Below the pieces are notes generated by a model, which was not told the DNA's origin, made no database searches, and saw only the letters and a program-made list of their open reading frames with translations. The translations under genes were made by a program, and so were the position numbers. 64,000 nt of DNA, taken from positions 4,792 through 68,791 of the IMG/VR virus record IMGVR_UViG_3300031965_000935. One strand, written 5' to 3'. This DNA is from a virus (Duplodnaviria > Caudoviricetes). The first letter of the stretch is position 1, and each line of letters starts with the position of its first letter. Positions 1-64,000 of the stretch are shown in pieces.

Positions 1-476
1 TGGCGTCGTTTTAGGTTGGCCGCAATGAGGTCAAAAAGCCGAAAGGCAAATTCCAGGATTTCTGAATCGGTGTGCTTCTCGGCCTTATAAGCTGACAAAA
101 GAGAATGAAAACCAACCTCGCGGCTTTCCGCCGATTCTTGAGACATGATGTCTCCCTGCCAGATGAGTAAGACAAGGGGAGTCAGGTATTTAATTTTGTA
201 ACCATTGTGGATAAGATGCTCGAAAAGCATGCGGGCGGCGCAGGTTGACAGCGCCTCGACCGGGAGAAGGTGGTGGTGGTCGAAGCAACCCCGGTCAGGG
301 TCATAAATTCCCCCACAGTCGCCAACAAAATCGGCGAAGGCTATAAGTTCCGGGGCGGGGGTGTTCAGATTGATGAACTTATGAGTTACTTCCTGTCCCT
401 GGCCTGGAAACCGGGAAACTAGCCAGGCAAAGAGAGCGGAATCGCCATCGGGGGAAACGTGGGTTACGCAAAGCAT
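1..476 (-). CDS. MYG1/DHH-like phosphoesterase (3' end runs off the window)
   Basis: Translated by hand, absent from the ORF track: ATG at 476 behind AAGGAG; MLCVTHVSPDGD...FVGDCGGIYDPDRGCFDHHH...; open to base 1. TH..pDgD and D.GG.YDP....FDHH match MYG1/DHH-type motifs. Confidence 0.7.
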   Translation of the reverse strand, partial: MLCVTHVSPDGDSALFAWLVSRFPGQGQEVTHKFINLNTPAPELIAFADFVGDCGGIYDPDRGCFDHHHLLPVEALSTCAARMLFEHLIHNGYKIKYLTPLVLLIWQGDIMSQESAESREVGFHSLLSAYKAEKHTDSEILEFAFRLFDLIAANLKRR

Positions 477-493
477 GAAATTCTCCTTAAAAT

Positions 494-739
494 TTATTTT
501 GAAATTAAAGCCTTCCCGACTGGTTTTATTGCGCTATAGGGCAAACGGCAAAATATTTTGCCAGTAGTGGCGGCTTCCTGATTGCTCGGAAGTATAAACA
601 CTTTCACTGGAGCAATAACATAAGCCAGCACGCCCCACTTCCCAGTATCGGTGACGATCAATAGCGCTGGGTACCAGTCATGGGAAGGGTCTAAAATTTG
701 AACAATAGTTCCTGTTTCGATTTGCATATCGGTTTCCAT
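494..739 (-). CDS. hypothetical early protein
   Basis: Track ORF 494..814; ATG at 739 (METDMQ) preferred because GAGAGG lies upstream. Confidence 0.55.
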   Translation of the reverse strand: METDMQIETGTIVQILDPSHDWYPALLIVTDTGKWGVLAYVIAPVKVFILPSNQEAATTGKIFCRLPYSAIKPVGKALISK

Positions 740-761
740 ACTGTTACCTCTCTTTTCGGGT

Positions 762-1088
762 CTATCTGAATGTGGTAGGCAAAAGATAGGGATACTTATG
801 AGAAGTTTCCCCATCTACCGAAAGAACCTCCTCCGGTTTGATATATTGGAGAGGTTGATAGAAGTGGTGCGATAAATCTTCCGGTTCAAAAACAAAACCG
901 ACTAGCAGTCTGTTTTCGGTATATAAAAACTCTTTTAGTTGTCCTCTCCGCCCATCCGTCAACATAAACAAGCCTTTTTCGTTGGCGGTTGATTGGACTT
1001 TGTGCTTTTCCTCGAAAAATTCAAATTCATCAGATTTACTTGGTTGATGTTGTACAGTTATTTTGATAGTTGCCTCCTTATAATTCAA
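762..1088 (-). CDS. hypothetical early protein
   Basis: 108-aa ORF packed between neighbours; start uncertain. Confidence 0.5.
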   Translation of the reverse strand: MNYKEATIKITVQHQPSKSDEFEFFEEKHKVQSTANEKGLFMLTDGRRGQLKEFLYTENRLLVGFVFEPEDLSHHFYQPLQYIKPEEVLSVDGETSHKYPYLLPTTFR

Positions 1089-1281
1089 CCAGCATCAGCA
1101 GGCCCCAGGGGCCTGGGCTAAGCCGGTACTCTGTCTTTGGCGTGGCCTTCGCCTTGGCCGCCTGAGCCAAGTCCGCTTGGCGCACCAGGTCGGCTATTTG
1201 CTCGTGGGAAAGCCGCCGAAATGCCAGGTATAACCTGACCTCATTCTTGCAACTTTTGAAAATTCGGTTTACAATAGCCAT
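1078..1281 (-). CDS. hypothetical early protein
   Basis: ATG at 1281 (MAIVNRIF) behind AAAGGAG. Confidence 0.55.
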   Translation of the reverse strand: MAIVNRIFKSCKNEVRLYLAFRRLSHEQIADLVRQADLAQAAKAKATPKTEYRLSPGPWGLLMLVEL

Positions 1282-1403
1282 TGTACTTTCATCTCCTTTG
1301 AAATGACCAGCCTGGTGATTCTCGCTCGCCGGGCTGGTCTTTTTTTGTCCCCCCCCAGGCGGCTGGCTGGGCCGCCACGGGGGAAGGACACAGACCAAAA
1401 CTT

Positions 1404-1601
1404 TTAGGAACTTTGAAAGCCTATCACCTCCTTAATTTTCTTGTCTGGTGCCAATGTGGGCTCCGGTTCGGACTCCGGTTCTGGCTCCGGCGGCCAGTGG
1501 CAACTTCCGTCTCCTAGACAGAGTGGACACTGTCCAGGAGCCAAAAAGTCGCAGCCTTGGGGCCTAGTTTTCATGTTTGTATCGTTCATGTTCATGTTCA
1601 T
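1404..1601 (-). CDS. small protein with CPLC-x-C motif and PEPE tract
   Basis: ATG behind AAGGAG; first gene of the leftward unit. Confidence 0.45.
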   Translation of the reverse strand: MNMNMNDTNMKTRPQGCDFLAPGQCPLCLGDGSCHWPPEPEPESEPEPTLAPDKKIKEVIGFQSS

Positions 1602-1772
1602 CTTGTATTCTCCTTATCTTTTTCTATCCAGCCCGCCGACGGCTTAGGCTTCTGATATATTTGCTGTGATGAAGGCAACCGATCCTCCTACGAGGTTTGG
1701 CCGCCGGGCGGGTCAGATGATTAAGAGAATATTATCATATAATATAATACTTGTCAAGTACGAATATTCCAC

Positions 1773-1801
1773 TTGACAGATTATTTTTTTTAGAGTATGA
1801 T
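1773..1801 (+). promoter_or_regulatory. sigma70-type promoter for the HTH gene; probable divergent leftward promoter at about 1729-1757
   Basis: TTGACA(1773-1778)-17 bp-TATGAT(1796-1801). A minus-strand TTGACA at 1752-1757 is followed by an AT-rich spacer and GATAAT with imperfect spacing. Confidence 0.75.
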
Positions 1802-1894
1802 TTATTATGGCAATGAATAGAGGTTAGTCATTTGTCCCTGGTCCTTTGTCCTTTGCAAATGACTAATGACAAATGACAAAGGATTAACACCGAG

Positions 1895-2347
1895 GTGACA
1901 ATGAACAATATACCAAAAATTTTATCCGTAAAGGGCTGGAGTCCATATCGTCTCTGGCAGGCCCTGGGCGGCCGGCCTTCAGACCGGACACTTGCCTATA
2001 AGCTAGCCAGGCCGGAGGAAAGCCTGGACTTCAAGAAATGGGCGACCATGATTAAGGTCGCTCAGGTTCTGGAAGTATCTCTGGCGACTTTGGCCGCCAA
2101 TGGGGAGGCGGAAATTGAGTTTCAACCGGGGCATATTGTCCCAGCTGGAAACAATATTCCGGTCCTCTTGAGCCAGCGGGAGATGACCCAGTACGGGTTA
2201 GCAAAGGCCCTCGGCGGGGAATCGAGCCACTTTGCCCTGGCGTACAAACTGGGCAAAGGAAAGGAGTCGCTGGCGGCAAAGCAGTGGGGGACCCTGGTCA
2301 GGGTGGCCGAGATTTTAGAGGTTGACATAGAGGACTTGGCAAAGTAG
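1895..2347 (+). CDS. tandem (duplicated) Cro/CI-type HTH regulator
   Basis: Two homologous halves: NNIP..L...LGG.....LAYKL....ESL..K.W.T...VA..LEV....LA. Sits at the divergent promoter. Confidence 0.75.
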   Translation: MTMNNIPKILSVKGWSPYRLWQALGGRPSDRTLAYKLARPEESLDFKKWATMIKVAQVLEVSLATLAANGEAEIEFQPGHIVPAGNNIPVLLSQREMTQYGLAKALGGESSHFALAYKLGKGKESLAAKQWGTLVRVAEILEVDIEDLAK

Positions 2348-2361
2348 GTCAGAGGAGAGTA

Positions 2362-2436
2362 CAATAATAAAAAACCCGCTGTGGGGGCGGGCTTTTTTGG
2401 CGACGTTTATTTTTGGGGGAGGTATCACGTCTATGA
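2362..2436 (-). ncRNA. candidate cis-antisense sRNA covering the leader-peptide RBS
   Basis: Minus-strand promoter TTGAAT(2470-2465)-17-TATAAT(2447-2442); transcript would contain AUACCUCCCCC and end at the 2368-2398 hairpin. Confidence 0.5.
2368..2398. terminator. bidirectional intrinsic terminator
   Basis: A-run, cccgc stem with gcggg, T-run. Confidence 0.6.
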
Positions 2437-2492
2437 CCAGTATTATACCTTATTTTTCCGTGAAATTCAAATTTAATGGGTGGCGGCTATGA
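2433..2492 (+). CDS. 19-aa leader peptide MTSIIPYFSVKFKFNGWRL
   Basis: GGGGAGGT RBS; its TGA overlaps the ATG at 2489 of the next gene (ATGA coupling). Confidence 0.5.
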   Translation: MTSIIPYFSVKFKFNGWRL

Positions 2493-2872
2493 AGCGCACC
2501 CTACCGGATCGGAATCAAGCAGAGGTAGTCGAGGCCCTGGAGCGATGTGGGTTTGTGGTCATTTCGCTTCATAATGTGCCGGCGGCAACACAGGACAAAT
2601 CTCTGCAGGGGCTGCCAGATTTGCTGGCGATTCAGGCTGAAGGTTTGACTCTCATAGGGGACTTCAACCAGCGCCAGGTTCTGGCTGTGCTGCAAAAGGT
2701 CGACGGCCTCATCGTCCTGAGAGGGGCGGCGGTGCCGGTAGAGGTAAAGGTTGAGGGGGAATCGCTCCGGCCCGACCAGGTGGGTTGGTGGGCGCGAGTA
2801 GGGTTGTACCCGTTGGTATTGCGCTCCGCGGGGGCGGTATTCGATTGGTTTGGCCGGAGGGTTTCGGGATGA
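2489..2872 (+). CDS. VRR-NUC-like PD-(D/E)xK nuclease
   Basis: D.NQ.E(V/I)V.AL...G, GLPDLL, VEVK, L..DQ..W. ATG at 2489 preferred over the track start 2480. Confidence 0.7.
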   Translation: MKRTLPDRNQAEVVEALERCGFVVISLHNVPAATQDKSLQGLPDLLAIQAEGLTLIGDFNQRQVLAVLQKVDGLIVLRGAAVPVEVKVEGESLRPDQVGWWARVGLYPLVLRSAGAVFDWFGRRVSG

Positions 2873-3075
2873 TTAAAGCCGTCCCCTGTTTCCACTGTGC
2901 CACCCCTTACACTCTGTCTGAAACAGACGAGTATTATTGTCCTAAATGTGACCTCAAGGCAGCGATTCAGAAAATCCCCCTGAAGCACATCTTTGATTAC
3001 CGCCCAGGGGCGCTGAAATTCAAACTAATAGACGACCATTTCCATGCTCTGGAATGGCCTACCAAAACCAAATAG
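2869..3075 (+). CDS. small zinc-finger protein
   Basis: CFHC...CPKC; ATGA overlap with the upstream gene. Confidence 0.55.
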   Translation: MIKAVPCFHCATPYTLSETDEYYCPKCDLKAAIQKIPLKHIFDYRPGALKFKLIDDHFHALEWPTKTK

Positions 3076-3137
3076 CCCGGCGGCGACCGGGCTATCGGCA
3101 ATAACGACCCTGTTAATTTTCTGAAGGAGACAACGCT

Positions 3138-4097
3138 ATGTTAACATATAATCCGACATCTGTCAAATTTTCATCCCTCTTGGCTGATATTATTCTTGCC
3201 GTTGACCAGGGGGACAGCCCTGATAGCAAGTTTCCCGACCGGAAGGGAGAGTACTGGGCCTTGTGCCCTTTCCATCCCGATTCCCATGCGGGGAACTTTT
3301 CGGTATCAGAAAAGGGGTACAAGTGCTTTTCTTGCGGGGCGGCGGGGGGCCTACAGGCTCTGGCCGCTCATCTGGGCCTGCAGCCGGGAAAACCCCAGGG
3401 CGAGGCGGAAAGGGCGGCCTGGTTTGTCGAAAAAGAGCGCCGCCTGACTGAGGGCAGGGAGAAAGCCCGCTCAGTCCTTGAAAAATTGCAACACAAGCGG
3501 CCTGATCTGATTTATTACAGTAACCTGAATGGGCAGGCCGAAACCGTGATGAGAACCTGGGGGCTGACCCAGGAAACGGTAGACCTGTTCAAGATAGGTT
3601 ACTGTAGTCATTGTCCTACTTCCCCCGATTCGGATAGCTTCACGATTCCCTATTACCACCATACCAAGGTCATTAACCTGCGCCATCGGCTGATAAAGCC
3701 AAACGGCCAGGGTAAATATCGGCCCGAAGCGGCCGGCCTGCCTGCAACTATTTTTAATGCCGATCTCCTCGATTCGGAAAAGTGGATTGTGCTTGTCGAG
3801 GGGGAATTTAAGGCCATGGTCTTGACGCAGTACGGTCTGCCGGCGATAGCGATTCCCGGTGTGACTGCGTTCAAAGAGGATTGGGCGCAAAGGTTTAGCC
3901 AGGTGGACAAAGCACATGTCTGCCTGGACTGGGGAACTGAAACCCAGGCTCGGCGAATCGGCGGCCTGCTCAGCCAGGCTGGAGTTGATGTCTGGCTAGT
4001 GACGTTGCCGGTTGCCAAACCGGACGATTTTTTTGTTGCTTATGGCGGGACAGTCCGCCAATTTTGCAAATATTTAGAATCGGGGAGGAAGGTCTAA
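3138..4097 (+). CDS. DNA primase (CHC2 zinc finger plus TOPRIM)
   Basis: LCPFHPD...YKCFSCGAAG; LVEGEFKAM; KPDD. Confidence 0.9.
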   Translation: MLTYNPTSVKFSSLLADIILAVDQGDSPDSKFPDRKGEYWALCPFHPDSHAGNFSVSEKGYKCFSCGAAGGLQALAAHLGLQPGKPQGEAERAAWFVEKERRLTEGREKARSVLEKLQHKRPDLIYYSNLNGQAETVMRTWGLTQETVDLFKIGYCSHCPTSPDSDSFTIPYYHHTKVINLRHRLIKPNGQGKYRPEAAGLPATIFNADLLDSEKWIVLVEGEFKAMVLTQYGLPAIAIPGVTAFKEDWAQRFSQVDKAHVCLDWGTETQARRIGGLLSQAGVDVWLVTLPVAKPDDFFVAYGGTVRQFCKYLESGRKV

Positions 4098-4098
4098 A

Positions 4099-4506
4099 AT
4101 GTTAAGTAGGCTGCTAGAAAGATTTATTACCGGTCAGGATGAATACCATAAAGTCCTGGCCCGCTGTGAAAGCCCTATTGAAAGGCAATTTTGCCAGGCG
4201 GCTTATCCTCATCTGTCTGTCTATGGCAAGCTAGAGTCTCAGGTCTGGCTTTGCGATTACCGGGTGGACTTTTTACTACATCAGATTAAGGCCGCCCCCC
4301 GGCTCAAGGTTGTCATTGAGATAGACGGCCATGATTATCATTCAAGCCCTGAGCAGCGCGACCAGGATACTGAGCGCGACCGGGTGCTGTCCCGGGCTGG
4401 CTATCAGATAGTACGATTCACCGGCCGGCAGGTCAGGCGGTCGGCGCAGGGGTGCGCCAAGGAAGCGGTAGAACTATTACAGAATTGTATCAAGTGTTGG
4501 AGATGA
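4099..4506 (+). CDS. DUF559/Vsr-like endonuclease
   Basis: ESPIE, YRVDF, IEIDGHDYH, D.ERD..L...GY...RFTG. Confidence 0.85.
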   Translation: MLSRLLERFITGQDEYHKVLARCESPIERQFCQAAYPHLSVYGKLESQVWLCDYRVDFLLHQIKAAPRLKVVIEIDGHDYHSSPEQRDQDTERDRVLSRAGYQIVRFTGRQVRRSAQGCAKEAVELLQNCIKCWR

Positions 4507-4510
4507 AACA

Positions 4511-5479
4511 ATGAGTAGCAAACTTTTAATCAACGAACCACCTTTACAGGTCTTGCCCTCTCTAGCCTGCCGGGTAGGACTTAATGAGGCTATTTTTTTG
4601 CAACAGCTACATTATTGGCTAGAGAATCCTAAAATTGGAAAATTGGTTGATCAAAACAAATGGATTCGGAATACAATTGACCAGTGGCAAGAAAACTTTC
4701 CTTTCTGGTCAGACAAGACAATAAAGAGGGTAATCGCATCTCTCAGAGAAAAAAGATTGGTCATTACCCGAAACGATCTAAACCAGTTGGGAATAGATAA
4801 TACAAACTGGTATACGATTGATTATAAAGTTTTGGTAGACCTGGCCGATGGGCCCAAAAGGGCTGTCCATGGGGACAAGTTGTCCCCATGGACGGGACAA
4901 GTTGTCCCTACCCATGGGGACAAGTTGTCCCCACCATTAACCATAGACTACCCAAAGAAAACAAACATATATATGCCGCCTAACGGCGGCGCAGGCAAAT
5001 TATCTGTTTTGGCCCCTGAATCGCAGCCAGAGAAATCCCCTAAAACTAATAGCCAAAAGCTGGAGCCTTCAGCCCAGGACGAGCTAATGGTTTTTGGTAT
5101 CTACGGCCATCAGCAAGCGCCAGCCGGGTCCTTTGCAGAAGAACTGGAAAACTCCGGCTGGCTATTACGCAGTAATACTGTAGCCGACGCCCTGGAAGCC
5201 TTCCTGAAGGCTGGCCGGGCGGCGGGTTTGGCCCTGCCCTTGCCCAACAGCGATTCACGGCGCAAGGACTGGGGTAAGTCCCTGGCCGGGCACATAGACG
5301 ACTGGGGCCTGGAATCGCTCAGAGGGGGCCGTTATCAGGCGGTTTTTAGCCTGGCAAAAGAGGGAGACTGGTTAAACAGAATAAGCCGGCCCGGGGCCGT
5401 AGACAAGGCCCTGGGCATGGTTGAAAATGAAATCGTCTCCTCGACCGTCAGGAATGAGGACGGCAGTTACAATTTTTAG
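4511..5479 (+). CDS. phage replication initiator (N-terminal wHTH)
   Basis: LLINE.PLQVLPSLA..VGLNEAIFLQQLHYW...FPFWS..TIKR..LR; central repeat region; precedes the helicase. Confidence 0.8.
   Translation: MSSKLLINEPPLQVLPSLACRVGLNEAIFLQQLHYWLENPKIGKLVDQNKWIRNTIDQWQENFPFWSDKTIKRVIASLREKRLVITRNDLNQLGIDNTNWYTIDYKVLVDLADGPKRAVHGDKLSPWTGQVVPTHGDKLSPPLTIDYPKKTNIYMPPNGGAGKLSVLAPESQPEKSPKTNSQKLEPSAQDELMVFGIYGHQQAPAGSFAEELENSGWLLRSNTVADALEAFLKAGRAAGLALPLPNSDSRRKDWGKSLAGHIDDWGLESLRGGRYQAVFSLAKEGDWLNRISRPGAVDKALGMVENEIVSSTVRNEDGSYNF
4867..4933. repeat. three palindromic GGGACAAGTTGTCCC units (putative origin iterons)
   Basis: ccatggggacaa-g-ttgtccccatgg (4867-4891) plus copies at 4894-4908 and 4912-4933. 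Confidence 0.75.
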
Positions 5480-5590
5480 TCCTTTGTCCCTGGTCATTGG
5501 TTTCGACGTGAGCTCAGCCGAACGGTCATTTGCAATGACTGCTAACAAATGACCTGATGACAAAGGACGAATGACAAAAGACTAATGACT
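5478..5590. repeat. intergenic heptamer hairpin (GTCATTT/AATGACT/AAAGGAC type) around a REP-like core
   Basis: Same family at about 1825-1885, 14285-14405, 24400-24470, 26810-26880, 32565-32670, 50700-50765. Confidence 0.7.
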
Positions 5591-5609
5591 ATTAGAAAGG
5601 CTGCTTACC

Positions 5610-6647
5610 ATGAAAAATACAAAAGAATTTTTTGACCCGACGCGGGCCATTTATACGCCGCCGGAAACTGCGGCTTATGGGGCGCAATTTATTGCCCGGC
5701 TCAAAGAACAAAAATTGCCCGGCCTGAGCCTGGGCATCCCGGAGATAAAAGACTACATGCCGCCGATTCTACCGGGGGAACTGGCGATTATGATTGCCCA
5801 GACCTCCAACTACAAATCCGGTTTTTTCCATCACATCGAGGAAAACGCCTCCCGCCAGCTCGAGCGGGAAGGGCGGGAAGAAATCCTGATTCATATTTCG
5901 GTCGAGGAGGGGATCGAGTCTCAGGCGGTCTTACTCCTTTCCCGCGAATCGGGCAACCCTGGCCGCGACCTGGCCAGGGGTATCTATCAGGACTGGAATA
6001 GACTGGAGCAGGCGGCGATTCGTATAGGTACTATTCCTATCTACCGCATAGGCGAATCTCTGGCCAGGGCTGAGGACATGCCTTTCCTGACCATCAGTAA
6101 CATGGTCAGAGCCATCAAACTTCTGGCCTCTGGCGAGATTACGGGCAAGCCGCTCAAGATAGCTGGCCTCTTTTTTGATTATCTTCAGGCGTTCCCGGCT
6201 GACCCGGAGGCGGCCAAATTTTTGCCTGACAAACAAAGACGTATGCAAGTTTACATGGATGTAAAGCGGTTGCGCCAGGCGGCGCGCTACTTTGAGTGTC
6301 CGGTCTGGGTGGCAGTCCAGGCGCGGGAAGTGCTGAAAGGCGCGCCTGGCCGCAACATGCTAATCCCTGGTATCTATGACGGTCAAGAATCAAGCTTCAT
6401 TGCTCAACATGCCGACCGGGTTTGCCAGGGCTGGATGCCAAAGACGACGCACCCGGTCGGAGAAATGGTCATCCATAAAGGTGTCTCATTTCAGGTAGAT
6501 GAGAACCTGTTTTTTTTCAAGGTCGGCAAACAAAAGAATAACCTGCCTGCCGGCCGTAGCTGGAAATGCCGGATTGACTTTCAACGAAACATCATTGCCC
6601 CAGAGATTGATTTTGAGGAAACAAATGACTATGCAAGGTTCAGGTGA
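5610..6647 (+). CDS. DnaB-like replicative helicase (divergent Walker A)
   Basis: PGEL....AQTSNYKS, ISVEE, FFDYLQ, VAVQA.R, SSFIAQHAD. Confidence 0.75.
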   Translation: MKNTKEFFDPTRAIYTPPETAAYGAQFIARLKEQKLPGLSLGIPEIKDYMPPILPGELAIMIAQTSNYKSGFFHHIEENASRQLEREGREEILIHISVEEGIESQAVLLLSRESGNPGRDLARGIYQDWNRLEQAAIRIGTIPIYRIGESLARAEDMPFLTISNMVRAIKLLASGEITGKPLKIAGLFFDYLQAFPADPEAAKFLPDKQRRMQVYMDVKRLRQAARYFECPVWVAVQAREVLKGAPGRNMLIPGIYDGQESSFIAQHADRVCQGWMPKTTHPVGEMVIHKGVSFQVDENLFFFKVGKQKNNLPAGRSWKCRIDFQRNIIAPEIDFEETNDYARFR

Positions 6648-7788
6648 GACCGGAAAAACGGCAGGCATCCTCTTTTCCGGTTTTGATGCGGTCGGAATCG
6701 GCATGCTTCAGGCAGGCATTTCGCCCGCCTGGGCCATTGAGAAAGAACCGGAAATAGCGGCGGTGGCTCAGATGAATCTTAGCCATAAAATCATCGTGGC
6801 CGACATTCTGAGCATTGACCCGGCCCTGCTCGAGCAAGTAGACCTGTTACACGCTTCGCCGCCGTGTCCTTCGTTTAGCATCGCTAATGCGGGCGCTCTG
6901 GAGACGGAGATTGACTTAGCCCTGGCCCGGAAGGTGGCTGAATTTGTCCGGGTCCTAAAGCCGCGATTTTTTACGTTGGAAAATGTGCGCCTTTACCGCA
7001 AAAGCGAATCATGGTTGAAGATAATTCTACCGGCGCTTTTTGCAGGCGGCTATATGGTAGATGCTGCTGTGTTATGCGCCGCCGCTTTTGGCGTTCCTCA
7101 AGAGCGCTGGCGGTTCATTGTCCGGGCGGTGCGCGGCGGATTTGTGCCCTGGCTGCCGCCGGCCGAACCGTGGCAGGGGTGGTTTCAGGCAGTCGAGGAT
7201 TTGATACCCGGCTTACCTGAGAGCCAGTTTGCCGGCTGGCAGATGGCTGTGATGCCGGAAAACCTAAAAACTATCATTGTGGCAAATGGCTATTATGAAA
7301 ATTTGGTTCATCGCGCGGCGGAAGAGCCGATTTTTACTATTACGGCTAATAGTAATCAAGCAGGGCTCAAGGCATTTATCGTTAATAGCCAGCAGACAAA
7401 CCCCTCGCGCCCGTTGACCGTAAGAGATCAGGATGACCCGATGTTTACAATACTGAGTAACATGCTAGCCAAAAATTCGCCGCCGAAGGCTTTCATCGTG
7501 GATTGCCAATATGGTGGCGATCCGAAAAAAGAAACTCGCGGGCTGACTATCAGTCCTGATAGTCAGCCCATGTTTACCGTAATGGCCGGGCAGAATCGGC
7601 GAACCATCCGGGCGCAGCTTTCAACCGGGCGGGTTGTCTCGATGTCTGTCCACGCGCTGGCCCGGTTTCAGTCCTTCCCGAATTGGTACAGGCTGCCGGA
7701 AAATAAAATCCTTGCCTGCAAAGGTATCGGCAATGCCTACCCCTCCCTCTGGTATCGCAAGCTGGCAGAGGGGTTGATAAAATCGTGA
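6625..7788 (+). CDS. DNA cytosine-C5 methyltransferase
   Basis: LFSG, WAIEK, SPPCPSFS, LENV, GVPQ.R.R, ARFQSFP, GIGNA. ATG at 6625 behind GAGGA preferred. Confidence 0.9.
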   Translation: MTMQGSGETGKTAGILFSGFDAVGIGMLQAGISPAWAIEKEPEIAAVAQMNLSHKIIVADILSIDPALLEQVDLLHASPPCPSFSIANAGALETEIDLALARKVAEFVRVLKPRFFTLENVRLYRKSESWLKIILPALFAGGYMVDAAVLCAAAFGVPQERWRFIVRAVRGGFVPWLPPAEPWQGWFQAVEDLIPGLPESQFAGWQMAVMPENLKTIIVANGYYENLVHRAAEEPIFTITANSNQAGLKAFIVNSQQTNPSRPLTVRDQDDPMFTILSNMLAKNSPPKAFIVDCQYGGDPKKETRGLTISPDSQPMFTVMAGQNRRTIRAQLSTGRVVSMSVHALARFQSFPNWYRLPENKILACKGIGNAYPSLWYRKLAEGLIKS

Positions 7789-7970
7789 ACCTTGAGAAGA
7801 TAAAGGAACACCTCGAAAATCCTACCACTCGTCGCGAGGCTCTGGCGGCCCTGGCTGAATGGGTCAGCAAAACTTGTCTGCTCTTTGGTTCAGAGGTAGA
7901 CATCGCTTATCAGGTGGCCGCCACATTTATCAGGGGGATTGAAGCATCTTACAAGGAAAATATTTCTTGA
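7785..7970 (+). CDS. hypothetical protein
   Basis: 61-aa ORF coupled to the methylase stop. Confidence 0.55.
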   Translation: MNLEKIKEHLENPTTRREALAALAEWVSKTCLLFGSEVDIAYQVAATFIRGIEASYKENIS

Positions 7971-8116
7971 CAGATAATACTAGTTATAGCGTGCTTCTAA
8001 AATTGCTTGAAATTTATGGTTTCACCCTGGACGAACTAACCCAACTCAATTGGCAGAAACTACAGCCGGGGAGTGTAAGAGGTGAACAATGGATGAAAGT
8101 GGGGGGGGGGATGTAG
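7967..8116 (+). CDS. 49-aa hypothetical protein ending in a G10 tract
   Basis: TTG overlapping the upstream TGA; fills the gap to the N6 methylase; translated by hand. Confidence 0.4.
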   Translation: MTDNTSYSVLLKLLEIYGFTLDELTQLNWQKLQPGSVRGEQWMKVGGGM

Positions 8117-8119
8117 ACC

Positions 8120-8896
8120 ATGATTACCAAAACAAGACAATTTACCAATGAGGTCTTAGGCGAACTTGGCCGCCTGGAAATAACCCCTTTGGAAGCAGGC
8201 CGTTTCTTGGGCTGCCTGCCTGGGCAATTAGAGCGGAAACTTTATCTTGAGGTAAATGAAGGTTTAGAGGCCCTGGGCGGCCGATGGGATCGAAAGAAAA
8301 AGGGCCATGTCTTTGACCATGACCCAAGGTCAGAAATCGGGCAACTCTACCAAGAGGGTCAATTACAGATAGATGATTACAGCTTTTACCCAACCCCGGA
8401 GGGGGTCATTGCCCGTATGCTGGAAATCAGTCAAACCAATTTGACTGATATGGCCCTGAATCGCCAGACTATCTTGGAGCCATCGGCCGGCGAGGGAGCC
8501 ATTGTGGATTACTTGATAAAAGTCGGGGCGAAAATTCACATGATAAACTGCATCGAGCTCCATCCGGGGCGGAAAAAGATATTAGATGAAAAAGGGTATT
8601 GCATCTCTAACCCGGGTGATTTTTTCTGTCATAGGCCAGTACCCGTATTTTATCGGGTCTTTATGAATCCCCCTTTTGAAAAAGGTCAGGACATTGATCA
8701 CGTCTTGCATGCCTATCAATTTCTGAGGTCAGGCGGCGTCCTGGTTGCAGTAATGTCCGCTGGGGTGACTTTCAGGAAAGAACAAAAATACACCAGCTTC
8801 CGCAACTGGTTGAAGGGTAAAGGCAAACTTGAAGCACTGCCCCCCGAAACATTCAAGGGTATTTCAGCGGTCTTGTGTTGTATTAGAAGAAAATAG
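8120..8896 (+). CDS. N6-adenine-type DNA methyltransferase
   Basis: FYPTP, LEPSAGEGAI (motif I), MNPPF (motif IV). Confidence 0.85.
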   Translation: MITKTRQFTNEVLGELGRLEITPLEAGRFLGCLPGQLERKLYLEVNEGLEALGGRWDRKKKGHVFDHDPRSEIGQLYQEGQLQIDDYSFYPTPEGVIARMLEISQTNLTDMALNRQTILEPSAGEGAIVDYLIKVGAKIHMINCIELHPGRKKILDEKGYCISNPGDFFCHRPVPVFYRVFMNPPFEKGQDIDHVLHAYQFLRSGGVLVAVMSAGVTFRKEQKYTSFRNWLKGKGKLEALPPETFKGISAVLCCIRRK

Positions 8897-8905
8897 GAGA
8901 TAACC

Positions 8906-9838
8906 ATGGCAGCAGATAGAATTGATGCCTTGTTAGCGGCTGATGACCTGGCCGGGCTTTACCAGGTTGAGGCCGGGGCAGTTCCGCTTTTGAGCGCGGC
9001 TGACGAAAAGCGGCTGTTCACTGAGCGGGACCGCCTGCGGGCCAAACTCAAGATGGCTAACGGGGAAGGGCGGGCCATTAACCGCCGGATTCAGGAAATC
9101 GAGGCCCAGATTATCGAGGCTAACGTCCGATTAGTAATGGGCATAGCCGGCCGGACTAAAAGCCGCCTATGCCATATTCAGGGCCTGACTATAAATGATG
9201 TGCGCCAGGAGGGCAACTTAGGGCTAATCAAGGCAGTCGAGAAATTTAAGATTAAAATGGATTGCAGATTTTCGACCTATGCCATCTGGTGGATACGGCA
9301 GGCGATTAGTAGAGCTTTCCCCCTCTACGCCACCACGATCCGCATACCTGTTCAATGGTATGCGTTCATGGGGAAGGTCAACGCTCTCTACAGTGCCCGG
9401 CTTTCGGCTGGCTTGCCGACCGACCCGGCGGCCATGGCTCTTGAGATGGGAGAAGAGAAAGAGCTCATAGAACAGGCCATAAAGGACATTGCCCTGCTTG
9501 AGCCTCGCAGCCTGGACAGCCCAATAGGGGATGGGGAATCCGAGCCCGACCTGACCTATGCTGATTTTATCCCCGGTGTGGGAGAAGAAGAGATGGCCGC
9601 CCATGTGGTGGACATTGAGCGTAAGGAACGCCTGGAAATGGTCTTAGATACCTTGAGCGCCCGCGAGGGGCAAATCATACGTTTGCGCTTTGGCCTGATT
9701 GACGGCCATTGCCAGACGCTAGAAGAGGTCGCGCAAAAATTCAATCTGACCCGCGAGCGGATTCGCCAAATCGAGGCGCAGGGCCTGCGCCGGCTGCGCC
9801 ATCCTCGGCGTGTGCGGGCATTGAGGGATTTACTATGA
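8906..9838 (+). CDS. RpoD/RpoS-like sigma70 factor
   Basis: [61 protein letters not shown]. Confidence 0.95.
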
Positions 9839-9896
9839 TTATCTCTCATTTTTGTAATAGGGGTTTAGGGTTATCTCAGTTTAGGGAATTTCCGAC

Positions 9897-10382
9897 ATGA
9901 TAGAGGGTTATCATTGGTTCTCAGTTAAAGATGGCGATGCCAGCGCCTTTGCCCTGATGAGCCGCCATTATAGTTTTCAGGCTTACCAGGACGGCCGGCG
10001 ACAAAGGCCGTCAAACAGAAACCGCTTTTTATTTGTTGGGCCAGGCGAAAAAATGGTGCTCATGACCGCCGACTGTTTAGCCCTTTTTGTCTGGCGAAAA
10101 TTTATAGACAATTCTGGACAATCAGGTGTCAATTGTGCGGTTTTTCGCAATGAGGGGTCAACGTTGAGCAGCTTGTTAATCTTGGAAGCGGAGGGGCTCG
10201 CCTGGGCAAAATGGCCTGGCGAGCGGCTGTATACCTATATTAACGCCAGTAAGGTAAAAACCGGCAAACCATTTATGGGCAAACCGTGCCCGGGCAAGTG
10301 CTTTCTCAAGGCAGGCTGGCGGCAAATCGGGATAACAAAAGTCAATAAGTTGCTTATTTTTGAGAAATTGCCAACTGGTTGA
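9897..10382 (+). CDS. Mom-like (GNAT-fold) DNA modification protein
   Basis: RHYS, GPGEK.VL, NCAVFRNE, SS.LI..A, RL.TYI, PG.CF..AGW; recalled resemblance to Mom-related phage proteins. Confidence 0.6.
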   Translation: MIEGYHWFSVKDGDASAFALMSRHYSFQAYQDGRRQRPSNRNRFLFVGPGEKMVLMTADCLALFVWRKFIDNSGQSGVNCAVFRNEGSTLSSLLILEAEGLAWAKWPGERLYTYINASKVKTGKPFMGKPCPGKCFLKAGWRQIGITKVNKLLIFEKLPTG

Positions 10383-10548
10383 TTTTGTCAACCCCTCTGA
10401 GCCTGGCCCAGTGCCTTACTCAGAGGGGCTGACAGAGATGTCATCCACAACCAAATAGGGCGCGGGCGGCTCAGCTTTGAGAGGCTTTTACCAGGACCCC
10501 CGCGCCCCTCATTTATTACCTGGTAATACTTCGGCAACTCAGTAGGAC

Positions 10549-10577
10549 TTGTAATCTCCCTCACCTCATGCTATTAT
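10549..10577 (+). promoter_or_regulatory. late promoter for the terminase operon
   Basis: TTGTAA-17-TATTAT with ATGC before the -10. Confidence 0.65.
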
Positions 10578-10584
10578 AAATCTA

Positions 10585-10697
10585 AATAGGCTGCTAGATA
10601 CTCTTCCATTGGCTGACACCATGGTCTGAGTATCGGGCAGCCTATTCTATATAGCCCGGCGTGGGGCGACCCGCAGCCTATCGTCCCTGCGCCGGGC
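10585..10697 (+). ncRNA. structured leader with two hairpins and alternative pairing
   Basis: aataggctgc(10585-94)/gcagcctatt(10637-46); gatactc/gagtatc; gcccggcg(10654-61)/cgccgggc(10690-97); second gcagcctat (10673-81) spanning the loop of hairpin 2. Confidence 0.5.
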
Positions 10698-10805
10698 AAC
10701 GCCTAAAACAGTTTTTCAGTTCTCAGGCCATAGTTTTCAGTTTTAGCTTCGACAAGCTCAGCTTCGACTGAGAACTGATAAACTGAGAACTGAGAAACTT
10801 TTTTT

Positions 10806-11468
10806 ATGCCTCAACTCTGGGAGCGTCAAGCCTGGGAAACCCCGGCCATGTTTCGGGCTTTTCATGAATACTATCTACCCCAAAGGCCGCCCCGGTCGGT
10901 AGATGAGGCTTATCGGACCTGGTGGCAAAAGCCAGAGCGTAGTTACGAACAAGCCAGAAAAAAAGTGGCGACCGGAGCCTGGCGGGCCTGGTCGCGCGGA
11001 CAAAAATCTAATGGCGTCCCGATTCCCGATTCCATCCCCTGGACAAAGCGCGCTCAGGCTTTTGACGATCATCTGGCGGCCCTAGACCGCCAGAAATGGG
11101 AAGATCGGCGGCTAGAGGTGCGGGAAACCGACTGGCGGCAAGCTGGCCGGTTGCGCCAGATAGCCGATGAAATCCTGGCCGAGGCTCCCAAGTTTACTCG
11201 CTCGAAACGTCAATATATCCCCGGAAAAAATGGCGAACCAGACCGGGAAATTATCACTGTGGCCCTGAATGGGGCGCTGGCCGTAAAAGCGGTTGAAACG
11301 GCCTCAAAATTGAGCCGTCTGGCGGCTGAGCTAGAGACCGAGCGGAAGCAAATAGAAATTGTGCGCCAAGAGCTAAATGGCCTGCTAGACATTCTACAAG
11401 CCCAACTTGACCCCGAAACCTATCAGCGCGTCCTTGAAGCGATTGCCGCTGAAGATGAAATTCGATAG
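10806..11468 (+). CDS. terminase small subunit (putative)
   Basis: WERQ..ET...FRAF..Y, RS...AY, W..RA.A.D; directly upstream of the large subunit. Confidence 0.65.
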   Translation: MPQLWERQAWETPAMFRAFHEYYLPQRPPRSVDEAYRTWWQKPERSYEQARKKVATGAWRAWSRGQKSNGVPIPDSIPWTKRAQAFDDHLAALDRQKWEDRRLEVRETDWRQAGRLRQIADEILAEAPKFTRSKRQYIPGKNGEPDREIITVALNGALAVKAVETASKLSRLAAELETERKQIEIVRQELNGLLDILQAQLDPETYQRVLEAIAAEDEIR

Positions 11469-11476
11469 GCTCATCA

Positions 11477-13189
11477 ATGATCTTAGCTGACCTTGCCCGC
11501 GAGCGCATCGAGAAACGGGCCGCCCCCGCTAAACCTATTGACCTCTTAGAATGGATGTTGACCCGGCGGCGCTACCTAGCCGCTGGGAAACTCTTTGACC
11601 TGGCCTCACATCCCTACCTTGAGGAAATCTACAAACTGAATCCGACCGAGGCGGTCTACTGTAAAGCCGGTCAGGTTGGCATTAGCGAGTATCTTTTATC
11701 CTGGCTCATCTGGTCAGCCGACCAGAGGCAGGCCACCGGGTTATATGTCATGCCCACGGATGGCATAGTTAGCGACTTCAGCGCCGCCCGCCTGGGATCC
11801 GCTATCGAGCCAGAGGTATCGCCCTACCTGGCCGGGCTGGTAGGGTCAGCCAGTCGCCAAGCTCATGGTTCAGTCGGGAAGGGTCGGCGGGGGGCCGACC
11901 GAGTTGGGCTGAAGCGATTCCGCGACCGCTTTATCTACCTGCGCGGCGGTCAGGTACGGCCCGATGGCCGCGCGCCTCAGTTGCGCTCTATAGATGCTGA
12001 TGTCCTAGTCATTGATGAATACGATGAAATGGACACCCGCGTCCCCTCTCTGGCCCGCGAGCGATTGGGCCACAGTGCCCTGGCCGAGATTCGCAAGGCT
12101 AGCACCCCGACCTATGCCAATACCGGCATCCATGCCGAATATCAGACAACTGATCAACGATCCTGGCAGGTCAAATGCGATCACTGCGGCGACTGGCAGG
12201 CCCTGGGATTATCAAGCCTGATTATTGAATCGGATGACTTAGAGCGCCCAGTTGCCTGGCATGAGGATGACCAGGGGCCATACCTGGTCTGCCTGAAGTG
12301 TGGCGGCAAGTTAGACCGCCTGGCTAAAGGCGAGTGGGTGGCCGCCTATCCTGGCCGGCCGGTTTGGGGCTATCATCTGAGCCGCCTGTTTTCCCACGTG
12401 CGCCCGCTTTCCGAGATCATTACCGGGCTACAAAAAGTGGATGATGACGACCGCCAGCAAACCTATAACCAGGGCCTGGGGTTATCGTATTCAAGCCCCA
12501 CGGCCATAAAACTAACGCCTGACCTGCTCAAATTATGTCAGAGGGAATACGGACCAGGAATCGTCCCAATCGAGCTGAAACCGCAAAAAATCGCTATGGG
12601 CGTTGATGTTGGCACGGTTTTGCATGTGATTATTCGGACTAAAATGCCGAATGGGGATAGCCGCCTGGTCACGGCGGAGCAGGTCAATGACTTTGCCGAC
12701 CTGTTATCCCTGGTCAAGCAATACGGTGTCGGTCAGGTGGTCATAGATGCCTTACCCGAAACCCGCCAGGCCAGGGACTTTATCAATACTTTGCCTAAAG
12801 GAGTCGGCGGCTGGCTGGCCTATTACGATACCCAGGTCAGAGGCAAGAAAACAGTAGACTGGGCCAGCTTCAATGAGGACGAGTCGACCGTGACCATAGA
12901 CCGGACCCGCAGCCTCGACCATTTGATGGCCGCCTTTACCCTGGCTGCCAGAGGCGAACCGGGCCACACTCTGACCGCTAATGCTCAGAATACCCCGGAC
13001 TATTTCAAGCACCTGACCTCGACCGAGCGGCGGCTCCGGCGCGCGGCGGACGGAAACCAGGTGGCGGTCTATGTTGAGACCGGGGCTGACCACTATCTAC
13101 ATGCCGAAAATTATTGTTTAGTGGCTATGCAGGCCGGCCCAAAGTGGCGGACTATCAAGTTTTTGAATCCGGCAGCAAAGCCGGGCTAG
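11477..13189 (+). CDS. terL: terminase large subunit, lambda GpA-like
   Basis: KAGQVGISE, YVMPT, VIDEYDEM, STPT, C.HC..C.KC, MGVDVG, DHYLHAENY. Confidence 0.92.
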   Translation: MILADLARERIEKRAAPAKPIDLLEWMLTRRRYLAAGKLFDLASHPYLEEIYKLNPTEAVYCKAGQVGISEYLLSWLIWSADQRQATGLYVMPTDGIVSDFSAARLGSAIEPEVSPYLAGLVGSASRQAHGSVGKGRRGADRVGLKRFRDRFIYLRGGQVRPDGRAPQLRSIDADVLVIDEYDEMDTRVPSLARERLGHSALAEIRKASTPTYANTGIHAEYQTTDQRSWQVKCDHCGDWQALGLSSLIIESDDLERPVAWHEDDQGPYLVCLKCGGKLDRLAKGEWVAAYPGRPVWGYHLSRLFSHVRPLSEIITGLQKVDDDDRQQTYNQGLGLSYSSPTAIKLTPDLLKLCQREYGPGIVPIELKPQKIAMGVDVGTVLHVIIRTKMPNGDSRLVTAEQVNDFADLLSLVKQYGVGQVVIDALPETRQARDFINTLPKGVGGWLAYYDTQVRGKKTVDWASFNEDESTVTIDRTRSLDHLMAAFTLAARGEPGHTLTANAQNTPDYFKHLTSTERRLRRAADGNQVAVYVETGADHYLHAENYCLVAMQAGPKWRTIKFLNPAAKPG

Positions 13190-13227
13190 ATTTTGTTCTT
13201 TATTTGAGCTTGTCGAAATTTGCAGAA

Positions 13228-13265
13228 AATAAAGAGCCCCCTGACCAGTCAGGGGGCTCTTTATT
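13228..13265. terminator. bidirectional terminator
   Basis: Perfect 17-bp stem aataaagagccccctga/tcagggggctctttatt between convergent genes. Confidence 0.85.
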
Positions 13266-13344
13266 TGGCTATCGCCTCAAAAAAGTATCAAATTCGTTTG
13301 TCGCAATTTCCGTAAAACGTTTTTTGCCACTGATTATAGAACAG

Positions 13345-13632
13345 TCACTTCTCTGTAATAAGAATTTTTAACATTTCCCTTATCTTCTTAGAGCTACAGC
13401 CCCTACCCCAGGGGTAGGCGGGATTGATGTCTATGTAATCCGTTCTGGTGGGGTTACGGGCGTATTTTTGCCAGTAGAAATGGTATTTTTCGCCCTCGAA
13501 GACAAAATACCCGGAACGAAAATAAGGCGGGTTGCCACCTAGCTGGACTTGATATTTTTTGGGAAAAGAAAAGAGTAACAGTCTAAGCAGTTGCTCTTTT
13601 TCTTTCAAAATTCGTGGTTTACGTTTTTTCAT
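13345..13632 (-). CDS. hypothetical protein (leftward cassette 1)
   Basis: ATG at 13632 overlaps the upstream TGA. Confidence 0.6.
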   Translation of the reverse strand: MKKRKPRILKEKEQLLRLLLFSFPKKYQVQLGGNPPYFRSGYFVFEGEKYHFYWQKYARNPTRTDYIDINPAYPWGRGCSSKKIREMLKILITEK

Positions 13633-13841
13633 CGGAGGCCAAAAATTAGCTTTAGAATATCTCCTACATGCCATTGGGTCAGGGCGGTTTTGATTACGCC
13701 CTTAAGTTGAGAGGATAAAACAGGCTCTACTATGACGTAGTGACCTGATTTTCTTTCTATTTTTTTCTCTGACACGAGGTCATCAACCTCGGTCTGAGCA
13801 AATTCTAATTCTAAGCAGACTTTTACTTTTATCTGTTTCAT
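13629..13841 (-). CDS. hypothetical protein (leftward cassette 1)
   Basis: First ORF after the consensus promoter. Confidence 0.6.
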   Translation of the reverse strand: MKQIKVKVCLELEFAQTEVDDLVSEKKIERKSGHYVIVEPVLSSQLKGVIKTALTQWHVGDILKLIFGLR

Positions 13842-13861
13842 TTTCTGCCGTTCCTGATTTC

Positions 13862-13946
13862 AATTTACTATCAAGAACATTATACTACGAATAGTAATAT
13901 CTGTCAAGAGTTTTTAAGGAAATTCATAGGCGAGTTTTCCGCCAAG
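13862..13946 (-). promoter_or_regulatory. about 85-bp promoter block, repeated at 47891-47974
   Basis: TTGACA(13907-13902)-17-TATAAT(13884-13879); near-identical second copy. Confidence 0.85.
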
Positions 13947-13999
13947 ATATTACCTGGTAATACTTCGACCGGCTCAGTACCTCGGCAGACTCAATATGG

Positions 14000-14061
14000 T
14001 TGACCGCAAGGCGGCCAGATGCTATACTATTATCAACAGGCTGCCCGGCGGCCTGTTTTTT
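14000..14061 (+). promoter_or_regulatory. late promoter with promoter-proximal GGCTGC hairpin and U-tract
   Basis: TTGACC-17-TATACT preceded by ATGC; then aacaggctgc-ccg-gcggcctgtt-tttt. Confidence 0.7.
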
Positions 14062-14086
14062 GTTTTACCTTAAAAGGAGCACTATC

Positions 14087-14284
14087 ATGGGAAAATCAAG
14101 ATTGAAGTCAAAGACTTATTATTTTGCCGGCCTATTGTTGGCCGTAGGCACCGCGATTCTAGCCGTACCTGAACTTCAGGCATTTTTGAGCACCCTGCCG
14201 CCGGCCGTTTATGGATATGTCTCTCTGACCCTGGGCATCATTGCCGCCATTTTGCGTGAATTGACCAAAGAGCCGCTAAGTTAA
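14087..14284 (+). CDS. holin-like two-TM protein
   Basis: AAGGAG before ATG; MGKSRLKSKTYYFAGLLLAVG...; two hydrophobic helices. Confidence 0.6.
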   Translation: MGKSRLKSKTYYFAGLLLAVGTAILAVPELQAFLSTLPPAVYGYVSLTLGIIAAILRELTKEPLS

Positions 14285-14405
14285 TTTAGTCATTTGTCAC
14301 TGGTCATTAGTCTTATGTCCCTCTTGTAACCTGTCCCTCGAAGCATGAACGGTTACACCAGTCATTTGCAAATGACGAAGGACAAATGACCAATGACTAA
14401 GACAA

Positions 14406-15095
14406 ATGAGTGACATAATCCAGGTTCTTTTGGTAGGGGGCGAACTTTTGCAGGCGCGTCAGGTAAAACATTTTCTTGAGGCTAATGACTTTTTCGTCAT
14501 GCGCCATGCCATCACCTTGACCGATGCGCTAAACCAGGTACAGCAGATGCAGCCAGAGGTCATTTTGCTGGATACCAGTTTACCAGAAGATCAAACCGCT
14601 TTCATTACTTTCATGGAACATGCTCTAAATATCCCCATCGTTGCCTTAGTCAGAGTAGACGAAACCAATCTAATTATCCGGACAATTCAGAGCGGCATCT
14701 ATAATTGGATTCTCAAATCCAATCTCTCCGCCCGTGGTATCAAGACTGAAATCCAGGCGGCTATGCAGCGCAAAGCGCGCCAGATTCGCAGCGCCAAACT
14801 CTCAGACGAGCAGCGGCGCATCAACCAGGACCTGAGCCAGATGACCCGCGCCGCCTGGACAAAAATACAGGCTCAGCTAGGAAACCTGATTGAGCCTATC
14901 GAGGCATTGAACGCGCCTCAGAAAGATAAGGACCGCTTGACCCGTGAAATTACCCTGGTTATGGAACTTGCGGCTGGCCTATTGCGCCAGATGGCTGAGG
15001 AATTGAACCCAACTGAGACACCGGTTGAGCGCCAAAAAGCGGTAAAAAATCTCATGCGCGCCTTCGCCGGGGAGAGTTTATCTAATGACGCCTGA
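14406..15095 (+). CDS. receiver (REC) domain protein with C-terminal coiled coil
   Basis: VLLV..E, PEVILLDTSLP, IPIVAL, G..NWILK. Confidence 0.75.
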   Translation: MSDIIQVLLVGGELLQARQVKHFLEANDFFVMRHAITLTDALNQVQQMQPEVILLDTSLPEDQTAFITFMEHALNIPIVALVRVDETNLIIRTIQSGIYNWILKSNLSARGIKTEIQAAMQRKARQIRSAKLSDEQRRINQDLSQMTRAAWTKIQAQLGNLIEPIEALNAPQKDKDRLTREITLVMELAAGLLRQMAEELNPTETPVERQKAVKNLMRAFAGESLSNDA

Positions 15096-15531
15096 GTTAT
15101 GGGGAATTGTCATAGCGGCAATAGTAGGACTCATTGGGGCTGTCACTTTGGCCCTGAAGTCCTGGCTTCCGAAATACCTGGAGGCGTGGAGACAAAAACA
15201 AATTGAAAGTTACCGGGCTGAAATAGAAGCTGAAGCCTACGAACGAAACCGTACCGCCTTTCGTGAGGACAAGTTTTTTGACGGCATGGAAAATACGCTG
15301 GAGTGGCTAAAACAGGAACGTGAGAACGATCGTGAGGAATCGCGCCAGGAGCGCGAACTTCAGCACAACCTCATTGCCACGGTTGACAAACTCGCAAACC
15401 ACATCGGCCGCCTGACCGACATCCAGCGTATTTTAGCCCAGAACGCGGCCAAAATTGATGACCGCCTGGCGCATCTGGAAGCTGTCATCCAGCAGGCAAA
15501 CAGAGGTTGGTTAGGCGGTTCTAATGACTAA
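15085..15531 (+). CDS. N-terminal TM plus coiled-coil protein
   Basis: LWGIVIAAIVGLIGAVTLAL followed by a charged helix. Confidence 0.65.
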   Translation: MTPELWGIVIAAIVGLIGAVTLALKSWLPKYLEAWRQKQIESYRAEIEAEAYERNRTAFREDKFFDGMENTLEWLKQERENDREESRQERELQHNLIATVDKLANHIGRLTDIQRILAQNAAKIDDRLAHLEAVIQQANRGWLGGSND

Positions 15532-16066
15532 ATTTATCAAGGCATGGCATGGGGTAATCATAACCATAGTTGTCATAATGGTTATTTTTCTGGCAAGTGC
15601 TTTCTTGCCCCCCAATACCCTAACGCTGGCCCTGGCTTTTATCCCGATAGTCTATACCGCCTACCATGGCGGCTTATACCCGGGTCTGGCCGCCGCGACC
15701 GCTATTGCTATAGCCGCCTTTTTTGCACCTGGGCTACCTCTTCTCCGGGGTCTCCAGATTATCATTACCGCTTTCGCCATTGCCATTCCAATGGGAATTT
15801 TACAGGAGCAAACTAAACTCGTAAACAATGGCTACCTGGGCAAGATTACCGAAATACGGCTGCTGACCCGATTCTTATTAGACCACCGGCTAACCATGAA
15901 TGACGGCTTAATCTACCGCTTTCTAACCGAAATCATTGACCGGGCTGGCAACCTTGAAGCCCAGATTGCCCTTTGGAAAGATTTGAGAGAAGAAATCGAG
16001 GCCACCCAAAAACACCTCATGGATAGCCAGCTCATTAAGGCAGCAGAGGAAAATAACCATGGCTGA
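15524..16066 (+). CDS. multi-pass membrane protein, DUF4118-like
   Basis: Four hydrophobic segments; IPIVYTAYHGGLYPGL.AA resembles sensor-kinase membrane domains. Confidence 0.55.
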   Translation: MTKFIKAWHGVIITIVVIMVIFLASAFLPPNTLTLALAFIPIVYTAYHGGLYPGLAAATAIAIAAFFAPGLPLLRGLQIIITAFAIAIPMGILQEQTKLVNNGYLGKITEIRLLTRFLLDHRLTMNDGLIYRFLTEIIDRAGNLEAQIALWKDLREEIEATQKHLMDSQLIKAAEENNHG

Positions 16067-18443
16067 GCCGAAACAGAAGTCAATCGAAATCGCACCCCAT
16101 CTTCAACGCATCCTTCCCGCCTGGATAACTCCGATGTGGATAGACGCCGGCCGCTGGCGGTCGGTGGTACGAAATCAGCCGGTCGCCATCATTTGCCGTG
16201 ACCGCCTGATTACTTATGCTCAGGCGTTGCCCTGGGAAATTCGGGCAACTGACCTGTCAGAACAAAAAGCCCTTGAGCCGGACATCAAATACTACCGCGA
16301 TTTTGTTTTCAAGGAATTTGACCTGCTCATGGACTTGCTCTGGCAAGACGCCCTTGACCTGCCCATCGGCGGCAATGTTGAGGTGATACGCTGGCCGGCC
16401 GGGGCAATCCCGCGCCTAGAGATAGACGGGGAAACATATGAATTGACCCGGCCCTGGGAGCAGGGGCATGTATTTCGCCTGGCGTTCATGGATGGCGCAA
16501 CCGTTTTTCCGACTTATGACCCCACGATCCCGCTAATGCAGCGCATCACCCAGTTTCAAACCGCCCCGGTCTATTTCAACCGGAATGAGGTCAGGCGCAT
16601 TGTCCTGACCCCTCGCCCGGAGTGGCAGATGAAAGGTTATGGCATGCCGCCGCCGCAGCGGGTCTTTTTGGCGATCTCCCTCCTTTACCGGGGCGATCAA
16701 TACTATGCAAATTTACTCTTAGACACGCCAGAAGCCGGGGTGTTAGACCTCATGGACATGACCATGGAATCGGCCAGCCAGTGGCTATCTAGCTTTAAGT
16801 CGCTGGTCGAGGGGGTTGACCCCATGAAAATTGGCGTTTTGTATGAGCATGACCAGGCCGCCCGCTGGATTCCCTTTGGCCGGCCGCCGACCGACATGAT
16901 GTTCGAGAGCGTGACCGGACGCTATGCTCGGATGACCACAGCCGGCTACTGGCTGACCCTGACCGACCTGGGCCTTGAGGGTGGCGGCTCTACCATGGCC
17001 GGCGAGATACGCCGCCAACGGGAAGTCCGGCTGTCTGGCTTTGGCCTGGTCAGGGAAAAAACGAAAAACTTTATGGTCTCAGTCCTTCCCCCCTGGCTGA
17101 CTTTCCACTGGATCGAGAAGGATGACGAGGCCATGAGCGCCCTGGGTCGAGCCAGGCTCTTAAACGCCCAGGCCCTCAAGACTTTGCGCGATGCGGGCGT
17201 TGTCAGCGTGGAGGAAGCCCAGGCGCAGCTGGCGCAGGATGGCCTTTTAACAATCGAGCTAAAGCCGCCGGAGAAGGCTCCGCCCTTGCCGCCCTTGCCT
17301 GCCCCTGCCGGCAATGAATTGAGCTCGCCGAAATTGGCAAAAAAAGAAGCCGAACGCGTTCCCCCTTCTCAGGGGGGTGAGGGGGATGTCGGGGTACAGC
17401 GCGCCCTGACGGGTGCGGACTCGGCTGACAGGCTTGCGGCGAGCTCAGCCGAGCGGCTGGCCGACCTGATGAGCCTGGCTTTCCAGGATGTGACCCAGCA
17501 AGGCAAAGCGTCCCAGATTCGTAAGTTGATTAAGGCGGCCGCCCGGCGGCTCTTTGAGCTATCGGCTAAGGCATTGACCTCGCTGCCCGATTCGGACTTG
17601 CCCCTCTGGGCTGCCGAACGGGTCAACGCCTGGTTTGGTCAGCCTTCAGTCTTAGACGAGTTCCCTGAAGTCAAGAAGGCCGACCAGGCCCTATTTGACC
17701 AGCTTGATAAAATCTTAGATGGCGACCCCTGGTGGACATTGCCAGAGGCCATAGCTGAGGCGGTCGCGGCCGTGTTGGCTGGGGCTTACGGCGAGGGGGC
17801 AACTGGCGCGGCTGAGGAGGCTATGCGCTTTTTGTATGAGGAGGGGTTAGTCAGTTCGCCCGAGCTCATTGGGTTTAACTGGGAGCTGAAAAATCCGCGC
17901 ACCCTGGCCGAAATCAACCAGAGCGCCGCCCAGATGGTACGGCGGGTCAATGATGGGACAAAGCATTACCTGAAGTCCCTTATCGCCGCCGGGGTTGATG
18001 AGGGTTTGAGCAGTCAGGAGATAGCCGCCAGGATCAAAGAGGGTCAGGGGCTAGAGCAGATTATGCGCGATAGTCCCTTTTTAGATAGCGTGACCGAGGT
18101 GGTCAGGGGGGAAATCGGGGATATGCTTCAGAATAGGATTCAGAGCATTACAAACACTGAGATCGCCAAGGCTGAAACCAACGGGCGAATCGGCCAATGG
18201 GGTCGGATGGGCCTGAATAAAAAGAAATGGTCACACACTGGACTAGATACACCCTGCATGACTTGTACGGCAAACATCGAATTGGGCTATGTGTCTATAG
18301 ATTATCAATACACGACCGTCTTTGGGCCTGAGACAGCAGGGGGGCCGCCGGCACACCCGCGAATATGTCATTGTCACCTTGAATTTGATGAGGCGGAACT
18401 TTTAGACAAGGCTCGCAGTCTAAATGTCTGGAGCGGGGAATAA
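16059..18443 (+). CDS. portal protein fused to a MuF/gp7-like minor head domain
   Basis: N-terminal portal-like region (GYGMPP, LLLDTP.AGVL); C-terminal I.NTE...A..G, KW, C..C, PPAHP..C.C. Confidence 0.8.
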   Translation: MAEPKQKSIEIAPHLQRILPAWITPMWIDAGRWRSVVRNQPVAIICRDRLITYAQALPWEIRATDLSEQKALEPDIKYYRDFVFKEFDLLMDLLWQDALDLPIGGNVEVIRWPAGAIPRLEIDGETYELTRPWEQGHVFRLAFMDGATVFPTYDPTIPLMQRITQFQTAPVYFNRNEVRRIVLTPRPEWQMKGYGMPPPQRVFLAISLLYRGDQYYANLLLDTPEAGVLDLMDMTMESASQWLSSFKSLVEGVDPMKIGVLYEHDQAARWIPFGRPPTDMMFESVTGRYARMTTAGYWLTLTDLGLEGGGSTMAGEIRRQREVRLSGFGLVREKTKNFMVSVLPPWLTFHWIEKDDEAMSALGRARLLNAQALKTLRDAGVVSVEEAQAQLAQDGLLTIELKPPEKAPPLPPLPAPAGNELSSPKLAKKEAERVPPSQGGEGDVGVQRALTGADSADRLAASSAERLADLMSLAFQDVTQQGKASQIRKLIKAAARRLFELSAKALTSLPDSDLPLWAAERVNAWFGQPSVLDEFPEVKKADQALFDQLDKILDGDPWWTLPEAIAEAVAAVLAGAYGEGATGAAEEAMRFLYEEGLVSSPELIGFNWELKNPRTLAEINQSAAQMVRRVNDGTKHYLKSLIAAGVDEGLSSQEIAARIKEGQGLEQIMRDSPFLDSVTEVVRGEIGDMLQNRIQSITNTEIAKAETNGRIGQWGRMGLNKKKWSHTGLDTPCMTCTANIELGYVSIDYQYTTVFGPETAGGPPAHPRICHCHLEFDEAELLDKARSLNVWSGE

Positions 18444-18448
18444 ACAAA

Positions 18449-18479
18449 ACAAGGCGGCAAAAACTTGGCCGCCTTGTTA
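18449..18479. terminator. bidirectional terminator
   Basis: aacaaggcggc/gccgccttgtt stem between convergent units. Confidence 0.7.
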
Positions 18480-18496
18480 ATTACTTCATCAGACTC

Positions 18497-18566
18497 CACA
18501 CTGCCATACCTGACCCCGCCTTACCGTACCTCACCGTTTCCGGCCTTACCATGCCTCACCGTACCT
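18497..18566. repeat. degenerate pentamer repeat (CCTTA/CCGTA/CCTCA/CCATA)
   Basis: Read directly from the sequence. Confidence 0.55.
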
Positions 18567-18681
18567 TTGACAATGTGAAGCTTGGCGGCCCCTCGAAACC
18601 CACGAATGGCCGCTTTTCTTCAAAGTCATAACCGGAAACAATAACAAAAGTTGCATTTGAATTAGTTTTAATTTTCTTCAT
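18556..18681 (-). CDS. 41-aa hypothetical protein
   Basis: MKKIKTNSNATFVIVSGYDFEEKRPF...; ATGA coupling; translated by hand. Confidence 0.45.
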   Translation of the reverse strand: MKKIKTNSNATFVIVSGYDFEEKRPFVGFEGPPSFTLSKVR

Positions 18682-18902
18682 GATTCTTTCTCCTCCCAGT
18701 ACCATCGCCCCGGATTCTTGCGGCTGCTCCCCGGCGGCCGTAATTCGAGCCGCCTGTCCCTTTTACGATAACCAAACAGGGCTGAAGTGATTGCGCTCCC
18801 TGAGACATTCAGCCGCCGGGCAATTTCCCGCGAGGTCAGCCCGGGGTTGGCTTTCACAAAGTCAAGGTAGCGGTTTCGCCTCAAAATTCTTTCTGTTACC
18901 AT
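18678..18902 (-). CDS. winged-HTH DNA-binding protein
   Basis: NPGLTSREIARRLNVSGSAITSAL...GRWYW. Confidence 0.7.
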   Translation of the reverse strand: MVTERILRRNRYLDFVKANPGLTSREIARRLNVSGSAITSALFGYRKRDRRLELRPPGSSRKNPGRWYWEEKES

Positions 18903-19174
18903 ATTCCTTTTTCCCGATTCGCTTCACAGTCAGCCATTGCCCTGGCCAGCCATCCCCGTGATTCCTGCATGAGTTTGTCCCGGCTCTTTTGGCTGAAGGC
19001 GGTCAGGGCCGTAAGATATTGCTGATGGCTGGCTACAGCCTGGTCATGGCAGTAAGCAGTCATGGCAGATACAGGAAGAGGCAAGCCGCCATAATATACA
19101 ACCAGGGAAACCAAGACCAGGACCAGAAACAACAGACCAGCCAGCCATAAAAATTCTTTCCAACCTGCTTTCAT
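18896..19174 (-). CDS. membrane-anchored hypothetical protein
   Basis: N-terminal TM helix. Confidence 0.55.
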   Translation of the reverse strand: MKAGWKEFLWLAGLLFLVLVLVSLVVYYGGLPLPVSAMTAYCHDQAVASHQQYLTALTAFSQKSRDKLMQESRGWLARAMADCEANREKGIW

Positions 19175-19197
19175 GGGTACGCCTTCTTGTCAAAGGG

Positions 19198-19788
19198 TTA
19201 TCTCCTTTTCTCCGCCATAAATCTATATTCGGTCTTCTCGCTGTCATCTTCCCAAATCGGCATCCAGCCGGCCACGTCTAATAGGTGAAGCCACTGGTCG
19301 CGGCTCAGGACATAGTAATGGTTCTGGCCGCCGACTCCATAGTGCTCCAGGCTCGGCAAGACCAGGAGCAACCAGGTTCGGGCCACCCGCCGCCACTCCA
19401 TAAGGGTCAGGAGGGGCATGGGGCTATGTTCAAGGGCATGGCGCGCAAAGATAAGGTCAAATTCGCCATCGGAAAAAGGCAAGAAAGAAAAGTCGGCCTG
19501 AAAGACCTTTAATCCTTTGCCTCGGCAAACCAGAACATCACTGCCCAGGGTGACGCCCTCAACCCGGCGCGCATACCGCCCCAGGGCGGCAAAGGCTTGC
19601 CCTTGACCGCAACCAACATCCAAAATCGAGTCGAGATTAGTAAGTCGAGAAAGCCACTTATCAATGATTTCCTCTAACCATTTCTGGTGGCCTGGGTCTG
19701 GCGGCTGCGGGTATATGTCCCCGGTCAGGATGTCCAGATAGCGGTTCAAATAGTAAAAGTCCCTCATCAGACCTCTACTAGTTCCCAC
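19198..19788 (-). CDS. class I SAM-dependent small-molecule/sugar methyltransferase
   Basis: ILDVGCGQG, DFSFLPFSDGEFDLIFARHALEH. Confidence 0.85.
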   Translation of the reverse strand: MGTSRGLMRDFYYLNRYLDILTGDIYPQPPDPGHQKWLEEIIDKWLSRLTNLDSILDVGCGQGQAFAALGRYARRVEGVTLGSDVLVCRGKGLKVFQADFSFLPFSDGEFDLIFARHALEHSPMPLLTLMEWRRVARTWLLLVLPSLEHYGVGGQNHYYVLSRDQWLHLLDVAGWMPIWEDDSEKTEYRFMAEKRR

Positions 19789-20558
19789 TTTTCCATGAAT
19801 CGCCGCCGATTCTCCATCGTCACCGCCAGGCGGTCAAGCTGCTGGGCAGTCTGACCAAAGGCATGACGCAAGGGCAAGTCAAGGGCTTTTAGTGTAATCC
19901 CCATATTGATTGCCCGACAAGCCACGTCTAAATCCTCATAGTCGCAGAGCAAAAATCTTTCATCAAAAAGTCCTTCGTTTTCCGGGGGGTAAGCCTCCTT
20001 TTCGGCTTCGGCGTGAGCGCTCAGCCGAACGGTGCGAACAGCCATGAAATTCCAGGTCGGTCTAGTCATGGCCAGACACCAACCAGCCAGGTAGGATAAG
20101 ACGATAGGATCGCCACCCAAGACATGGCGGAAGCGGTTCCAGCCGGTGTCATGGCTAAACATTTCAGCCCCGATGATCATGCCATCCTGAATTGCCGCCT
20201 GAATCGGGCTGACGTAATCCCCTTGAGGGGTTACATCATTAGAAATAAAAATCAACAGATCGCCTGTGGCCGCCTCAGCTCCCCGGTTATTCCCCGGCCC
20301 GAAACCGGTATTCTCAGCCAGGTTCACCACCTGCATGCGGAAGGGCGTAAATTGCTCCTGCCAGTAATCCAGGTAGATCATAGTGTCATCGGTTGAGCCA
20401 TTGTTGACCATGACTATCTCTACTTCTGGCCGCTTAGAGAACAAGCGCCAGTGATGGGTTAGAAACTGGTGGGTCAAATCAGACCTATTCCAAACGGCGG
20501 TGATGATGGAAGTTTTCATTGACTTTCCTTCTTGAAAAATCTTAAACAATCCTGACAC
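19767..20558 (-). CDS. GT2 glycosyltransferase
   Basis: SIITAVWN, VNNGSTD, GFGPGNN.G, FISNDV, YEDLD. Confidence 0.9.
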   Translation of the reverse strand: MSGLFKIFQEGKSMKTSIITAVWNRSDLTHQFLTHHWRLFSKRPEVEIVMVNNGSTDDTMIYLDYWQEQFTPFRMQVVNLAENTGFGPGNNRGAEAATGDLLIFISNDVTPQGDYVSPIQAAIQDGMIIGAEMFSHDTGWNRFRHVLGGDPIVLSYLAGWCLAMTRPTWNFMAVRTVRLSAHAEAEKEAYPPENEGLFDERFLLCDYEDLDVACRAINMGITLKALDLPLRHAFGQTAQQLDRLAVTMENRRRFMEKWELVEV

Positions 20559-20737
20559 AATCTAACTACACTGCCCTGTATCTCTATTGATTGAACTTCT
20601 ATCCCTTGAAAATGCCCCCCGTTTACTCCATCACACCAGGAACTCCACATCCCATAGTTTTTTTCAAATTCGCTATTTCGGTTTTCTTTTGCACTGACTA
20701 ATGTTTGCACCATACTCCTTTCCAGGTGGCCGCCCAT
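20516..20737 (-). CDS. hypothetical protein
   Basis: Fills the operon gap; C-x-C..C..C residues; start uncertain. Confidence 0.4.
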   Translation of the reverse strand: MGGHLERSMVQTLVSAKENRNSEFEKNYGMWSSWCDGVNGGHFQGIEVQSIEIQGSVVRLCQDCLRFFKKESQ

Positions 20738-20925
20738 TCAGTTGAAAGGGCCCAGCATGGGCCTTCAATGCCCGGTGGCGGCGGGTTGATTTCTACCCAA
20801 ATGACCTTTTCTGGTTCATCCTGTACCTTAGTGGCCGACATTGAGGTTCTGATCTCAGCGTCGGTACAGGCCACTGTCAGAAAAAATAAAACCATTAAAA
20901 TAATTTTACCTAATTGGTTTTTCAT
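20698..20925 (-). CDS. predicted lipoprotein
   Basis: Basic N-terminus, hydrophobic core, lipobox-like TVAC. Confidence 0.55.
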   Translation of the reverse strand: MKNQLGKIILMVLFFLTVACTDAEIRTSMSATKVQDEPEKVIWVEINPPPPGIEGPCWALSTEWAATWKGVWCKH

Positions 20926-22118
20926 GATTGTTTCCTCATAAACTCGTGAATCGTCTCAGCCACATAGGGCGATTGCTCATCATTCCAGGCGGGAAGAAAC
21001 AGGCCGCCTTGCAGCACCAGGTCGGCTTGATGAGAAGGCCCACCTTTGATGATCTCGGCCTTCCAGGGCTGATAGGCCGGGTGCGCCAGGATATTCCCGG
21101 TGAAAAGGGGACGGATTTCGATCTTGTTTTCAATCAAGTGTTCAACCAGACCCCAGTAAAGTTCCTGGTTTGGGATGGTCAAGGGATAGCCAAACCAGAT
21201 GGGATCGTTTCCGGGGTGAACTTTGGGCAAGATGAAACGGCCTTCATACTGGGCCATTTCCTGGCCCAGCAAGGCAAAGGCCCGGCGGCGCATGGCAGTC
21301 AGGTCAGGCAAGCGCGTCAACTGGCCCAGGCCAAAGGCGGCCTGTACCTCGGTCATCTGTAAGTCATAACCAACGTGAGTATACCAGTATCGATTCCTAA
21401 ATCGGGCAAAGACCGTAGCATTATCAGGTAGGCGGGATTCATTGCGCCCCCAGTGAACCATACTCCTGACTTTTCGGTAAAAGCCCTGATTGTTTGTAAC
21501 CAGGGCTCCACCGACGCCGGCCGTGGTAACATTATGTGAGGCATAGAAAGAATAGGCGGCCGCTTCGCCAAATGTGCCAACTTGCTGACCTGCTGCTTTG
21601 CTGCCAATGGTGTCACAGCAATCTTCAATCAGCAGGCGGTCGCCAAGCATGTCCAGCACCAGGGCCATGTCAGGAGAATTGCCCAGCAGGTGAGGGATGA
21701 CTGCCCCTCGGATGTCTGGATGGTCGCGCAAGGCAATTTCCAGGGCATCGCACGAAAGATTACAGGTGCCCGGGTCTACATCAATCAGGACTGGGCGCAA
21801 ATCAAACAACAGGAGCGGATTCATGCTGGTTGGGAAGGTTAAATAAGGGTGTACAATCTTGTCCCCTGATTTCCAGATGCCCTCCTCTACCAGAATCTGG
21901 ACCGCCAGAAATATGGCTGATGTCCCGCTGTTGAGAGTCTGGCAGTGGGGTTGTTCAACCAGGGCGGCGAATTGTTTTTCAAACTCTTTGATGTAGCGGC
22001 CGGCGGCAAACCAGTCGCCGTCTAGCATTTTGAGCACCTGGTCTACTTCAGGCGCGCCCCAGACGACTCTATTGATGGTGATCGGGTCGCCCGGTTTCCA
22101 CTTTTTCCATTTGAGCAT
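20922..22118 (-). CDS. DegT-fold PLP/PMP enzyme, ColD/RfbH-like NDP-4-keto-6-deoxyhexose 3-dehydratase
   Basis: NSGTSA, TFPTSMNP, LIEDCCD, SFYASHN (His at the usual catalytic Lys), GYDLQMTEVQAA. Confidence 0.85.
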   Translation of the reverse strand: MLKWKKWKPGDPITINRVVWGAPEVDQVLKMLDGDWFAAGRYIKEFEKQFAALVEQPHCQTLNSGTSAIFLAVQILVEEGIWKSGDKIVHPYLTFPTSMNPLLLFDLRPVLIDVDPGTCNLSCDALEIALRDHPDIRGAVIPHLLGNSPDMALVLDMLGDRLLIEDCCDTIGSKAAGQQVGTFGEAAAYSFYASHNVTTAGVGGALVTNNQGFYRKVRSMVHWGRNESRLPDNATVFARFRNRYWYTHVGYDLQMTEVQAAFGLGQLTRLPDLTAMRRRAFALLGQEMAQYEGRFILPKVHPGNDPIWFGYPLTIPNQELYWGLVEHLIENKIEIRPLFTGNILAHPAYQPWKAEIIKGGPSHQADLVLQGGLFLPAWNDEQSPYVAETIHEFMRKQS

Positions 22119-22320
22119 GATTACTTGTCCTTTCAGTATTCACAACCGCAATGACCCAAAACACATTTTGAATTGGGATGACCTGAAAACAAATTATACT
22201 GGTGATGATGGCCGCCTCGTCACTATCAAACCGGGTCGGTTGCCCTATGAGGTTATCCATGTGGCCATGAATCTCATTTATTTCTGAATTATACCAACCT
22301 ATAACCTGCTGTTTTGTCAT
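22069..22320 (-). CDS. hypothetical protein
   Basis: 83-aa ORF within the operon. Confidence 0.4.
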   Translation of the reverse strand: MTKQQVIGWYNSEINEIHGHMDNLIGQPTRFDSDEAAIITSIICFQVIPIQNVFWVIAVVNTERTSNHAQMEKVETGRPDHHQ

Positions 22321-22387
22321 AACAGTTTAGTAGGTCCCCGGAGACATGGCGGCAACTAAAATGCCGCCTGGGGCTAGAAACTTATAA

Positions 22388-22646
22388 TTAACAGTCTTTC
22401 CAGTCTATAAACTCTAAAATTTCTTTCCCGTAAAGGGCAATCATGGCGCGCTCAAAGATTCCGTATTGTAAAGTTTTACAATAGCCGCCGGCCCGGCGAG
22501 AATCATGAACAACTGTCCGGCATAAGGTGCTTTACCACAGACCAGTCCGGATTCTCGATAGGTTGAGGCAGGGCCGCCTCTTGTCTCCGCTGAATTTCGG
22601 CCAGCAGTTCAGTTTCAGTAAATGATTTTAAGCAGTCAGGATTCAT
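22388..22646 (-). pseudogene. frameshifted hypothetical gene
   Basis: MNPDCLKSF...PIENPDWSVVKH continues in another frame as LCRTVV...GIFERAMIALYGKEILEFIDWKDC*; span 259 bp = 3n+1. Confidence 0.5.
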
Positions 22647-23475
22647 GTGTCATCTCCTTTAACGCCTCATCAACCGTCCTGAATTGCAGCCCAAGATCGG
22701 CGGCCAGGGCGGTTGCTAGCCCGCTGCCTTGTGGCCGTCTGGCCTGTCCAGGTAACAAAAACACGGTTATTTCCCGCCTGATAAGTTTCTCGTCAAAGCC
22801 AAAAGAACGGGCTATCCTGACGCCAAACTCGTAGCGGCTCATAATCTCTGGCCCGGCCAGATTTATTACGCCGTAATATTCGATGTCGGCCAGCTTCGAC
22901 ATGCTCAGCTTGACAAGGGCGGCCGCCAGGTCGGGGATGTAAGTTGGATTCCCGGTCAGATCGCAGGGGAGCCCGATATACTTTTCTTGGGCCAGTTTCT
23001 GGCGCAGACCGGAAACAAAGTCGCCACCGTCCGGGCCAAAAAGGTTCGTAGTTCTGATGATGACCGAGGCCGGCCGCCGGGCAATCAGGATACATTCTCC
23101 CAGGTATTTGGTCAGACCGTAAGCGCCCAGCGGGTTGGCCTGCTCATGACAAAGCGCATCCGGGTAGGGCGCGCCCTTGCCGTCGAAAATGAAGTCGGTA
23201 GACAGATGTATCAACCTGACTTGAGGGGGGAGCAGGGTGGCCAGATTGTAAACGCCCAAAACGTTTGAACGCAACGCTTCCATGGTATTGCTTTCCGCCC
23301 CGTCCACGTCGGTATAGGCGGCGCAGTTGATAAGACATGTCATGCCCTGGTCGGCAGCCTCGGTCAAGGCTGATGAAAGGGGCGCCGGATCGTCAATCCG
23401 GGCATAGATGGGCATACAACCCTCTTTGACCAATTGCCGGCCAAGCCGCCCTTTGGGGCCAGTAACAGCAATCAT
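22636..23475 (-). CDS. rmlD: dTDP-4-dehydrorhamnose reductase-like SDR
   Basis: VTGPKGRLG, INCAAYTDVDGAE, HLSTDFIFDG, YGLTK, GNPTY..DLA. Confidence 0.9.
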   Translation of the reverse strand: MIAVTGPKGRLGRQLVKEGCMPIYARIDDPAPLSSALTEAADQGMTCLINCAAYTDVDGAESNTMEALRSNVLGVYNLATLLPPQVRLIHLSTDFIFDGKGAPYPDALCHEQANPLGAYGLTKYLGECILIARRPASVIIRTTNLFGPDGGDFVSGLRQKLAQEKYIGLPCDLTGNPTYIPDLAAALVKLSMSKLADIEYYGVINLAGPEIMSRYEFGVRIARSFGFDEKLIRREITVFLLPGQARRPQGSGLATALAADLGLQFRTVDEALKEMTHES

Positions 23476-23660
23476 GGTTCACCTTCATTTTCCAGGGCCT
23501 GCACGAGTAGATAAATGACCTGCTGATTGACCGAGCGTCTTTGCGCTTGAGCGAGCACCTTAATCTGTTCCCAAATAGGAAAAGGAACACGGATCATGGT
23601 CTGTTTTATTGCCTCTTTTGTCACATTGTAACCTTTTGGGTCTGAAATTACCGCTTTCAT
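23472..23660 (-). CDS. Arc-like ribbon-helix-helix repressor
   Basis: MIRVP..IWEQIK.LA....RSVNQQVIYLL; first gene of the operon. Confidence 0.8.
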   Translation of the reverse strand: MKAVISDPKGYNVTKEAIKQTMIRVPFPIWEQIKVLAQAQRRSVNQQVIYLLVQALENEGEP

Positions 23661-23668
23661 ACTGAAAG

Positions 23669-23697
23669 ATTATGATAGCTATTTGTCGACCTGTCAA
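23669..23697 (-). promoter_or_regulatory. promoter of the sugar operon
   Basis: TTGACA-17-CATAAT. Confidence 0.75.
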
Positions 23698-23736
23698 ATT
23701 TGTAGAGGTCTTTAGTTTCGAGTATGAAACTTTGAC

Positions 23737-23799
23737 TTGAAACTTTTTTAGATCAATGCTATAATCAAACGCGAAGGGCTGCAACCGCAGCCCTTTTTT
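23737..23799 (+). promoter_or_regulatory. late head-operon promoter with immediate terminator-like hairpin
   Basis: TTGAAA-17-TATAAT (ATGC extended -10), then aagggctgc-aacc-gcagccctt-tttt; 23755-23799 identical to 48025-48069. Confidence 0.8.
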
Positions 23800-23838
23800 A
23801 TTTTGCAATATTTCGACAAGCTCAATAGGAGTCTCCTA

Positions 23839-24090
23839 ATGCCTGCTGTAAAAGAAAAGTCTGAAGCCTTGGACGCAACTATGGCCGCCCCTGACGCCGA
23901 TATTCACCACATGGTCAGAACGCTGGCCCAGTTCGATATGGAGAATGGGGCAATCGGCCCAGACACGGCGGACGCACATCTCCGCACCTGGCTGGAAAAA
24001 GGCTATCGGCTGCATACTGCTGTCTCTCTGGGCAATGGCGATGTGAATGGCGCATTTGTGACCCGGTTGCTTTACATCCTGGTCAAATAA
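23839..24090 (+). CDS. hypothetical late protein
   Basis: ATG behind AGGAG; track ORF 23803..24090. Confidence 0.6.
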   Translation: MPAVKEKSEALDATMAAPDADIHHMVRTLAQFDMENGAIGPDTADAHLRTWLEKGYRLHTAVSLGNGDVNGAFVTRLLYILVK

Positions 24091-24097
24091 GGCGGCC

Positions 24098-24400
24098 ATG
24101 ATCGTCCTTCAGTTTATTGGTTTTTTAGCCCTGGGTATCGCCATAACCTGGTTACTGCAAGAGGCAGGGCCGCTGCAGCCCCTCTGGAATCTCCGGCCCT
24201 GGCTATATGACCTGGCTAACTGTGACCTATGCCTGGGCTTTTGGGTATTTCTGGCCATGGCCGCCTTGCTGCAAGAGCCAGTCTTTGGTCTCTGGCCCTT
24301 TTGGGTTGAGGTACTGCTAGCTGGCCTCTTTTGCGCGGTTATGGGACATTTACTGAGGGCCGGCTGGTCAGCTAAATTTGGAGTGGTGATTATCAATTAG
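24098..24400 (+). CDS. DUF1360-like membrane protein
   Basis: Three TM segments with L.NCDLCLGFW. Confidence 0.6.
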   Translation: MIVLQFIGFLALGIAITWLLQEAGPLQPLWNLRPWLYDLANCDLCLGFWVFLAMAALLQEPVFGLWPFWVEVLLAGLFCAVMGHLLRAGWSAKFGVVIIN

Positions 24401-24519
24401 TCATTCGTCCTTAGTCATTTGACTTCGGCGAGCTCAGTCAAGCCGCGAAGGCTGTTGATAAGGGACTAATGGCAAAATCAGCTTAGCGGCTCTTTGGACA
24501 AAGAGCAACGCCGGAAACC

Positions 24520-26700
24520 ATGAAAAATAGTGCATACTGTGAAATTGACCTGACCATCACCAAGGCGGCAGTCCAGCCTAATGGCTCGATTCGCTGGCAG
24601 GCGGTCGCCTCAGACACCGGCCTGGACAGGGTAGAGGAAAGAACCTCTTTACCTCTTTTTCAGGACTGGATCGAGCGGGTTGAAAAGGGCCTGACAACTC
24701 CGTTTCTGCCCGATGCCCCCCGCATGCCGTTTCTGGGCCTATCTCACTATCCGGCCCTGGGCGGCCTGGGCGAAGCTGGGCCGACTATCCGTATGTACAT
24801 AGATGGCGACCGCTTCAAAGCGGATGGGAATTTCTATCAAGATGAATTTCATCCCCTTGGCCCCTCTCTTTTTGGGGCCATTGCCACCGAGCGGGCATTG
24901 CTCAAGCGAGGAGAAGCGGTTGATAATCCAATCCGAATTTCAGCCGCCTGGTGGGATTTGCAGCATGCCCACGGCGACTTTGTTTTTACGCGGCGGTCAC
25001 TGGCCGACCGCTGCCCGCTTTGTGACCAGGGGGTGAAAGATAAAGTATACCTGAAAGGGCAACTCGACCATTTTGCCGCTACCCGGGTCCCGATGAACCC
25101 CCGGACTGATTTAACGCTGGAGGAAAAGTCTATGAAAAAGATTACCCGCAAAGAGGATGCTGCCTCGATTATTGACGATGATCTCCTGGTTGAAGCTCTT
25201 GATAAAAAAGCCCGGCTAGTCGGCAAGGCAGATACCGATCTTGGCGTGGACCCGGCGGCCCTGGTCATCCGGGCGACCTCTTTAGGCGACTATTTGCGCC
25301 AAAAGAGGGAAGCCCTGGAATTGTCGCTAGAGGACGCGGCCGCCGAGCTAGATTTAGAGGCTGATGACCTGAGCGCCATTGAAGCCGGCAAAACCGTATT
25401 TCCGGCCAAAGAGGTCTTGAGCGCTCTGGCAAAGCTCTACAAAGTTGAGGCAGACGAGCTCATAGGCATGTTGCCTAAACCCAAACGTAAGGCAGACCTG
25501 GGCGAGCTCGGTTCGACTGAGACCTCGGCGAGCTCGGTCGAGCCGCTCACCGAAGTCACCCCTGAGCAATTCAACCCAGCCCAATTTGACAAACTTACCA
25601 AAAAGGCGGCCATGATGAAAACAGTGGACGGGGAGGATTATCCTGCCTCTGACTTCCTGGTAGTCGAGGACCCGGAAGGGCCGTCAACCTGGCATCTGCA
25701 GGTCAGGCGGCAGGGCGAAATTGACCACCGGCTCATGGGAGCGGCCTGGGCAGCCTTACACGGCGGCTACCGTGGCAACAAATACGAGGGGCCGGAAAAG
25801 GGGAAAGCCCTGGCCACTCTCAAGAAACTGTATAAGGCGGAAGAGATGCCAATGCCAAATGAAAAGAGCCTGGCTTCGACCCTTCCACAAGGTCAGGGCT
25901 CAGCCGAAAAAATGGGCAACGGCCATTTCGACAGGCTCAATGGCGAAGGAATGGAAGCCTATCCCGAGATGCCCAAGCCCCTGGGCGGTGCGCTTTCGAT
26001 TGATGAGGCTGAAACCTATCTCGATTCAAACGAGAAAATGAGGAGACTTTACAGTAACTGGGACATTTTCAACCAGGTGACAGGCAACATTATGGCTGAT
26101 GAGGAAATGGCCCCGGCCGATCGGATTAAGGCCCTGGGAACGGCGATTGAGGACTTTGGCGACCGGGTGGCGGCATTAAAGGCATCTCTAGCCGATGCGT
26201 TCCTCTTGACCCAGAGCGCCGCCGATGAATGGGTAACAGCCGATGGATATAACGAGGTAATAACTGAGACCCCCGTTCAAGCGGGGCACAACGAAGGGAG
26301 TAATATCATGAGCATTGAGACAACTGTAGATGGAATCGTGGCGAACGGGGCCTTATCCAAAGAGCAAAAGGCGGCCGCGATTCAAGAGGCTTTCCAGGGG
26401 TACGCTGAGACGGTCAAGGGCAAGCTGGACACCGAACCGGCCGCCCCGCCTGACCCGGCGGCTACACTTAAAGGGGCGCTGGCTGAAGCGTTAAGCCCAC
26501 TAACTGAGCAGCTTGGCCTGCTCATTGCCAAACTGGCTCAGCCTACCCAGGCGCAGCCTCAGATGACCCTGACTGCCTGGCCGCAACAAAAGTCCCTGGC
26601 CCCTGGCTATCAGCCGCAAATCGTTGATGATGGCCCTGCGAAAAAGATTATGAGCCCCCTGACAGCGGCCATCCGGCGTTCAGTGGGTATCGTAGAGTAG
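24520..26700 (+). CDS. prohead protease/scaffold polyprotein with an internal XRE HTH
   Basis: N-terminal ASDTGLDR protease-like region upstream of the capsid gene; LGDYLRQKRE...SLEDAA.ELDL....LSAIEAG; acidic C-terminal scaffold. Confidence 0.75.
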   Translation: MKNSAYCEIDLTITKAAVQPNGSIRWQAVASDTGLDRVEERTSLPLFQDWIERVEKGLTTPFLPDAPRMPFLGLSHYPALGGLGEAGPTIRMYIDGDRFKADGNFYQDEFHPLGPSLFGAIATERALLKRGEAVDNPIRISAAWWDLQHAHGDFVFTRRSLADRCPLCDQGVKDKVYLKGQLDHFAATRVPMNPRTDLTLEEKSMKKITRKEDAASIIDDDLLVEALDKKARLVGKADTDLGVDPAALVIRATSLGDYLRQKREALELSLEDAAAELDLEADDLSAIEAGKTVFPAKEVLSALAKLYKVEADELIGMLPKPKRKADLGELGSTETSASSVEPLTEVTPEQFNPAQFDKLTKKAAMMKTVDGEDYPASDFLVVEDPEGPSTWHLQVRRQGEIDHRLMGAAWAALHGGYRGNKYEGPEKGKALATLKKLYKAEEMPMPNEKSLASTLPQGQGSAEKMGNGHFDRLNGEGMEAYPEMPKPLGGALSIDEAETYLDSNEKMRRLYSNWDIFNQVTGNIMADEEMAPADRIKALGTAIEDFGDRVAALKASLADAFLLTQSAADEWVTADGYNEVITETPVQAGHNEGSNIMSIETTVDGIVANGALSKEQKAAAIQEAFQGYAETVKGKLDTEPAAPPDPAATLKGALAEALSPLTEQLGLLIAKLAQPTQAQPQMTLTAWPQQKSLAPGYQPQIVDDGPAKKIMSPLTAAIRRSVGIVE

Positions 26701-26896
26701 TCATTGGACAGAAACGTTTGGTGTTTTGTGTTAAGCCCTGGCCGTTAAGCCGCCCTCCGGCGTGGCCAGAGCGTACAAAGTCAAGCCGAACTGTAGACAT
26801 TATCAATAGTCATTAGTCACTGGTCATTTGTCAGTAGCTTTGCGGCTCGACTGAGCTCGCCGAAGTCAAATGACTAACAACTAAAGGAGAAACATC

Positions 26897-28114
26897 ATGT
26901 TTACGGTTCCTCAGATTTTCCCTGGTGAAAAGGTTTTAAATTTTGGCGGTGGCTCTGGTGTGCGCGGTGACGGCAGTCCAGTCGTTTCCCAGGGCGCTTT
27001 CATCAGCCGCACCACCGACCCCCTGGTCTTGCCGCAGCCCTACGCGCAGCCGGCCGATTTTACGGCTCAGTATCCGATCCCCCTGGATCCGACTGAGCTT
27101 ATTGCCATGTGCGAGGAGGTCACGGCATGGGCGGCCATCCCTGAGATTGAAAGCCCGCTGAACGGCATCACCTGGCGCGAGCTCAACAGCCTTGCTTTCA
27201 CCTCTGGCTCGAACTACATCGCCTTTGCCGATGGGGAGTGCCCGGAGGAGTTTACGGCTAACGGCGACAATACCACCATCAACCACAAGAATATCGGCGC
27301 AAAAAAGAGCCTCAGCCAGCGTGACATCAAACACTCCATGGCCGTAGCCGGCTATGGCATCAACGGCATCAATCGGCTCATTGGCGGCATCCCCTCTAGC
27401 GCGGGCCTGCCCGGCGGCTCGGATACAGCCACCTTTGTCCAGGAAGCGGTCGCGGACGCCAAGGAAAAAGAGGTCCGCAAAGCTATGACCCTGACCTTGA
27501 ACGGATGGGATCGTCTGTTGGTCCTGGGTGATGCCACTACCCGGCCGCTCGAATTTGATGGTATAGAGAATTTGGTCACAGCCGCAGGCGGCTCGCATGT
27601 CAACTCGAGCGCCCCCTCCGGGACCTTCAGCGCGGCCACCTTTGACAGATTCCTGTCCGAAAGCTGCGCCAAGCCGACCCACATTTTTGGCCACCCGCAG
27701 GCCGTGCAAGAGATGCTGTCCGGCTACTTCCAGTTGGGGTTTGCCGGTTCCCAGGTCATTCAATTCGACAATGGCAACCGCCTTACCCCAGGGTTTAACT
27801 TTGCCGGGTTTGTCAATACCGGCGTAGGCCGCCTGGCCGTAATTTCAGACAACAACTTTACCCGGGCCAACCTCGGCGGCGGGACGTTCTTTAGCACCCT
27901 GTTTGGCCTGAGAATGACCCACAACGGCGAGCCCCTGGTCTACAAAAGCACTCAGATTCCTTTACAGATGGTAGACCTGGTGCCCGGCTGTACGGCGGTA
28001 TCGTTTGAGGTCTGGGCGGCCACATCGCTGATTATCAAGCACCTGTGCGCGCATGGTCGATTCTCTGCAGTTTTCAGCGGAAACATCGTGACGACCTGTC
28101 CCGTGATCGGTTAG
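26897..28114 (+). CDS. major capsid protein
   Basis: 405 aa after the protease; AGGAG RBS; PLEFDGIE; followed by a strong terminator. Confidence 0.8.
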   Translation: MFTVPQIFPGEKVLNFGGGSGVRGDGSPVVSQGAFISRTTDPLVLPQPYAQPADFTAQYPIPLDPTELIAMCEEVTAWAAIPEIESPLNGITWRELNSLAFTSGSNYIAFADGECPEEFTANGDNTTINHKNIGAKKSLSQRDIKHSMAVAGYGINGINRLIGGIPSSAGLPGGSDTATFVQEAVADAKEKEVRKAMTLTLNGWDRLLVLGDATTRPLEFDGIENLVTAAGGSHVNSSAPSGTFSAATFDRFLSESCAKPTHIFGHPQAVQEMLSGYFQLGFAGSQVIQFDNGNRLTPGFNFAGFVNTGVGRLAVISDNNFTRANLGGGTFFSTLFGLRMTHNGEPLVYKSTQIPLQMVDLVPGCTAVSFEVWAATSLIIKHLCAHGRFSAVFSGNIVTTCPVIG

Positions 28115-28152
28115 CCGCCTGACTTTCTAATACTCTGATTTTATGCCCGACA

Positions 28153-28190
28153 AATAGGGGATGGGGGTTACTCCCCGTCCCCTATTTTTT
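28153..28190 (+). terminator. intrinsic terminator after the capsid gene
   Basis: aataggggatgggg-gttact-ccccgtcccctatt-tttt. Confidence 0.8.
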
Positions 28191-28227
28191 TGACCGCAAT
28201 AAGCTGGCGGGAATTTAGGTAATAGAT

Positions 28228-28584
28228 ATGGAAAATATTGGAAAGTTGCTTGAATTAACCCAACAGATCATGGTCTTGCGTCATCTGCCAGGGGAGCACA
28301 ACCAGAAAACGCATGGCTCTGGCGGCGTTGGCGGCATCTTTGAGGAACTGCCTAAAAATCTAACCCTATTAACCAAAAAGACGAAAAACAGCATCGTGGG
28401 CAAACTGGCGGCTTTGTCAGCCAACGATCTAAGATCAGCTCGTGACCAGAACGACAAAGAATGGGCTGAAGCCCACAAGAGCCATGATAGGGACAAAATC
28501 CAGGCGGCTTGGGTTAAGGATGGTCTCATAGAATTTGCTATAAAGAAACGGAAAAAAGACCTGGAGAAACAACTAAAGTCCTGA
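28228..28584 (+). CDS. basic protein with the LRHLPGEHNQKTHG tag
   Basis: Motif shared with 28929..29918. Confidence 0.65.
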   Translation: MENIGKLLELTQQIMVLRHLPGEHNQKTHGSGGVGGIFEELPKNLTLLTKKTKNSIVGKLAALSANDLRSARDQNDKEWAEAHKSHDRDKIQAAWVKDGLIEFAIKKRKKDLEKQLKS

Positions 28585-28665
28585 TGTCCTAACAGCCTCC
28601 AACTCGAATAATAATACATCCTGATATATTATAATATGAGATAAATATTGTTTTCGGAGGCTGCA

Positions 28666-28932
28666 ATGAGAATTATCGGAGTACACGTACCAAAAGCCGG
28701 CGGGCTTTCCTTGCGCGATCATCTGGAGCATATTTTTGGCGAGGATCGGATAATCTACGACTATAACCACGTAGACCGCCCAGGAGCCAAGGTAAAAGAG
28801 TTCTTTGACCTCTGGCCCTCTTTGGTCGAGGCCGAGCCTCACCCGAATCAGGGGTCGCTATTCGGCCCTTCGGGGCGGAGCAAAGAACAATTGATTGAAG
28901 CCTGGATAAAGCAGGGGGAATATAGCCAATGA
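28666..28932 (+). CDS. truncated sulfotransferase-like protein
   Basis: MRIIGVHVPKAGGLSLR resembles the 5'-PAPS-binding HxPKxGGxS motif; far too short for a full enzyme. Confidence 0.5.
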   Translation: MRIIGVHVPKAGGLSLRDHLEHIFGEDRIIYDYNHVDRPGAKVKEFFDLWPSLVEAEPHPNQGSLFGPSGRSKEQLIEAWIKQGEYSQ

Positions 28933-29918
28933 GCCTTATAACCGAAAAAGCCGATTTGAAGGGGCAAGTAAACCGCTATTTGACCTTATTATCAAGTCTT
29001 GAGTTTACCCCAGTGAGTCTCATAGAGGACTTGCAATACTTTAAGGGGCTGGTCGAGTTTGCGGATCCGAGTGAACTAGAATCGCTCTATGGGGACTGGT
29101 CAGAAATCAGGCCCAGAGATCAGCGATCTATGGCCTATATTCTGGACAGGGATATAAGCAAACTGCCTATGCCCCAAAAAAGCACATTTCAGGCGATTCT
29201 AGCCTTACGAGGGGGAAGTAACCCTGACAACTCTGGGCGCGCTGTCCAGTCAAGAAAAATGGTCTTGCGTCATCTGGCCGGCAAACACAACCAGAAAACG
29301 CATGGGACAGGCGGCGGCAAAGGAGCGGTCAGGAGCGTATCTCCTGAGCGCAAAGAACAGGGCAAAGCGTCAAAACAATCACAAGACGCCAAAAGTAAGA
29401 AGTTTGGCTGGCGGTCTAAGGCCATGGCAAACCTTGAAACAGAAATAGCCGGGGCCTCAAGAGAAAGCGCAGCCGCCTACGATAAGAACGGAAAAGAACT
29501 TTTTAAGATAGGCGGTAAACAGTCTGAGGTAAACTTTTCGGATGACCAATTGAGACAAATGAAAGGGGCAATTGTCACTCATAATCATCCTTCAACTATA
29601 AATGGTAAAAAATACCCGGACGGGGGGTCATTTTCTCCTAGCGACATCCAGCTTATGCTAAATACCGGGGCGGCGGAAGTAAGGGCCGTCACTGAAAATT
29701 ATATCTATCGGGTGCGCCCGAAACTGGTCGGCGGTCAGCCGGTCAGGAATGCCCTAAATTTTTTAGACCGGCGTAAGGCAAAGGTGCAATCCTCTTTATC
29801 AAAAGAGTATCAAAAGGGCAAGATGACTAAAGAGGCTTATGCTGTTGAATTTTGGCATCAACTCTGGCAAGGTGCGGCTGATGAGGGGCTATTAGAATAT
29901 GAAAGGATAGATCGCTAA
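28929..29918 (+). CDS. head-associated protein with C-terminal JAB/MPN-like domain (putative toxin)
   Basis: LRHLAGKHNQKTHG tag; E.AAAYD.NG...IVTHNHP...SFSPSDI. Confidence 0.7.
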   Translation: MSLITEKADLKGQVNRYLTLLSSLEFTPVSLIEDLQYFKGLVEFADPSELESLYGDWSEIRPRDQRSMAYILDRDISKLPMPQKSTFQAILALRGGSNPDNSGRAVQSRKMVLRHLAGKHNQKTHGTGGGKGAVRSVSPERKEQGKASKQSQDAKSKKFGWRSKAMANLETEIAGASRESAAAYDKNGKELFKIGGKQSEVNFSDDQLRQMKGAIVTHNHPSTINGKKYPDGGSFSPSDIQLMLNTGAAEVRAVTENYIYRVRPKLVGGQPVRNALNFLDRRKAKVQSSLSKEYQKGKMTKEAYAVEFWHQLWQGAADEGLLEYERIDR

Positions 29919-31024
29919 TGCCATTTACAATAGACAAAGAGCGGGCTGACATGTTTGAAGTCGAGCCTTTGGTTGACGAAACAATAACCAAAGCCGGTGC
30001 GCGTCATACCCGTACCGAGTTTGCAACCATTCAGGAGATACATGATACCATGGCCGCCTGGGGCGCAGTCTGTGAAGTGCCCCGGCCTTATCCGCTCGAC
30101 AAGCTCGCGGTCAAGGCCGGGGCCAAACATTCGCGGGCTGACCTGGCGGCGATTCAGACTATCCATGACTTGACCCTTGAGTTAGGCGCAAAATGCCCAC
30201 TCCCCCGGCTGTACCCGGTTGCCGAAGCGCAAAAGGCCCTGACCTACAAGGCAAACAACCAGGGGGCAATGGTCGCTTTATTCTTGCCGCCGGAGAAAGC
30301 GGGGCAATACGCATTGCCGGCCGGGATAGTCAAAGATAGAACTCCTCCCAATGAGTTACATTTGACCCTGGTCTATTTGGGTCAGTCTAATGAGCTCTCT
30401 GATGCCCAGAAACTGGGGCTACATCAGGGGATTATGGCTCTATCTCAACGGTGGGGGCCTATAGCGGGGCATATTAACGGGGTAGGGCGGTTTTGCAATG
30501 GGTCTAAGCCCGGTCAAGTGGATGATGAAGGGGACCCATTTTTTATCATTCCAGACCTGCCGGCCCTGGTCGAGTTTCGGGACGATCTGCTAACTAAGAT
30601 TGCCCTGACCGGGGTAAAGCCGTCGGCCGATCATGGTTACACTCCTCACATTACCCTGGCATATATCGAGCATGATGCCCCCAATCCCTTTAGCCAATTG
30701 GATAGAGCGGCGATAGAGTTTCCGCACCTGAGCCTGGTATTTGGCGAGGATCGCTATGATTACGCTTTCTTGGGCGGCCGGCCTTACGCGCAAAAAAGTC
30801 AGGCCGACGCGCCAAATTACCACCCGACCCATTGGGCCAGACGGTGTGAGAATTGTACTTTCTTTGGCGGCCAGGATGGGATAGATGACCGTTGCACCCG
30901 GTTTGATTTTGTAGCCGACCTGGATTATGTCTGTGATGACTGGTCGGCTCAGAATCCTGACGAGATTCCGGGTTTCGAGGGCAAGTCTTTGGCTGAAGTG
31001 GCAGCCCTGATCTTTAGTCAGTAG
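29918..31024 (+). CDS. multidomain protein: two KAGA(R/K)H repeats, 2H phosphoesterase, C-terminal four-Cys domain
   Basis: LHLTLVYLG and YTPHITLAY (two HxT motifs); Y...CENC.FF...C......VCD.W. Confidence 0.8.
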   Translation: MPFTIDKERADMFEVEPLVDETITKAGARHTRTEFATIQEIHDTMAAWGAVCEVPRPYPLDKLAVKAGAKHSRADLAAIQTIHDLTLELGAKCPLPRLYPVAEAQKALTYKANNQGAMVALFLPPEKAGQYALPAGIVKDRTPPNELHLTLVYLGQSNELSDAQKLGLHQGIMALSQRWGPIAGHINGVGRFCNGSKPGQVDDEGDPFFIIPDLPALVEFRDDLLTKIALTGVKPSADHGYTPHITLAYIEHDAPNPFSQLDRAAIEFPHLSLVFGEDRYDYAFLGGRPYAQKSQADAPNYHPTHWARRCENCTFFGGQDGIDDRCTRFDFVADLDYVCDDWSAQNPDEIPGFEGKSLAEVAALIFSQ

Positions 31025-31200
31025 TCAATCTGGTAAAATCGGCCAGAATCTGCTAGTATTATCCATACAACCATATAGGGCCGGGCGGCTCTTTTGGCTC
31101 TAAATCTCACATTGGCCAAGATTAGACTTTGAATCGGGTAGCCCGGCCCATCAAAGTTTCGACAAGCTCAAATTTCGATAGGCTCAATTATTATGAGGTA

Positions 31201-31404
31201 ATGTTGAGAGTAGAAAATTTGCCGCCCGGCGCTCAGGTCAACGGGCAAAACCAGGTGGCGCTACGATATTATCAACCGGCTCCGGTCGTAGTGGCCGCCG
31301 GGAGAAAAAGTTACTTTGCCGATGTCCGGGCGGCTATCTCCCTGACCTGGGTAGACCTGGAAAATGTAGCTGAAGTATTGGACAAGAAAAAAGACTGCGG
31401 CTGA
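31201..31404 (+). CDS. hypothetical protein
   Basis: ATG behind GAGG. Confidence 0.45.
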   Translation: MLRVENLPPGAQVNGQNQVALRYYQPAPVVVAAGRKSYFADVRAAISLTWVDLENVAEVLDKKKDCG

Positions 31405-31487
31405 AAGAAAAAGAGGCAGCTATTTAGCTATGCCTCTGAAGATGCGGTTCGCATCTGGACAAATGGCGGCGGGCGGTAAATAGACAG

Positions 31488-32177
31488 ATGAAGAAAATCG
31501 CTCTAATAACCCCAGTCTGGAATAAGGCCGACCTGACACACCAGTACCTGTCAGGTCATTGGTACTTTTACCAGGCGCGGCCCTCGGTCGAGTTTGTTGT
31601 CATAGACAATGGCTCAAATGATGAGACGCAAGGGTTGCTCAGAACCTGGCAAAAAGTTATGAAAGAACGGCTAACCATTCTTTCCAACAAAAAGAACATG
31701 GGCTTTGCCAGGGCCTGCAACCAGGGAGCGGCTCAGACCGAGGCCGACATCCTGGTCTTTATCAATAATGATGTGATTGTCCAGGGGGATTATCTGAGAC
31801 ATATCGAGGCTGCCTTAACTGAGAACCTGCAAAGTCTGGTAGGAGCGGCCTATCTGGACTATGACACCGGCTGGAATCGATTCAGGACTGAGACTGGTCG
31901 GGAAATTATCATTCCCTACCTGGCCGGCTGGTGTTTGGGCCTACATCGGCTTGATTTTGAGCTTTTAAGAAACTTTGATGAACAATATAGCCCGGCTGAC
32001 TATGAGGATTTAGATTTCTGTTATGAAGCCACACAGAAAAATTACCAGCTTGTCGGCCTTGATTTGCCCCTGGCCCACCTGGGCGCCCAGAGCGGGGGGC
32101 AGTTAGTGAACAGGCGCGAAATTACCCGCCAAAACCGGGAAAAGTTCAAAGTAAAGTGGAGACTGTATGAACCTTGA
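31488..32177 (+). CDS. GT2 glycosyltransferase (paralogue of 19767..20558)
   Basis: ALITPVWN, IDNGSND, GFARACNQG, NNDV, YLAGWCL, YEDLD. Confidence 0.9.
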   Translation: MKKIALITPVWNKADLTHQYLSGHWYFYQARPSVEFVVIDNGSNDETQGLLRTWQKVMKERLTILSNKKNMGFARACNQGAAQTEADILVFINNDVIVQGDYLRHIEAALTENLQSLVGAAYLDYDTGWNRFRTETGREIIIPYLAGWCLGLHRLDFELLRNFDEQYSPADYEDLDFCYEATQKNYQLVGLDLPLAHLGAQSGGQLVNRREITRQNREKFKVKWRLYEP

Positions 32178-32568
32178 AGATTTGAAACTGTCTAAAAAAA
32201 CCACCCTGGCTTTAGAAAAAGCTGGATGGCAGATTATGGAACTGGCGACCGCCTCAGTCGGTCAACTAGTCGCTATTGGCCTGACTGAGCGTGAGGCGGT
32301 CAAGGCCATTGGGGCGGCTGGCCGCCTGGTCAATGAAGCAAAAAAACTTGAGGCATACCGGGCCGATGTCCTATCTATCATTCCCCCTTCTCCGCCCAAC
32401 GCTCCTTCTCGCCCCTCGCCACCTCCTCCAGTCTACGGCCCGGCCACCTCAGCCGCTTTTCCTGAAGATTGGTTGAGCGGCCAGACCGCCCCGCCGCCGA
32501 TGTCTCTCAGGGTCCAGCGCATCTTTGACCAGGCGGTGAGGGATTATCAAGCCGTCAAGCGTTATTAG
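32167..32568 (+). CDS. HhH/alpha-CTD-like N-terminus with Pro-rich tail
   Basis: LEDLKLSKKT..ALEKAG...ELA.AS..QL..IGL. Confidence 0.5.
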   Translation: MNLEDLKLSKKTTLALEKAGWQIMELATASVGQLVAIGLTEREAVKAIGAAGRLVNEAKKLEAYRADVLSIIPPSPPNAPSRPSPPPPVYGPATSAAFPEDWLSGQTAPPPMSLRVQRIFDQAVRDYQAVKRY

Positions 32569-32669
32569 TCCTTTGTCATTTGTCCATTGCTAACAATCTA
32601 ATGACTAATGCTAATGACTGGTGACGGTTCGACTGAGCTCACCGAAGTCAAAGGACTAAGGACAAATAG

Positions 32670-33572
32670 ATGATCCGTTGCGTTTTGACGAGTATTTACT
32701 ACCCTATGGCCATTTTGAGATACTTTGAAGCGGCCTTGCGCCGGCGGCCTGATGTAGAGCTCTTTACTGTTGGCCCTTTCACCGGCCCGGCTATCCCCTG
32801 GAATGGCGGCATGACACTGCCCCAAAAATACGCCATTGCCCCTGATTTGCCCTTGGGCAACATTGTCCAGGGGAACGTTCCTATTAACTACATTGAAACC
32901 CTTTTACCCTGGTCGCCTGACCTCTGGCTGCAAGTAGACGCCGGCTTTTTCCTGAGCGGGCGGCCAAAAAGCGGCTTAAATGCCTTTGTGGGCACGGATC
33001 CACACGTGTTGGACTACAGCCTCCAGCGGGCGCTGGCCGACAAGTTTTTCTGTATGCAGGCATATTATGCCCAGGGGAGGGACGAATATCTACCCTATGC
33101 TTATGACCCCCTCTGGCATGCCCCAGAAAAGCAGCCTCGGCGGTATGATGTAGTTTTGCTTGGCCTACATTACGAGAATCGGAATCGTTTAGTGAGCGAA
33201 CTCAAACGTCAGGGGGTAAATGTGTTTTATGAACTGGGGCCTGTTTTTGACGAGGCGCGGGCCATTTATAACAGCGCTCCCCTGGGCCTCAATTGGTCGA
33301 GTTTGAATGACCTGACGGCCAGGGTCTTTGAGCTCCTGGGCATGGGCCGGCTGGCAGTGGTCAATCGCGTGCCCGACCTGGGGCAATTCTTTGAAGATGG
33401 CCGCGATCTGGCCGCCTTCGATTCGTTAGGTGAGGCAGTAGAAAAGGTTTTGCACTATCTGGCCCATCCAGAACAGGCGGCAGCCATTGCCCACCAGGGA
33501 AAGAAAACGGTCGCCCCACACACCTGGGACGACCGGGTTGAGCAAATATTCAAAACTTGCAAACTGGTTTAA
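32670..33572 (+). CDS. CgeB-like glycosyltransferase
   Basis: LPYAYDP, YDVVLLG, NR.RL, LN....RVFE.LG.G, F.DG.DL..F. Confidence 0.85.
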   Translation: MIRCVLTSIYYPMAILRYFEAALRRRPDVELFTVGPFTGPAIPWNGGMTLPQKYAIAPDLPLGNIVQGNVPINYIETLLPWSPDLWLQVDAGFFLSGRPKSGLNAFVGTDPHVLDYSLQRALADKFFCMQAYYAQGRDEYLPYAYDPLWHAPEKQPRRYDVVLLGLHYENRNRLVSELKRQGVNVFYELGPVFDEARAIYNSAPLGLNWSSLNDLTARVFELLGMGRLAVVNRVPDLGQFFEDGRDLAAFDSLGEAVEKVLHYLAHPEQAAAIAHQGKKTVAPHTWDDRVEQIFKTCKLV

Positions 33573-33672
33573 GGTAAGCTATAATCTTCCTGAGAGTTTC
33601 TTGTCGGTTTTCTCCTCCTTTTCCGAATAACCCCCTGAGGACTAACCTCCCCCCGGGGGGTTATTCATTTTC
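33557..33672 (+). ncRNA. candidate about 80-nt sRNA with an anti-SD tract
   Basis: TTGCAA(33557)-17-TATAAT(33580-85); UCUCCUCCUUUUCC at 33611-24; hairpin gaataacccc/ggggttattc at 33625-66. Confidence 0.45.
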
Positions 33673-34526
33673 AGGGCATCAAACATCTTCTGAACCTGCC
33701 GCCAGTCATAATGCTCGAAGCCGGCCGCCTTGAGCGATTCGGCGGCCGCCTGACCCATTAGACCCAGTTCCGCCTTGACTTCATCAAAGAACTCTTTTTT
33801 CGTGGGCACCCAGGCCCGATCATAGACCGCCGCCTCGATTCGTTCTGGCATATCCAGCCATTTGCCCGAATCATCCCAGAGGATTATATCTTTGACCCCG
33901 TTTCTGGCCCAAACAACCTTTATCCCCAGGCAGCGGCCGCCATTTGAGCTTGCCGAAGATGAACCTGCCGAAAATGTGACTGTGTGTAATTCCAGGTTCA
34001 TAGAGGTAATTAGCTTGGCCCGTTCTGCCTTGCTGACTGTAGGGCGGGTTTCTTCTTTCCCCTTGGAATCAATGCCGTCCTCTAAATGATACACCCAGAG
34101 GGTGTCACATCCCCAACGGGTCACGGCATGCTGAAGCTGCGCCCGGGCGGTTGACTTTTCGATAAAGGCGCTGGCCCGGTTTACATTGCGGCCGGCGCTG
34201 TTATCTCTGACCGCTTTAACCGTCTTGGGGGTCAGGATGGCAGTCAGAGAATCGACAATTATAGTTTTAACGCCTGAGCCAGGCATGTTCTGGCTCAAAA
34301 GCCCCTCTATGATGTCAGTATCATTATTATCGGCCGGCGTCTCTGATAATTGGAATATGTCCCCGTCTACCAGGGCGGCTATTTCAGCGAAACGATGGTC
34401 GGCGTCTATGGGCAGAATCGGTGCGCGCATACGGGCGGCGAAAGTAGACTTGCCGCTGTTGGGGTATCCGACCAGAACCCAATGACGCGGGGGATAGAGG
34501 CGCGCGCTCATTTTCTGGAAGGGCAT
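33642..34526 (-). CDS. AAA/RecA-fold ATPase, Sak4-like recombination protein
   Basis: LVGYPNSGKST, IDAD, IIVDSLT, VYHLED. Confidence 0.7.
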   Translation of the reverse strand: MPFQKMSARLYPPRHWVLVGYPNSGKSTFAARMRAPILPIDADHRFAEIAALVDGDIFQLSETPADNNDTDIIEGLLSQNMPGSGVKTIIVDSLTAILTPKTVKAVRDNSAGRNVNRASAFIEKSTARAQLQHAVTRWGCDTLWVYHLEDGIDSKGKEETRPTVSKAERAKLITSMNLELHTVTFSAGSSSASSNGGRCLGIKVVWARNGVKDIILWDDSGKWLDMPERIEAAVYDRAWVPTKKEFFDEVKAELGLMGQAAAESLKAAGFEHYDWRQVQKMFDALKMNNPPGGG

Positions 34527-34705
34527 GTTTCATCTCCTTTGCTATATAAGCTCATGGCCTCATGTGCGCCTTGCCGGTCGCCTTCGGCCAGACATAATTC
34601 AACCTCTAAGGCCGTTACCGCATCCTGAAACCAGCGCCGGCGTACCTGGTTTCGTTTCAGGCCAGCTTCAATCAACTCGGTCAGGGTTTCAATGGTATCA
34701 AACAT
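34508..34705 (-). CDS. hypothetical protein
   Basis: 65-aa ORF in the cassette. Confidence 0.5.
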   Translation of the reverse strand: MFDTIETLTELIEAGLKRNQVRRRWFQDAVTALEVELCLAEGDRQGAHEAMSLYSKGDETCPSRK

Positions 34706-34706
34706 A

Positions 34707-35513
34707 TCAGGCTTCCTCCTGAGCCAAAAAAGATAACCACAGGGCAGCCAGGTCTGGGGAAAGATTTATGGCTGCGGCTATGAATTTATCCAGGTCATAG
34801 GACCTGGTTTCTAACTCAGCCATAACTGCTTCCCGGCGCGCAATGCCGTCGCGCATTTTGCGGGCAAAATGTACTAAATTTTGCTTGGCGGGAGTAGGGG
34901 CGAGGCCGCCAATGGCCTCAAAGGCAGTAATTATTTCGACCAGGCGGTCAAAACACTCGGCAAACTCAACCGCATCCTTATTTAGCGCCCGCTCTTCCTT
35001 TAGGCAATCTGTCAAGACTGCCTGATGGCGGGAAAGGCCAATTTGAGCATCCCGGCGCATGGCCTTGCCGACCTGGGCGGCCTCGGCCTGAATAAAGGCG
35101 TCGTAATCCCTTGACCTGCGCCGGATGTCGTCCCTTTTGAGCCTGGCTTCCACCTGAATCTGGTAGCCAGTTACAGTCTCTGGACTAAGAATACTGCCGG
35201 TATAAATCCAGCTATCATAGCGAACCTCGCCGGCGGCTACCTTCTCTATCTCCCAGGGCAAGCGGGGCGCTTCAGAGGCAAAGCCGACAAAGCCTCTGGC
35301 AATCTGATTCAGGTCAGTTATGCCGATATAACTACAGATGTAGTTATGCCATCGGCTGGCCAGTTCGCCGCCGGTGATGGTATAGCCGGCCGCCTTGAAA
35401 ACAGCTTCCAGGGTGAAGACCAGCCGGTCGTACCTGGCCGTCTTTTCGCCCAATTGCGCGTAAACTTCGTTAAAAATTTCTTGGTAATTCACGGTAGTTC
35501 CTTTCAAAGACAA
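34707..35513 (-). CDS. coiled-coil hypothetical protein
   Basis: 268-aa ORF. Confidence 0.6.
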   Translation of the reverse strand: MSLKGTTVNYQEIFNEVYAQLGEKTARYDRLVFTLEAVFKAAGYTITGGELASRWHNYICSYIGITDLNQIARGFVGFASEAPRLPWEIEKVAAGEVRYDSWIYTGSILSPETVTGYQIQVEARLKRDDIRRRSRDYDAFIQAEAAQVGKAMRRDAQIGLSRHQAVLTDCLKEERALNKDAVEFAECFDRLVEIITAFEAIGGLAPTPAKQNLVHFARKMRDGIARREAVMAELETRSYDLDKFIAAAINLSPDLAALWLSFLAQEEA

Positions 35514-35531
35514 ATGACCAAAGGTTGATGA

Positions 35532-35783
35532 CTATTCAATAACAATGTACAAAATAGGTCCCCAGGCTGTTTTTAATTTTTCCATTTCAGCCTGACTTAG
35601 AATCATCAACCAACGCCGGTTTACCATTATGGGCCTTTTGGCAAGAAATTCGCTGACCAGCATACAGTCAGGCTCGAATAAGACAAATTTTTCGTCGGTT
35701 TGGACAGCAATGATAAAGTCTTTATGAGTCACCTCTGCCTGTTTGAATTTGGTATACAGATCCACTTCTGACATGGGTATCAC
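35532..35783 (-). CDS. hypothetical protein
   Basis: AAGGAGG RBS; possible MutS-I-like DEKFVLFE.D motif. Confidence 0.5.
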   Translation of the reverse strand: MIPMSEVDLYTKFKQAEVTHKDFIIAVQTDEKFVLFEPDCMLVSEFLAKRPIMVNRRWLMILSQAEMEKLKTAWGPILYIVIE

Positions 35784-35794
35784 CTCCTTTCTTT

Positions 35795-36196
35795 TTATTC
35801 TTCTGGTCTGAAGTCAATAAAGATATAAGCCCGGCGACCAGTTTCAGAGGCACGTAGTTGTAAAACATGTCCAGCCATAACCGGAGAAAATAATATCTCT
35901 ACAATAACGTTTTCCTCTGAGGCAAACCCCTTGAGGGCATCCATTAAATACCTTGGGTTAATTGCAAAACAATCTATTAGTCTGGCCTTAGCCATTAGCT
36001 CAAGGAATTTTCCGATCTGGATTCCCCGCTCAACCTCTGGGACATCCAGGTCGCTGGCAACATGTAAACGATGGCCGTCCGTTCCCAGAAGATAACCCCC
36101 ATCCTCTGGCGATTCGATAAGTTGGTTAAATGGAGATTCCGGGTCTGGCAGAGCAGCTAACTTGCACCAATCTTTATCACTAATCATTTTCTTCAT
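35795..36196 (-). CDS. beta-sliding-clamp-like fragment
   Basis: LLGTDGHRLHV and AINPRYLMDALK resemble DnaN motifs; only 133 aa. Confidence 0.5.
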   Translation of the reverse strand: MKKMISDKDWCKLAALPDPESPFNQLIESPEDGGYLLGTDGHRLHVASDLDVPEVERGIQIGKFLELMAKARLIDCFAINPRYLMDALKGFASEENVIVEILFSPVMAGHVLQLRASETGRRAYIFIDFRPEE

Positions 36197-36947
36197 CCTC
36201 TCTGATTTTTAGTCTGAGGCCGGCGGCCTCTATGATGACTTCGTCCCCTTCAGTCAGGGTCGCCCACTGAGCAACAGTCAGGCTGAGGACAATTGGGCGG
36301 CCCGATTCCGGCTCGCCCAGGTCAGGGATGTCGATTCCTGACAGATCAACTTCTCCGGCTTGCCAGTCCCGGAGCGTCTCTTTTGCCGCCTCGGTCGTTA
36401 AGTCCCCGGCGGCATAAAAGGCCGCCTGCTCACCCTCTGGGAGTTTGACCACCATCCGGGCGGCGGTCAGGACCATTTCGCCAGACTCCAGGGCATCCCG
36501 GAGTGGGGAAATTAGGGCCATGAGGCTTAACCGCTGGCTGACATTGCCCTGGGTAATGCCAAGCCGCCGGGCGATTACTTTTTGAGTGTAACCCAGGTCA
36601 ATGAGGTCTGAGATTAGCCGCGCTTCGACTATGGGGGAGGGTGAGCCACTCATATTCAAAGCCAGGGCCGACCAGGCGGCCGCCTCCTGGTCAGCATCCT
36701 CAATAATCGCCTCGACCTCAGTTACCCCGGCGGCGGTCAGGTTCGCTACCCGGCGGCGACCGTTGATAATCTCGTAGTGCCCATCAGGTAACTGTCTAAC
36801 TCGGATCGGGTCAATCTGGCCCAGTTCAGTCAGGCTGACCTGCCGGGCTTTGCTGATTGGGGCGGGGACGCTGTTGATAGCTGAAATCGCAATCCGGGTT
36901 AGTTGACGTGGAGTAGTCATTAGTTTCAAGTCGGTTATGGTCATCAT
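36180..36947 (-). CDS. ParB/Srx-family protein with HTH
   Basis: IDPIRVR....YEIINGRRR..N, N......EAR, YTQ..IA.RLG..Q..VS.RL.L. Confidence 0.8.
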   Translation of the reverse strand: MMTITDLKLMTTPRQLTRIAISAINSVPAPISKARQVSLTELGQIDPIRVRQLPDGHYEIINGRRRVANLTAAGVTEVEAIIEDADQEAAAWSALALNMSGSPSPIVEARLISDLIDLGYTQKVIARRLGITQGNVSQRLSLMALISPLRDALESGEMVLTAARMVVKLPEGEQAAFYAAGDLTTEAAKETLRDWQAGEVDLSGIDIPDLGEPESGRPIVLSLTVAQWATLTEGDEVIIEAAGLRLKIREDEEND

Positions 36948-36949
36948 CT

Positions 36950-37750
36950 TTAATAATCCAGGGTGACAGTATCGAAACCGGCCGCTTGGGCTTTTTCTTG
37001 GGCCGCCTTGTGGGGCTTTTTGGCAAATTCAATATGAGTTAAAGACAGGGCCAAGAAAAGGCCAGGGCTCCAGATGGTAGGACGATAGACCTGCGGATCG
37101 ACCGGAAACTTGGCTGTATATGTGAAACTGGGCATGCGTACCTGATACCAGGCCGCCTCACCGGTTGGGGATGGCTCGATGTCCTTATGAGACAAAAAAG
37201 CCAGATCGCGCAGGCCATGGGTACATAGGCTATAATTCAGGTGCCTCTCCGGGGCCTGGCCGTTGTGCTCGTCAGAGTAGGCCATCCAGTCCTGGAGATG
37301 CTTGCAACCATAGAGGGGGCCATCTCCCCGATTCAGCTCATATTCAAACTGAGGGATGACTTTGGCATGACAGAAGATCATGCGCGACTGGCCCGGCGTC
37401 AGTTTCTCGAAGGGGATGTTAGGGGGAGCCTTACGGCTGGCCCCAAAACGAGCCGCCTCTTCCACAAAGTCCCAGGCGGCCGGGTAGCCGATGGCCGCCT
37501 TGTCGGGTTTAGAGCCGACAAAGATAACCACGTCGTTGACAGAGGCCGGGTCCTTAGGATAACGTGGTAGAATTTTAATGCCCCGCTGGAATTTGCCCGG
37601 CCAGGGGATGGCCGGGTCTTTGACAAATGCCTCAATAGGCTTGCCCCATCTGGACAGGTTGCAGCACAGATAGGGGCTTTCCGGGTCGCGCTCACTGCCG
37701 CAGCCGCGACCGTTTGGGGGTTGATGGGTAGTCAAAATTATAGAGTCCAT
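36950..37750 (-). CDS. hypothetical protein
   Basis: ATG at 37750 behind AAAGGA; long ORF. Confidence 0.65.
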   Translation of the reverse strand: MDSIILTTHQPPNGRGCGSERDPESPYLCCNLSRWGKPIEAFVKDPAIPWPGKFQRGIKILPRYPKDPASVNDVVIFVGSKPDKAAIGYPAAWDFVEEAARFGASRKAPPNIPFEKLTPGQSRMIFCHAKVIPQFEYELNRGDGPLYGCKHLQDWMAYSDEHNGQAPERHLNYSLCTHGLRDLAFLSHKDIEPSPTGEAAWYQVRMPSFTYTAKFPVDPQVYRPTIWSPGLFLALSLTHIEFAKKPHKAAQEKAQAAGFDTVTLDY

Positions 37751-37773
37751 TTTATTCCTTTCCACAGACAGAT

Positions 37774-37935
37774 TTATATACCAGGGACCATCATCTCCCT
37801 AGCGCAAAACTGGAACGGCCCGACTGGATACGGCCGGGCCGCATTGTCGCAGGCATCCAAAGCGTTTTGGGCGTGGATACCGATAACCTTGACGATAGAC
37901 CCAAGATGCTTAATTTCAACGCGGTAAAGTTTCAT
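37774..37935 (-). CDS. 53-aa hypothetical protein
   Basis: MKLYRVEIKHLG...; GGAG RBS; translated by hand. Confidence 0.45.
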   Translation of the reverse strand: MKLYRVEIKHLGSIVKVIGIHAQNALDACDNAARPYPVGPFQFCAREMMVPGI

Positions 37936-38176
37936 AAGTTTCTCCATTATATTTTTCTATTATATTCTTAGTAATGCGATAAAGATTGTGTTTAAAAGTA
38001 AAGACTTTCGCATTGCCAACCTGATAGCTTCTCTTACAATTTTCACAAATTTTGATCACTGGAAAGCCTCGGTAATGATTTCCCAGGAGAGTAAATCCTT
38101 CACTTGGCTTTCCTGGGCCAAAGGGTTGCCAGGCCCATAATGCTATTTTCTCATGGCAAATTCTACAGTTAACCAT
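37916..38176 (-). CDS. AT-rich zinc-finger protein
   Basis: CRIC...CENC. Confidence 0.5.
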   Translation of the reverse strand: MVNCRICHEKIALWAWQPFGPGKPSEGFTLLGNHYRGFPVIKICENCKRSYQVGNAKVFTFKHNLYRITKNIIEKYNGETYETLPR

Positions 38177-38251
38177 ATCTATTGATCTTTTCCGGTCATT
38201 TCAGAAACTTTCATGTTATCTCCTGTCAAAAATCACTTCACCGTCAAGAAT

Positions 38252-38280
38252 ATTGTACCATAGATAGTAATACAAGTCAA
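38252..38280 (-). promoter_or_regulatory. promoter of leftward cassette 3
   Basis: TTGACT-17-TACAAT; shares TATTACTAT spacer and downstream TTCTTGA with the 13.9 and 47.9 kb promoters. Confidence 0.75.
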
Positions 38281-38319
38281 GGTGAATTTTGACGAATATT
38301 ACCGCGTAATGTTAAATTT

Positions 38320-38348
38320 TTGTATAGCTCAATTTCGTATGCTATTAT
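38320..38348 (+). promoter_or_regulatory. late promoter, probably leaderless
   Basis: TTGTAT-17-TATTAT with ATGC; ATG begins 7 nt after the -10 and has no SD. Confidence 0.65.
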
Positions 38349-38354
38349 TACAGT

Positions 38355-38951
38355 ATGAGTATAAATGTTTGCGTCATTACCCCGACTATCGGGCGGCCTA
38401 CCCTGCGCCAGACCCTGACTAGCGCGCTTTTAACGAGTTCTGACCAGTGGCTGGTCGTAGGAGATGGGCCACAACCCCAGGCGGCCGCCCTGGTCAAAGA
38501 ATTACGCGACCAGGGCCTTGACTATCTTGAGTATCTTGAGCTTGACCCGCCCGGCGGCCGCTATGGTCATCCGGCGCGCGACCTGGCAATGACCAGGGCT
38601 AAGGCGGACTATTTGCTTTTTCTTGACGATGACGATATCTTTGCGCCTCATACCTGGCCGACGATTGTCTATGAGCTTGGCCTATACTGGGCCCAGCCGG
38701 TTATCTTCAGAATGGTCAACGGCAATGGAGAAGTTCTCTGGAAGGACCCTGTCTTGACCGTGGGCAACGTGGGCGGCTCTATGGTTGCCCTTCCTAACCG
38801 TCCTCATCTCCCCTTCTGGGCAAGCACCTCAGACCGCCATGGATGCGATCTTGAATTTATACAAGCCGCCCTGGGGCGCTATCACCCGTCCGAGATACGC
38901 TGGTCGGCCCAGATTCTGGTCATTTGCCGACCGGGAGTCCTGCATGAATGA
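38355..38951 (+). CDS. GT2 glycosyltransferase
   Basis: VITPTIGR, VVGDG, LLFLDDDD. Confidence 0.85.
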   Translation: MSINVCVITPTIGRPTLRQTLTSALLTSSDQWLVVGDGPQPQAAALVKELRDQGLDYLEYLELDPPGGRYGHPARDLAMTRAKADYLLFLDDDDIFAPHTWPTIVYELGLYWAQPVIFRMVNGNGEVLWKDPVLTVGNVGGSMVALPNRPHLPFWASTSDRHGCDLEFIQAALGRYHPSEIRWSAQILVICRPGVLHE

Positions 38952-39324
38952 CGATCTGCCCCGATTTAACATTGTTCACCACCTGGGCGAACCCAACACA
39001 GCCGAATTTGAGGGCGTTAAAATCAGCCGCCAGAAAGCCCTTTTTATAAGGGAATGGGGACGATTCGTGCCTTGTGCGCCGTATGATAATCACTTTGTAT
39101 TTGAAACCCCCGCAAAAGCCAAAAAAATAGGTATGAGCGAATACATGTGTACCTGCGGGTCAGCGGCGGTCGTGGCCAGGCCGGAAAAAGAGACAACCCG
39201 CATGTTTGTTTGTCTTTTTCACGCCACCTACGGCGCACACCAGACTTCGGTCATCAATAAGGCTGATTTTGGACAAGACCTGCCCCAGATTATCATGCCA
39301 AAGGCTAAAAAATGGCTGACCTGA
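38944..39324 (+). CDS. hypothetical protein with Cys/His cluster
   Basis: MNDDLPRF...CTCG...CLFH; coupled start. Confidence 0.55.
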   Translation: MNDDLPRFNIVHHLGEPNTAEFEGVKISRQKALFIREWGRFVPCAPYDNHFVFETPAKAKKIGMSEYMCTCGSAAVVARPEKETTRMFVCLFHATYGAHQTSVINKADFGQDLPQIIMPKAKKWLT

Positions 39325-40430
39325 AGATTGACGTATATTGCAATGATGGCTCACCTATCGGAATAGATTGGCGGCATATCTATGAGGGACTGGGGATAGG
39401 CGGAGCGGAACTCGCCTTGTTCACCTGGGCTGAATTTATGGCCCGGCGCGGTCATCAGGTCAGGATTTACAACGACCCAGCAGAACCCGGGACCTATCAG
39501 GGCATAGAATTTTTATCCCAGAATAAATTTGACCCCTCGGAAAACAGGGATGTTTTCATAGCCTGGCGCTCGCCCAATCGGTTTATACAGAAAGCACGCG
39601 GCTACCGGATTCATTGGTCAACCGACCAGTATACCAGCGGGAATTTTGCCACTGATATTGTGCCTTATGTTGACAAGATTGTCTGTATTTCCCCGTTTCA
39701 TCGAAAATACTATCTGGAGCGATACGGGCCGCCGGAGACAAAGATCGTCTACCTCGATCTAGGAGTGCGTCTTGAAGATTACACGATGCAGCCAAAGAAA
39801 GTGGCTTGTCGGTGTATTTTTTGCAGCGTGCCCGACCGGGGACTGCAGCTTGTCCCTAATATCTGGTCGGTCATCAAAGAGGCAGTACCCGACGCTTCCC
39901 TGGTTATCACTTCAGATTATCGCCTTTGGGGGTCGCAAAATCCGCTCAATTATCAGCATCGGTTAAATATGGTCGGGCAAGAGGGGACTGTTTACTTGGG
40001 GGCGATTCCTCGGCCTAGACTCATTGCCTTACAATCCGAGGCTCAGGTACACTTGTATCCATGTACCTACGACGAATTATTCTGCATCAGTGCCGCCGAG
40101 TGTCAGGTCGCCGGGGCCTATCCGGTTACAAGCGCCATGGGTGCGCTAGAAACAACCAATGAGTTTGGCATAACTTTCACTGGCCACCCGGAATCTCCGG
40201 CCTGGCAAAAGGAATATACGGCGACAGTCATTGAGTTACTGTTAAACCAAGAAAGCCTGACCGCCAGGGCTGAAGCCTGTATGGAACGCGCCCGGGTGCG
40301 CTTCAGTTGGGATAAAATTTGCGATAAATGGGAAAAGATGCTGAATGGTTCGGCAGGCTCACCACAAGGTGGGGCGGCCGCCGATTCGCCCGCCCGGAAG
40401 CGGGTTACTAAAAAGGTTAAGGTTGTATGA
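39312..40430 (+). CDS. GT4 glycosyltransferase
   Basis: GGAE, SVPDRGL, ELFCISAAECQ.AG. Confidence 0.9.
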   Translation: MADLKIDVYCNDGSPIGIDWRHIYEGLGIGGAELALFTWAEFMARRGHQVRIYNDPAEPGTYQGIEFLSQNKFDPSENRDVFIAWRSPNRFIQKARGYRIHWSTDQYTSGNFATDIVPYVDKIVCISPFHRKYYLERYGPPETKIVYLDLGVRLEDYTMQPKKVACRCIFCSVPDRGLQLVPNIWSVIKEAVPDASLVITSDYRLWGSQNPLNYQHRLNMVGQEGTVYLGAIPRPRLIALQSEAQVHLYPCTYDELFCISAAECQVAGAYPVTSAMGALETTNEFGITFTGHPESPAWQKEYTATVIELLLNQESLTARAEACMERARVRFSWDKICDKWEKMLNGSAGSPQGGAAADSPARKRVTKKVKVV

Positions 40431-41596
40431 TCATCTACATCAGCGACTTTGACCTGGGCGGCTCAGGCTATAGTAATATCGGCCAGCAACTTTGCCAGGA
40501 ACTGGTTTTCCGCCATGACCTGGGAGTCATCGCCCTGGGCCTGGGATACAATGGCCAGGAGCATAGTTACCCATTTTCTATTGTCCCTGTCCCTCACCTC
40601 TCCCATGTGCCCCATATGGTAAAGCGCCTGGTAGACTACGGCGCGCCGATCGAGGCTATTGTCGTAGCCCTAGACATCATACAGCAAGAGGCTATGATTA
40701 AGGCCCTCAACATTCCTAGTAAAATCCCCTACCTGGCCCTATTCCCTCTCGAATCGGGCCCGCTCTGCCAGCCCTGGGCTATCAATCTGATGCGCGCTAA
40801 CGGATGCCTAGTTATGTCTGAGTTTGCTGTCAAAGACGTTGCCCTGGCCGGCCTTGAGGCTGATTTTATCCCTCTGGGCGTAGGGGACATCTGGCGGCCG
40901 CCCACGGTTGAAGAAAAAGTCACGATACGTCAGGGCCTGGGTATGTCGCCGAATACTTTTAATATCCTGACCGTGGCCGATAACCAGGAACGAAAGAATC
41001 TCGATGCGGCCGCCAAGATGGTGGCCGGATTATCAATAAAACCGCTCAGTTATGCGCCTAACGGATTTGTACTCAAGAAAGAAGTCGTCCGGGATGTGTC
41101 CTGGACGCTTGTTACCCGCCTCGATTCCCCGGTCGGCTGGAAGTTAGACGACCTCTTTATGAGGTACGGGATCATGGATAGAGTAGCCATTTACAACCGG
41201 GGCATGCCGGTTGACAAGCTCTGGTTACTCTATGCGGCGGCTGACTGCTTTCTGTTGACCTCAAAGGCGGAAGGACTGGCCCTGCCACTGCTTGAGGCCA
41301 TGGCCTGCCGCGTGACTACGGTCGGCACAAACCATGCTGCTATTGCTGAGCATCTGGACGACCGCCTGGGGTATCTCATAGAACCTGAATATGGGCATAT
41401 AGACCCATTCGGCAACGGCTGGCGGGTTTGGGCCTCGGCAGAGGACGGCATCCGAAAGCTAACCTGGCTATATGAGCAGGGGCCAGATGAAACTATGCTC
41501 GACCGGGCGCAGGCATACATCCGGGCGCGCACCTGGGAAAAAGCGGGGCAGGTGCTGGTCGAGGCAATCAGGAAGGTGAAAAATGGGAATACTTGA
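40427..41596 (+). CDS. GT4 glycosyltransferase
   Basis: RKNL, YAAADCFLLTS.AEGLALPLLEAMAC. Confidence 0.9.
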   Translation: MIIYISDFDLGGSGYSNIGQQLCQELVFRHDLGVIALGLGYNGQEHSYPFSIVPVPHLSHVPHMVKRLVDYGAPIEAIVVALDIIQQEAMIKALNIPSKIPYLALFPLESGPLCQPWAINLMRANGCLVMSEFAVKDVALAGLEADFIPLGVGDIWRPPTVEEKVTIRQGLGMSPNTFNILTVADNQERKNLDAAAKMVAGLSIKPLSYAPNGFVLKKEVVRDVSWTLVTRLDSPVGWKLDDLFMRYGIMDRVAIYNRGMPVDKLWLLYAAADCFLLTSKAEGLALPLLEAMACRVTTVGTNHAAIAEHLDDRLGYLIEPEYGHIDPFGNGWRVWASAEDGIRKLTWLYEQGPDETMLDRAQAYIRARTWEKAGQVLVEAIRKVKNGNT

Positions 41597-42008
41597 ATCT
41601 GCAAAAATTGATGAGACTTTAGAGGCGTTTATTGATGGTATGCTACCTGGTGATGAAATGGATATGCTGGTCGCTCAGGCATTAGGGCAGGCTGATTTTA
41701 CATACCTGTCATATAGTTCAAACCTTCAAGCCGCCTGGAAAATCATTGAGTGGTGGCTTTCCCATCCTTTATCCGGCGGCGACCTATTTATTGAATGGTG
41801 GACTGATGGCGAATGGTTTATATGTGACAAAAATCTTATCACGCGGAAGGAGGGTATATCTACTTTTCTGATAGCCCGATCTAACACAGTGGACATGGAA
41901 ACTGATGAACTGCCATCATTGCCCCTGGCCCTATGCCGGCTTTTTCTGAAAAAAGCCTACCAGATAGGTCTATTGTCAACTGAAGAAATGAAGGCAAAGG
42001 CGCGATGA
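41583..42008 (+). CDS. phage ABA-sandwich-like protein
   Basis: MD.LVA, YSSNLQAAW.IIE, PLALCR..L. Confidence 0.5.
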   Translation: MGILESAKIDETLEAFIDGMLPGDEMDMLVAQALGQADFTYLSYSSNLQAAWKIIEWWLSHPLSGGDLFIEWWTDGEWFICDKNLITRKEGISTFLIARSNTVDMETDELPSLPLALCRLFLKKAYQIGLLSTEEMKAKAR

Positions 42009-42274
42009 AATACTATAAAAAATATAAAATCGAGGTCACAGAACAGGAACTGGTAAAAACTATCTGTGACCGTTGCGGGAGCGCAATACCAGAACTGAGA
42101 ACGTATGATCTCAGAGAATTTTCTTTGAGTTTTGCCGTTGGGGACACTTTTCCTGACAATGGCGAAAAAGACGGCTGGGAAGTCGAAGACTTGTGCGATG
42201 TCTGCATAGGCTGGCTCAAGAATCTGCTCGAAGAAAATGCCGTCCGTATAACCAAAGTCCATGCATCCTGGTGA
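42005..42274 (+). CDS. zinc-binding hypothetical protein
   Basis: CDRCG...DLCDVC. Confidence 0.55.
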   Translation: MKYYKKYKIEVTEQELVKTICDRCGSAIPELRTYDLREFSLSFAVGDTFPDNGEKDGWEVEDLCDVCIGWLKNLLEENAVRITKVHASW

Positions 42275-42281
42275 GGAAAAG

Positions 42282-42464
42282 ATGAACCAAAAAGAGCAAC
42301 ATCTATTATCTAACATTGCGAGTTTCTATTATATCATTTCTCTGAGTGCTTTAATCGCAAGCCTGATTTTTTTTGTTTGGATCGACTGGCGGCTTGGGCT
42401 TGCTATTCTTTTATTATGGCTTCATCATACCACCCTTAAAAGAGCGATGTTATTGGATCCGTAA
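42282..42464 (+). CDS. small two-TM protein
   Basis: Hydrophobic ORF; ATG behind GAGG. Confidence 0.45.
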   Translation: MNQKEQHLLSNIASFYYIISLSALIASLIFFVWIDWRLGLAILLLWLHHTTLKRAMLLDP

Positions 42465-42465
42465 A

Positions 42466-43368
42466 ATGGCCAAGCGTAAACGTCTGCCAGCGCTACCTGA
42501 AGAAGTATCAGAGCTGGATATAGTCATCCCGGTCTATGGCCGGCCTGATCTGCTTAAAGAGTGCCTGGCTGCTATCCCCCTGGCCGGCTTCGATGTCAAC
42601 TATAAGCTATTTCTGGTCGATGATAAGAGCCCAGAGCCTGGACCGCTAGAAATCCTCTATAATAGCCTAAATAGTCAGGCCAGGATTATCAGGAATCCGC
42701 AAAATATGGGCTTTCCGGCGGCCGCCAACAGGGGCGCGGCGCAGGGGCATGCGCCGGCGATTCTATTCCTAAATTCGGACGTGGTTTTGAAGCCCAATGC
42801 ACTTCGCATTATGCTCAACAGCCTCTGGTCGAGCCAGATCGAACGCGGGATTTTTGACCCGCCAGACATAAAAGGAGTCGGCATTGTAGCCCCTAAGTTG
42901 CTTTTCCCGGAGGGTGGCCATGACCAAAATAGGCCCGGCGGCAAAGTCCAACATGTGGGCATTGCCTTTAATGGGGCCGGTAAACCTTTTCATGCTCTTA
43001 TTGGCTGGTCAAGCGACAATCCAAAGGTCAACATAAAGCGGTCGCTTCAGGCGGTCAGCGGGGCCTGCTTGCTGATAAGGCGCGCCCTCTTTGACCAAAT
43101 ATGGCGCGGCTATCAGGCCGTGGGCGACCCTTCGGCCGGCGGCTTTAACGAGGTCTATGGTCTGGGGACTTATGAGGATATAGAATTATCATTCGCTGTG
43201 CGCTCACTGGGGTATCAAGTCCTTGTCGAACCCAGGGCCGTAGGGTATCATTACGTAGGGGGCTCGGCGGCAGCCCAACCGGGGGGTTATCCCCTGGGGC
43301 GCAATGAAAATATCTTCAGGGCGCGGTGTGGGCAGCTCATCCTCTGGGACGAGTGGGCGGTGTGGTAA
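42466..43368 (+). CDS. GT2 glycosyltransferase
   Basis: IVIPVYG, LVDDKS, N.GFPAAANRG, LNSDV, AVSGACLL, YEDIE. Confidence 0.9.
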   Translation: MAKRKRLPALPEEVSELDIVIPVYGRPDLLKECLAAIPLAGFDVNYKLFLVDDKSPEPGPLEILYNSLNSQARIIRNPQNMGFPAAANRGAAQGHAPAILFLNSDVVLKPNALRIMLNSLWSSQIERGIFDPPDIKGVGIVAPKLLFPEGGHDQNRPGGKVQHVGIAFNGAGKPFHALIGWSSDNPKVNIKRSLQAVSGACLLIRRALFDQIWRGYQAVGDPSAGGFNEVYGLGTYEDIELSFAVRSLGYQVLVEPRAVGYHYVGGSAAAQPGGYPLGRNENIFRARCGQLILWDEWAVW

Positions 43369-43423
43369 ATTAGCCATCTGCATGGCGACTCTAAAGAATA
43401 ATGGTTTAATCGGCGCGTGACAG

Positions 43424-43774
43424 ATGCCTGTAAGACCACTTTTACAACATAGTAGAGAGGTTATGATTACGGACATATTGGACGTAAACATTACAGGCGG
43501 CGCTTTTGCTCAAAAAGGCAATAAAAATTTCAAAGCTGTTTTGCTTGGTATTACACCAGTTGAAATATTATCAGCAAACATTGGACGCAAGACAGCTTTC
43601 ATCCAAAATATAGGCAAACAGATTGCTTATTTGGCTGAAAATTCAGCCTTGAGCATAGCTGCCAGTTTCTTATTGAAGCCAGATGAAATCCTGGAAGATA
43701 ATTTTTCTGTTTCGGCCTGGTGGGGAATTACAGCCAAGGGAGTTACAGAATTACGAATAATCGAAGTAACCTAG
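43424..43774 (+). CDS. AT-rich beta-rich hypothetical (possible virion accessory)
   Basis: 116-aa ORF; start may be the internal ATG. Confidence 0.5.
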   Translation: MPVRPLLQHSREVMITDILDVNITGGAFAQKGNKNFKAVLLGITPVEILSANIGRKTAFIQNIGKQIAYLAENSALSIAASFLLKPDEILEDNFSVSAWWGITAKGVTELRIIEVT

Positions 43775-43795
43775 TGGAAGTGGTAAAGGTGACAA

Positions 43796-44050
43796 ATGGC
43801 GAATCAGATGAGCAATCAACAGCAAACGGCACTCGACGACTATCTGGCCTTTTGGGATGAGAAAAGCTTTATGGAAATCGAGCGCGCTGACCCTGAAGCG
43901 GCGGCGCGGATTCGGCAACTGGTAAACCTTGGTTTTACGCCTCAACAAATTTCAAGGGAACTGGTTAAACATTCGCCTCAACGCTGGATCGAATCACAGC
44001 AGGTCTTGCAGGCGGCGCGCTATCTGGCCCGTGAAAAGGCCAGGGGCTGA
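43796..44050 (+). CDS. hypothetical protein
   Basis: 84-aa ORF. Confidence 0.55.
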   Translation: MANQMSNQQQTALDDYLAFWDEKSFMEIERADPEAAARIRQLVNLGFTPQQISRELVKHSPQRWIESQQVLQAARYLAREKARG

Positions 44051-44051
44051 T

Positions 44052-44432
44052 ATGACTTACCGAATCGGGATCGGAGAAACTCTGGACACGATTCAATGGG
44101 GCGAATGGGTGACAGAGCTGGGGGAGAATCAGAGCATGACCCTGGTCTTTGATTCTGTGCCCGGTTTTATTCCCCCCACCGATCCGGATCCCCTGGTCAA
44201 TTTCGGCAGGCTCAATTGTGTCATTGTCTCGGTTAACGCCTGGGCCTTGTTTGGCCGCCACCTCTATGTGACAATCAAGGGGCAAGGCAAGACTTTTGAG
44301 TATCGGGCCAAAAATATCATAGACGCTAAAAATTTCATCGAGCGGGTTTTGACCGCTGAATTTTCGGGCTGCGAAGTTTTGACTGAAGGGGATACTATTG
44401 TCCCCTTTGCTTACCACCATGAGGGAGACTGA
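44052..44432 (+). CDS. hypothetical protein
   Basis: MTYRIGIG...; part of track ORF 43929..44432. Confidence 0.55.
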   Translation: MTYRIGIGETLDTIQWGEWVTELGENQSMTLVFDSVPGFIPPTDPDPLVNFGRLNCVIVSVNAWALFGRHLYVTIKGQGKTFEYRAKNIIDAKNFIERVLTAEFSGCEVLTEGDTIVPFAYHHEGD

Positions 44433-44434
44433 CC

Positions 44435-45154
44435 ATGACGCAGCCCTTTTTCCCCTATCTGACCACTGGGACGGCTATCCTAACCGATGATATTTTCACA
44501 GTCTATGGCGGCCAGACCGGGACCAGCACCCCAGCGCAACGGGCGGCGGCCTATCAGATAGCGGAGCAATTCGCTATTCAAGAGGTCGGGACTTTCCTGG
44601 TCGAAACCCGCGTGACCGGGACCTTCGCCTGGCCGGAAGCCAGCCAGCGCATTTTGTTACCACATACCCATGTCCGGTCAGTTGCCAGCCTGACAGCGAT
44701 TCACGATTCGGGCTGTAACTGTGAGGCCGATTCGATAGAATTGGCCGCCTGTGCCTGGATCGTGGATTATCAAGCGGGGATTGTAGACCTGGAGCAATGC
44801 GCGGATGGGGCGGCCAGCGGGGGGGCCTGTTGCTCCTGTTCATTCAGGACGGCCGGCGGACCAAAAACCTACCGCATTGTCTACAATGCCGGCCTGGCCG
44901 CTGGCCTAGTGGCGGCTAATGCGCCCGCCCTCATGGGCCTGGTAACGGCGGCTGACCTGGCCCTGGAGCAGATCATAGACCCGGCAGGGGCGGAAGGGGG
45001 GCCGGGCGACCCAAGCCTGACTAGCTTCAGCGATACTGGCTACTCGGCCAGCCGCCAATTTTTGCGGATGACCGCCTTTGGCGGATCACCCCGGGCAAAT
45101 TTTGCTGCCCGGATGTTAAGCCATTTGAAATATAAGCGGGGGATGACCTTATGA
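44435..45154 (+). CDS. head-tail adaptor (putative)
   Basis: Position; YRIVYNAG; Cys-rich insert; SFSDTGYS.S. Confidence 0.6.
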   Translation: MTQPFFPYLTTGTAILTDDIFTVYGGQTGTSTPAQRAAAYQIAEQFAIQEVGTFLVETRVTGTFAWPEASQRILLPHTHVRSVASLTAIHDSGCNCEADSIELAACAWIVDYQAGIVDLEQCADGAASGGACCSCSFRTAGGPKTYRIVYNAGLAAGLVAANAPALMGLVTAADLALEQIIDPAGAEGGPGDPSLTSFSDTGYSASRQFLRMTAFGGSPRANFAARMLSHLKYKRGMTL

Positions 45155-45363
45155 TCGTTCCGCAAACTGAAACCAGGGGCGGTTTCCTGGGCTATGACCA
45201 GGACGGAGAAGGGATTCGGACAATTCTCAGGCGGATCGGCCTGAGCCAGCATAGCGCCGATGACCTGCGGCTGCTCAGAGAAGAAGTTGATCAGCTTTTA
45301 GTCGCCCGGCGGCAGTTGAATCGAATAAAGCAGGTTCTACAGGGGATGGTACTGTACGATTAG
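45151..45363 (+). CDS. hypothetical protein
   Basis: Coupled ORF. Confidence 0.5.
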   Translation: MIVPQTETRGGFLGYDQDGEGIRTILRRIGLSQHSADDLRLLREEVDQLLVARRQLNRIKQVLQGMVLYD

Positions 45364-45614
45364 TTGAAATCGGCCGCCTGGTTTGGCCAGAGTATTACCA
45401 CCGGATTAGCTATCAGATGCTCTAGCAGGCAAAGGCAGACCGCCTCCGGGTCTATACCTTCCAGATGGATTTTCAAGGTTGGAAAATCCTCATGGGAAAC
45501 ACAGTGACCTGTTGCCGGGATATTGCGCCAGGTCTGGGCACAAACCGGACAGGTCAGATTTAGACCCCGAATTGTTATAGGCAGGCCGATGATCGGAAAA
45601 ATCAGGTTAGTCAT
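45360..45614 (-). CDS. possible Cys/His-rich solitary antisense gene
   Basis: MTNLIFP...CPVC...HC..H; TATAAT 7 nt before the ATG; fills an otherwise empty gap. Confidence 0.35.
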   Translation of the reverse strand: MTNLIFPIIGLPITIRGLNLTCPVCAQTWRNIPATGHCVSHEDFPTLKIHLEGIDPEAVCLCLLEHLIANPVVILWPNQAADFN

Positions 45615-45632
45615 AGAGGAAATTATAGTCTT

Positions 45633-45875
45633 ATGAAGTTCACCCGCAAGAAACCAAAACCGAAAATTGCTACTTGTGAACAGCGCCTGGCGCTGCTGGC
45701 TCAGGAACTTGGGGTCGCTGGGGCTGTGGTACTGGTCAATGACTACGGATTTACCAGAGAGCAGGCCAATGAGTGGCTCGGTAAGATGGTCGAGCAGGCC
45801 CGGACGAATCGGCTCATGCTGGCGGCTAACACCGTCCTGGCTACCCATGACCTCAAGAAACAAGGGAAAATATGA
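45633..45875 (+). CDS. hypothetical protein
   Basis: GAGGA RBS; coupled to the next gene. Confidence 0.55.
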   Translation: MKFTRKKPKPKIATCEQRLALLAQELGVAGAVVLVNDYGFTREQANEWLGKMVEQARTNRLMLAANTVLATHDLKKQGKI

Positions 45876-46243
45876 TTGCCGGACTGCATCTCAAGGTAGA
45901 CATTATTGGCATCGTCAACCTAGTTGATGACACAATAGGCGGCGCGCGCACCACGGGGACGGTACGTCATGCGGACATTCAAGGCGTCTTGACCCCCCGG
46001 CGGCCAAGTCAGGCCGCTTTAGAGGCGGGGCTAGAAACGGATGCCATCTACGATTTTACAACGCGGGCGCAAAACGTTACCCTGAATGAGCGGGATGAAA
46101 TAGAGGTGACATGGCCGCCGACCAGCGCCCTCTACGGATTGCGATTCCGGGTGACGGGGGTCCAGCCGGGCCGGGGGCGGGCCAGGTATGCGCCTATGCA
46201 TGCCACAACTAGCCGGATCCGGGCCAGCCGGAGTAGCCAATGA
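45872..46243 (+). CDS. head closure/stopper protein (putative)
   Basis: DDTIGG, V..DIQGVL, ERDEIEV, FRVTGVQ. Confidence 0.6.
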   Translation: MIAGLHLKVDIIGIVNLVDDTIGGARTTGTVRHADIQGVLTPRRPSQAALEAGLETDAIYDFTTRAQNVTLNERDEIEVTWPPTSALYGLRFRVTGVQPGRGRARYAPMHATTSRIRASRSSQ

Positions 46244-46249
46244 GGAAAC

Positions 46250-46278
46250 AAAAAGGACTCTCAGAGAGAGTCCTTTTT
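46250..46278. terminator. bidirectional terminator
   Basis: aaaaaggactctc/gagtccttttt. Confidence 0.75.
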
Positions 46279-46294
46279 ACCTCTTGTCTAAAGA

Positions 46295-46615
46295 TCAATT
46301 TTTCCCGAAATAGACCTCTTTACTAAACTGGTTGAAGTTGCCCCATTCTAAAACGTCATACGGCCCCAGAGTGCTCGTATTGATCTGGTAGCACCCCCAA
46401 TCGTTGATCTGAGCATAACTCGGAAACTCTTCTTTGCCTGTCCACTCTTGAATAATCTGGTGGCCTTGCTCCTCAGAAATTGGAAACACGGCCCAAGAAT
46501 CTAGCGGCTGCGAGGTAGTCTGGCGACTGTTGTATTCGTCATAAGAAAAGATGATCGCCAGTTCCTCATTGTCACTAATTATACATTTTACCAATTCTAC
46601 TTTGTTGATAACCAT
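46295..46615 (-). CDS. hypothetical protein (leftward cassette 4)
   Basis: AGGGAG RBS. Confidence 0.6.
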   Translation of the reverse strand: MVINKVELVKCIISDNEELAIIFSYDEYNSRQTTSQPLDSWAVFPISEEQGHQIIQEWTGKEEFPSYAQINDWGCYQINTSTLGPYDVLEWGNFNQFSKEVYFGKN

Positions 46616-46649
46616 GGTTTTGTCTCCCTGTTGAAAAGTTTTGAATCAG

Positions 46650-46725
46650 TGGAGGCGGGGGGAGTTGAACCCCCATACTGGCGGCGGCGCTTTGGCTTTT
46701 GCCGCCAGGCGAACCTTCCGCCCCC
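46650..46725 (-). ncRNA. 76-nt tRNA-like RNA resembling the tmRNA tRNA-like domain (Ala identity)
   Basis: GGGGGCG/CGCCTCC-A acceptor with G3-U70; GAAGGTTCGCC stemless D region; TGGCGGC/GCCGCCA helix; GGGGG-TTCAACT-CCCCC T arm. Confidence 0.7.
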
Positions 46726-46760
46726 TTTTAAGCCTGGATTCCTGGGGGATTAACTTTCTG

Positions 46761-47012
46761 TTAGAAACCTGATGGCTCTAGCACTTCTTCATCATCGAGC
46801 GACATCACTACCAGCGAGAATCCTGATCGCGAAATTCCGTCTGCCGCATCTTGAGCCTCGAGGATGGTAAGGAACCATTCCCCTGTCCAAGCCTCTTTTT
46901 CTACATTGAATATTCCATACTTTGCGCCCTCTGGCGCATCAGGTACCTGCACCTTCCAATCCCGCCAATCGGCGGCTATTTCTGCCATCAGATTAGGTGT
47001 GACTATCATCAT
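46761..47012 (-). CDS. acidic hypothetical protein
   Basis: 83-aa ORF. Confidence 0.55.
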   Translation of the reverse strand: MMIVTPNLMAEIAADWRDWKVQVPDAPEGAKYGIFNVEKEAWTGEWFLTILEAQDAADGISRSGFSLVVMSLDDEEVLEPSGF

Positions 47013-47372
47013 TTAATCCCCCTCCCTGCTTTTGGCCCAGGCCCTGGGGTCTGAAATCCCCTGAAACCTGACTTTGTGATAAGCCATCAGAGCGGCCTTT
47101 TCTTCTGCTGACAAATCGGCCACCTTGAGGCTCAGTAACTGATTAGCCGCCAGGCGGTCAAGTTTGGCCGCCACGCGATAATCGCCTTCGATGGCGGCGG
47201 CAAATTCGACATATCTTTCATAATCAACGCCAAGGTATTCGAGGTTGGATTCGTCCTCCGGGCCTTCTGGCTCCGGGAAAAGCCGAAGGGCTTCTTCTAG
47301 TTCTAGTTTTCTAAGTTTCAATTCGGTTGCTTTCGAGATTTTATTTAACATTAGAGGTTTCCTTTCAATCAC
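47013..47372 (-). CDS. hypothetical protein
   Basis: 119-aa ORF. Confidence 0.55.
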   Translation of the reverse strand: MIERKPLMLNKISKATELKLRKLELEEALRLFPEPEGPEDESNLEYLGVDYERYVEFAAAIEGDYRVAAKLDRLAANQLLSLKVADLSAEEKAALMAYHKVRFQGISDPRAWAKSREGD

Positions 47373-47868
47373 TCATGCGGTCGTAGCAATCAGGGCAAGA
47401 CGATCCCTGGCTGGTAGACATGACCAGGTTTTGAGAGATAGTGTGTCCGCAGGCGCAACGCACCGTTTTGGCGGGTTTTTGGCGCGCTTTCTGGGCGTCA
47501 ATTTTCCGCTGGTGGGCCTCGCCGTATTCGGCGTCAAATTTGGCGCGAGTGGTGGTGTCCCACCCGTTGCGGTCACTCTCGTAGGAGGCGTAACCGCGAT
47601 AGTAACCGAGATTGTAGGTATTTTCGGTTCGTTCCTCTGAGTAATCCAGGCCGCGTGCTTTATCCACGCGCCCTTGCCAGATGCCCAGTTGATATTCGCG
47701 GGTTTGTGTCATCTGACCCAGGATGTAATCCCGCTTGAGGATTCCCCAGGGCTTGTGTTCTTTTTTGCCGCGAGCCTGGAAGTGCTCATCGGAGGGCATT
47801 TCGGGCGAGCCAAATTTTTGCCACTTTGCTTCTTGTTTTTTGTTTGCCTGGTACATTTTCCGCGCCAT
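47365..47868 (-). CDS. hypothetical protein with C-terminal zinc ribbon
   Basis: CACGH...CPDC; first gene after the promoter. Confidence 0.65.
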   Translation of the reverse strand: MARKMYQANKKQEAKWQKFGSPEMPSDEHFQARGKKEHKPWGILKRDYILGQMTQTREYQLGIWQGRVDKARGLDYSEERTENTYNLGYYRGYASYESDRNGWDTTTRAKFDAEYGEAHQRKIDAQKARQKPAKTVRCACGHTISQNLVMSTSQGSSCPDCYDRMSD

Positions 47869-47890
47869 TAGTTTTCACCTTTATATCTCA

Positions 47891-47974
47891 AATTTACTAT
47901 CAAGAACATTATACTACGAATAGTAATATCTGTCAAGGGTTTTAAGGAAACTCATAGGCGAGTTTTCCGCCAAG
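47891..47974 (-). promoter_or_regulatory. second copy of the 85-bp promoter block
   Basis: TTGACA(47936-31)-17-TATAAT(47913-08). Confidence 0.85.
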
Positions 47975-48006
47975 TTTGCTTGGTTTCTCAGAGATTGGGT
48001 GGTGGC

Positions 48007-48070
48007 TTGAAAAAATAACCGGGTAATGCTATAATCAAACGCGAAGGGCTGCAACCGCAGCCCTTTTTTT
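48007..48070 (+). promoter_or_regulatory. late tail-operon promoter with immediate terminator-like hairpin
   Basis: TTGAAA-17-TATAAT; same 45 bp as 23755-23799. Confidence 0.8.
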
Positions 48071-48141
48071 ATTGATGTCGAGCCTGCCGACTTCGGCGAG
48101 CTCAGACTTCGGTGAGCTCAGTCGAACCGTCGAGCCGAAAC

Positions 48142-48591
48142 ATGGTCGAATCTAGCGGTAAAGTTTCATCTGGACAAGTCCGAAACCTGGCCTTAGCCGG
48201 CTTAGATCGCGGCCTCATTCTTTCCGGTCACCTGGTCGCGCAACGGGCCACCCAGCGTGCGCCCATTGACACCGGGAGGTTGAAGCGGTCTATTACCTCT
48301 GGCCGGCCCTATTCGGTCAGGCAATTGCGGGTAGTGGACGTGGGGACTAATGTTGAGTACGCCCGGATTCAGGAGTTTGGCGGCAAGACCGAGCCTCACG
48401 AAATTACCCCAAGATTCAAGAAGGCTTTGGCTTTTACCGTGGGCGGCATAAATGTCGTTGTCAAACGCATCCCCATGCACCCTGGTTCAAATATCCCGGC
48501 CCATCCCTACCTGCGCCCGGCTTTAGCAGCCTCAAAAAGAGAAATCAGAACGCTCATTGTCCGCTCAATTGTAGGGAGCATCAACTCATGA
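48142..48591 (+). CDS. HK97 gp10-like tail completion protein
   Basis: APIDTGRLKRSI, VGTNVEYA..QEFG, HPG..I.A.PYLRPA; start uncertain. Confidence 0.85.
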   Translation: MVESSGKVSSGQVRNLALAGLDRGLILSGHLVAQRATQRAPIDTGRLKRSITSGRPYSVRQLRVVDVGTNVEYARIQEFGGKTEPHEITPRFKKALAFTVGGINVVVKRIPMHPGSNIPAHPYLRPALAASKREIRTLIVRSIVGSINS

Positions 48592-49013
48592 TAAGCCCTG
48601 ACCTGGTACAGGCGGCCATCGTTGCCAAACTTCAGGCCGACGCGACCCTGCTGGCCTGGCTGACGGCCCTCTCCGCCGCCTCAGAGATACGCGAAAATCA
48701 GTGGCAGGGGGTATCGTTTGTCTACCCGGCCGTCCGGGTTGACCTGCTACCTCAGACCGAGCCGGGCAACCCGCCCTGTTACTCTCAGCAGCTTTTTAAT
48801 GTCTTTGCCTTTGCCGAGGGGGATTCTAGCCAAAATAGCGCGGTTTTAGCCGGGCTGATTGATGCAGCTTTAATCAGAAAGCAGATGATCGGGACGGGAT
48901 TCGCCACCGGACATATCATCAGCCTGGGATCTATACCTCCGCTCAGGACAGCGGAACGCATCTGGCAAGCGACCGGGCAGTATCAGATGAATGTCTACGG
49001 AGGGACATTTTGA
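48588..49013 (+). CDS. tail terminator (DUF3168-like)
   Basis: Q.AI...L.AD..L...YP.V; position. Confidence 0.65.
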   Translation: MISPDLVQAAIVAKLQADATLLAWLTALSAASEIRENQWQGVSFVYPAVRVDLLPQTEPGNPPCYSQQLFNVFAFAEGDSSQNSAVLAGLIDAALIRKQMIGTGFATGHIISLGSIPPLRTAERIWQATGQYQMNVYGGTF

Positions 49014-49062
49014 AAATCATTGTTCTGGTCCGCACTAGGCTCAATATTATAGGCTCAATATT

Positions 49063-49347
49063 ATGGCTAAGGTAAAAATCAAGGTCAAGCCAGCCGAATC
49101 CTTTTCAGTCCAGGTGACCACCGATGGTTCGGCAGGCTCATCATGGCCCCGGCTGCGCTGTATCGCCGATTCCCGGCTCATTGTCTCAGGCGAGCGTACC
49201 CCAAGCGGCCGGCGGTACGAATTTACAACAGGTCAGGAGCAGTCGGTCAACCCGGCTGATTATCATTTTCTTTTGGAGCTACAGGCTTATTCGAGTGATT
49301 GCTGCGGATCAAACGGTAAGCCTCAAAATTATTTTGAGGAGATTTGA
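49063..49347 (+). CDS. hypothetical tail-region protein
   Basis: 94-aa ORF. Confidence 0.55.
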   Translation: MAKVKIKVKPAESFSVQVTTDGSAGSSWPRLRCIADSRLIVSGERTPSGRRYEFTTGQEQSVNPADYHFLLELQAYSSDCCGSNGKPQNYFEEI

Positions 49348-49349
49348 TC

Positions 49350-49994
49350 ATGGCTTTAATCACTGGTACGCCTGTCGGTAATTTGATCGCAACTCAAAAC
49401 ATTTTTGTCGATACGCCGCCGACATTCTATTTTCAGGAAAACAAGACCGCGGCCGGGGCTACGGTCGGTCTGCTAAACAACCCTGATGCGGATGGATTCT
49501 ATTGGGGTCTCTCAGGCACCACGGAGAATCCTGTCTACGCCGGCGGCTGCTACGAAGGCTTCACCTTTACCGATGTCCGGGATGTCAACATGATTCGCTG
49601 TGACACGGAAGGTGACCAGGGAGCAATTCAGAAGCGTAACATGCTCCAGGTCGCGTTCACCCTGAAAGAATTTTTCAAACTGACCAAGTTAAGACACATG
49701 TTGAACCTGGGGGCCGTCACTACCACTGCCGGCGCGACCGAGAAAGTTGGGATCGGGCAGATAGACAATACCAAATATTACTATCTCTACTTCCCGACTG
49801 TTTACGATGAAAACACCGGCGATTACCTGGCCGTGACCCTCTTTAATGCCCAATTCACTGCGGCCTGGGCCATGAGTTTTGTCTACGGTCAACCGGCCAC
49901 GGTCACGATTCAGGCCAGCGGGTTCGCTGATAGCGTCAAACCGAGCGCACAGCGGTTCGGGGCTATTTTGAGGGCGGATCCGTCAGCTATATAG
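49350..49994 (+). CDS. major tail tube protein
   Basis: GAGGAG RBS; beta-rich; position between terminator and chaperones. Confidence 0.7.
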   Translation: MALITGTPVGNLIATQNIFVDTPPTFYFQENKTAAGATVGLLNNPDADGFYWGLSGTTENPVYAGGCYEGFTFTDVRDVNMIRCDTEGDQGAIQKRNMLQVAFTLKEFFKLTKLRHMLNLGAVTTTAGATEKVGIGQIDNTKYYYLYFPTVYDENTGDYLAVTLFNAQFTAAWAMSFVYGQPATVTIQASGFADSVKPSAQRFGAILRADPSAI

Positions 49995-50011
49995 TCAATA
50001 GTTACTAAACA

Positions 50012-50704
50012 ATGGACAATTTCTTGAGCGCCATTGACGACCGCCAGGGATGCTGGCTTTCCCTTGGCGGTCAGGAAAAGCTGAGCCTGTCGAAGCTGAG
50101 CCCGCTGAAATTTATCAGCCGGGCGCGCCTGGGGGCGCATCTTCAGTTGTTGCGACTTCAGGCGCGATTCAGTCAGGCGGCTGGCCCTGATGAACTGGCC
50201 CGATTGCTCGAGGATTATCTATCTCTGGCCGGGCTGAGTGAGGCTGACTTGAAGAGTCTGACCGGGGCTGACCTGCTGGAAACCTATCTGACCCTGGCTG
50301 GCCTCAACTCCTGGCAGTGGGTGCTGCCGTGGCTCAGGCCGCCAGACGCCCCAGGGCTAAAACCGCCAGAACATGCTAAAGAGCCGCCTTACCATTATGC
50401 CGGCCGCCATTGGGCTATCTGGATTCACAAGATCGCCTGGGCCTATGGCTGGTCGCGCGACCAGATTCTAAATCTCTGGCCAGAGGAGGCGGCGGCCTAC
50501 GTCCAGGAGATTATCATTGCCGAGTATGACCAGGCGGAAGAACAACGGGCCTTGTCAGAGCTTTCTTACCGTCACAACAAACATAGCAACCTGATGCAGT
50601 TCATCCCTCGGCCCAGACCTCATTGGATGGTTGATAATGCCCTACCGCCGCCAGTCAGAGTCAGGCGCGACATGCTGCCAGTCGGGAATGTCATTGAAAT
50701 TTAG
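50012..50704 (+). CDS. tail assembly chaperone-like protein
   Basis: Position; W...IA.AYGWSRDQILNL. Confidence 0.55.
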   Translation: MDNFLSAIDDRQGCWLSLGGQEKLSLSKLSPLKFISRARLGAHLQLLRLQARFSQAAGPDELARLLEDYLSLAGLSEADLKSLTGADLLETYLTLAGLNSWQWVLPWLRPPDAPGLKPPEHAKEPPYHYAGRHWAIWIHKIAWAYGWSRDQILNLWPEEAAAYVQEIIIAEYDQAEEQRALSELSYRHNKHSNLMQFIPRPRPHWMVDNALPPPVRVRRDMLPVGNVIEI

Positions 50705-50718
50705 TCATTAGTTACTAG

Positions 50719-51177
50719 TTGTTAGTAGTCCTCACAAATGACAAAGGACTAATGACAAAGGACAAATCTATGTTCTGGCCTTTTGTCAGGCGCAAATCTT
50801 ATGTTGTTTTTGGGGGGAAGCAGTTTATCGTTTCCCCCCTTGACTTAGAGGCGGCGGCTAAATTGCTCTGGCTACTCATGCCCTATATGCCTTTCCTTGA
50901 AACCCATTTGCCCCGGCTGCAGGCCGCCTTTCAGGGCAGGGAGTCCAGGGTACTGTCATCGCTCATGTTTGTTTTACGGGACGAGCTGCGGGAATCGCCG
51001 GGAGATATGATTAAGGTCATCGCCCTGTTATCAGGTACGGACCCAGAATGGCTGGCCCGCTCAGCGACTCCCCAGGAACTGATAGACGCCCTGCCCGTCC
51101 TGGACAAAGTACATAACCTTGGTCGCCTGGCCCAGTCAGTTTATCAAACAGGTCTGACGTTTAATGTTTCTGCTTAG
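50719..51177 (+). CDS. tail assembly chaperone-like protein
   Basis: Position before the tape measure; start likely at an internal ATG. Confidence 0.5.
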   Translation: MLVVLTNDKGLMTKDKSMFWPFVRRKSYVVFGGKQFIVSPLDLEAAAKLLWLLMPYMPFLETHLPRLQAAFQGRESRVLSSLMFVLRDELRESPGDMIKVIALLSGTDPEWLARSATPQELIDALPVLDKVHNLGRLAQSVYQTGLTFNVSA

Positions 51178-53917
51178 ACTCTTACTTTGGCTATGGTTTT
51201 TTAGGTTACTTTTCCGGGCGCAAACCGACCCGGTGGAAACGGTTTTTGTCCGCATCGAGGGGGATGCCTCTGGCCTCTTAGAGACCCTGGAAAAAGAAGT
51301 AGCCGCCATGAAGGAGCGGCTAAAAGAGCTTGAGGAATCGGGACAACAATCGGGCAAAAAAACCAAAAAATCATGGTTTGAGGCCGGGGCTATTTTTGGT
51401 CTGGCCGCTAAGGGCGCGGGTATGCTCCTGGACAAGGTTTTACAACTGGCTCAAGCCATTCCAGCTATGTTTATTAGTCTGGGCAAACAGGCAGTGGCGG
51501 CTAATGCCCAGTTTGAGACTTTTGGGGTCCAGTTTGAGACTTTGTTAGGCAGCGCCGGGGCTGCCCAGGCACGGTTAGAAGAACTTGCCCGCTTTGGCGT
51601 TGAAACTCCCTTTGAGCTTCCCCAGATAGTCGAGGCCAGCCGGACGCTGCAAACCTTTGGGGGGACTGCCCTGGCTACAGGTGAAAACCTGAAGCTAGTA
51701 GGCGACCTGGCCGCCGGGGTTAATCAGCCCTTCCAGTCCGTCGCGTTCTGGATTGGCCGCATGTATGACGCCCTGGAAAACGGCCAGCCATTTGGCGAGG
51801 CGGCCATGCGGTTGCAAGAAATGGGCATCCTGACCGGAGATGTGCGCCGCCAACTTGAAAGCATGCAAAAGCAGGGCAAGAGTGGGGCGGAGACTTTTGA
51901 ATTTTTCAGCGAGGCGGTCGGTGAAAAGTTTGGCGGCAACATGGAAAAGCTGGCCAAGACTTTTCAGGGGGTCACCTCTAACCTGGCAGACTTCCGGGGC
52001 ATGCTGCTCAGGGTCGGCGGGGCAGAACTGTTCGAGGCCATTCGTGATGCTGCCATAGACTTCTATGCTGTCCTGACTGAAAATGAGGATGTTTTGGTTG
52101 ACATCGCCAAAGGGGTTGGCAACATTGCCGCCTCATTTGTCAACTTTGCCCGGGTCAATCTGGCCGGGACATTCAACATTCGGGGGGCATTAGAGGGCAT
52201 CCGGGACTTTATCGGCTGGCTAGAGCGTACCATTAAAGCAGGGCAGGCTTTTGCCACCCAGATCAGGCGATACGGTGAACTATTCGGGCCTTTTACCAAG
52301 GCTATTCAAATTCTGATTAGCTTATCGAATCCTCTAATTAAACCGTTTCAACTTTTGATAACCTGGATATTACCAAATCTGGACAAGGCTTTATTAGCTG
52401 GGGCGCAGGCTTTAGCTATTGGTACAGGTGCCTGGAAAGGTCTGTTGGCGACCCTATCTCCTATTGGCGAGGTCATTACCAAGATTGGTCAGGCTATTTT
52501 CGCTCTGGCCTCTGGCGACTTCAAGCGGGCCGGGGAATTGGCCGGCGAAGCCATGGATCGCATCAAGGAGGGCCTCCTTGATGTGGATGCCGGGGTCAAG
52601 GCGGCCGGTGATTCGATTCGCCAGTCGGCGGCCGACATCGAGGCCCTGACTGCAGAGCCGATCAAAGCACCTGAGCCTGATGTCCCGGAAGCAATAGAGG
52701 ACGTTGGCCTACCGGAGCCGGACGCGGTACAGGGTAAGCTAGACGACTTGACAAACCAGATGATGGACGCCACCGAGCAGCGTAATAGCCAACTGGCCGA
52801 CCTGGAAAAAGACCACTCCGACAAGATTTTAGACATCATGTCTGATGCTAACGAAAAGCGCCTGGATATAGAGGAGACTTATCAGGACAGCCTGGCGGAA
52901 CTGGCTGAGGAAACCGAGGCAAAACGGGCCGAGATCATGGAGGGGGCAGCCAAAGACCTGGCTGACCTGGCCCGTGAGACTGACCAACAAATAGCCGGAA
53001 AACGCACCGAGTTTAACCGGGATGAAGTCCGCGAAACTGAAGATCACCTGCGGGAGATGCGCCGCCTACAGGAGGACTATCTACTTTCCTTGGATGAAGC
53101 AGTGCGCGACCGGGATGCGCGCGCGGTGGTGGATTTACAGCGCAAATTCCAGCGGGAATCGAGTAAAAAAGAAGAGGACTTTTCGATTGGTCAGGGGCGG
53201 GAAAAAGAGGACTTCAACACCGAACTGGAGGAACTACGTCAGAATGAAGCGACCCGCCGTGATGAAATCCTGACCGCTCAGGCTGAAGCCCTGACCGACC
53301 TGATTGAGCATGAGGAGGAAAAACGCCTCGAAATCGAGGAACGGCGGCAAGAGGGATTAGACACTCTACAGGAGAATCTAGCCGAGCAGCTTCAGCGGGA
53401 AAACGAAAACTACTATGAGCGTCAGGCGGCCCTGGAGCAGGCCCTGGCCCAGCGCCTGGAAGCCATAGCCCAAAATCTGGCCGATGAGAATGCGGTCACA
53501 GAGGAGGGCGCACGCAAGGTCTTAGAAACCCTCAACCAGTATTTCGGTGCGGGTGGGGATATTGACCAGCTTATGGCCGACTTTGCCAAACGGCGGCAGA
53601 TGCGAGCGGAAATTCAGGTTGAATTTTCCGCCCCAGAGCTCCCCCCGGCTCTGCCGACCTTTGGCGCGCAGTTTGCCGGGCCTTTCCAGCATGGCGGCTC
53701 GTTCATAGCCTCGAAGCCGACTCTGGCCCTCTTTGGCGAAGGTGGCCCCGAACTGGGCCAGTTTACGCCTCTCTCCCAAATTTCAAATCCGGGCAATGGC
53801 AGCAAGATTCAGGTTGAATTTAGCGGCAGTGCGCCGCCGGGCATTGGAGTACCAGAGCGGGACCAGATCGCCGCCGTGGTGCTCAGCGCCCTACAGGAAA
53901 GCGGGATATTAGGCTGA
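51164..53917 (+). CDS. tape measure protein
   Basis: VRIEGDASGL, FETLLGSA..A, ETPFELPQI, long coiled coil, FQHGG. Confidence 0.92.
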   Translation: MFLLRLLLWLWFFRLLFRAQTDPVETVFVRIEGDASGLLETLEKEVAAMKERLKELEESGQQSGKKTKKSWFEAGAIFGLAAKGAGMLLDKVLQLAQAIPAMFISLGKQAVAANAQFETFGVQFETLLGSAGAAQARLEELARFGVETPFELPQIVEASRTLQTFGGTALATGENLKLVGDLAAGVNQPFQSVAFWIGRMYDALENGQPFGEAAMRLQEMGILTGDVRRQLESMQKQGKSGAETFEFFSEAVGEKFGGNMEKLAKTFQGVTSNLADFRGMLLRVGGAELFEAIRDAAIDFYAVLTENEDVLVDIAKGVGNIAASFVNFARVNLAGTFNIRGALEGIRDFIGWLERTIKAGQAFATQIRRYGELFGPFTKAIQILISLSNPLIKPFQLLITWILPNLDKALLAGAQALAIGTGAWKGLLATLSPIGEVITKIGQAIFALASGDFKRAGELAGEAMDRIKEGLLDVDAGVKAAGDSIRQSAADIEALTAEPIKAPEPDVPEAIEDVGLPEPDAVQGKLDDLTNQMMDATEQRNSQLADLEKDHSDKILDIMSDANEKRLDIEETYQDSLAELAEETEAKRAEIMEGAAKDLADLARETDQQIAGKRTEFNRDEVRETEDHLREMRRLQEDYLLSLDEAVRDRDARAVVDLQRKFQRESSKKEEDFSIGQGREKEDFNTELEELRQNEATRRDEILTAQAEALTDLIEHEEEKRLEIEERRQEGLDTLQENLAEQLQRENENYYERQAALEQALAQRLEAIAQNLADENAVTEEGARKVLETLNQYFGAGGDIDQLMADFAKRRQMRAEIQVEFSAPELPPALPTFGAQFAGPFQHGGSFIASKPTLALFGEGGPELGQFTPLSQISNPGNGSKIQVEFSGSAPPGIGVPERDQIAAVVLSALQESGILG

Positions 53918-54012
53918 ATGGGCAAAACACTGAGGGAGATACTGAGCCGCAACTTGAGAAGGCGGCGGAACTACAAAAGAAATGGGGAACGGCAACAAAT
54001 CAGGTATGGGAG

Positions 54013-54729
54013 ATGGGTCCGCATCGGGTGGTCTGCGGGGATTGCACAGATAGGGCGGTGGTGGAGGCGGTGATGCGGGGGGAAGTTGCATTACTCATGG
54101 TGACTGATCCGCCTTACGGGGTTGAATACGATCCTGACTGGCGAAATGAAGCGGCAAAAAAAGGATTCCTGTCCTACTCTCCGCGTAGGACAGGAATCGT
54201 CTATAATGATGATCGTGTGGATTGGTCAGATGCTTATTTGTTGTTTACAGGCGATGTAGCCTATACGTGGTCGCCGGGAGGCGACCCCGTTATTATAACG
54301 GGGTTAGCGATGCAAAAAGCTGGTTTTTTAATTCGTAATCAAATTGTTTGGCGTAAGCCTCATTTCCCAATAAGTAGAGGACATTATACTTATCAACATG
54401 AGCCATGTTGGTACGGTGTTCGCAAAAACAAAAAGTCACATTGGATAGGTGATAATACCGCTTCGACTGTTTGGGACATCTCCCTTGACAAAAATGTTGA
54501 GGGAGGACATGGCACACAAAAACCGCTTGAATGTATGGCGAAACCTATCAGAAATCATAACAGCGAATTGGTTTATGACCCTTTTCTCGGCAGCGGTACA
54601 ACTCTAATCGCCTGCCACAACTTGGGCCGGCGATGTCGGGGGATTGAGATAGATCCGGGATACATGGCGGTAATTCTTGAACGCTTCCAGCAGCATACTG
54701 GGCTTGAACCAAGGCGAATCGAGGGCTAA
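54013..54729 (+). CDS. beta-class N4/N6 DNA methyltransferase, 5'-truncated
   Basis: VCGDCT, TDPPYG, NQIVW.K, HGTQKP, YDPFLGSGTT, GIEIDP. Confidence 0.85.
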   Translation: MGPHRVVCGDCTDRAVVEAVMRGEVALLMVTDPPYGVEYDPDWRNEAAKKGFLSYSPRRTGIVYNDDRVDWSDAYLLFTGDVAYTWSPGGDPVIITGLAMQKAGFLIRNQIVWRKPHFPISRGHYTYQHEPCWYGVRKNKKSHWIGDNTASTVWDISLDKNVEGGHGTQKPLECMAKPIRNHNSELVYDPFLGSGTTLIACHNLGRRCRGIEIDPGYMAVILERFQQHTGLEPRRIEG

Positions 54730-55112
54730 TGTCAGGCACGTATCAATTAGGCAACCCTGGGCCACCCCTGGCCTTATTTCCAAAAAATCCCCTGACCAAG
54801 CGCTGGCAAAGAGAGCAGGCGGCCACCAGAGGAACGGGCGAGCCGATTTACAGCGCCTTCTGGCGGCTCGACCTGGGTTTCGGCTCGCTCAGGACGCAGG
54901 GTGATTCGGATTTTTTTGAATCGCGTTTCATCTCCGGCGGCCTCTACCATGCTATTCTACCGCACCCGATAACTGGCTTGCCGGTCGGTTTTACCGGTGT
55001 AGCTATAGAGGATTATCAATTTACTTTCACCGACGTTGACCGGGATTATTATGCCGAGGGCGCGCGCCTGAGCCTGGGCCATATCAATCTATCGGCTACG
55101 GGGACGTTTTAA
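54729..55112 (+). CDS. distal tail-like protein
   Basis: Position between tape measure and large tail protein. Confidence 0.5.
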   Translation: MSGTYQLGNPGPPLALFPKNPLTKRWQREQAATRGTGEPIYSAFWRLDLGFGSLRTQGDSDFFESRFISGGLYHAILPHPITGLPVGFTGVAIEDYQFTFTDVDRDYYAEGARLSLGHINLSATGTF

Positions 55113-58100
55113 TGGCTACAGCCAGCGGGTTGGAGTTCTTTTTAGTAGTCTTGAAACCAGTGACCGTGTTTAGCGGTCGGGTCAATGGCGCGCCCGTCGA
55201 TCCGTTTGTCTCCCTCACCTGGGATGCCGGCGCGACCGGGACCGCCTCAGCCGTGGGCACTTCCGGCGCGCCGGTTGCAGGCAACAGCCTCTGGATAGGC
55301 TCAAGCGTAGGCGGCCGCGAGCGGGGTCTGGTGCGCCTCAGAGACTGGACGCCTTCAGACCCGACTGGGACGGTCGGTACACTCAAGATTGCCGAAACGG
55401 ACGATACCGGGCCGCTGATTGCCGATAATGACTACCTGACTGCCAAGCTGGAATGGCGGCTCTGGCCCAGAGTACCCCGGATTGTCTCAGACGATCCAAA
55501 CTCGATTGAATACTATGAGGATTATGACCTGGGCTACAGCGACCAGACCATTGATTGGCTGCCGGTCGCGGTGCCCGGGCCGCCGGCGGTCGAGTTTCTG
55601 GCCGGGGGCGTGGCTCAGGTCAGCTTTGTCGGTAATCGCTCTTTTGCTTTAGCACCCGGCGCGACCTTATCTAGCTACCTTTGGACGGCGCACGGCTCCG
55701 CCGAGGGGACTTCTAGCAGCGCGGGGACTGAGGTCAGTCCGGTGACATTCACCTGGTCGGCCGCCGGGCAGTACCTGGTCAGCCTGCGCGTGACCGATTC
55801 AAATAGCAAAACGCACACCTCATATACCTGGGCCTTTATTATCAATCCGGCATCCCCGACCGATGTCGCCTATACCCAATTTGACGCAATCAATGATACC
55901 TTGGATTTTGACCAGGGAGGCGGCCAGTGCTCTTTTACCGTCCATGGCACGGCCGATGCCAGCCAGTTTCCTCAAGAGAGCCTGGTCATTCATGCCTGCC
56001 GGGGGACGCTGACCACGGCGACCGCTACCTGGCCATTTCGGACAAATGTCCTTTTTGTCGGCTATGTGCAAAGCAATACCATTCGCCAGGATTATAACCA
56101 TAATACGATCACTTTTCAGGCCGTAACCATAAACGGCCTCATGAAAAGCCTGGCCTGCTATCCAGTGCGCCTGGAGGACACCGACGGCCCCCGCAACTGG
56201 ACGCAGGCGCACGATCTGACCGTAGATAGAATCGCCTCATTTCTCTACCACTGGCGATCTACCCTGAGCCTTATGACTTCAATCAGGCCAATGAACTATG
56301 ACGCCGAAATCAAGTCTCAGGATTTCGGGCCGGGCAATATCTACGGCCAGCTACAAAACGACCTGGTGGGGGACGCCTGGGGGCGGGTAGTGAGCGACCA
56401 TCAAAGTGTCCTCTATCTGCTCCGGGATTATCAACTCATGACCACCTCGGAGCGGGCGGCCATAACGACCCGCAAGACCCTGCACAAAGGCATCTGGCTC
56501 GATACGGTCGAGATTGACGAGCGCCCGGACTGGTTCAAACCGGTGCGTAAAGTCAAGATGAATGGCGTCTATTACCCTGGCAACCAGGCGGACCCGCAGG
56601 CCCTTTTTTCTGAGGCCCCTGGGGATGTGCAAGGCGATTTCGGGAATGAAGGCAATGCCAGCGGAAAGATTTTGACCACTCAGAGCGACTTGAATACCCG
56701 CTGTGGCCTGGCTTTTGCCCGCGAGATTATGCGTTATCACTCGATGCGCGCCGCCTTTATCAATGATGGCTCTTTTACTACAGCCCCACAGGAGCTTTTC
56801 CCGGCCAACATAGAATCGGGCGACAACAGCCGGGGACTGGTCTGGCAACCGAACTTATTGCCCAGGCGTATCCGGCGGCGATATGACCATAAAGGCGGCT
56901 TTTTTATCTCAGAGGTTGAGTTCGAGCCTTCAGCCACGGGCGCGGCCGGGGTGACTGTAGACATGCCGGCTGAGCCGCCGGGGAAGGATGATGGCTTCAA
57001 GCGGCCTCAGTACGATCCGCCTGTAACTCCCCCGGTCTGGGCTCCCCCGGTCATTCCCGTGCCCGGCGCGGCCGTAGCCTCAGACTTGACGAATGGCGTC
57101 TACTGGACGCTCAACAGCGGCGCGACCTGGGCGCAGCGGGTCAACGGCCTGGAGAAGATTGCTACCGGTACGGTGTCGCAGTGGGCCTTCGAGGACCTGA
57201 TTTGGGACCCGTGGTGGTTTACCGAATTTCGGAAAAATACGTATGACCCGGAGCAGGTCATCCTTTGGGGTTGTGGGCGGGGCTTTGTGGTCAAGAGTGA
57301 GGATGCTGGCAAAAATTGGGTAGATATGACCAGCTACCTAGGGGTGGTGGCCAACTCCTATGATGACGAGCCGCCGCCCAGTATCTACGATATGACTTTT
57401 CATCAGATGCATGGAGACATTCATCAGTTAAACAAATTATGTATGATTGCCGAATATGAAACGGGCAGCCAGTCCCGAGCCTGGTTTTTAACCTCAGTGG
57501 ATAGCGGATTTTCCTGGAACTGGCATCCATTTGCCAGTTTCAGTCAGGACGGCGGCGCATATTTTTACGCTACTGCGGTACGGATGTGGTGTCAGGGACC
57601 AGCAAGCGGCAAATTTTGGAATCCACACGATGCAGGAAATATACCAGGGCCAGATGACGATCTGACCGGTTATTTTCAAAAAGAGGCATCCGGGGGAGGC
57701 TGCGATGGAGTATTTCAACACCACGTTACAATCGACTTTGGCGGCCCCATTTCCAATATCATCTTTGGGGCGCGCACCCGGGGAAATTTGGCCGATGTTT
57801 TTCCTCAAGTGCGTTATAGCAATAATGCGTCTGATTATAACGACCCCGGCGGCGCGGGGTGGACTAACCCAGATGCGGGCAACCCGCCCGGGGCTAACCT
57901 GTGGTATAACAAAGACGCCAGTTTGACCTGGTGGGACCGAACGGGCTTGACTATCGCTACCCCTTACCGTTACGTGAAGGTGAAAAATAACGGCCAAACA
58001 GCCGATCCGGATGGTGAGGAATTGCACATCGATGCGTTCCGGGCGGCCGGCACCGGGTCATTTCCAGAGGTCAAACCGCTGGCAATGGACCTGGACAATC

Positions 58101-58759
58101 AGGATGGCACACGCCTTTTTGCAACCAGTTATAGTTCGACCGGCGGCGGCAGTGGGCAACTTTATCTACAGCGCTGGGATATTTCCGACCCGGATGCTGT
58201 TGCCGGTTCAACCACGTATGATTTTGGTTCGGTCTCCGAGGCCGATATAGACGCTAAAACTCGCTATGCAGTCCCCTATTGCCCGGCCTTTTTTGATGTG
58301 GCCGGTTTTGGCGATTATGTCTATGTTTTTGGCTACTTGCCGGATAACGGTCATATTCAGGTTTCCACAACTGCCGCCATGGATACCTTTACCGAAATTG
58401 GTTCGGCCGGTTGGGGGGCAAACCGGGTAGGCGGCTTCCTGGCTTTTTCGACCTCGGAACTATACGCGATTATCAATGTGACGGGCGGATCGCAGCTCTG
58501 GCAATCGTTAAATAGCGGCTCAACCTGGGTGCAGCTCAACACCTTTCCTTTCCAGGTTGAATTTGAGGCGGTTTCGCGGCATGCCGGGGGGCGGCTGCTG
58601 GTCGGGGCCAATACGACCGGGCCAGTCCAGGGAGCGTATTTGAATACGCCATGGAATACAGGTGGATACGTGGACGCGACCGGGCCAGCCGGCCAGAGAC
58701 TGCCAGGGGTCAGCGGGGACGGGGGAACGGGGGTGAGCGCGATTATATGGGTGGGATAA
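55112..58759 (+). CDS. large tail tip/receptor-binding protein (PKD-like domain, hub, BNR propeller)
   Basis: SSYLWT...AGQYLVSLRVTDS; Asp-box repeats S.D.G.(N/T/S)W; 1215 aa. Confidence 0.8.
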   Translation: MATASGLEFFLVVLKPVTVFSGRVNGAPVDPFVSLTWDAGATGTASAVGTSGAPVAGNSLWIGSSVGGRERGLVRLRDWTPSDPTGTVGTLKIAETDDTGPLIADNDYLTAKLEWRLWPRVPRIVSDDPNSIEYYEDYDLGYSDQTIDWLPVAVPGPPAVEFLAGGVAQVSFVGNRSFALAPGATLSSYLWTAHGSAEGTSSSAGTEVSPVTFTWSAAGQYLVSLRVTDSNSKTHTSYTWAFIINPASPTDVAYTQFDAINDTLDFDQGGGQCSFTVHGTADASQFPQESLVIHACRGTLTTATATWPFRTNVLFVGYVQSNTIRQDYNHNTITFQAVTINGLMKSLACYPVRLEDTDGPRNWTQAHDLTVDRIASFLYHWRSTLSLMTSIRPMNYDAEIKSQDFGPGNIYGQLQNDLVGDAWGRVVSDHQSVLYLLRDYQLMTTSERAAITTRKTLHKGIWLDTVEIDERPDWFKPVRKVKMNGVYYPGNQADPQALFSEAPGDVQGDFGNEGNASGKILTTQSDLNTRCGLAFAREIMRYHSMRAAFINDGSFTTAPQELFPANIESGDNSRGLVWQPNLLPRRIRRRYDHKGGFFISEVEFEPSATGAAGVTVDMPAEPPGKDDGFKRPQYDPPVTPPVWAPPVIPVPGAAVASDLTNGVYWTLNSGATWAQRVNGLEKIATGTVSQWAFEDLIWDPWWFTEFRKNTYDPEQVILWGCGRGFVVKSEDAGKNWVDMTSYLGVVANSYDDEPPPSIYDMTFHQMHGDIHQLNKLCMIAEYETGSQSRAWFLTSVDSGFSWNWHPFASFSQDGGAYFYATAVRMWCQGPASGKFWNPHDAGNIPGPDDDLTGYFQKEASGGGCDGVFQHHVTIDFGGPISNIIFGARTRGNLADVFPQVRYSNNASDYNDPGGAGWTNPDAGNPPGANLWYNKDASLTWWDRTGLTIATPYRYVKVKNNGQTADPDGEELHIDAFRAAGTGSFPEVKPLAMDLDNQDGTRLFATSYSSTGGGSGQLYLQRWDISDPDAVAGSTTYDFGSVSEADIDAKTRYAVPYCPAFFDVAGFGDYVYVFGYLPDNGHIQVSTTAAMDTFTEIGSAGWGANRVGGFLAFSTSELYAIINVTGGSQLWQSLNSGSTWVQLNTFPFQVEFEAVSRHAGGRLLVGANTTGPVQGAYLNTPWNTGGYVDATGPAGQRLPGVSGDGGTGVSAIIWVG

Positions 58760-59577
58760 TGACCGACTTTGACATCTTCTACCAGGCGGCCAGGGCTTGG
58801 GCCAGCGGTGGGCAACCAGACTGGCTTTACCCGTTTCCGACCCTGTTTTTATTTTTGCCATTTCTGGCCTTTCCGTTGCCAGCAGCCAAAGTTATCTGGT
58901 TCGGCTTGAGCCTGGCGGCGGTAGTGGCAGTTTTTAAGCGATTCAGCCTGCTGGCGGTGTTTTATATCCCTTTACTCCAATGTCTTTTTTTAGGTCAGCT
59001 AGACCCTATTTTTTTGCCGGTTGTAGCCCTTCCTTCTGGGACAGGGCTGGCCTTGCTGACCCTGAAGCCTCAACTAGTCTGGCTATTTTTACCTATCTGG
59101 GTTCTGACTTCGACCCTTCCACAAGATCAGGGCTCAGCCGCGAATCGTAAGCAAATCGTCAGTTTTTTGGCAGTTTCCGGGCTCCTGTGGGGACTGCCGC
59201 TGTTGCTCTGGCCTGATTACCTGATATACTGGCAGTCCCGTGACCCAGCGCAGGCGGCCTATGTCTCTCCTTCTCTATGGGGCGGCGGGTATTTACATTT
59301 TGGCGTGATTCTGATAATAGGGGGCCTGTTTATTATCAAAGCTGCGCATACGCCAAAAGAAAAATGGGCGGCTGTGACTGCGGTCAATCCATTTTTGAAT
59401 ATTTATAACCTGGTAATACTTTTACCCTTGACCAGGGGGCGAACCCGGCTGGCCCTTATTCCCTTATCCTGGGTAGTCTTTTGGCTGACTAACCAGGTTG
59501 GGACGGCCTGGCCGGGGCTCATTCTGACCCTGGCGGCTCTGTTTGGGCCATATCGTAAATTTAACGTAAATGGCTGA
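58759..59577 (+). CDS. GT87/DUF2029-like integral membrane glycosyltransferase
   Basis: DF.IFY.AA, YPFPTL.LFLPF, GQ.D, L.LKPQL; about 8 TM segments. Confidence 0.75.
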   Translation: MTDFDIFYQAARAWASGGQPDWLYPFPTLFLFLPFLAFPLPAAKVIWFGLSLAAVVAVFKRFSLLAVFYIPLLQCLFLGQLDPIFLPVVALPSGTGLALLTLKPQLVWLFLPIWVLTSTLPQDQGSAANRKQIVSFLAVSGLLWGLPLLLWPDYLIYWQSRDPAQAAYVSPSLWGGGYLHFGVILIIGGLFIIKAAHTPKEKWAAVTAVNPFLNIYNLVILLPLTRGRTRLALIPLSWVVFWLTNQVGTAWPGLILTLAALFGPYRKFNVNG

Positions 59578-61099
59578 TTTTCATGAACTCACTGAAGCCC
59601 TGCGTTATCTGTTAGCGCGGCGGATTCAGGCCAAAGTGGAATATACCCACGGCCTGTTGGGGAATGGTCAGGGGCAGGTCAAGGTCAGCGGGCGGGATGA
59701 TTACGTTTATGTCCGGCCTGACCGCTTTTCATCACGCATTTTTGAAGTTTTCAATAAGCGCGTGACCGGTGATGATGGGACGCCAGTTTTAGTCGGTACA
59801 CTGCCCTGGGAGCCGAATCTTACTCAGGTCATCGATGTTGACTGGGAAACCTACCGCCAAAGTGGATGGGGAGATGACCATTCCGCCGTGGGCTACCATG
59901 GCCGGACGCACGAATGGCGGGACGCTGCGCCGGGCATGGACACCTTCAATGTCTACCGACGGCAGATGGGCGATCTCAAGACGACGCCGGTCGGTTCCGG
60001 CACCACGTCCGTAACCGTGACGAGCTACAGCCTGACCTGGCTTGGTGAGCAAAAAGCCTGGCCCGGTACGGTCGGTTTTAGTCTAAATCAGGCGGTGCCC
60101 GCCTCGACCGGGACAGCGCGCCTGGCCCTGGTCTACTGGTCGCCCAGCTCGGGGACCAGCGGCTGGCTTGGAGTGGCAACCGGGACCCTGGACATAGATA
60201 GCCCGGCTATCAACCTGAATCGGCCTGTTACGCCGGCGGGGACGATCCCCTCGGCTTATGTGCGGTTAGCCGGCGGGCAGACTTCTGTTACTGAGTTCGA
60301 CATTTATGATGCCCGCGAGCCCTGGACGCCAAACCTGGCCTTTGGGTTGGGTGACAGCCAGTTACATGCGGGCCTGATTCCGATTAGCCCGCTGGCCTGC
60401 TTCACGGGCACAACCATCCAGGCAGCTTTAGACGAAATTTGCGAGAATGGGGCGGTCTTGGGGCCGGCCGGCGGCGACTTGACCGGGACATATCCGAACC
60501 CGACCGTGGCCGGCATCTACGGAACGCCCTACGGCGGTGAAACGCCCCAGGCAGGTGATGTGTTGATGTTTACCGGCTCAGCCTGGCGGCCGGGCCCGGT
60601 GAATGTAGATGTCTGGGACGAGATACCTTTCTTCCGGGAAGGGGTACTCGTTACTGGCTCCAATGTCGACCGGGCGCACATTATCAGCGGGCCGGGAGTG
60701 ATTGAATATGCCTATATCCATTTGAAAACGCCGGGGAGCACCGGGACGACTCTGGTAGACTTTAATATCAATGATATGACTGTTTTCACTACTCAAGCCA
60801 ACCGGCCACAAATTGCCGGCGGCCAGACAGTTAAGTATGACCGCTCAGGTGCACCAGACCTGCCGCTGGTTACAGAGTACGACATCCTGACCATGGACAT
60901 TGACACTATCGGGACAAGCGCGGCCGACCTGTCGGCTACGGTCAAAGTCAGGCGCACCGCGACCACCTCTCCGGCTGTAGCGGCCGGTCTGGACTTGGCC
61001 GAGGCGCGGTTCTATGGGGTCTACTTTGATGGCTGGTTTGACCATGGCGGTCTGGACACGGCCAATTTAGATGAGCTCAGATTTTATTTTGCGGTTTAG
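59570..61099 (+). CDS. tail fibre/minor tail protein
   Basis: GPAGGDLTGTYPNPTV motif; T/G-rich. Confidence 0.7.
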   Translation: MADFHELTEALRYLLARRIQAKVEYTHGLLGNGQGQVKVSGRDDYVYVRPDRFSSRIFEVFNKRVTGDDGTPVLVGTLPWEPNLTQVIDVDWETYRQSGWGDDHSAVGYHGRTHEWRDAAPGMDTFNVYRRQMGDLKTTPVGSGTTSVTVTSYSLTWLGEQKAWPGTVGFSLNQAVPASTGTARLALVYWSPSSGTSGWLGVATGTLDIDSPAINLNRPVTPAGTIPSAYVRLAGGQTSVTEFDIYDAREPWTPNLAFGLGDSQLHAGLIPISPLACFTGTTIQAALDEICENGAVLGPAGGDLTGTYPNPTVAGIYGTPYGGETPQAGDVLMFTGSAWRPGPVNVDVWDEIPFFREGVLVTGSNVDRAHIISGPGVIEYAYIHLKTPGSTGTTLVDFNINDMTVFTTQANRPQIAGGQTVKYDRSGAPDLPLVTEYDILTMDIDTIGTSAADLSATVKVRRTATTSPAVAAGLDLAEARFYGVYFDGWFDHGGLDTANLDELRFYFAV

Positions 61100-61139
61100 C
61101 ACTCTCCTAACAGGGAGTATGAGAGAAAGGATTTAGACT

Positions 61140-61496
61140 ATGGCTACTTATGCACCTGTACAGCTATCCGGCAGCACCAGTGGCCGGCCAATAAAAGTAA
61201 CAGCAACTAGTACCCCCGGAACGCTGATTCATACGGCAGTCAGCGGAGCGGCCGATTTTGACGAAATCTGGCTTTTTGCGACTAATACCTCAGTATTGCC
61301 GGTAAAAATAACCATAGAATGGGGTGGTGTGACTTCGCCGGATGACCTGATAGAAGATACAATCCCAGGGGAAAGCGGCCTGCATCTGGTCATCCCACGC
61401 GGCATGCGGCTTAATGGTGGAGTGGTGGTAAGAGCCTTTGCCGCGACCACAGCGGTTATCAATGTCACGGGCGGGGTAGACAGGAGGACGGCCTAA
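61140..61496 (+). CDS. minor tail protein
   Basis: LS.S..GR.I.V.AT.TPGT.IHTA; beta-rich. Confidence 0.6.
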   Translation: MATYAPVQLSGSTSGRPIKVTATSTPGTLIHTAVSGAADFDEIWLFATNTSVLPVKITIEWGGVTSPDDLIEDTIPGESGLHLVIPRGMRLNGGVVVRAFAATTAVINVTGGVDRRTA

Positions 61497-62038
61497 TGTT
61501 GTGGCTACCAGGGAAGGTTAATCGTAGAATCCAATTGCCAGTACCCCTCTATTATGAGGCACTGACGGGTACAGGGCGATTTGACATATCCGGGCTTCCC
61601 CAGGGATTTTTCGCCTTGGAGATAATACTGATTGCTCGCTCCAGCGTGGCAGCGGCCGGGGACTCGGTCTATATGTATTTCAATGGAGACACAACGGCGG
61701 CCAACTACCGGACGGGCCGGCAGCTTGCCGGAACCGGGCCGACCAATACGGCCACGGATGCGCCCGATCTGGACACGATCCCGGCGGCTAATTCAACGGC
61801 TAACGACTTCGGGCATCAGCGCATTTATATCCCTGAGTATGCCGGTTCAAAGCGGAAAAGCGCCTCGTACCTCGGCGGCCAGAGACGGGATGCAACCGTG
61901 ATTTATACTACGACTGGCCTCATCAACTGGGAAAATACAGCGGCCATTACTCAGGTTACCATCCAACCAGATGGCTATGCCACTGATACATTTGTGGCTG
62001 GGTCAACGATACAAATCATCGGGAGGTATCATCTGTGA
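61496..62038 (+). CDS. minor tail protein
   Basis: FNGDT..ANY, W.NTAAITQ.TI. Confidence 0.6.
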   Translation: MLWLPGKVNRRIQLPVPLYYEALTGTGRFDISGLPQGFFALEIILIARSSVAAAGDSVYMYFNGDTTAANYRTGRQLAGTGPTNTATDAPDLDTIPAANSTANDFGHQRIYIPEYAGSKRKSASYLGGQRRDATVIYTTTGLINWENTAAITQVTIQPDGYATDTFVAGSTIQIIGRYHL

Positions 62039-62481
62039 CAATTCAAATTCTGAAGATGACTATAGACGCCGCTGGGCCGTCCAACACAACGGTAATTTTT
62101 ACCCTGGTCGGCCTGGCCGCCGACGCAAAATACCGCCAGGCTAATTTTAGCCAACTGGCCGGAGAAGTCATGACCGGCGATGATGTCCAGGCATGGATTG
62201 AAGCCTGGATAGCTGACAACCAGGCGGCAGCTCAGGCGGCCATAGATGCTGGCAGCCTGGCCGCGAGCGAAACCGAGAACCAAGCCCGGACGGTTGACCT
62301 TCGTAAAGAGGCGCGCCAGTTCCTGGTAGACAACCCACAAGCTAAGGCTATTATTGATCTGTCGAGGGCCGACCTTGAGGCGGCTATCCAGAACAGGACG
62401 GCCGCTCAGGAAACACTTTTGCTCAAGACGCTGGCCTTTGCAGTACGCTACCTGTATGAGAGTGTGAGGCTACTTGAATAA
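62035..62481 (+). CDS. hypothetical tail-associated protein
   Basis: Coupled ORF. Confidence 0.55.
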   Translation: MTIQILKMTIDAAGPSNTTVIFTLVGLAADAKYRQANFSQLAGEVMTGDDVQAWIEAWIADNQAAAQAAIDAGSLAASETENQARTVDLRKEARQFLVDNPQAKAIIDLSRADLEAAIQNRTAAQETLLLKTLAFAVRYLYESVRLLE

Positions 62482-63680
62482 TGCAGATAGGCGATAGACA
62501 AAAAACAATTTTTACATTCGAAGATGACGTAATCATTGCATCTCAAATCATCCGTTTGGGTGATGATGACACCTTGTTCGCTCTGACCGATGATAAAATC
62601 AACTTCCAGGCCGGCGGCAAATCATTGCTTGCGCTGACCGAGACAACACAGGACCTGGTGGAAATAGGCGATGTCGGCGGCGGCGGGGATGTCGATATCA
62701 ACTTCAATAATGGCCAGATGTTTTTAGATTATGGTAATGATGTTGTGCTCGTGAATACAATTACTGCTCTGACCGGCGTTTTTGGTTTAGCCAAACTCCA
62801 AATAGACAGAATTGATAATGGCGCGGTATTATTCCATCGTGAATCGGCTGACGAAGGCGGGTCTACCTTAGAATTTCTGAAACGCCGATCTGGTTGGGGT
62901 GTTTTATCAGATAGCGACCGACTTGGTACAATTGCCTTCTCTGGCGCAGACGGTACGGATGCGGCATTAGCCCTGCAAATTTTTGTCGAAGTAGACGGAA
63001 CGCCAGGCAATAATGACATGCCTGGACGATTGATTGTTGCTATTTCTCCTGATGATTTGGCCACACCAACGGAACGTCTCCGCATAATTTCTACCGGAAA
63101 AATTACCCTGACGGGCACAACGGGAATTATAAATCTCAATGCCGATGGGAGCATTGAGGGGGGGACAACTGGTGGCTCATTTATCGTCCAACCCTATTCG
63201 GGCAGCAATAATAATATTCTAGTCAACGCTCTCTCAACTGGCGCGCTGTACTTGAATTATCTTGCTGGAACGGGGGGAATTCTTTTCGGAGATGGAGCAG
63301 TAGGAGTAACGGGGGGTGTCCAATCGAATGGACGCATGGGTCTTGGCTTAACTTCTCCTCAAGCCCGCTTGCATACTTATGATACCATTGGCGGTTCTCT
63401 CCACAACTGGATATATGATGGCCTGGCCGGAGTTTCTCAAGTGATTATCCCTGATGGAACGGGAGATATTTTATATATGGCTTCTGTGCATTATGTGGCG
63501 CGCACATCAGCCGGTAGTGTAGGAGAAGGAAGATTTGGCATTATTCCGACAAATAATAATGATATTGTTTTGGGTGCTGATACGCTTCGATTTAGCGTAT
63601 CAGCTGGGGGAGAGTTGTCATGTGTACGTCAAGCAGGGGCAGGTACAATTAAAGTAAATGTTTCAGTTCTTTGGATATAG
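62481..63680 (+). CDS. tail fibre protein
   Basis: D.LG.I.F.G, PTERLRI.STG, GRMGLG.TSPQARLH. Confidence 0.7.
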   Translation: MQIGDRQKTIFTFEDDVIIASQIIRLGDDDTLFALTDDKINFQAGGKSLLALTETTQDLVEIGDVGGGGDVDINFNNGQMFLDYGNDVVLVNTITALTGVFGLAKLQIDRIDNGAVLFHRESADEGGSTLEFLKRRSGWGVLSDSDRLGTIAFSGADGTDAALALQIFVEVDGTPGNNDMPGRLIVAISPDDLATPTERLRIISTGKITLTGTTGIINLNADGSIEGGTTGGSFIVQPYSGSNNNILVNALSTGALYLNYLAGTGGILFGDGAVGVTGGVQSNGRMGLGLTSPQARLHTYDTIGGSLHNWIYDGLAGVSQVIIPDGTGDILYMASVHYVARTSAGSVGEGRFGIIPTNNNDIVLGADTLRFSVSAGGELSCVRQAGAGTIKVNVSVLWI

Positions 63681-63694
63681 GAGAAAAAAATCAA

Positions 63695-63927
63695 ATGGCA
63701 GATAAGATGACTTTTATAAATCAAGCACAATCCATAGCTACCAAGTTGGCTATGGCGGCGGGGCTAATCCGATTGTGGATTTAGATGTAATCGGACTTGG
63801 CATTACGGCGGCCACCTTGGGCGCGTTCATCACACTCAACCAACAGCTTAGGAATTTCGTGGATAATGCAGCCGTGGCGACCGGGGATTATGACAGCACG
63901 CTTAATAAAATGAGGACGGATGTATAA
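63695..63927 (+). pseudogene. frameshifted small gene downstream of the fibre
   Basis: MADKMTFINQAQSIATK switches frame to GYGGGANPIVDLDV...YDSTLNKMRTDV*; the second frame has no start of its own. Confidence 0.45.
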
Positions 63928-64000
63928 TGGAAGCTACAGTCAATGACTTACTACTCATCATCGGTCGCCAGCAGGTAGAATTAGAGATGCTTAGGCGGCA
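63927..64000 (+). CDS. hypothetical protein (partial)
   Basis: MEATVNDLLLIIGRQQVELEMLR; runs off the window. Confidence 0.45.
   Translation, partial: MEATVNDLLLIIGRQQVELEMLRR

Follow-up and report, generated by a model that had tools for sequence, protein, structure and literature searches.

A putative capsid-cargo locus in a soil siphophage, with shared peptide motifs, a RadC-like JAB domain and a LigT-like 2H phosphoesterase

How tailed phages other than T4 select the proteins that they pack and inject is largely unknown. Duda, Oh and Hendrix are said to have reported in 2013 that in HK97 the C-terminal region of gp4, after the S78 domain, brings the protease into the procapsid. [quoted passage not shown] The packaged-effector idea itself is already known: the RadC and 2H domains of polyvalent, MuF- or portal-fused proteins were predicted by Iyer et al. 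2017 (PMC5512222) to be packaged and injected, and the breakdown of 2'-5' or cyclic nucleotide signals was proposed there as the task of such 2H domains. The account of MuF polymorphic toxins in temperate phages by Jamet et al. 2017 (PMC5576092) contains no mention of a junction motif, a linker or cleavage. Here we report on three phage genes that combine such domains with short peptide motifs, for which domain identities, intact catalytic residues, motif distributions, fused relatives and a mosaic history of the locus were computed.

The window, meaning the whole stretch of 64,000 nucleotides that was analysed (IMGVR_UViG_3300031965_000935:4792-68791), derives from soil metagenomes and belongs to an uncultured soil phage. 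TerL (11477-13189) lies upstream of the genes studied; all features given below are on the plus strand. A 794-aa portal protein (16059-18443, phrog_2662) carries a C-terminal MuF (head-morphogenesis) domain, matched by phrog_2468 over residues 611-775, with the MuF signature P-P-A-H-P-x-x-C-x-C at its C-terminus, and this fusion is a possible anchor for cargo. It is followed by a 726-aa head-assembly protein (24520-26700), whose residues 1-245 probably adopt a prohead-protease fold, judging from Atlas structure matches to S78 clusters (TM 0.55/0.59) and S77 clusters (TM 0.59/0.70); the same N-terminus returned no match in Pfam at E ≤ 10 or with hhalign against the S78 alignment. An XRE-type HTH is embedded at residues 255-313 (HTH_31, E 8.8e-12), the C-terminal half is scaffold-like, and residues 502-686 give a weak PHROG match to a head-maturation protease. 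The 405-aa major capsid protein (26897-28114; weak PHROG match to major head protein) precedes an intrinsic-terminator-like hairpin with a T run (28159-28195; terminator scan match at 28163-28182), which stands just 3' of the capsid gene, between it and the genes of interest.

These genes are orfA (118 aa, 28228-28584), orfB (329 aa, 28929-29918) and orfC (368 aa, 29918-31024), and with TerL, portal-MuF, protease/scaffold and capsid directly upstream they form the distal end of the head-gene block. An initial annotation had placed them right after the capsid gene, and every item that it described was recovered at its position. We consider it fairly probable that these genes make up the variable cargo locus of a soil siphophage, a polyvalent protein whose modules have been divided among three genes and rearranged. 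A cargo kit is the best available reading of the three genes by comparative evidence, since the peptide motif is conserved in MuF- and portal-linked proteins, a protease-tail element is present, and the genes hold a head-block position. The hairpin counts against this reading, as does the lack of the protease-tail motif in the phage's own 726-aa protease/scaffold protein. Between 28228 and 31024, neither an immunity gene nor a toxin signature was found. The annotation had gone further and proposed a tag-directed, protease-processed kit of injected anti-defence or toxic effectors; the cargo-type motifs and position stand by comparison, while its specific links to CBASS and to ubiquitin-like conjugates are not supported.

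The first of the short elements is a His-rich motif, located by repeat comparison and by a motif scan of the genome. The claim that two otherwise unrelated proteins share a 16-residue peptide encoded by near-identical DNA is borne out by a 58-nt direct repeat (28270-28327 and 29259-29316) with 50 of 58 positions identical (86%). The first copy (28270-28317) reads M-V-L-R-H-L-P-G-E-H-N-Q-K-T-H-G and covers residues 15-30 of orfA; the second (29259-29306), M-V-L-R-H-L-A-G-K-H-N-Q-K-T-H-G, covers residues 111-126 of orfB. No further occurrence is found in the 68.8-kb genome. Because the same codon is used at 8 of the 10 common core residues and the preceding M-V-L-R codons are identical, the two copies are recent paralogues. 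The wider consensus, [KRF]-H-L-x-G-x-H-[DN]-Q-K-x-H-G, has a Gly-rich stretch behind it, and an exact-pattern scan of IMG/VR found it to be widespread next to cargo-type modules (93 loci with 115 in-frame matches, frequently two or three per contig). Pfam families on 76 non-redundant carriers include Phage_Mu_F (9), ADPrib_exo_Tox (8), DUF3626 (8), Zeta_toxin (4), portal (3), ART-PolyVal (2), NUDIX (2) and S78 (2), and the motif precedes ART, Zeta, NUDIX, DUF3626, 2H and JAB modules in MuF- or portal-linked phage proteins. The MuF signature occurs at 39 of the 93 His-rich loci as against 11 of 119 loci of the protease-tail motif described below. Judged from this distribution, the peptide is a local copy of a conserved leader or junction motif rather than a chance or purely local repeat. 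At the common residues, copies from one genome have a codon identity of 0.65 and copies from different genomes one of 0.42, and at this level of comparison conservation acts on the peptide rather than on the DNA. A 27-residue motif peptide had no tblastn match among cultured phages, and literature searches for the peptide strings of this and the Gly-rich motif returned nothing relevant.

The Gly-rich motif was seen in the sister phage L215/L347, whose capsid protein (406 aa, 74% identical) occupies the same position as the 405-aa protein of the window and whose portal-MuF and protease/scaffold proteins are 55% and 45% identical to those described here. The cargo position after the capsid gene is conserved, and the locus there holds zincin-like (H-E-x-x-H), ddrB-ParB, uncharacterised and 2H cargo. 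Each of these cargo proteins has the same leader helix as found here, followed by G-S-G-N-W-G-H-x-G-R-x-G-x-x-G-G-S, a motif present at 114 loci or more, with up to nine copies per contig. Since both motifs follow the same leader helix in the sister phages, they are positionally interchangeable. P0002 has both, and L220 has the His-rich motif twice, once after the leader helix where P0002 carries the Gly-rich one. All head proteins of the sister phages are orthologous; no replaced head protein that would explain the tag switch was found among them, so that no tag receptor could be inferred. In relatives (P0002, P0013-P0026, L220 and P0055, the last with tandem motif-JAB units) the modules are fused, and the order in the single polyprotein is 2H, two protease-tail motifs, Cys module, leader with junction, and JAB. 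Because relatives fuse the same modules, the window locus would be a split version of a polyvalent protein. Arthrobacter phage Laroye was considered as a cultured model, with adjoining portal, MuF and 2H genes, and was set aside since it has none of the motifs.

Placement of the motifs also bears on a rival explanation that we regard as improbable, namely that His-rich and Gly-rich motifs are mere protease sites or hinges between modules, without a targeting role, and that loading proceeds through MuF, portal or protease partners. Internal sites between modules are in the majority (67 of 93), 11 matches lie within 60 residues of the MuF signature, some of them directly after the MuF domain, and a Gly-rich flexible stretch follows the His-rich motif in all cases, all of which would suit a processing site. 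However, the other 26 sites lie close to the start (residues 1-50) of stand-alone proteins, in which a separator would have no modules to part, and both carriers in the window are separate genes without MuF or protease in the chain; at least 47 residues follow every site. Moreover, the prohead-protease sites known from T4 and HK97 need less than the 12-residue invariant core found here. Against the cargo reading stands the disorder of the motif regions in the model (pLDDT 27-35), which gives no structural hint of a docking mode.

In contrast to orfA and orfB, orfC carries two copies of a protease-tail motif, followed by a LigT-like 2H domain and a four-Cys module, as defined from the ORF, Pfam and a structure model. 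The orfB stop overlaps the orfC start in T-A-A-T-G (29916-29920), which agrees with the translational coupling noted in the annotation. Its two KAGA(R/K)H...IQxIHD repeats correspond to copy a (residues 25-52, 29990-30073), reading K-A-G-A-R-H-T ... I-Q-x-I-H-D ... G-A-x-C, and copy b (residues 66-93, 30113-30196). They are modelled as helices, copy a as a single helix over residues 32-47 and copy b over residues 73-88. The consensus, K-A-G-A-R-H-S..I-Q-x-I-H-D..L-G-A-x-C, occurs at no fewer than 119 IMG/VR loci; 85 non-redundant carriers gave Peptidase_S78 in 33 cases and S78_2 in 18, with the motif some 10-25 residues beyond the catalytic domain. Among the carriers are one fusion of protease and capsid protein and several in which the place of the protease is taken by a 2H domain. 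By this comparison, orfC bears as its repeat the element usually seen behind the catalytic domain of S78 prohead proteases.

The 2H core (residues ~105-288, 30230-30781) matches Pfam 2_5_RNA_ligase2 (PF13563) at 34.3 bits over a cut-off of 27, and all of 24 aligned sequences keep the two H-x-T motifs noted earlier (H148-x-T150, H244-x-T246) unchanged. The model of the core is confident (pLDDT ~90), and bacterial LigT-type structures are its nearest neighbours in Foldseek (E 2e-10 to 1e-8), among them drCPDase 5h7e (E 2.3e-10) and E. coli LigT (3e-9). Acb1 (7t27) came only at rank 36 (E 1.7e-4), behind LigT, archaeal 2'-5' ligase-like proteins, rotavirus VP3 and AKAP18, and no Acb1-type family appeared in the Pfam output for orfC. 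As modelled, the core is of the LigT/ThpR type and not specifically Acb1-like; with Acb1 at that rank, the annotation's pointer to Acb1 and CBASS deserves no more weight than any other activity of 2H enzymes. The four-Cys tail (Cys310, 313, 326 and 339) forms a module, A-P-N-Y ... C-x-N-C ... C ... C-D-x-W (30809-30943), that is conserved in relatives (P0013-P0026 and P0002) and probably binds metal. Other phages in IMG/VR encode it as a 67-aa protein of its own, and a DNA pattern scan for it found 16 loci; in orfC it gave low model confidence and a weak HIPIP match (E 0.038). The K-(A/S) sites proposed to separate these parts are present as seven dipeptides in orfC, two of which open the repeats and one of which precedes the Cys module, and are the least informative item.

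A LigT-like enzyme invites an equally improbable alternative, in which all three gene products would work in the cytoplasm as ordinary late enzymes (the 2H protein perhaps in RNA-end repair) and never be packaged, with the peptides serving in metal binding or regulation. The proximity of the 2H core to cellular LigT/ThpR enzymes would fit, as would the possible metal ligands of the His-rich motif (three His with Gln and Asn/Asp) and the terminator-like hairpin that separates these genes from the capsid gene. Against this, the motifs are associated with MuF, portal and prohead-protease proteins over hundreds of phage contigs, the post-capsid position of the locus is conserved in the sister phage, and Iyer et al. 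2017 (PMC5512222) point out that 2H domains of this kind are never found together with RNA ligases.

In orfA, a leader helix, the His-rich motif and a small helical module were delimited from the ORF and by comparison. Its leader (residues 3-25) matches that of the sister-phage ddrB-ParB cargo protein, and the module behind the motif is found again, behind the same motif, in P0002 (37% over 73 residues, E 6e-12) and in L220. No stand-alone homologue of comparable length was found for orfA, and the Atlas gave no usable feature match and only weak structural matches. A complex prediction of orfA with the MuF domain (portal residues 560-794) scored 0.01, which counts neither way. Between orfA and orfB lies a 94-aa ORF (28648-28932) that blastp resolves into two parts: residues 6-48 match the N-terminus of the L215 Sulfotransfer_2 protein (53%, E 9e-14), while the final 64 residues of the 528-aa ddrB-ParB protein of L215 are matched by residues 32-94 (47%, E 3e-19). 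From these matches the ORF is a recombination scar in which a sulfotransferase N-terminus has been joined to the C-terminus of a cargo gene of the ddrB-ParB type. Together with a decayed Gly-rich motif in orfB, it marks part of the locus as degenerate, and some parts may be relics. It is, however, very improbable that the shared tag is likewise a scar, a 58-nt patch copied during module shuffling and encoding a peptide without present function: the repeat does begin exactly where the leader helix ends (M-V-L-R), with near-identical codons, just downstream of the decayed motif in orfB and near the two-gene chimera, but both copies retain every invariant residue of the family-wide motif, the peptide is conserved between genomes at only 42% codon identity, and recombination accounts for the arrival of a copy and not for retention of the motif.

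In orfB, defined from the ORF, a model and an alignment of homologues, a helical domain (residues 1-101) is followed by the decayed Gly-rich motif, the His-rich motif, a Lys-rich linker and a RadC-like JAB (JAMM) domain (residues 150-329, 29376-29915). Over its N-terminal domain orfB has 43% identity with a 611-aa protein of L215 (residues 1-105), and distant orthologues keep the His-rich motif ahead of the JAB domain. The HNHP...SxxD ending pointed out in the annotation is present as H-N-H-P (218-221) and S-P-S-D (236-239); E179, H218, H220, S236 and D239 are invariant in 8 homologues and nearly so in 69 distant members. The domain was modelled at pLDDT ~90 and its top Foldseek matches were RadC 2qlc and JAMM1 5lda/5ld9 (probability 0.87-0.96, with E of only 0.02-0.06), while VIA-align over residues 155-328 gave moderate scores for JAMM1 (Z 6.8), Cap3 (Z 6.6) and Rpn11 (Z 5.6-5.8); the model thus points, at moderate scores, to a JAB (deaminase-like) fold. 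Pfam returned no match for orfB itself, including RadC PF04002. The family comprises 3925 cluster representatives at E ≤ 1e-3, and among its 69 long members four match Pfam RadC (best E 1.3e-6), one matches Prok-JAB and 28 carry Phage_Mu_F; tandem JAB copies also occur. A profile search of solved structures with the orfB alignment returned NTF2 alone, which was rejected as a chance match.

JAMM enzymes cut after a Gly-Gly tail, and in relatives the leader ends in a ubiquitin-tail-like I-L-x-L-R-G-G right before the Gly-rich motif and JAB, which together with the tandem motif-JAB units of P0055 would favour a processing protease that cuts the leader or junction over an injected effector. We hold this to be highly unlikely, as the majority of motif carriers lack a JAB domain (neither RadC nor JAB is among the 19 Pfam families matched in the 76 carriers), the window leader ends in L-R-H and not L-R-G-G, and the RadC-like branch is said to lack the ubiquitin-tail groove and was argued to be unlikely to act on ubiquitin-like tails (PMC5512222), an argument that also weighs against the annotation's suggestion of action on ubiquitin-like conjugates.

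For the cargo reading we propose the following course. In both orfA and orfB the putative cargo unit opens with an amphipathic leader helix particular to the lineage, followed by the His-rich motif and a flexible linker rich in Gly and Lys. The cargo genes would be expressed late, together with the head proteins, and the short elements would dock the products inside the procapsid, on the scaffold/protease, the inner face of the capsid or the portal-MuF fusion. The probable prohead protease may trim cargo at or near the leaders, and when the virion infects its next host the enzymes would exit the head along with the DNA. Once injected, the LigT-like 2H enzyme would likely hydrolyse 2',3'-cyclic phosphate RNA ends, 2'-5' linkages or cyclic-oligonucleotide signals, and the RadC-like JAB metalloenzyme would likely act on a nucleic acid or a protein conjugate as candidate substrate. 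More tentatively, the leader helix with its His- or Gly-rich motif, together with the protease-tail motif, could serve HK97-type tailed phages as exchangeable address labels in a general system for loading and processing capsid cargo, with the JAB and 2H enzymes delivered alongside the DNA as counter-defence enzymes of the first minute. If this were so, injected effectors would be recognisable from sequence alone, so that anti-defence enzymes and toxins of this kind could be predicted from genomes; a portable label would also be a handle for loading foreign proteins into capsids and would explain the free swapping of effector modules between phages. This locus adds two points: His-rich and Gly-rich labels swap behind one leader helix in sister phages, and that a 2H enzyme bears a motif otherwise found behind prohead proteases.

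Compared with known systems, the locus most resembles the polyvalent proteins (PMC5512222): it shares the RadC-like JAB and 2H domains, with ddrB-ParB and zincin-like cargo in the sister phage, as well as linkage to portal, terminase and head genes, fused multi-module forms in relatives and a predicted fate of packaging and injection. It differs in that the genes are separate, stand after the capsid gene and are not MuF-fused, with a single catalytic domain per gene, whereas the described proteins hold 2-15 effector-type domains per chain; moreover, that text does not have the His-rich, Gly-rich or protease-tail motifs as marks of module starts. The T4 CTS, likewise a short peptide, found at the N-terminus of otherwise unrelated proteins that travel in the head and are ejected from it, may serve by analogy as a model for the action of the tag. 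It has no sequence similarity to the motif described here, which is longer and is also found internally between modules (N-terminal at residues 15-30 in orfA, internal at 111-126 in orfB), and this phage is an HK97-type siphophage and not T4-like. As in the MuF polymorphic toxins (Jamet et al. 2017, PMC5576092), many carriers have the His-rich motif between MuF and ART or Zeta, but here MuF is fused to the portal, the cargo is separate and no toxin-immunity pair is evident. The 2H domain shares its fold and two H-x-T motifs with LigT/ThpR and with Acb1 (PDB 7T26/7T27), Acb1 being farther than the LigT-type enzymes. Finally, the protease-tail motif takes a position equivalent to the C-terminal region of HK97 gp4, directly after the S78 catalytic domain; gp4 has no I-Q-x-I-H-D ... 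L-G-A-x-C motif, and homology and function of the motif are putative.

The window covers most of one contig of 68,791 bp (G+C 52.7%) derived from soil metagenomes, and the genome reads as that of a siphophage. Its gene content includes a primase, helicase loader, helicase, methyltransferases and a sigma factor, in addition to a large terminase (11477-13189), a 794-aa portal protein with a C-terminal MuF (head-morphogenesis) domain (16059-18443), a tape measure protein (51164-53917) and a tail fibre (62481-63680). The portal-MuF fusion is kept, at 55-58% identity, in the sister phage L347 and in a further IMG/VR locus, L214. A 726-aa protein (24520-26700), encoded upstream of the putative cargo genes, has an XRE-type helix-turn-helix embedded in it and a C-terminal half that resembles a scaffold. 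A likeness of its residues 1-245 to prohead proteases was seen solely in the Atlas structure comparison (S78, TM 0.55/0.59; S77, 0.59/0.70), and neither Pfam nor hhalign gave a match for this N-terminal part. The helix-turn-helix (HTH_31, E 8.8e-12; residues 255-313) is retained in the sister phage; a DNA-binding domain within a head-assembly protein is unusual.

A protein with a response-regulator receiver domain (Response_reg, E 5.7e-8) is encoded at 14406-15095, between the terminase and portal genes. Many sugar-modification genes, comprising family 2 and family 1 glycosyltransferases, a DegT-type aminotransferase, an epimerase and a methyltransferase, are interspersed among the head genes (19198-23475 on the minus strand, 31488-33572 and 39312-43368) and also occur in the sister phages L215 and L216, which suggests that components of the virion or host surface are glycosylated. 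The 15-nt motif T-T-T-C-G-A-Y-A-G-G-C-T-C-A-A has 10 sites with at most 2 mismatches, where 0.2 would be expected (11460, 13204 minus, 14890 minus, 23811, 25926, 31157, 31173, 44201, 50081 minus and 55290). Three sites are intergenic (13204 minus, 23811 plus and the pair 31157/31173 plus), the first two directly after T-rich stretches, and those at 23811 and 31157 flank the head operon and cargo genes. The motif may mark a promoter or a regulator site specific to the phage, whose own sigma factor gene lies at 8906-9838.

The capsid gene (26897-28114) is followed by a terminator-like hairpin (28159-28195) and three putative cargo genes on the plus strand, orfA (28228-28584, 118 aa), orfB (28929-29918, 329 aa) and orfC (29918-31024, 368 aa). 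All the sequence features from which the initial annotation proposed a tagged, protease-processed kit of injected effectors are present. A 58-nt repeat (28270-28327 and 29259-29316, 86% identical) encodes a 16-residue His-rich peptide in orfA and orfB, the copies differing at two positions; orfB and orfC share one base; and orfC holds two K-A-G-A-[RK]-H ... I-Q-x-I-H-D elements, two H-x-T motifs and four tail cysteines. From its sequence, the locus is best read as a split polyvalent-protein cargo locus with portable labels at the head of its units. One alternative is that the labels are junctions that are only cut, and another is that the three proteins are late enzymes that stay unpackaged; the positions of the labels and the domains of their carriers, described below, bear on these two.

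The His-rich peptide has two copies in the whole genome; their codons agree for 8 of the 10 shared core residues and for all four residues preceding the core, and the copies are therefore recent paralogues. Such a shared tag could also, though improbably, be a recombination scar; between genomes, codon identity at the conserved residues is just 0.42, so selection acts on the peptide. In distant orthologues (35-48% identity to orfB), [RK]-H-(L)-x-G-x-H-x-Q-K-x-H-G is retained ahead of the same C-terminal domain. Scanning IMG/VR with an exact degenerate-DNA pattern gave 115 in-frame matches at 93 loci, often two or three per contig; just two of the matches, in very short ORFs of 21 and 53 residues, look like chance. 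The logo has a hydrophobic residue at -3 and [K/R/F] at -1, then H-L-x-G-x-H-[D/N]-Q-K-x-H-G and a Gly-rich stretch. Of 93 distinct sites, 26 lie within the first 50 residues and the remainder are internal, and every site is followed by at least 47 residues. Pfam domains in the 76 non-redundant carriers were Phage_Mu_F (9), ADP-ribosyltransferases (8) and ART-PolyVal (2), DUF3626 (8), Zeta toxin (4), portal (3), NUDIX (2), S78 proteases (2), HNH and 2H; by these matches, the carriers show the domain set of polyvalent and MuF-linked effector proteins. A MuF signature was found at 39 of the 93 loci, versus 11 of 119 loci retrieved with the orfC repeat motif.

In the sister phage L215/L347 the head proteins are orthologous (portal-MuF 55%, protease/scaffold 45% and capsid protein 74% identical), and the same position after the capsid gene holds genes for a 352-aa H-E-x-x-H protein, a 528-aa ddrB-ParB protein, a 611-aa protein, a 644-aa 2H protein and a sulfotransferase. 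The 352-aa and 528-aa proteins open with an orfA-type leader helix followed by a Gly-rich motif, G-S-G-N-W-G-H-x-G-R-x-G-x-x-G-G-S; in the 611-aa protein an N-terminal domain precedes helix and motif, and in the 2H protein the motif is internal. The orfA leader aligns to the ddrB-ParB leader through L-R, beyond which the window phage has the His-rich and the sister phage the Gly-rich motif. In orfB, a decayed Gly-rich segment precedes a patch made of M-V-L-R plus the His-rich peptide, and this whole patch is exactly the 58-nt repeat. In a 94-aa ORF (28648-28932), the N-terminus of a sulfotransferase is joined to the C-terminal end of a ddrB-ParB-type cargo gene; this chimera still overlaps the orfB start, an overlap also seen with the intact gene of the sister phage. 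The Gly-rich motif has at least 170 distinct sites at at least 114 loci, with up to nine per contig among the matches listed. No locus held both motifs in the two pattern scans (for the Gly-rich motif, among the matches listed); the homologous protein P0002 nevertheless has both. Given this and the swap behind one leader, the two motifs appear to do the same job.

Fused relatives join the same parts. Proteins P0013-P0026 contain a 2H domain, two copies of the orfC repeat motif, a Cys module, sometimes an HNH-like segment, a helix ending I-L-x-L-R-G-G, then G-N-W-G-H-x-G-R-K-G-K-R-G-G-S-G, a Lys-rich linker and a JAB domain. P0002 and locus L220 have an extra orfA-like module behind the His-rich motif, and P0005 joins the orfB N-terminal domain straight to orfC. 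orfA, orfB and orfC are therefore modules that belong to a single shuffled system.

Residues 150-329 of orfB gave a confident model (pLDDT about 90), for which Foldseek ranked RadC (2qlc) and archaeal JAMM1 at the top (probability 0.87-0.96, E only 0.02-0.06) and VIA-align gave Z 6.8 for JAMM1, 6.6 for the CBASS deconjugase Cap3 and 5.6-5.8 for Rpn11. E179, H218, H220, S236 and D239 are invariant, and 3925 relatives passed E<=1e-3 when 1.84 billion representatives were searched with a profile. Among 69 longer ones, 28 carry Phage_Mu_F, 4 a Pfam RadC match (best 1.3e-6) and 3 a 2H domain, and several have two to four tandem JAB copies. In the metagenomic protein P0055 (2179 aa), a unit made up of leader, His-rich motif and JAB domain occurs four times in tandem and is followed by a fifth His-rich motif, an unassigned domain, MuF and a further C-terminal region. 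From these fold matches and the relatives' Pfam domains, the orfB domain is thus probably a RadC-like JAB, of a kind often appended to MuF proteins. The JAB domain might instead, though improbably, be a processing enzyme; RadC is among the polyvalent-protein domains, and a nucleic-acid rather than ubiquitin-tail substrate has been argued (Iyer et al. 2017, PMC5512222).

orfC matches Pfam 2_5_RNA_ligase2 above threshold, with both H-x-T motifs unchanged across 24 sequences. The structures closest to the modelled core are Deinococcus CPDase (E 2.3e-10) and E. coli LigT, with Acb1 at rank 36; the proposed likeness to Acb1 therefore holds for the 2H superfamily and not for the clade. In cultured actinophages the same domain is labelled 'RNA ligase' next to head genes or, in others, lies within 'capsid maturation protease and MuF-like fusion' proteins. 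The four-Cys module (A-P-N-Y ... C-x-N-C ... C ... C-D-x-W; 30809-30943) also occurs as a stand-alone 67-aa protein, with a weak HIPIP-like match, in many marine or freshwater IMG/VR phages (L217-L232).

The pattern I-Q-x-I-H-D-x4-L-G-A-x-C of the orfC repeat was found at at least 119 IMG/VR loci. Among the matches listed, the extended consensus is K-[AV]-G-A-R-[NH]-S-x-x-D-x3-I-Q-x-I-H-D-x4-L-G-A-x-C, usually near residue 160 of proteins of 260-350 residues, and the 85 non-redundant carriers include Peptidase_S78 (33), S78_2 (18), DUF6582 (8) and one protease-capsid fusion; two or three have a 2H domain in the protease's usual position. The motif lies about 10-25 residues C-terminal to the catalytic domain, and by this distribution the orfC repeat is a prohead-protease element, hereafter the protease-tail motif. 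It is absent from the window phage's own 726-aa protein.

The concept of packaged effectors is already published, the packaging and injection of such proteins having been predicted by Iyer et al. 2017 (PMC5512222). From that prediction and the analogy with the T4 CTS proteins (PMC7411985), we infer that the cargo proteins would be loaded into the procapsid, trimmed by the probable prohead protease and ejected together with the DNA. We found no literature description of the His-rich, Gly-rich or protease-tail motifs, including in Jamet et al. 2017 (PMC5576092). Two points are new here: the sister phages have different tag types behind a common leader, and a stand-alone 2H protein, a putative cargo, carries the protease-tail motif. 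In HK97, the gp4 region after the catalytic domain reportedly brings the protease into the procapsid (Duda et al. 2013). HK97 gp4 itself lacks the protease-tail motif; this reported targeting region lies at the same position as the motif in its S78 carriers.

Follow-up and report, generated by a model that had tools for sequence, protein, structure and literature searches.

The window is a 64,000-nt stretch of DNA (positions 4,792 to 68,791) that makes up most of IMG/VR virus record IMGVR_UViG_3300031965_000935. The record derives from a soil metagenome, is 68.8 kb long, is estimated to be 82% complete, and represents a tailed phage encoding a lambda-type large terminase (TerL), a portal, a tape measure, a head-tail adaptor, and tail-completion proteins. 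The named relatives of its TerL share no more than about 48% identity with it and belong to MAGs of Chloroflexota, Anaerolineae, and Planctomycetaceae. Within the plus-strand head-tail joining (neck) module, a cassette is inserted that runs on the minus strand and carries four ORFs together with the RNA gene studied here. The left border of the cassette is a conserved plus-strand phage gene of 123 aa (45872..46243), which is 65% identical to positions 9165-9548 of L002, a related IMG/VR phage. At the right border is a plus-strand tail-completion, HK97 gp10-like gene (48112..48591; PHROG 5, E 3e-15; PF04883 above cut-off), and the same family flanks the cassette of L002.

The putative promoter of the cassette is a sigma-70-type TTGACA-17-TATAAT sequence on the minus strand (47936..47908) that agrees with the consensus at 12 of 12 positions and lies about 40 nt before the first ORF. 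Cassette ORF 1 (47365..47868, 167 aa), ORF 2 (47013..47372, 119 aa), ORF 3 (46761..47012, 83 aa), and ORF 4 (46295..46615, 106 aa) are all encoded on the minus strand. None of the four belongs to a known family, and Pfam, PHROGs, NCBIfam, and the ESM Atlas returned no function for them; the sole match of ORF 2 was a sub-threshold, chance-level one to Pfam. Homologues of ORF 1 with 50% identity are encoded on two viral contigs, both without a tmRNA-type tRNA-like domain (TLD). The stop codon of ORF 3 is 35 nt upstream of the 5' end of the RNA, while the ATG of ORF 4, preceded by a GGGAGA ribosome-binding site, is 34 nt downstream of the RNA. ORF 4 ends 52 nt from the converging plus-strand gene. 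Between ORF 3 and ORF 4, no promoter or terminator belonging to the RNA itself was found. The initial annotation had described an early cassette under a consensus promoter. The cassette and the promoter were borne out, but the word early was not. The cassette is a reverse-strand insert in the neck module.

The predicted TLD-only tmRNA gene (46650..46725, minus strand) is 76 nt long, with G1 at 46725 and the equivalent of discriminator A73 at 46650. The sequence quoted for it in the initial annotation is the exact reverse complement of 46650-46725. From the 5' end, this window RNA starts with the acceptor strand GGGGGCG (46725-46719), followed by an 11-nt D-loop analogue, GAAGGUUCGCC (46718-46708), and the 5' strand of helix P2, UGGCGGC (46707-46701). 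A 15-nt P2 tip, AAAAGCCAAAGCGCC (46700-46686), leads into the 3' strand of P2, GCCGCCA (46685-46679). The linker GUAU (46678-46675) then precedes the T arm, GGGGG UUCAACU CCCCC (46674-46658), and the molecule closes with the acceptor 3' strand CGCCUCC (46657-46651) and the A. All seven positions of the acceptor stem are paired (G1-C72, G2-C71, G3-U70, G4-C69, G5-C68, C6-G67, and G7-C66), and the two P2 strands plus one C-G pair form a helix of 8 bp. The bases after the discriminator are CUG and CCA is therefore not encoded. A D stem, an anticodon arm, a 7-nt anticodon loop, and a message are absent from the 76 nt, both in the sequence and in the fold. Thus the features first listed for this RNA (G3-U70, the discriminator A, a normal T arm, and no D stem, anticodon loop, or encoded CCA) can all be read from the sequence.

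The minimum free energy fold of the window RNA (-41.1 kcal/mol, z -2.65) gives the acceptor stem, the P2 hairpin, and the T arm, and 2 of 200 shuffled sequences folded as well. The sequence has no room for pseudoknots PK1-PK4, the strands of P2 being only 15 nt apart. We considered a tiny GCC-started frame in the tip as a possible message. It was rejected as it crosses the whole 3' half and reaches a stop only past the mature end, with no in-frame stop inside the mature RNA.

Using permissive thresholds, the Rfam tmRNA model (RF00023) aligned globally with the window RNA, from model position 1 to 374, at 42.1 bits (E 1.9e-15 in a 601-nt search), which is under the gathering score of 47. Positions 1-29 and 332-374 of the model are matched and the 302 central positions are deleted. 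Over the whole 68.8-kb record this was the single such match (E 5.1e-17). At gathering thresholds, no Rfam family reached its cut-off in the window. ARAGORN found no tRNA, no tmRNA, and no tag peptide in the window. The initial annotation had allowed that the RNA might turn out to be an ordinary tRNA; ARAGORN listed none, and tmRNA is the best-scoring model of the Rfam tRNA clan on 46650-46725. A canonical tRNA such as tRNA-Ala was likewise rejected on the fold, which is one long hairpin without D and anticodon stems. Other Rfam models overlapping or adjoining the RNA (GP_knot2, mascRNA, Tymo tRNA-like, Plastid-ycf2, and tmRNA_permuted) scored far under their cut-offs, and we attribute them to chance or to generic tRNA-likeness. 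The two halves of the window RNA, used as an exact pattern, had no match in viral contigs. Against cultured phages, neither the 6-kb neighbourhood by megablast nor the RNA by blastn gave a match.

We surveyed IMG/VR for relatives with two scans of a degenerate pattern, consisting of UUCG(A/C)C, 25-86 nt, a T arm, an acceptor 3' strand, and the A. The pattern matches were afterwards filtered for a matching 5' acceptor strand. A covariance model, R1, was made from 58 compact tmRNA heads and run on all fetched loci. The window RNA scored 67.5 bits with R1, a match by construction as its sequence is in the R1 seed. Together, the pattern scans and R1 recovered at least 70 distinct relatives, and the 70 fall into 64 clusters at about 90% similarity. 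R1 scores divide cleanly, since members of the TLD class exceed about 50 bits and ordinary tRNAs do not go beyond about 40. Counted up to the discriminator, the RNAs of the 70-sequence set measure 60-124 nt (median 78.5), and CCA is encoded in 27 sequences and not in the other 43.

The family alignment supports the structure. Standard pairs occupy 93.6% of the pair cells over the whole structure, compared with 68.5% after shuffling, in an alignment fitted by the model. The covariation score is 0.60 versus 0.08-0.14 when the partners are slid by 1-3 columns. The P2 helix was not used in the selection, and each of its eight pairs changes on both sides; one of them is UA in 22 members, GC in 20, CG in 14, and AU in 11. 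In the 70-sequence set, the pattern partly imposes the invariance of U70, C71, C72, A73, UUCG(A/C)C, and the T loop, and the filter partly imposes that of G1-G3. Members found by other routes, namely L002 (synteny), the mycobacteriophage DS6A (literature), and three Streptomyces phages (BLAST), all have G3-U70 and A73. The initial annotation called the window RNA a tmRNA tRNA-like domain without a message, and the end-to-end RF00023 alignment, the covarying relatives (at least 70), and the existence of the DS6A class all uphold this. On this evidence it is highly probable that 46725..46650 is a genuine phage RNA gene for a TLD-only tmRNA, one without tag and pseudoknots.

In 24 of the 73 candidate loci ARAGORN placed a tRNA gene no more than 1 kb from the TLD, and in 30 it placed one anywhere on the fetched locus. 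Wherever their strand was listed, the neighbouring tRNAs are on the strand of the TLD itself, with one exception, and some of the arrays hold 20-25 tRNAs. Such same-strand placement in tRNA arrays is the behaviour expected of an expressed, RNase P-processed RNA gene. Unannotated TLD copies are also present in gaps of the tRNA arrays of the cultured Streptomyces phages BRock, LuckySocke, and Shaeky. They were found by BLAST with a consensus-like member and then scored with R1 (64.6-71.7 bits); none is in the R1 seed and no pattern filter was applied. When the ORFs lying up to 2.5 kb from 70 TLD genes were compared all against all, no conserved protein partner emerged, as no family was common to more than five loci. 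The recurrent neighbours were terminase, capsid, methylase, and similar genes.

The window RNA carries a rare variant of the family core. Its D-loop analogue is one base under the consensus length and ends in GCC, where the consensus has GAC. In the RF00023 alignment, the proposed SmpB docking region reads GGUUCGCC as against the consensus GGAUUCGAC, and GUAU as against GGAC. This deviating core could mean a weaker or an altered affinity for SmpB. Across the family, the equivalent of A20 and the first linker base covary. The A goes with G in 58 of the 62 D-loop analogues that end in A. A C goes with U in five of the eight members whose D-loop analogue ends in C, a small sample (n=5) that comprises the window RNA and a separate clade of four mutually related members (L019, L026, L075, and L096). 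The covariation suggests that a noncanonical pair forms at the base of P2 and is swapped as one unit. At the other end of P2, the tip AAAAGCCAAAGCGCC fits a motif common to many members, AAAGCC followed by a few bases and then by G-Y-GC or CGG. The helices next to this shared tip motif have completely different sequences among members.

A syntenic relative carries another RNA of this kind. The adaptor protein of L002 is 66% identical to that of the window phage and the flanking genes are the same. L002 also has a reverse cassette at this site, with proteins unrelated to those of the window cassette, and the ORF downstream of its TLD has no relation to cassette ORF 4. The tmRNA-like RNA of L002 (L002 10071..9947) is 125 nt long and scores 70.6 bits with RF00023, above the Rfam cut-off of 47. 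Both motifs, GGAUUCGAC and GGAC, are canonical in this RNA, which has its CCA encoded and contains an insert of 55 nt. Its P2 helix, CAGAUCGUUG/CAACGAUCUG, shares no sequence with P2 of the window RNA and is also perfectly paired. ARAGORN gave no tRNA and no tmRNA on L002-L004. In another relative (L289) the homologue of the 123-aa gene abuts the next plus-strand gene, the counterpart of the tail-completion gene, and there is no reverse cassette, while a further one (L286) has a reverse cassette of small ORFs without a TLD-type RNA. Taken together, L289 and L286 indicate that the site is an insertion hot spot for moron-like accessory cassettes. None of five metagenome relatives of the 123-aa gene carried a TLD.

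Bacteria rescue their ribosomes mainly by trans-translation, a pathway that is also a drug target. The best explanation of the locus as a whole, to which we assign a probability of roughly 55%, is a genuine TLD-only tmRNA gene whose product blocks or diverts trans-translation in the host. Host RNA polymerase would transcribe the RNA from the consensus promoter within a polycistronic transcript. RNase P would cut the 5' end, the 3' end would be trimmed, and the host CCA-adding enzyme would add CCA. Because CCA is not encoded, the activity of the window RNA depends on host 3' processing. The elbow, made up of the D-loop analogue, the T loop, and the base of P2, would bind SmpB. The record contains no SmpB gene and any SmpB partner would therefore be that of the host. 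The G3-U70 pair and A73 would probably lead to alanylation by AlaRS and to binding of EF-Tu. With neither a resume codon nor a stop codon, the window RNA cannot complete trans-translation. The net effect would be titration of SmpB and possibly occupied stalled ribosomes, so that tagging by host tmRNA and tmRNA-SmpB-dependent decay of non-stop mRNAs would be blocked or diverted during infection.

There is a precedent for inhibition. Two papers that cite Mao et al. 2009 (PMC4131195, PMC11915505) report that a DS6A-like molecule, chargeable or not, is a strong inhibitor of E. coli tmRNA, perhaps through titration of SmpB; the molecule in that experiment was similar to the window RNA and not the window RNA itself. 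The SmpB sequestration proposed in the initial annotation agrees with that literature, by analogy with the E. coli TLD-only molecule. Inhibition is the likeliest net effect, since rescue cannot finish and charging-independent inhibition has been reported in E. coli. By the same analogy, we give even odds to the specific mechanism in which SmpB, and perhaps stalled ribosomes as well, are contested between the window RNA and the tmRNA of the host.

The placement of the family also fits a role that favours translation. Co-location of many members with large tRNA arrays would suit a pro-translation role equally well, and the RNA may instead take part in a productive rescue without tagging. Alanyl-TLD together with SmpB and EF-Tu would enter ribosomes stalled on the numerous broken mRNAs that arise during infection and take over the nascent chain. 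ArfA/RF2, ArfB, or peptidyl-tRNA hydrolase would then resolve the complex, and the ribosomes would return to phage translation with no proteolysis mark put on proteins. Every alanine-identity element is kept. About one third of the members are at or beside phage tRNA genes, some of them in arrays of 20-25 or next to RNA ligase genes, a setting that suits a contribution to translation capacity. Peptidyl transfer to a TLD-truncated tmRNA has been observed in vitro (PMC3895274, citing Shimizu and Ueda 2006), and tmRNAs without a coding sequence (CDS) persist alongside SmpB in jakobid mitochondria and some plastids (PMC11915505). However, without a stop codon the RNA alone cannot release the peptide, and the E. 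coli result reported in PMC4131195 is inhibition of tmRNA independent of charging. We consider tag-less rescue unlikely, both in its entry into stalled ribosomes and in its resolution by these host factors.

We judge it quite improbable that the RNA acts instead in the conflict between phage and host, as a decoy that absorbs host factors recognising tmRNA or tRNA acceptor ends, or as a trigger that such factors sense. Candidate factors would include RNase R, toxins acting on the 3' CCA end, and defence proteins with SmpB-like domains. CoCoNuT type II and III-A systems carry SmpB-like domains that are predicted to bind tmRNA (PMC11090510), and t(m)RNA fragments, which bind RNase R, also support an anti-CRISPR (PMC11662646). 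A moron-like cassette at an insertion hot spot is moreover a typical location for anti-defence genes. Still, the case is purely circumstantial, with no recognisable defence or anti-defence gene linked to the RNA across the family. The absence of an anticodon loop means that anticodon nucleases cannot be baited, and the earlier suggestion of a bait for tRNA-targeting defences found no support here.

The position of the RNA between same-strand ORFs, with spacers of 35 and 34 nt and without a promoter or terminator of its own, would also fit tRNA-like punctuation. The RNA would be a processing signal only, at which RNase P and 3' nucleases cleave the cassette transcript between ORF 3 and ORF 4, and the excised RNA would be functionless. 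The DS6A copy, which begins 10 nt past the stop of gp33, is arranged in a similar manner. A minihelix of acceptor and T arm is all that RNase P requires. Punctuation would have no use for the tmRNA-specific D-loop analogue, the conserved A-rich tip, the alanine identity, or a P2 base of the GAC...GGAC type, yet they are kept in 64 divergent clusters. In addition, a sizeable minority of the members are beside tRNA genes, where punctuation is needless. We regard this explanation as very unlikely.

That the RNA is a nonfunctional relic, either an attP-type copy or a mis-excised fragment of host ssrA, is hardly credible even though tmRNA genes commonly serve as sites of integration and their 3' ends often occur in phages (PMC9004378; PMC11915505), because the 5' acceptor strand, the D-loop analogue, and the 3' half are all present and joined by a P2 helix that covaries across the family, the 82% complete record has no match to a tyrosine integrase (Phage_integrase) or a serine recombinase (Recombinase), and a scan of bacterial genomes with the GCC-type compact pattern gave 52 loci, all at or below 46 bits with R1, that were only 3' parts of real tmRNAs and included no compact copy. 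The initial annotation had itself raised the attP copy of the ssrA 3' end as an alternative.

A viral copy of nothing but the tmRNA head, the part to which SmpB and AlaRS bind, would act as a natural inhibitor or hijacker of trans-translation. The literature searched holds one phage example (DS6A) and one E. coli inhibition experiment. Our full-text literature search gave no paper describing TLD-only phage tmRNA as widespread. The TLD-only class is common in uncultivated phages, where two narrow pattern scans yielded at least 70 distinct sequences. Cultured Streptomyces phages, which are usable for experiments, also carry unannotated members. Standard annotation misses the window RNA, as ARAGORN reports nothing and its score is under the Rfam gathering score; the class is blank in the GenBank records checked. 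With a dedicated covariance model, phage annotation would gain a recurrent RNA gene. For the window RNA the analysis adds the rare core variant, the unencoded CCA, and the placement in a promoter-driven reverse cassette, at an insertion hot spot that in the related phage L002 holds a different, longer TLD RNA.

More tentatively, and at less than even odds, TLD-only tmRNAs may be a widespread and so far uncatalogued class of phage accessory RNA that counters the host tmRNA-SmpB axis or defence proteins with SmpB-like domains. The GCC...GUAU core, having arisen in at least two lineages, would then be the product of co-evolution with one particular partner, either SmpB or an SmpB-like protein. 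If this proposal is true, phage control of ribosome rescue is a general infection strategy and not a curiosity of one mycobacteriophage.

We compared the window RNA with four known kinds of tmRNA. Bacterial tmRNA (ssrA, RF00023) likewise has an acceptor stem with alanine identity, the D-loop analogue GG.UUCG.C, a T arm, and a closing P2. Unlike it, the window RNA lacks the body of about 300 nt, the resume codon, the tag frame, the stop, and PK1-PK4. Without that body the messenger half of trans-translation is impossible.

Full-length tmRNAs are encoded by mycobacteriophages of the Bxz1 group, Bacillus phage G, and Streptomyces phages of the BE cluster, and a two-piece phage tmRNA is encoded by pelagiphages and Melnitz (PMC4131195, PMC9004378, PMC5764925). 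Like the TLD-only RNAs, the full-length forms are phage-encoded and are often near phage tRNA genes. They retain the tag frame and the pseudoknots and are found by ARAGORN, whereas the TLD-only forms are missed and are blank in the GenBank records checked. Reduction of tmRNA to its tRNA-like domain, with no tag, is also known from organelles, in the CDS-less mt-tmRNA of jakobid mitochondria and in plastid forms of about 65 bp in the Mallomonadaceae (PMC11915505). Those RNAs are the organelle's own, are vertically inherited, and use an imported SmpB. The window RNA, in contrast, is a viral accessory gene acting in a cell that presumably has a full tmRNA of its own.

The closest likeness, by homology or by analogy, is to the RNA of Mycobacterium phage DS6A, entered on the tmRNA Website as "Mycobacterium phage DS6A (TLD only)" with tmID 11587 / Phage__Mycobacterium.9 (Hudson, Lau and Williams 2014, PMC4131195; PMC11915505). 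R1 matches both RNAs, the window RNA at 67.5 bits and DS6A, which is not in the seed, at 62.5 bits (JN698994 28478-28560, E 7.5e-15). The DS6A RNA starts 10 nt past the gp33 stop and is unannotated in GenBank. Like the window RNA it is phage-borne, consists of a 5' acceptor strand, a D-loop analogue, a short P2 hairpin, a T arm, and a 3' acceptor strand, and has G3-U70 and A73 with no tag ORF and no pseudoknots. CCA is unencoded in both, with 3' ends of ACUA in DS6A and ACUG in the window RNA. The P2 tip has an A-rich bulge and a small G+C hairpin in both RNAs, and both genes are placed between same-strand protein genes. DS6A is a phage of M. tuberculosis, whereas the window phage is of another lineage, a soil siphovirus with a host probably of another phylum. 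The cores differ as well, with GAC...G-A-C in DS6A and the rarer GCC...GUAU in the window RNA, which has the T loop UUCAACU. Only the window RNA is in a promoter-driven reverse-strand cassette, and the two have little primary sequence similarity beyond the conserved motifs. Judged by its sequence, the window RNA belongs to a known, barely studied class, the phage TLD-only tmRNA of the DS6A type.

At the junction of a conserved gene for a 123-aa protein with the tail-completion gene lies an insertion hot spot for accessory cassettes on the reverse strand. The junction is empty in L289 (position 1776), a relative without a cassette, and holds only small ORFs in a second relative, L286 (1165-3100). 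In the window (46243-48112) and in its syntenic relative L002 (9548-12698), both IMG/VR phages, each cassette includes an RNA resembling the tRNA-like domain (TLD) of tmRNA, and the protein sets of the two are unrelated. Just upstream of the tail-completion gene of the window, a divergent near-consensus promoter (48007-48066, plus strand; TTGAAA-17-TATAAT with a TG extension) adjoins the cassette promoter, points away from it and is followed directly by a strong hairpin with a T tract.

The L002 RNA (9947-10071, minus strand; 125 nt) is syntenic with that of the window and scores 70.6 bits, above the Rfam tmRNA cut-off. Its CCA is encoded, and a 55-nt insert lies between the strands of P2, the helix closing the tRNA-like domain. 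Inside this insert are short reading frames that stop at UAA or UAG, for example GGC CCG UUG UUC UAA. The L002 RNA could be an intermediate between the full and TLD-only forms, or else a micro-tag tmRNA. According to ARAGORN, some of the viral contigs caught by the pattern encode full or permuted (two-piece) tmRNAs (L093 1143-1555; L022 3600-3940; L134 477-841). The tRNA-like parts of these three score 44-55 bits with R1, the covariance model built from 58 phage TLD sequences. Alignment A3 of the family shows covariation between the final base of the D-loop analogue (window 46708) and the base that opens the linker (46677), in the manner of a non-canonical pair. The combination is A/G 58 times and C/U five times, with the window among the latter.

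Elsewhere in the window, a 368-aa protein (29918-31024, plus strand) has a 2H phosphoesterase/2'-5' RNA ligase (LigT-like) domain, with PF13563 above the Pfam cut-off and a weak TIGR02258 match. Its role may be to help repair RNA ends or to cleave cyclic-nucleotide signals. The window is also unusually rich for a phage in sugar-modification genes (20922-23475, minus; 32670-33572 and 39312-43368, plus), coding for an aminotransferase, an RmlD-like reductase and at least four glycosyltransferases, which points to DNA, virion or host-surface modification. The record encodes a ParB-like protein (36180-36947, minus) and a 726-aa HTH protein (24520-26700, plus) and no integrase; the lifestyle of the phage may be plasmid-like or non-integrating.

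TLD-only genes are also present, unannotated in the GenBank records, in four cultured actinophages. Those of the Streptomyces phages LuckySocke (L228 2496-2576), Shaeky (L229 2491-2572) and BRock (L230 2492-2572) occupy gaps within tRNA arrays, with RNA ligase genes nearby in LuckySocke and BRock. The fourth is in mycobacteriophage DS6A (JN698994 28478-28560), for which a TLD-only tmRNA has been published.
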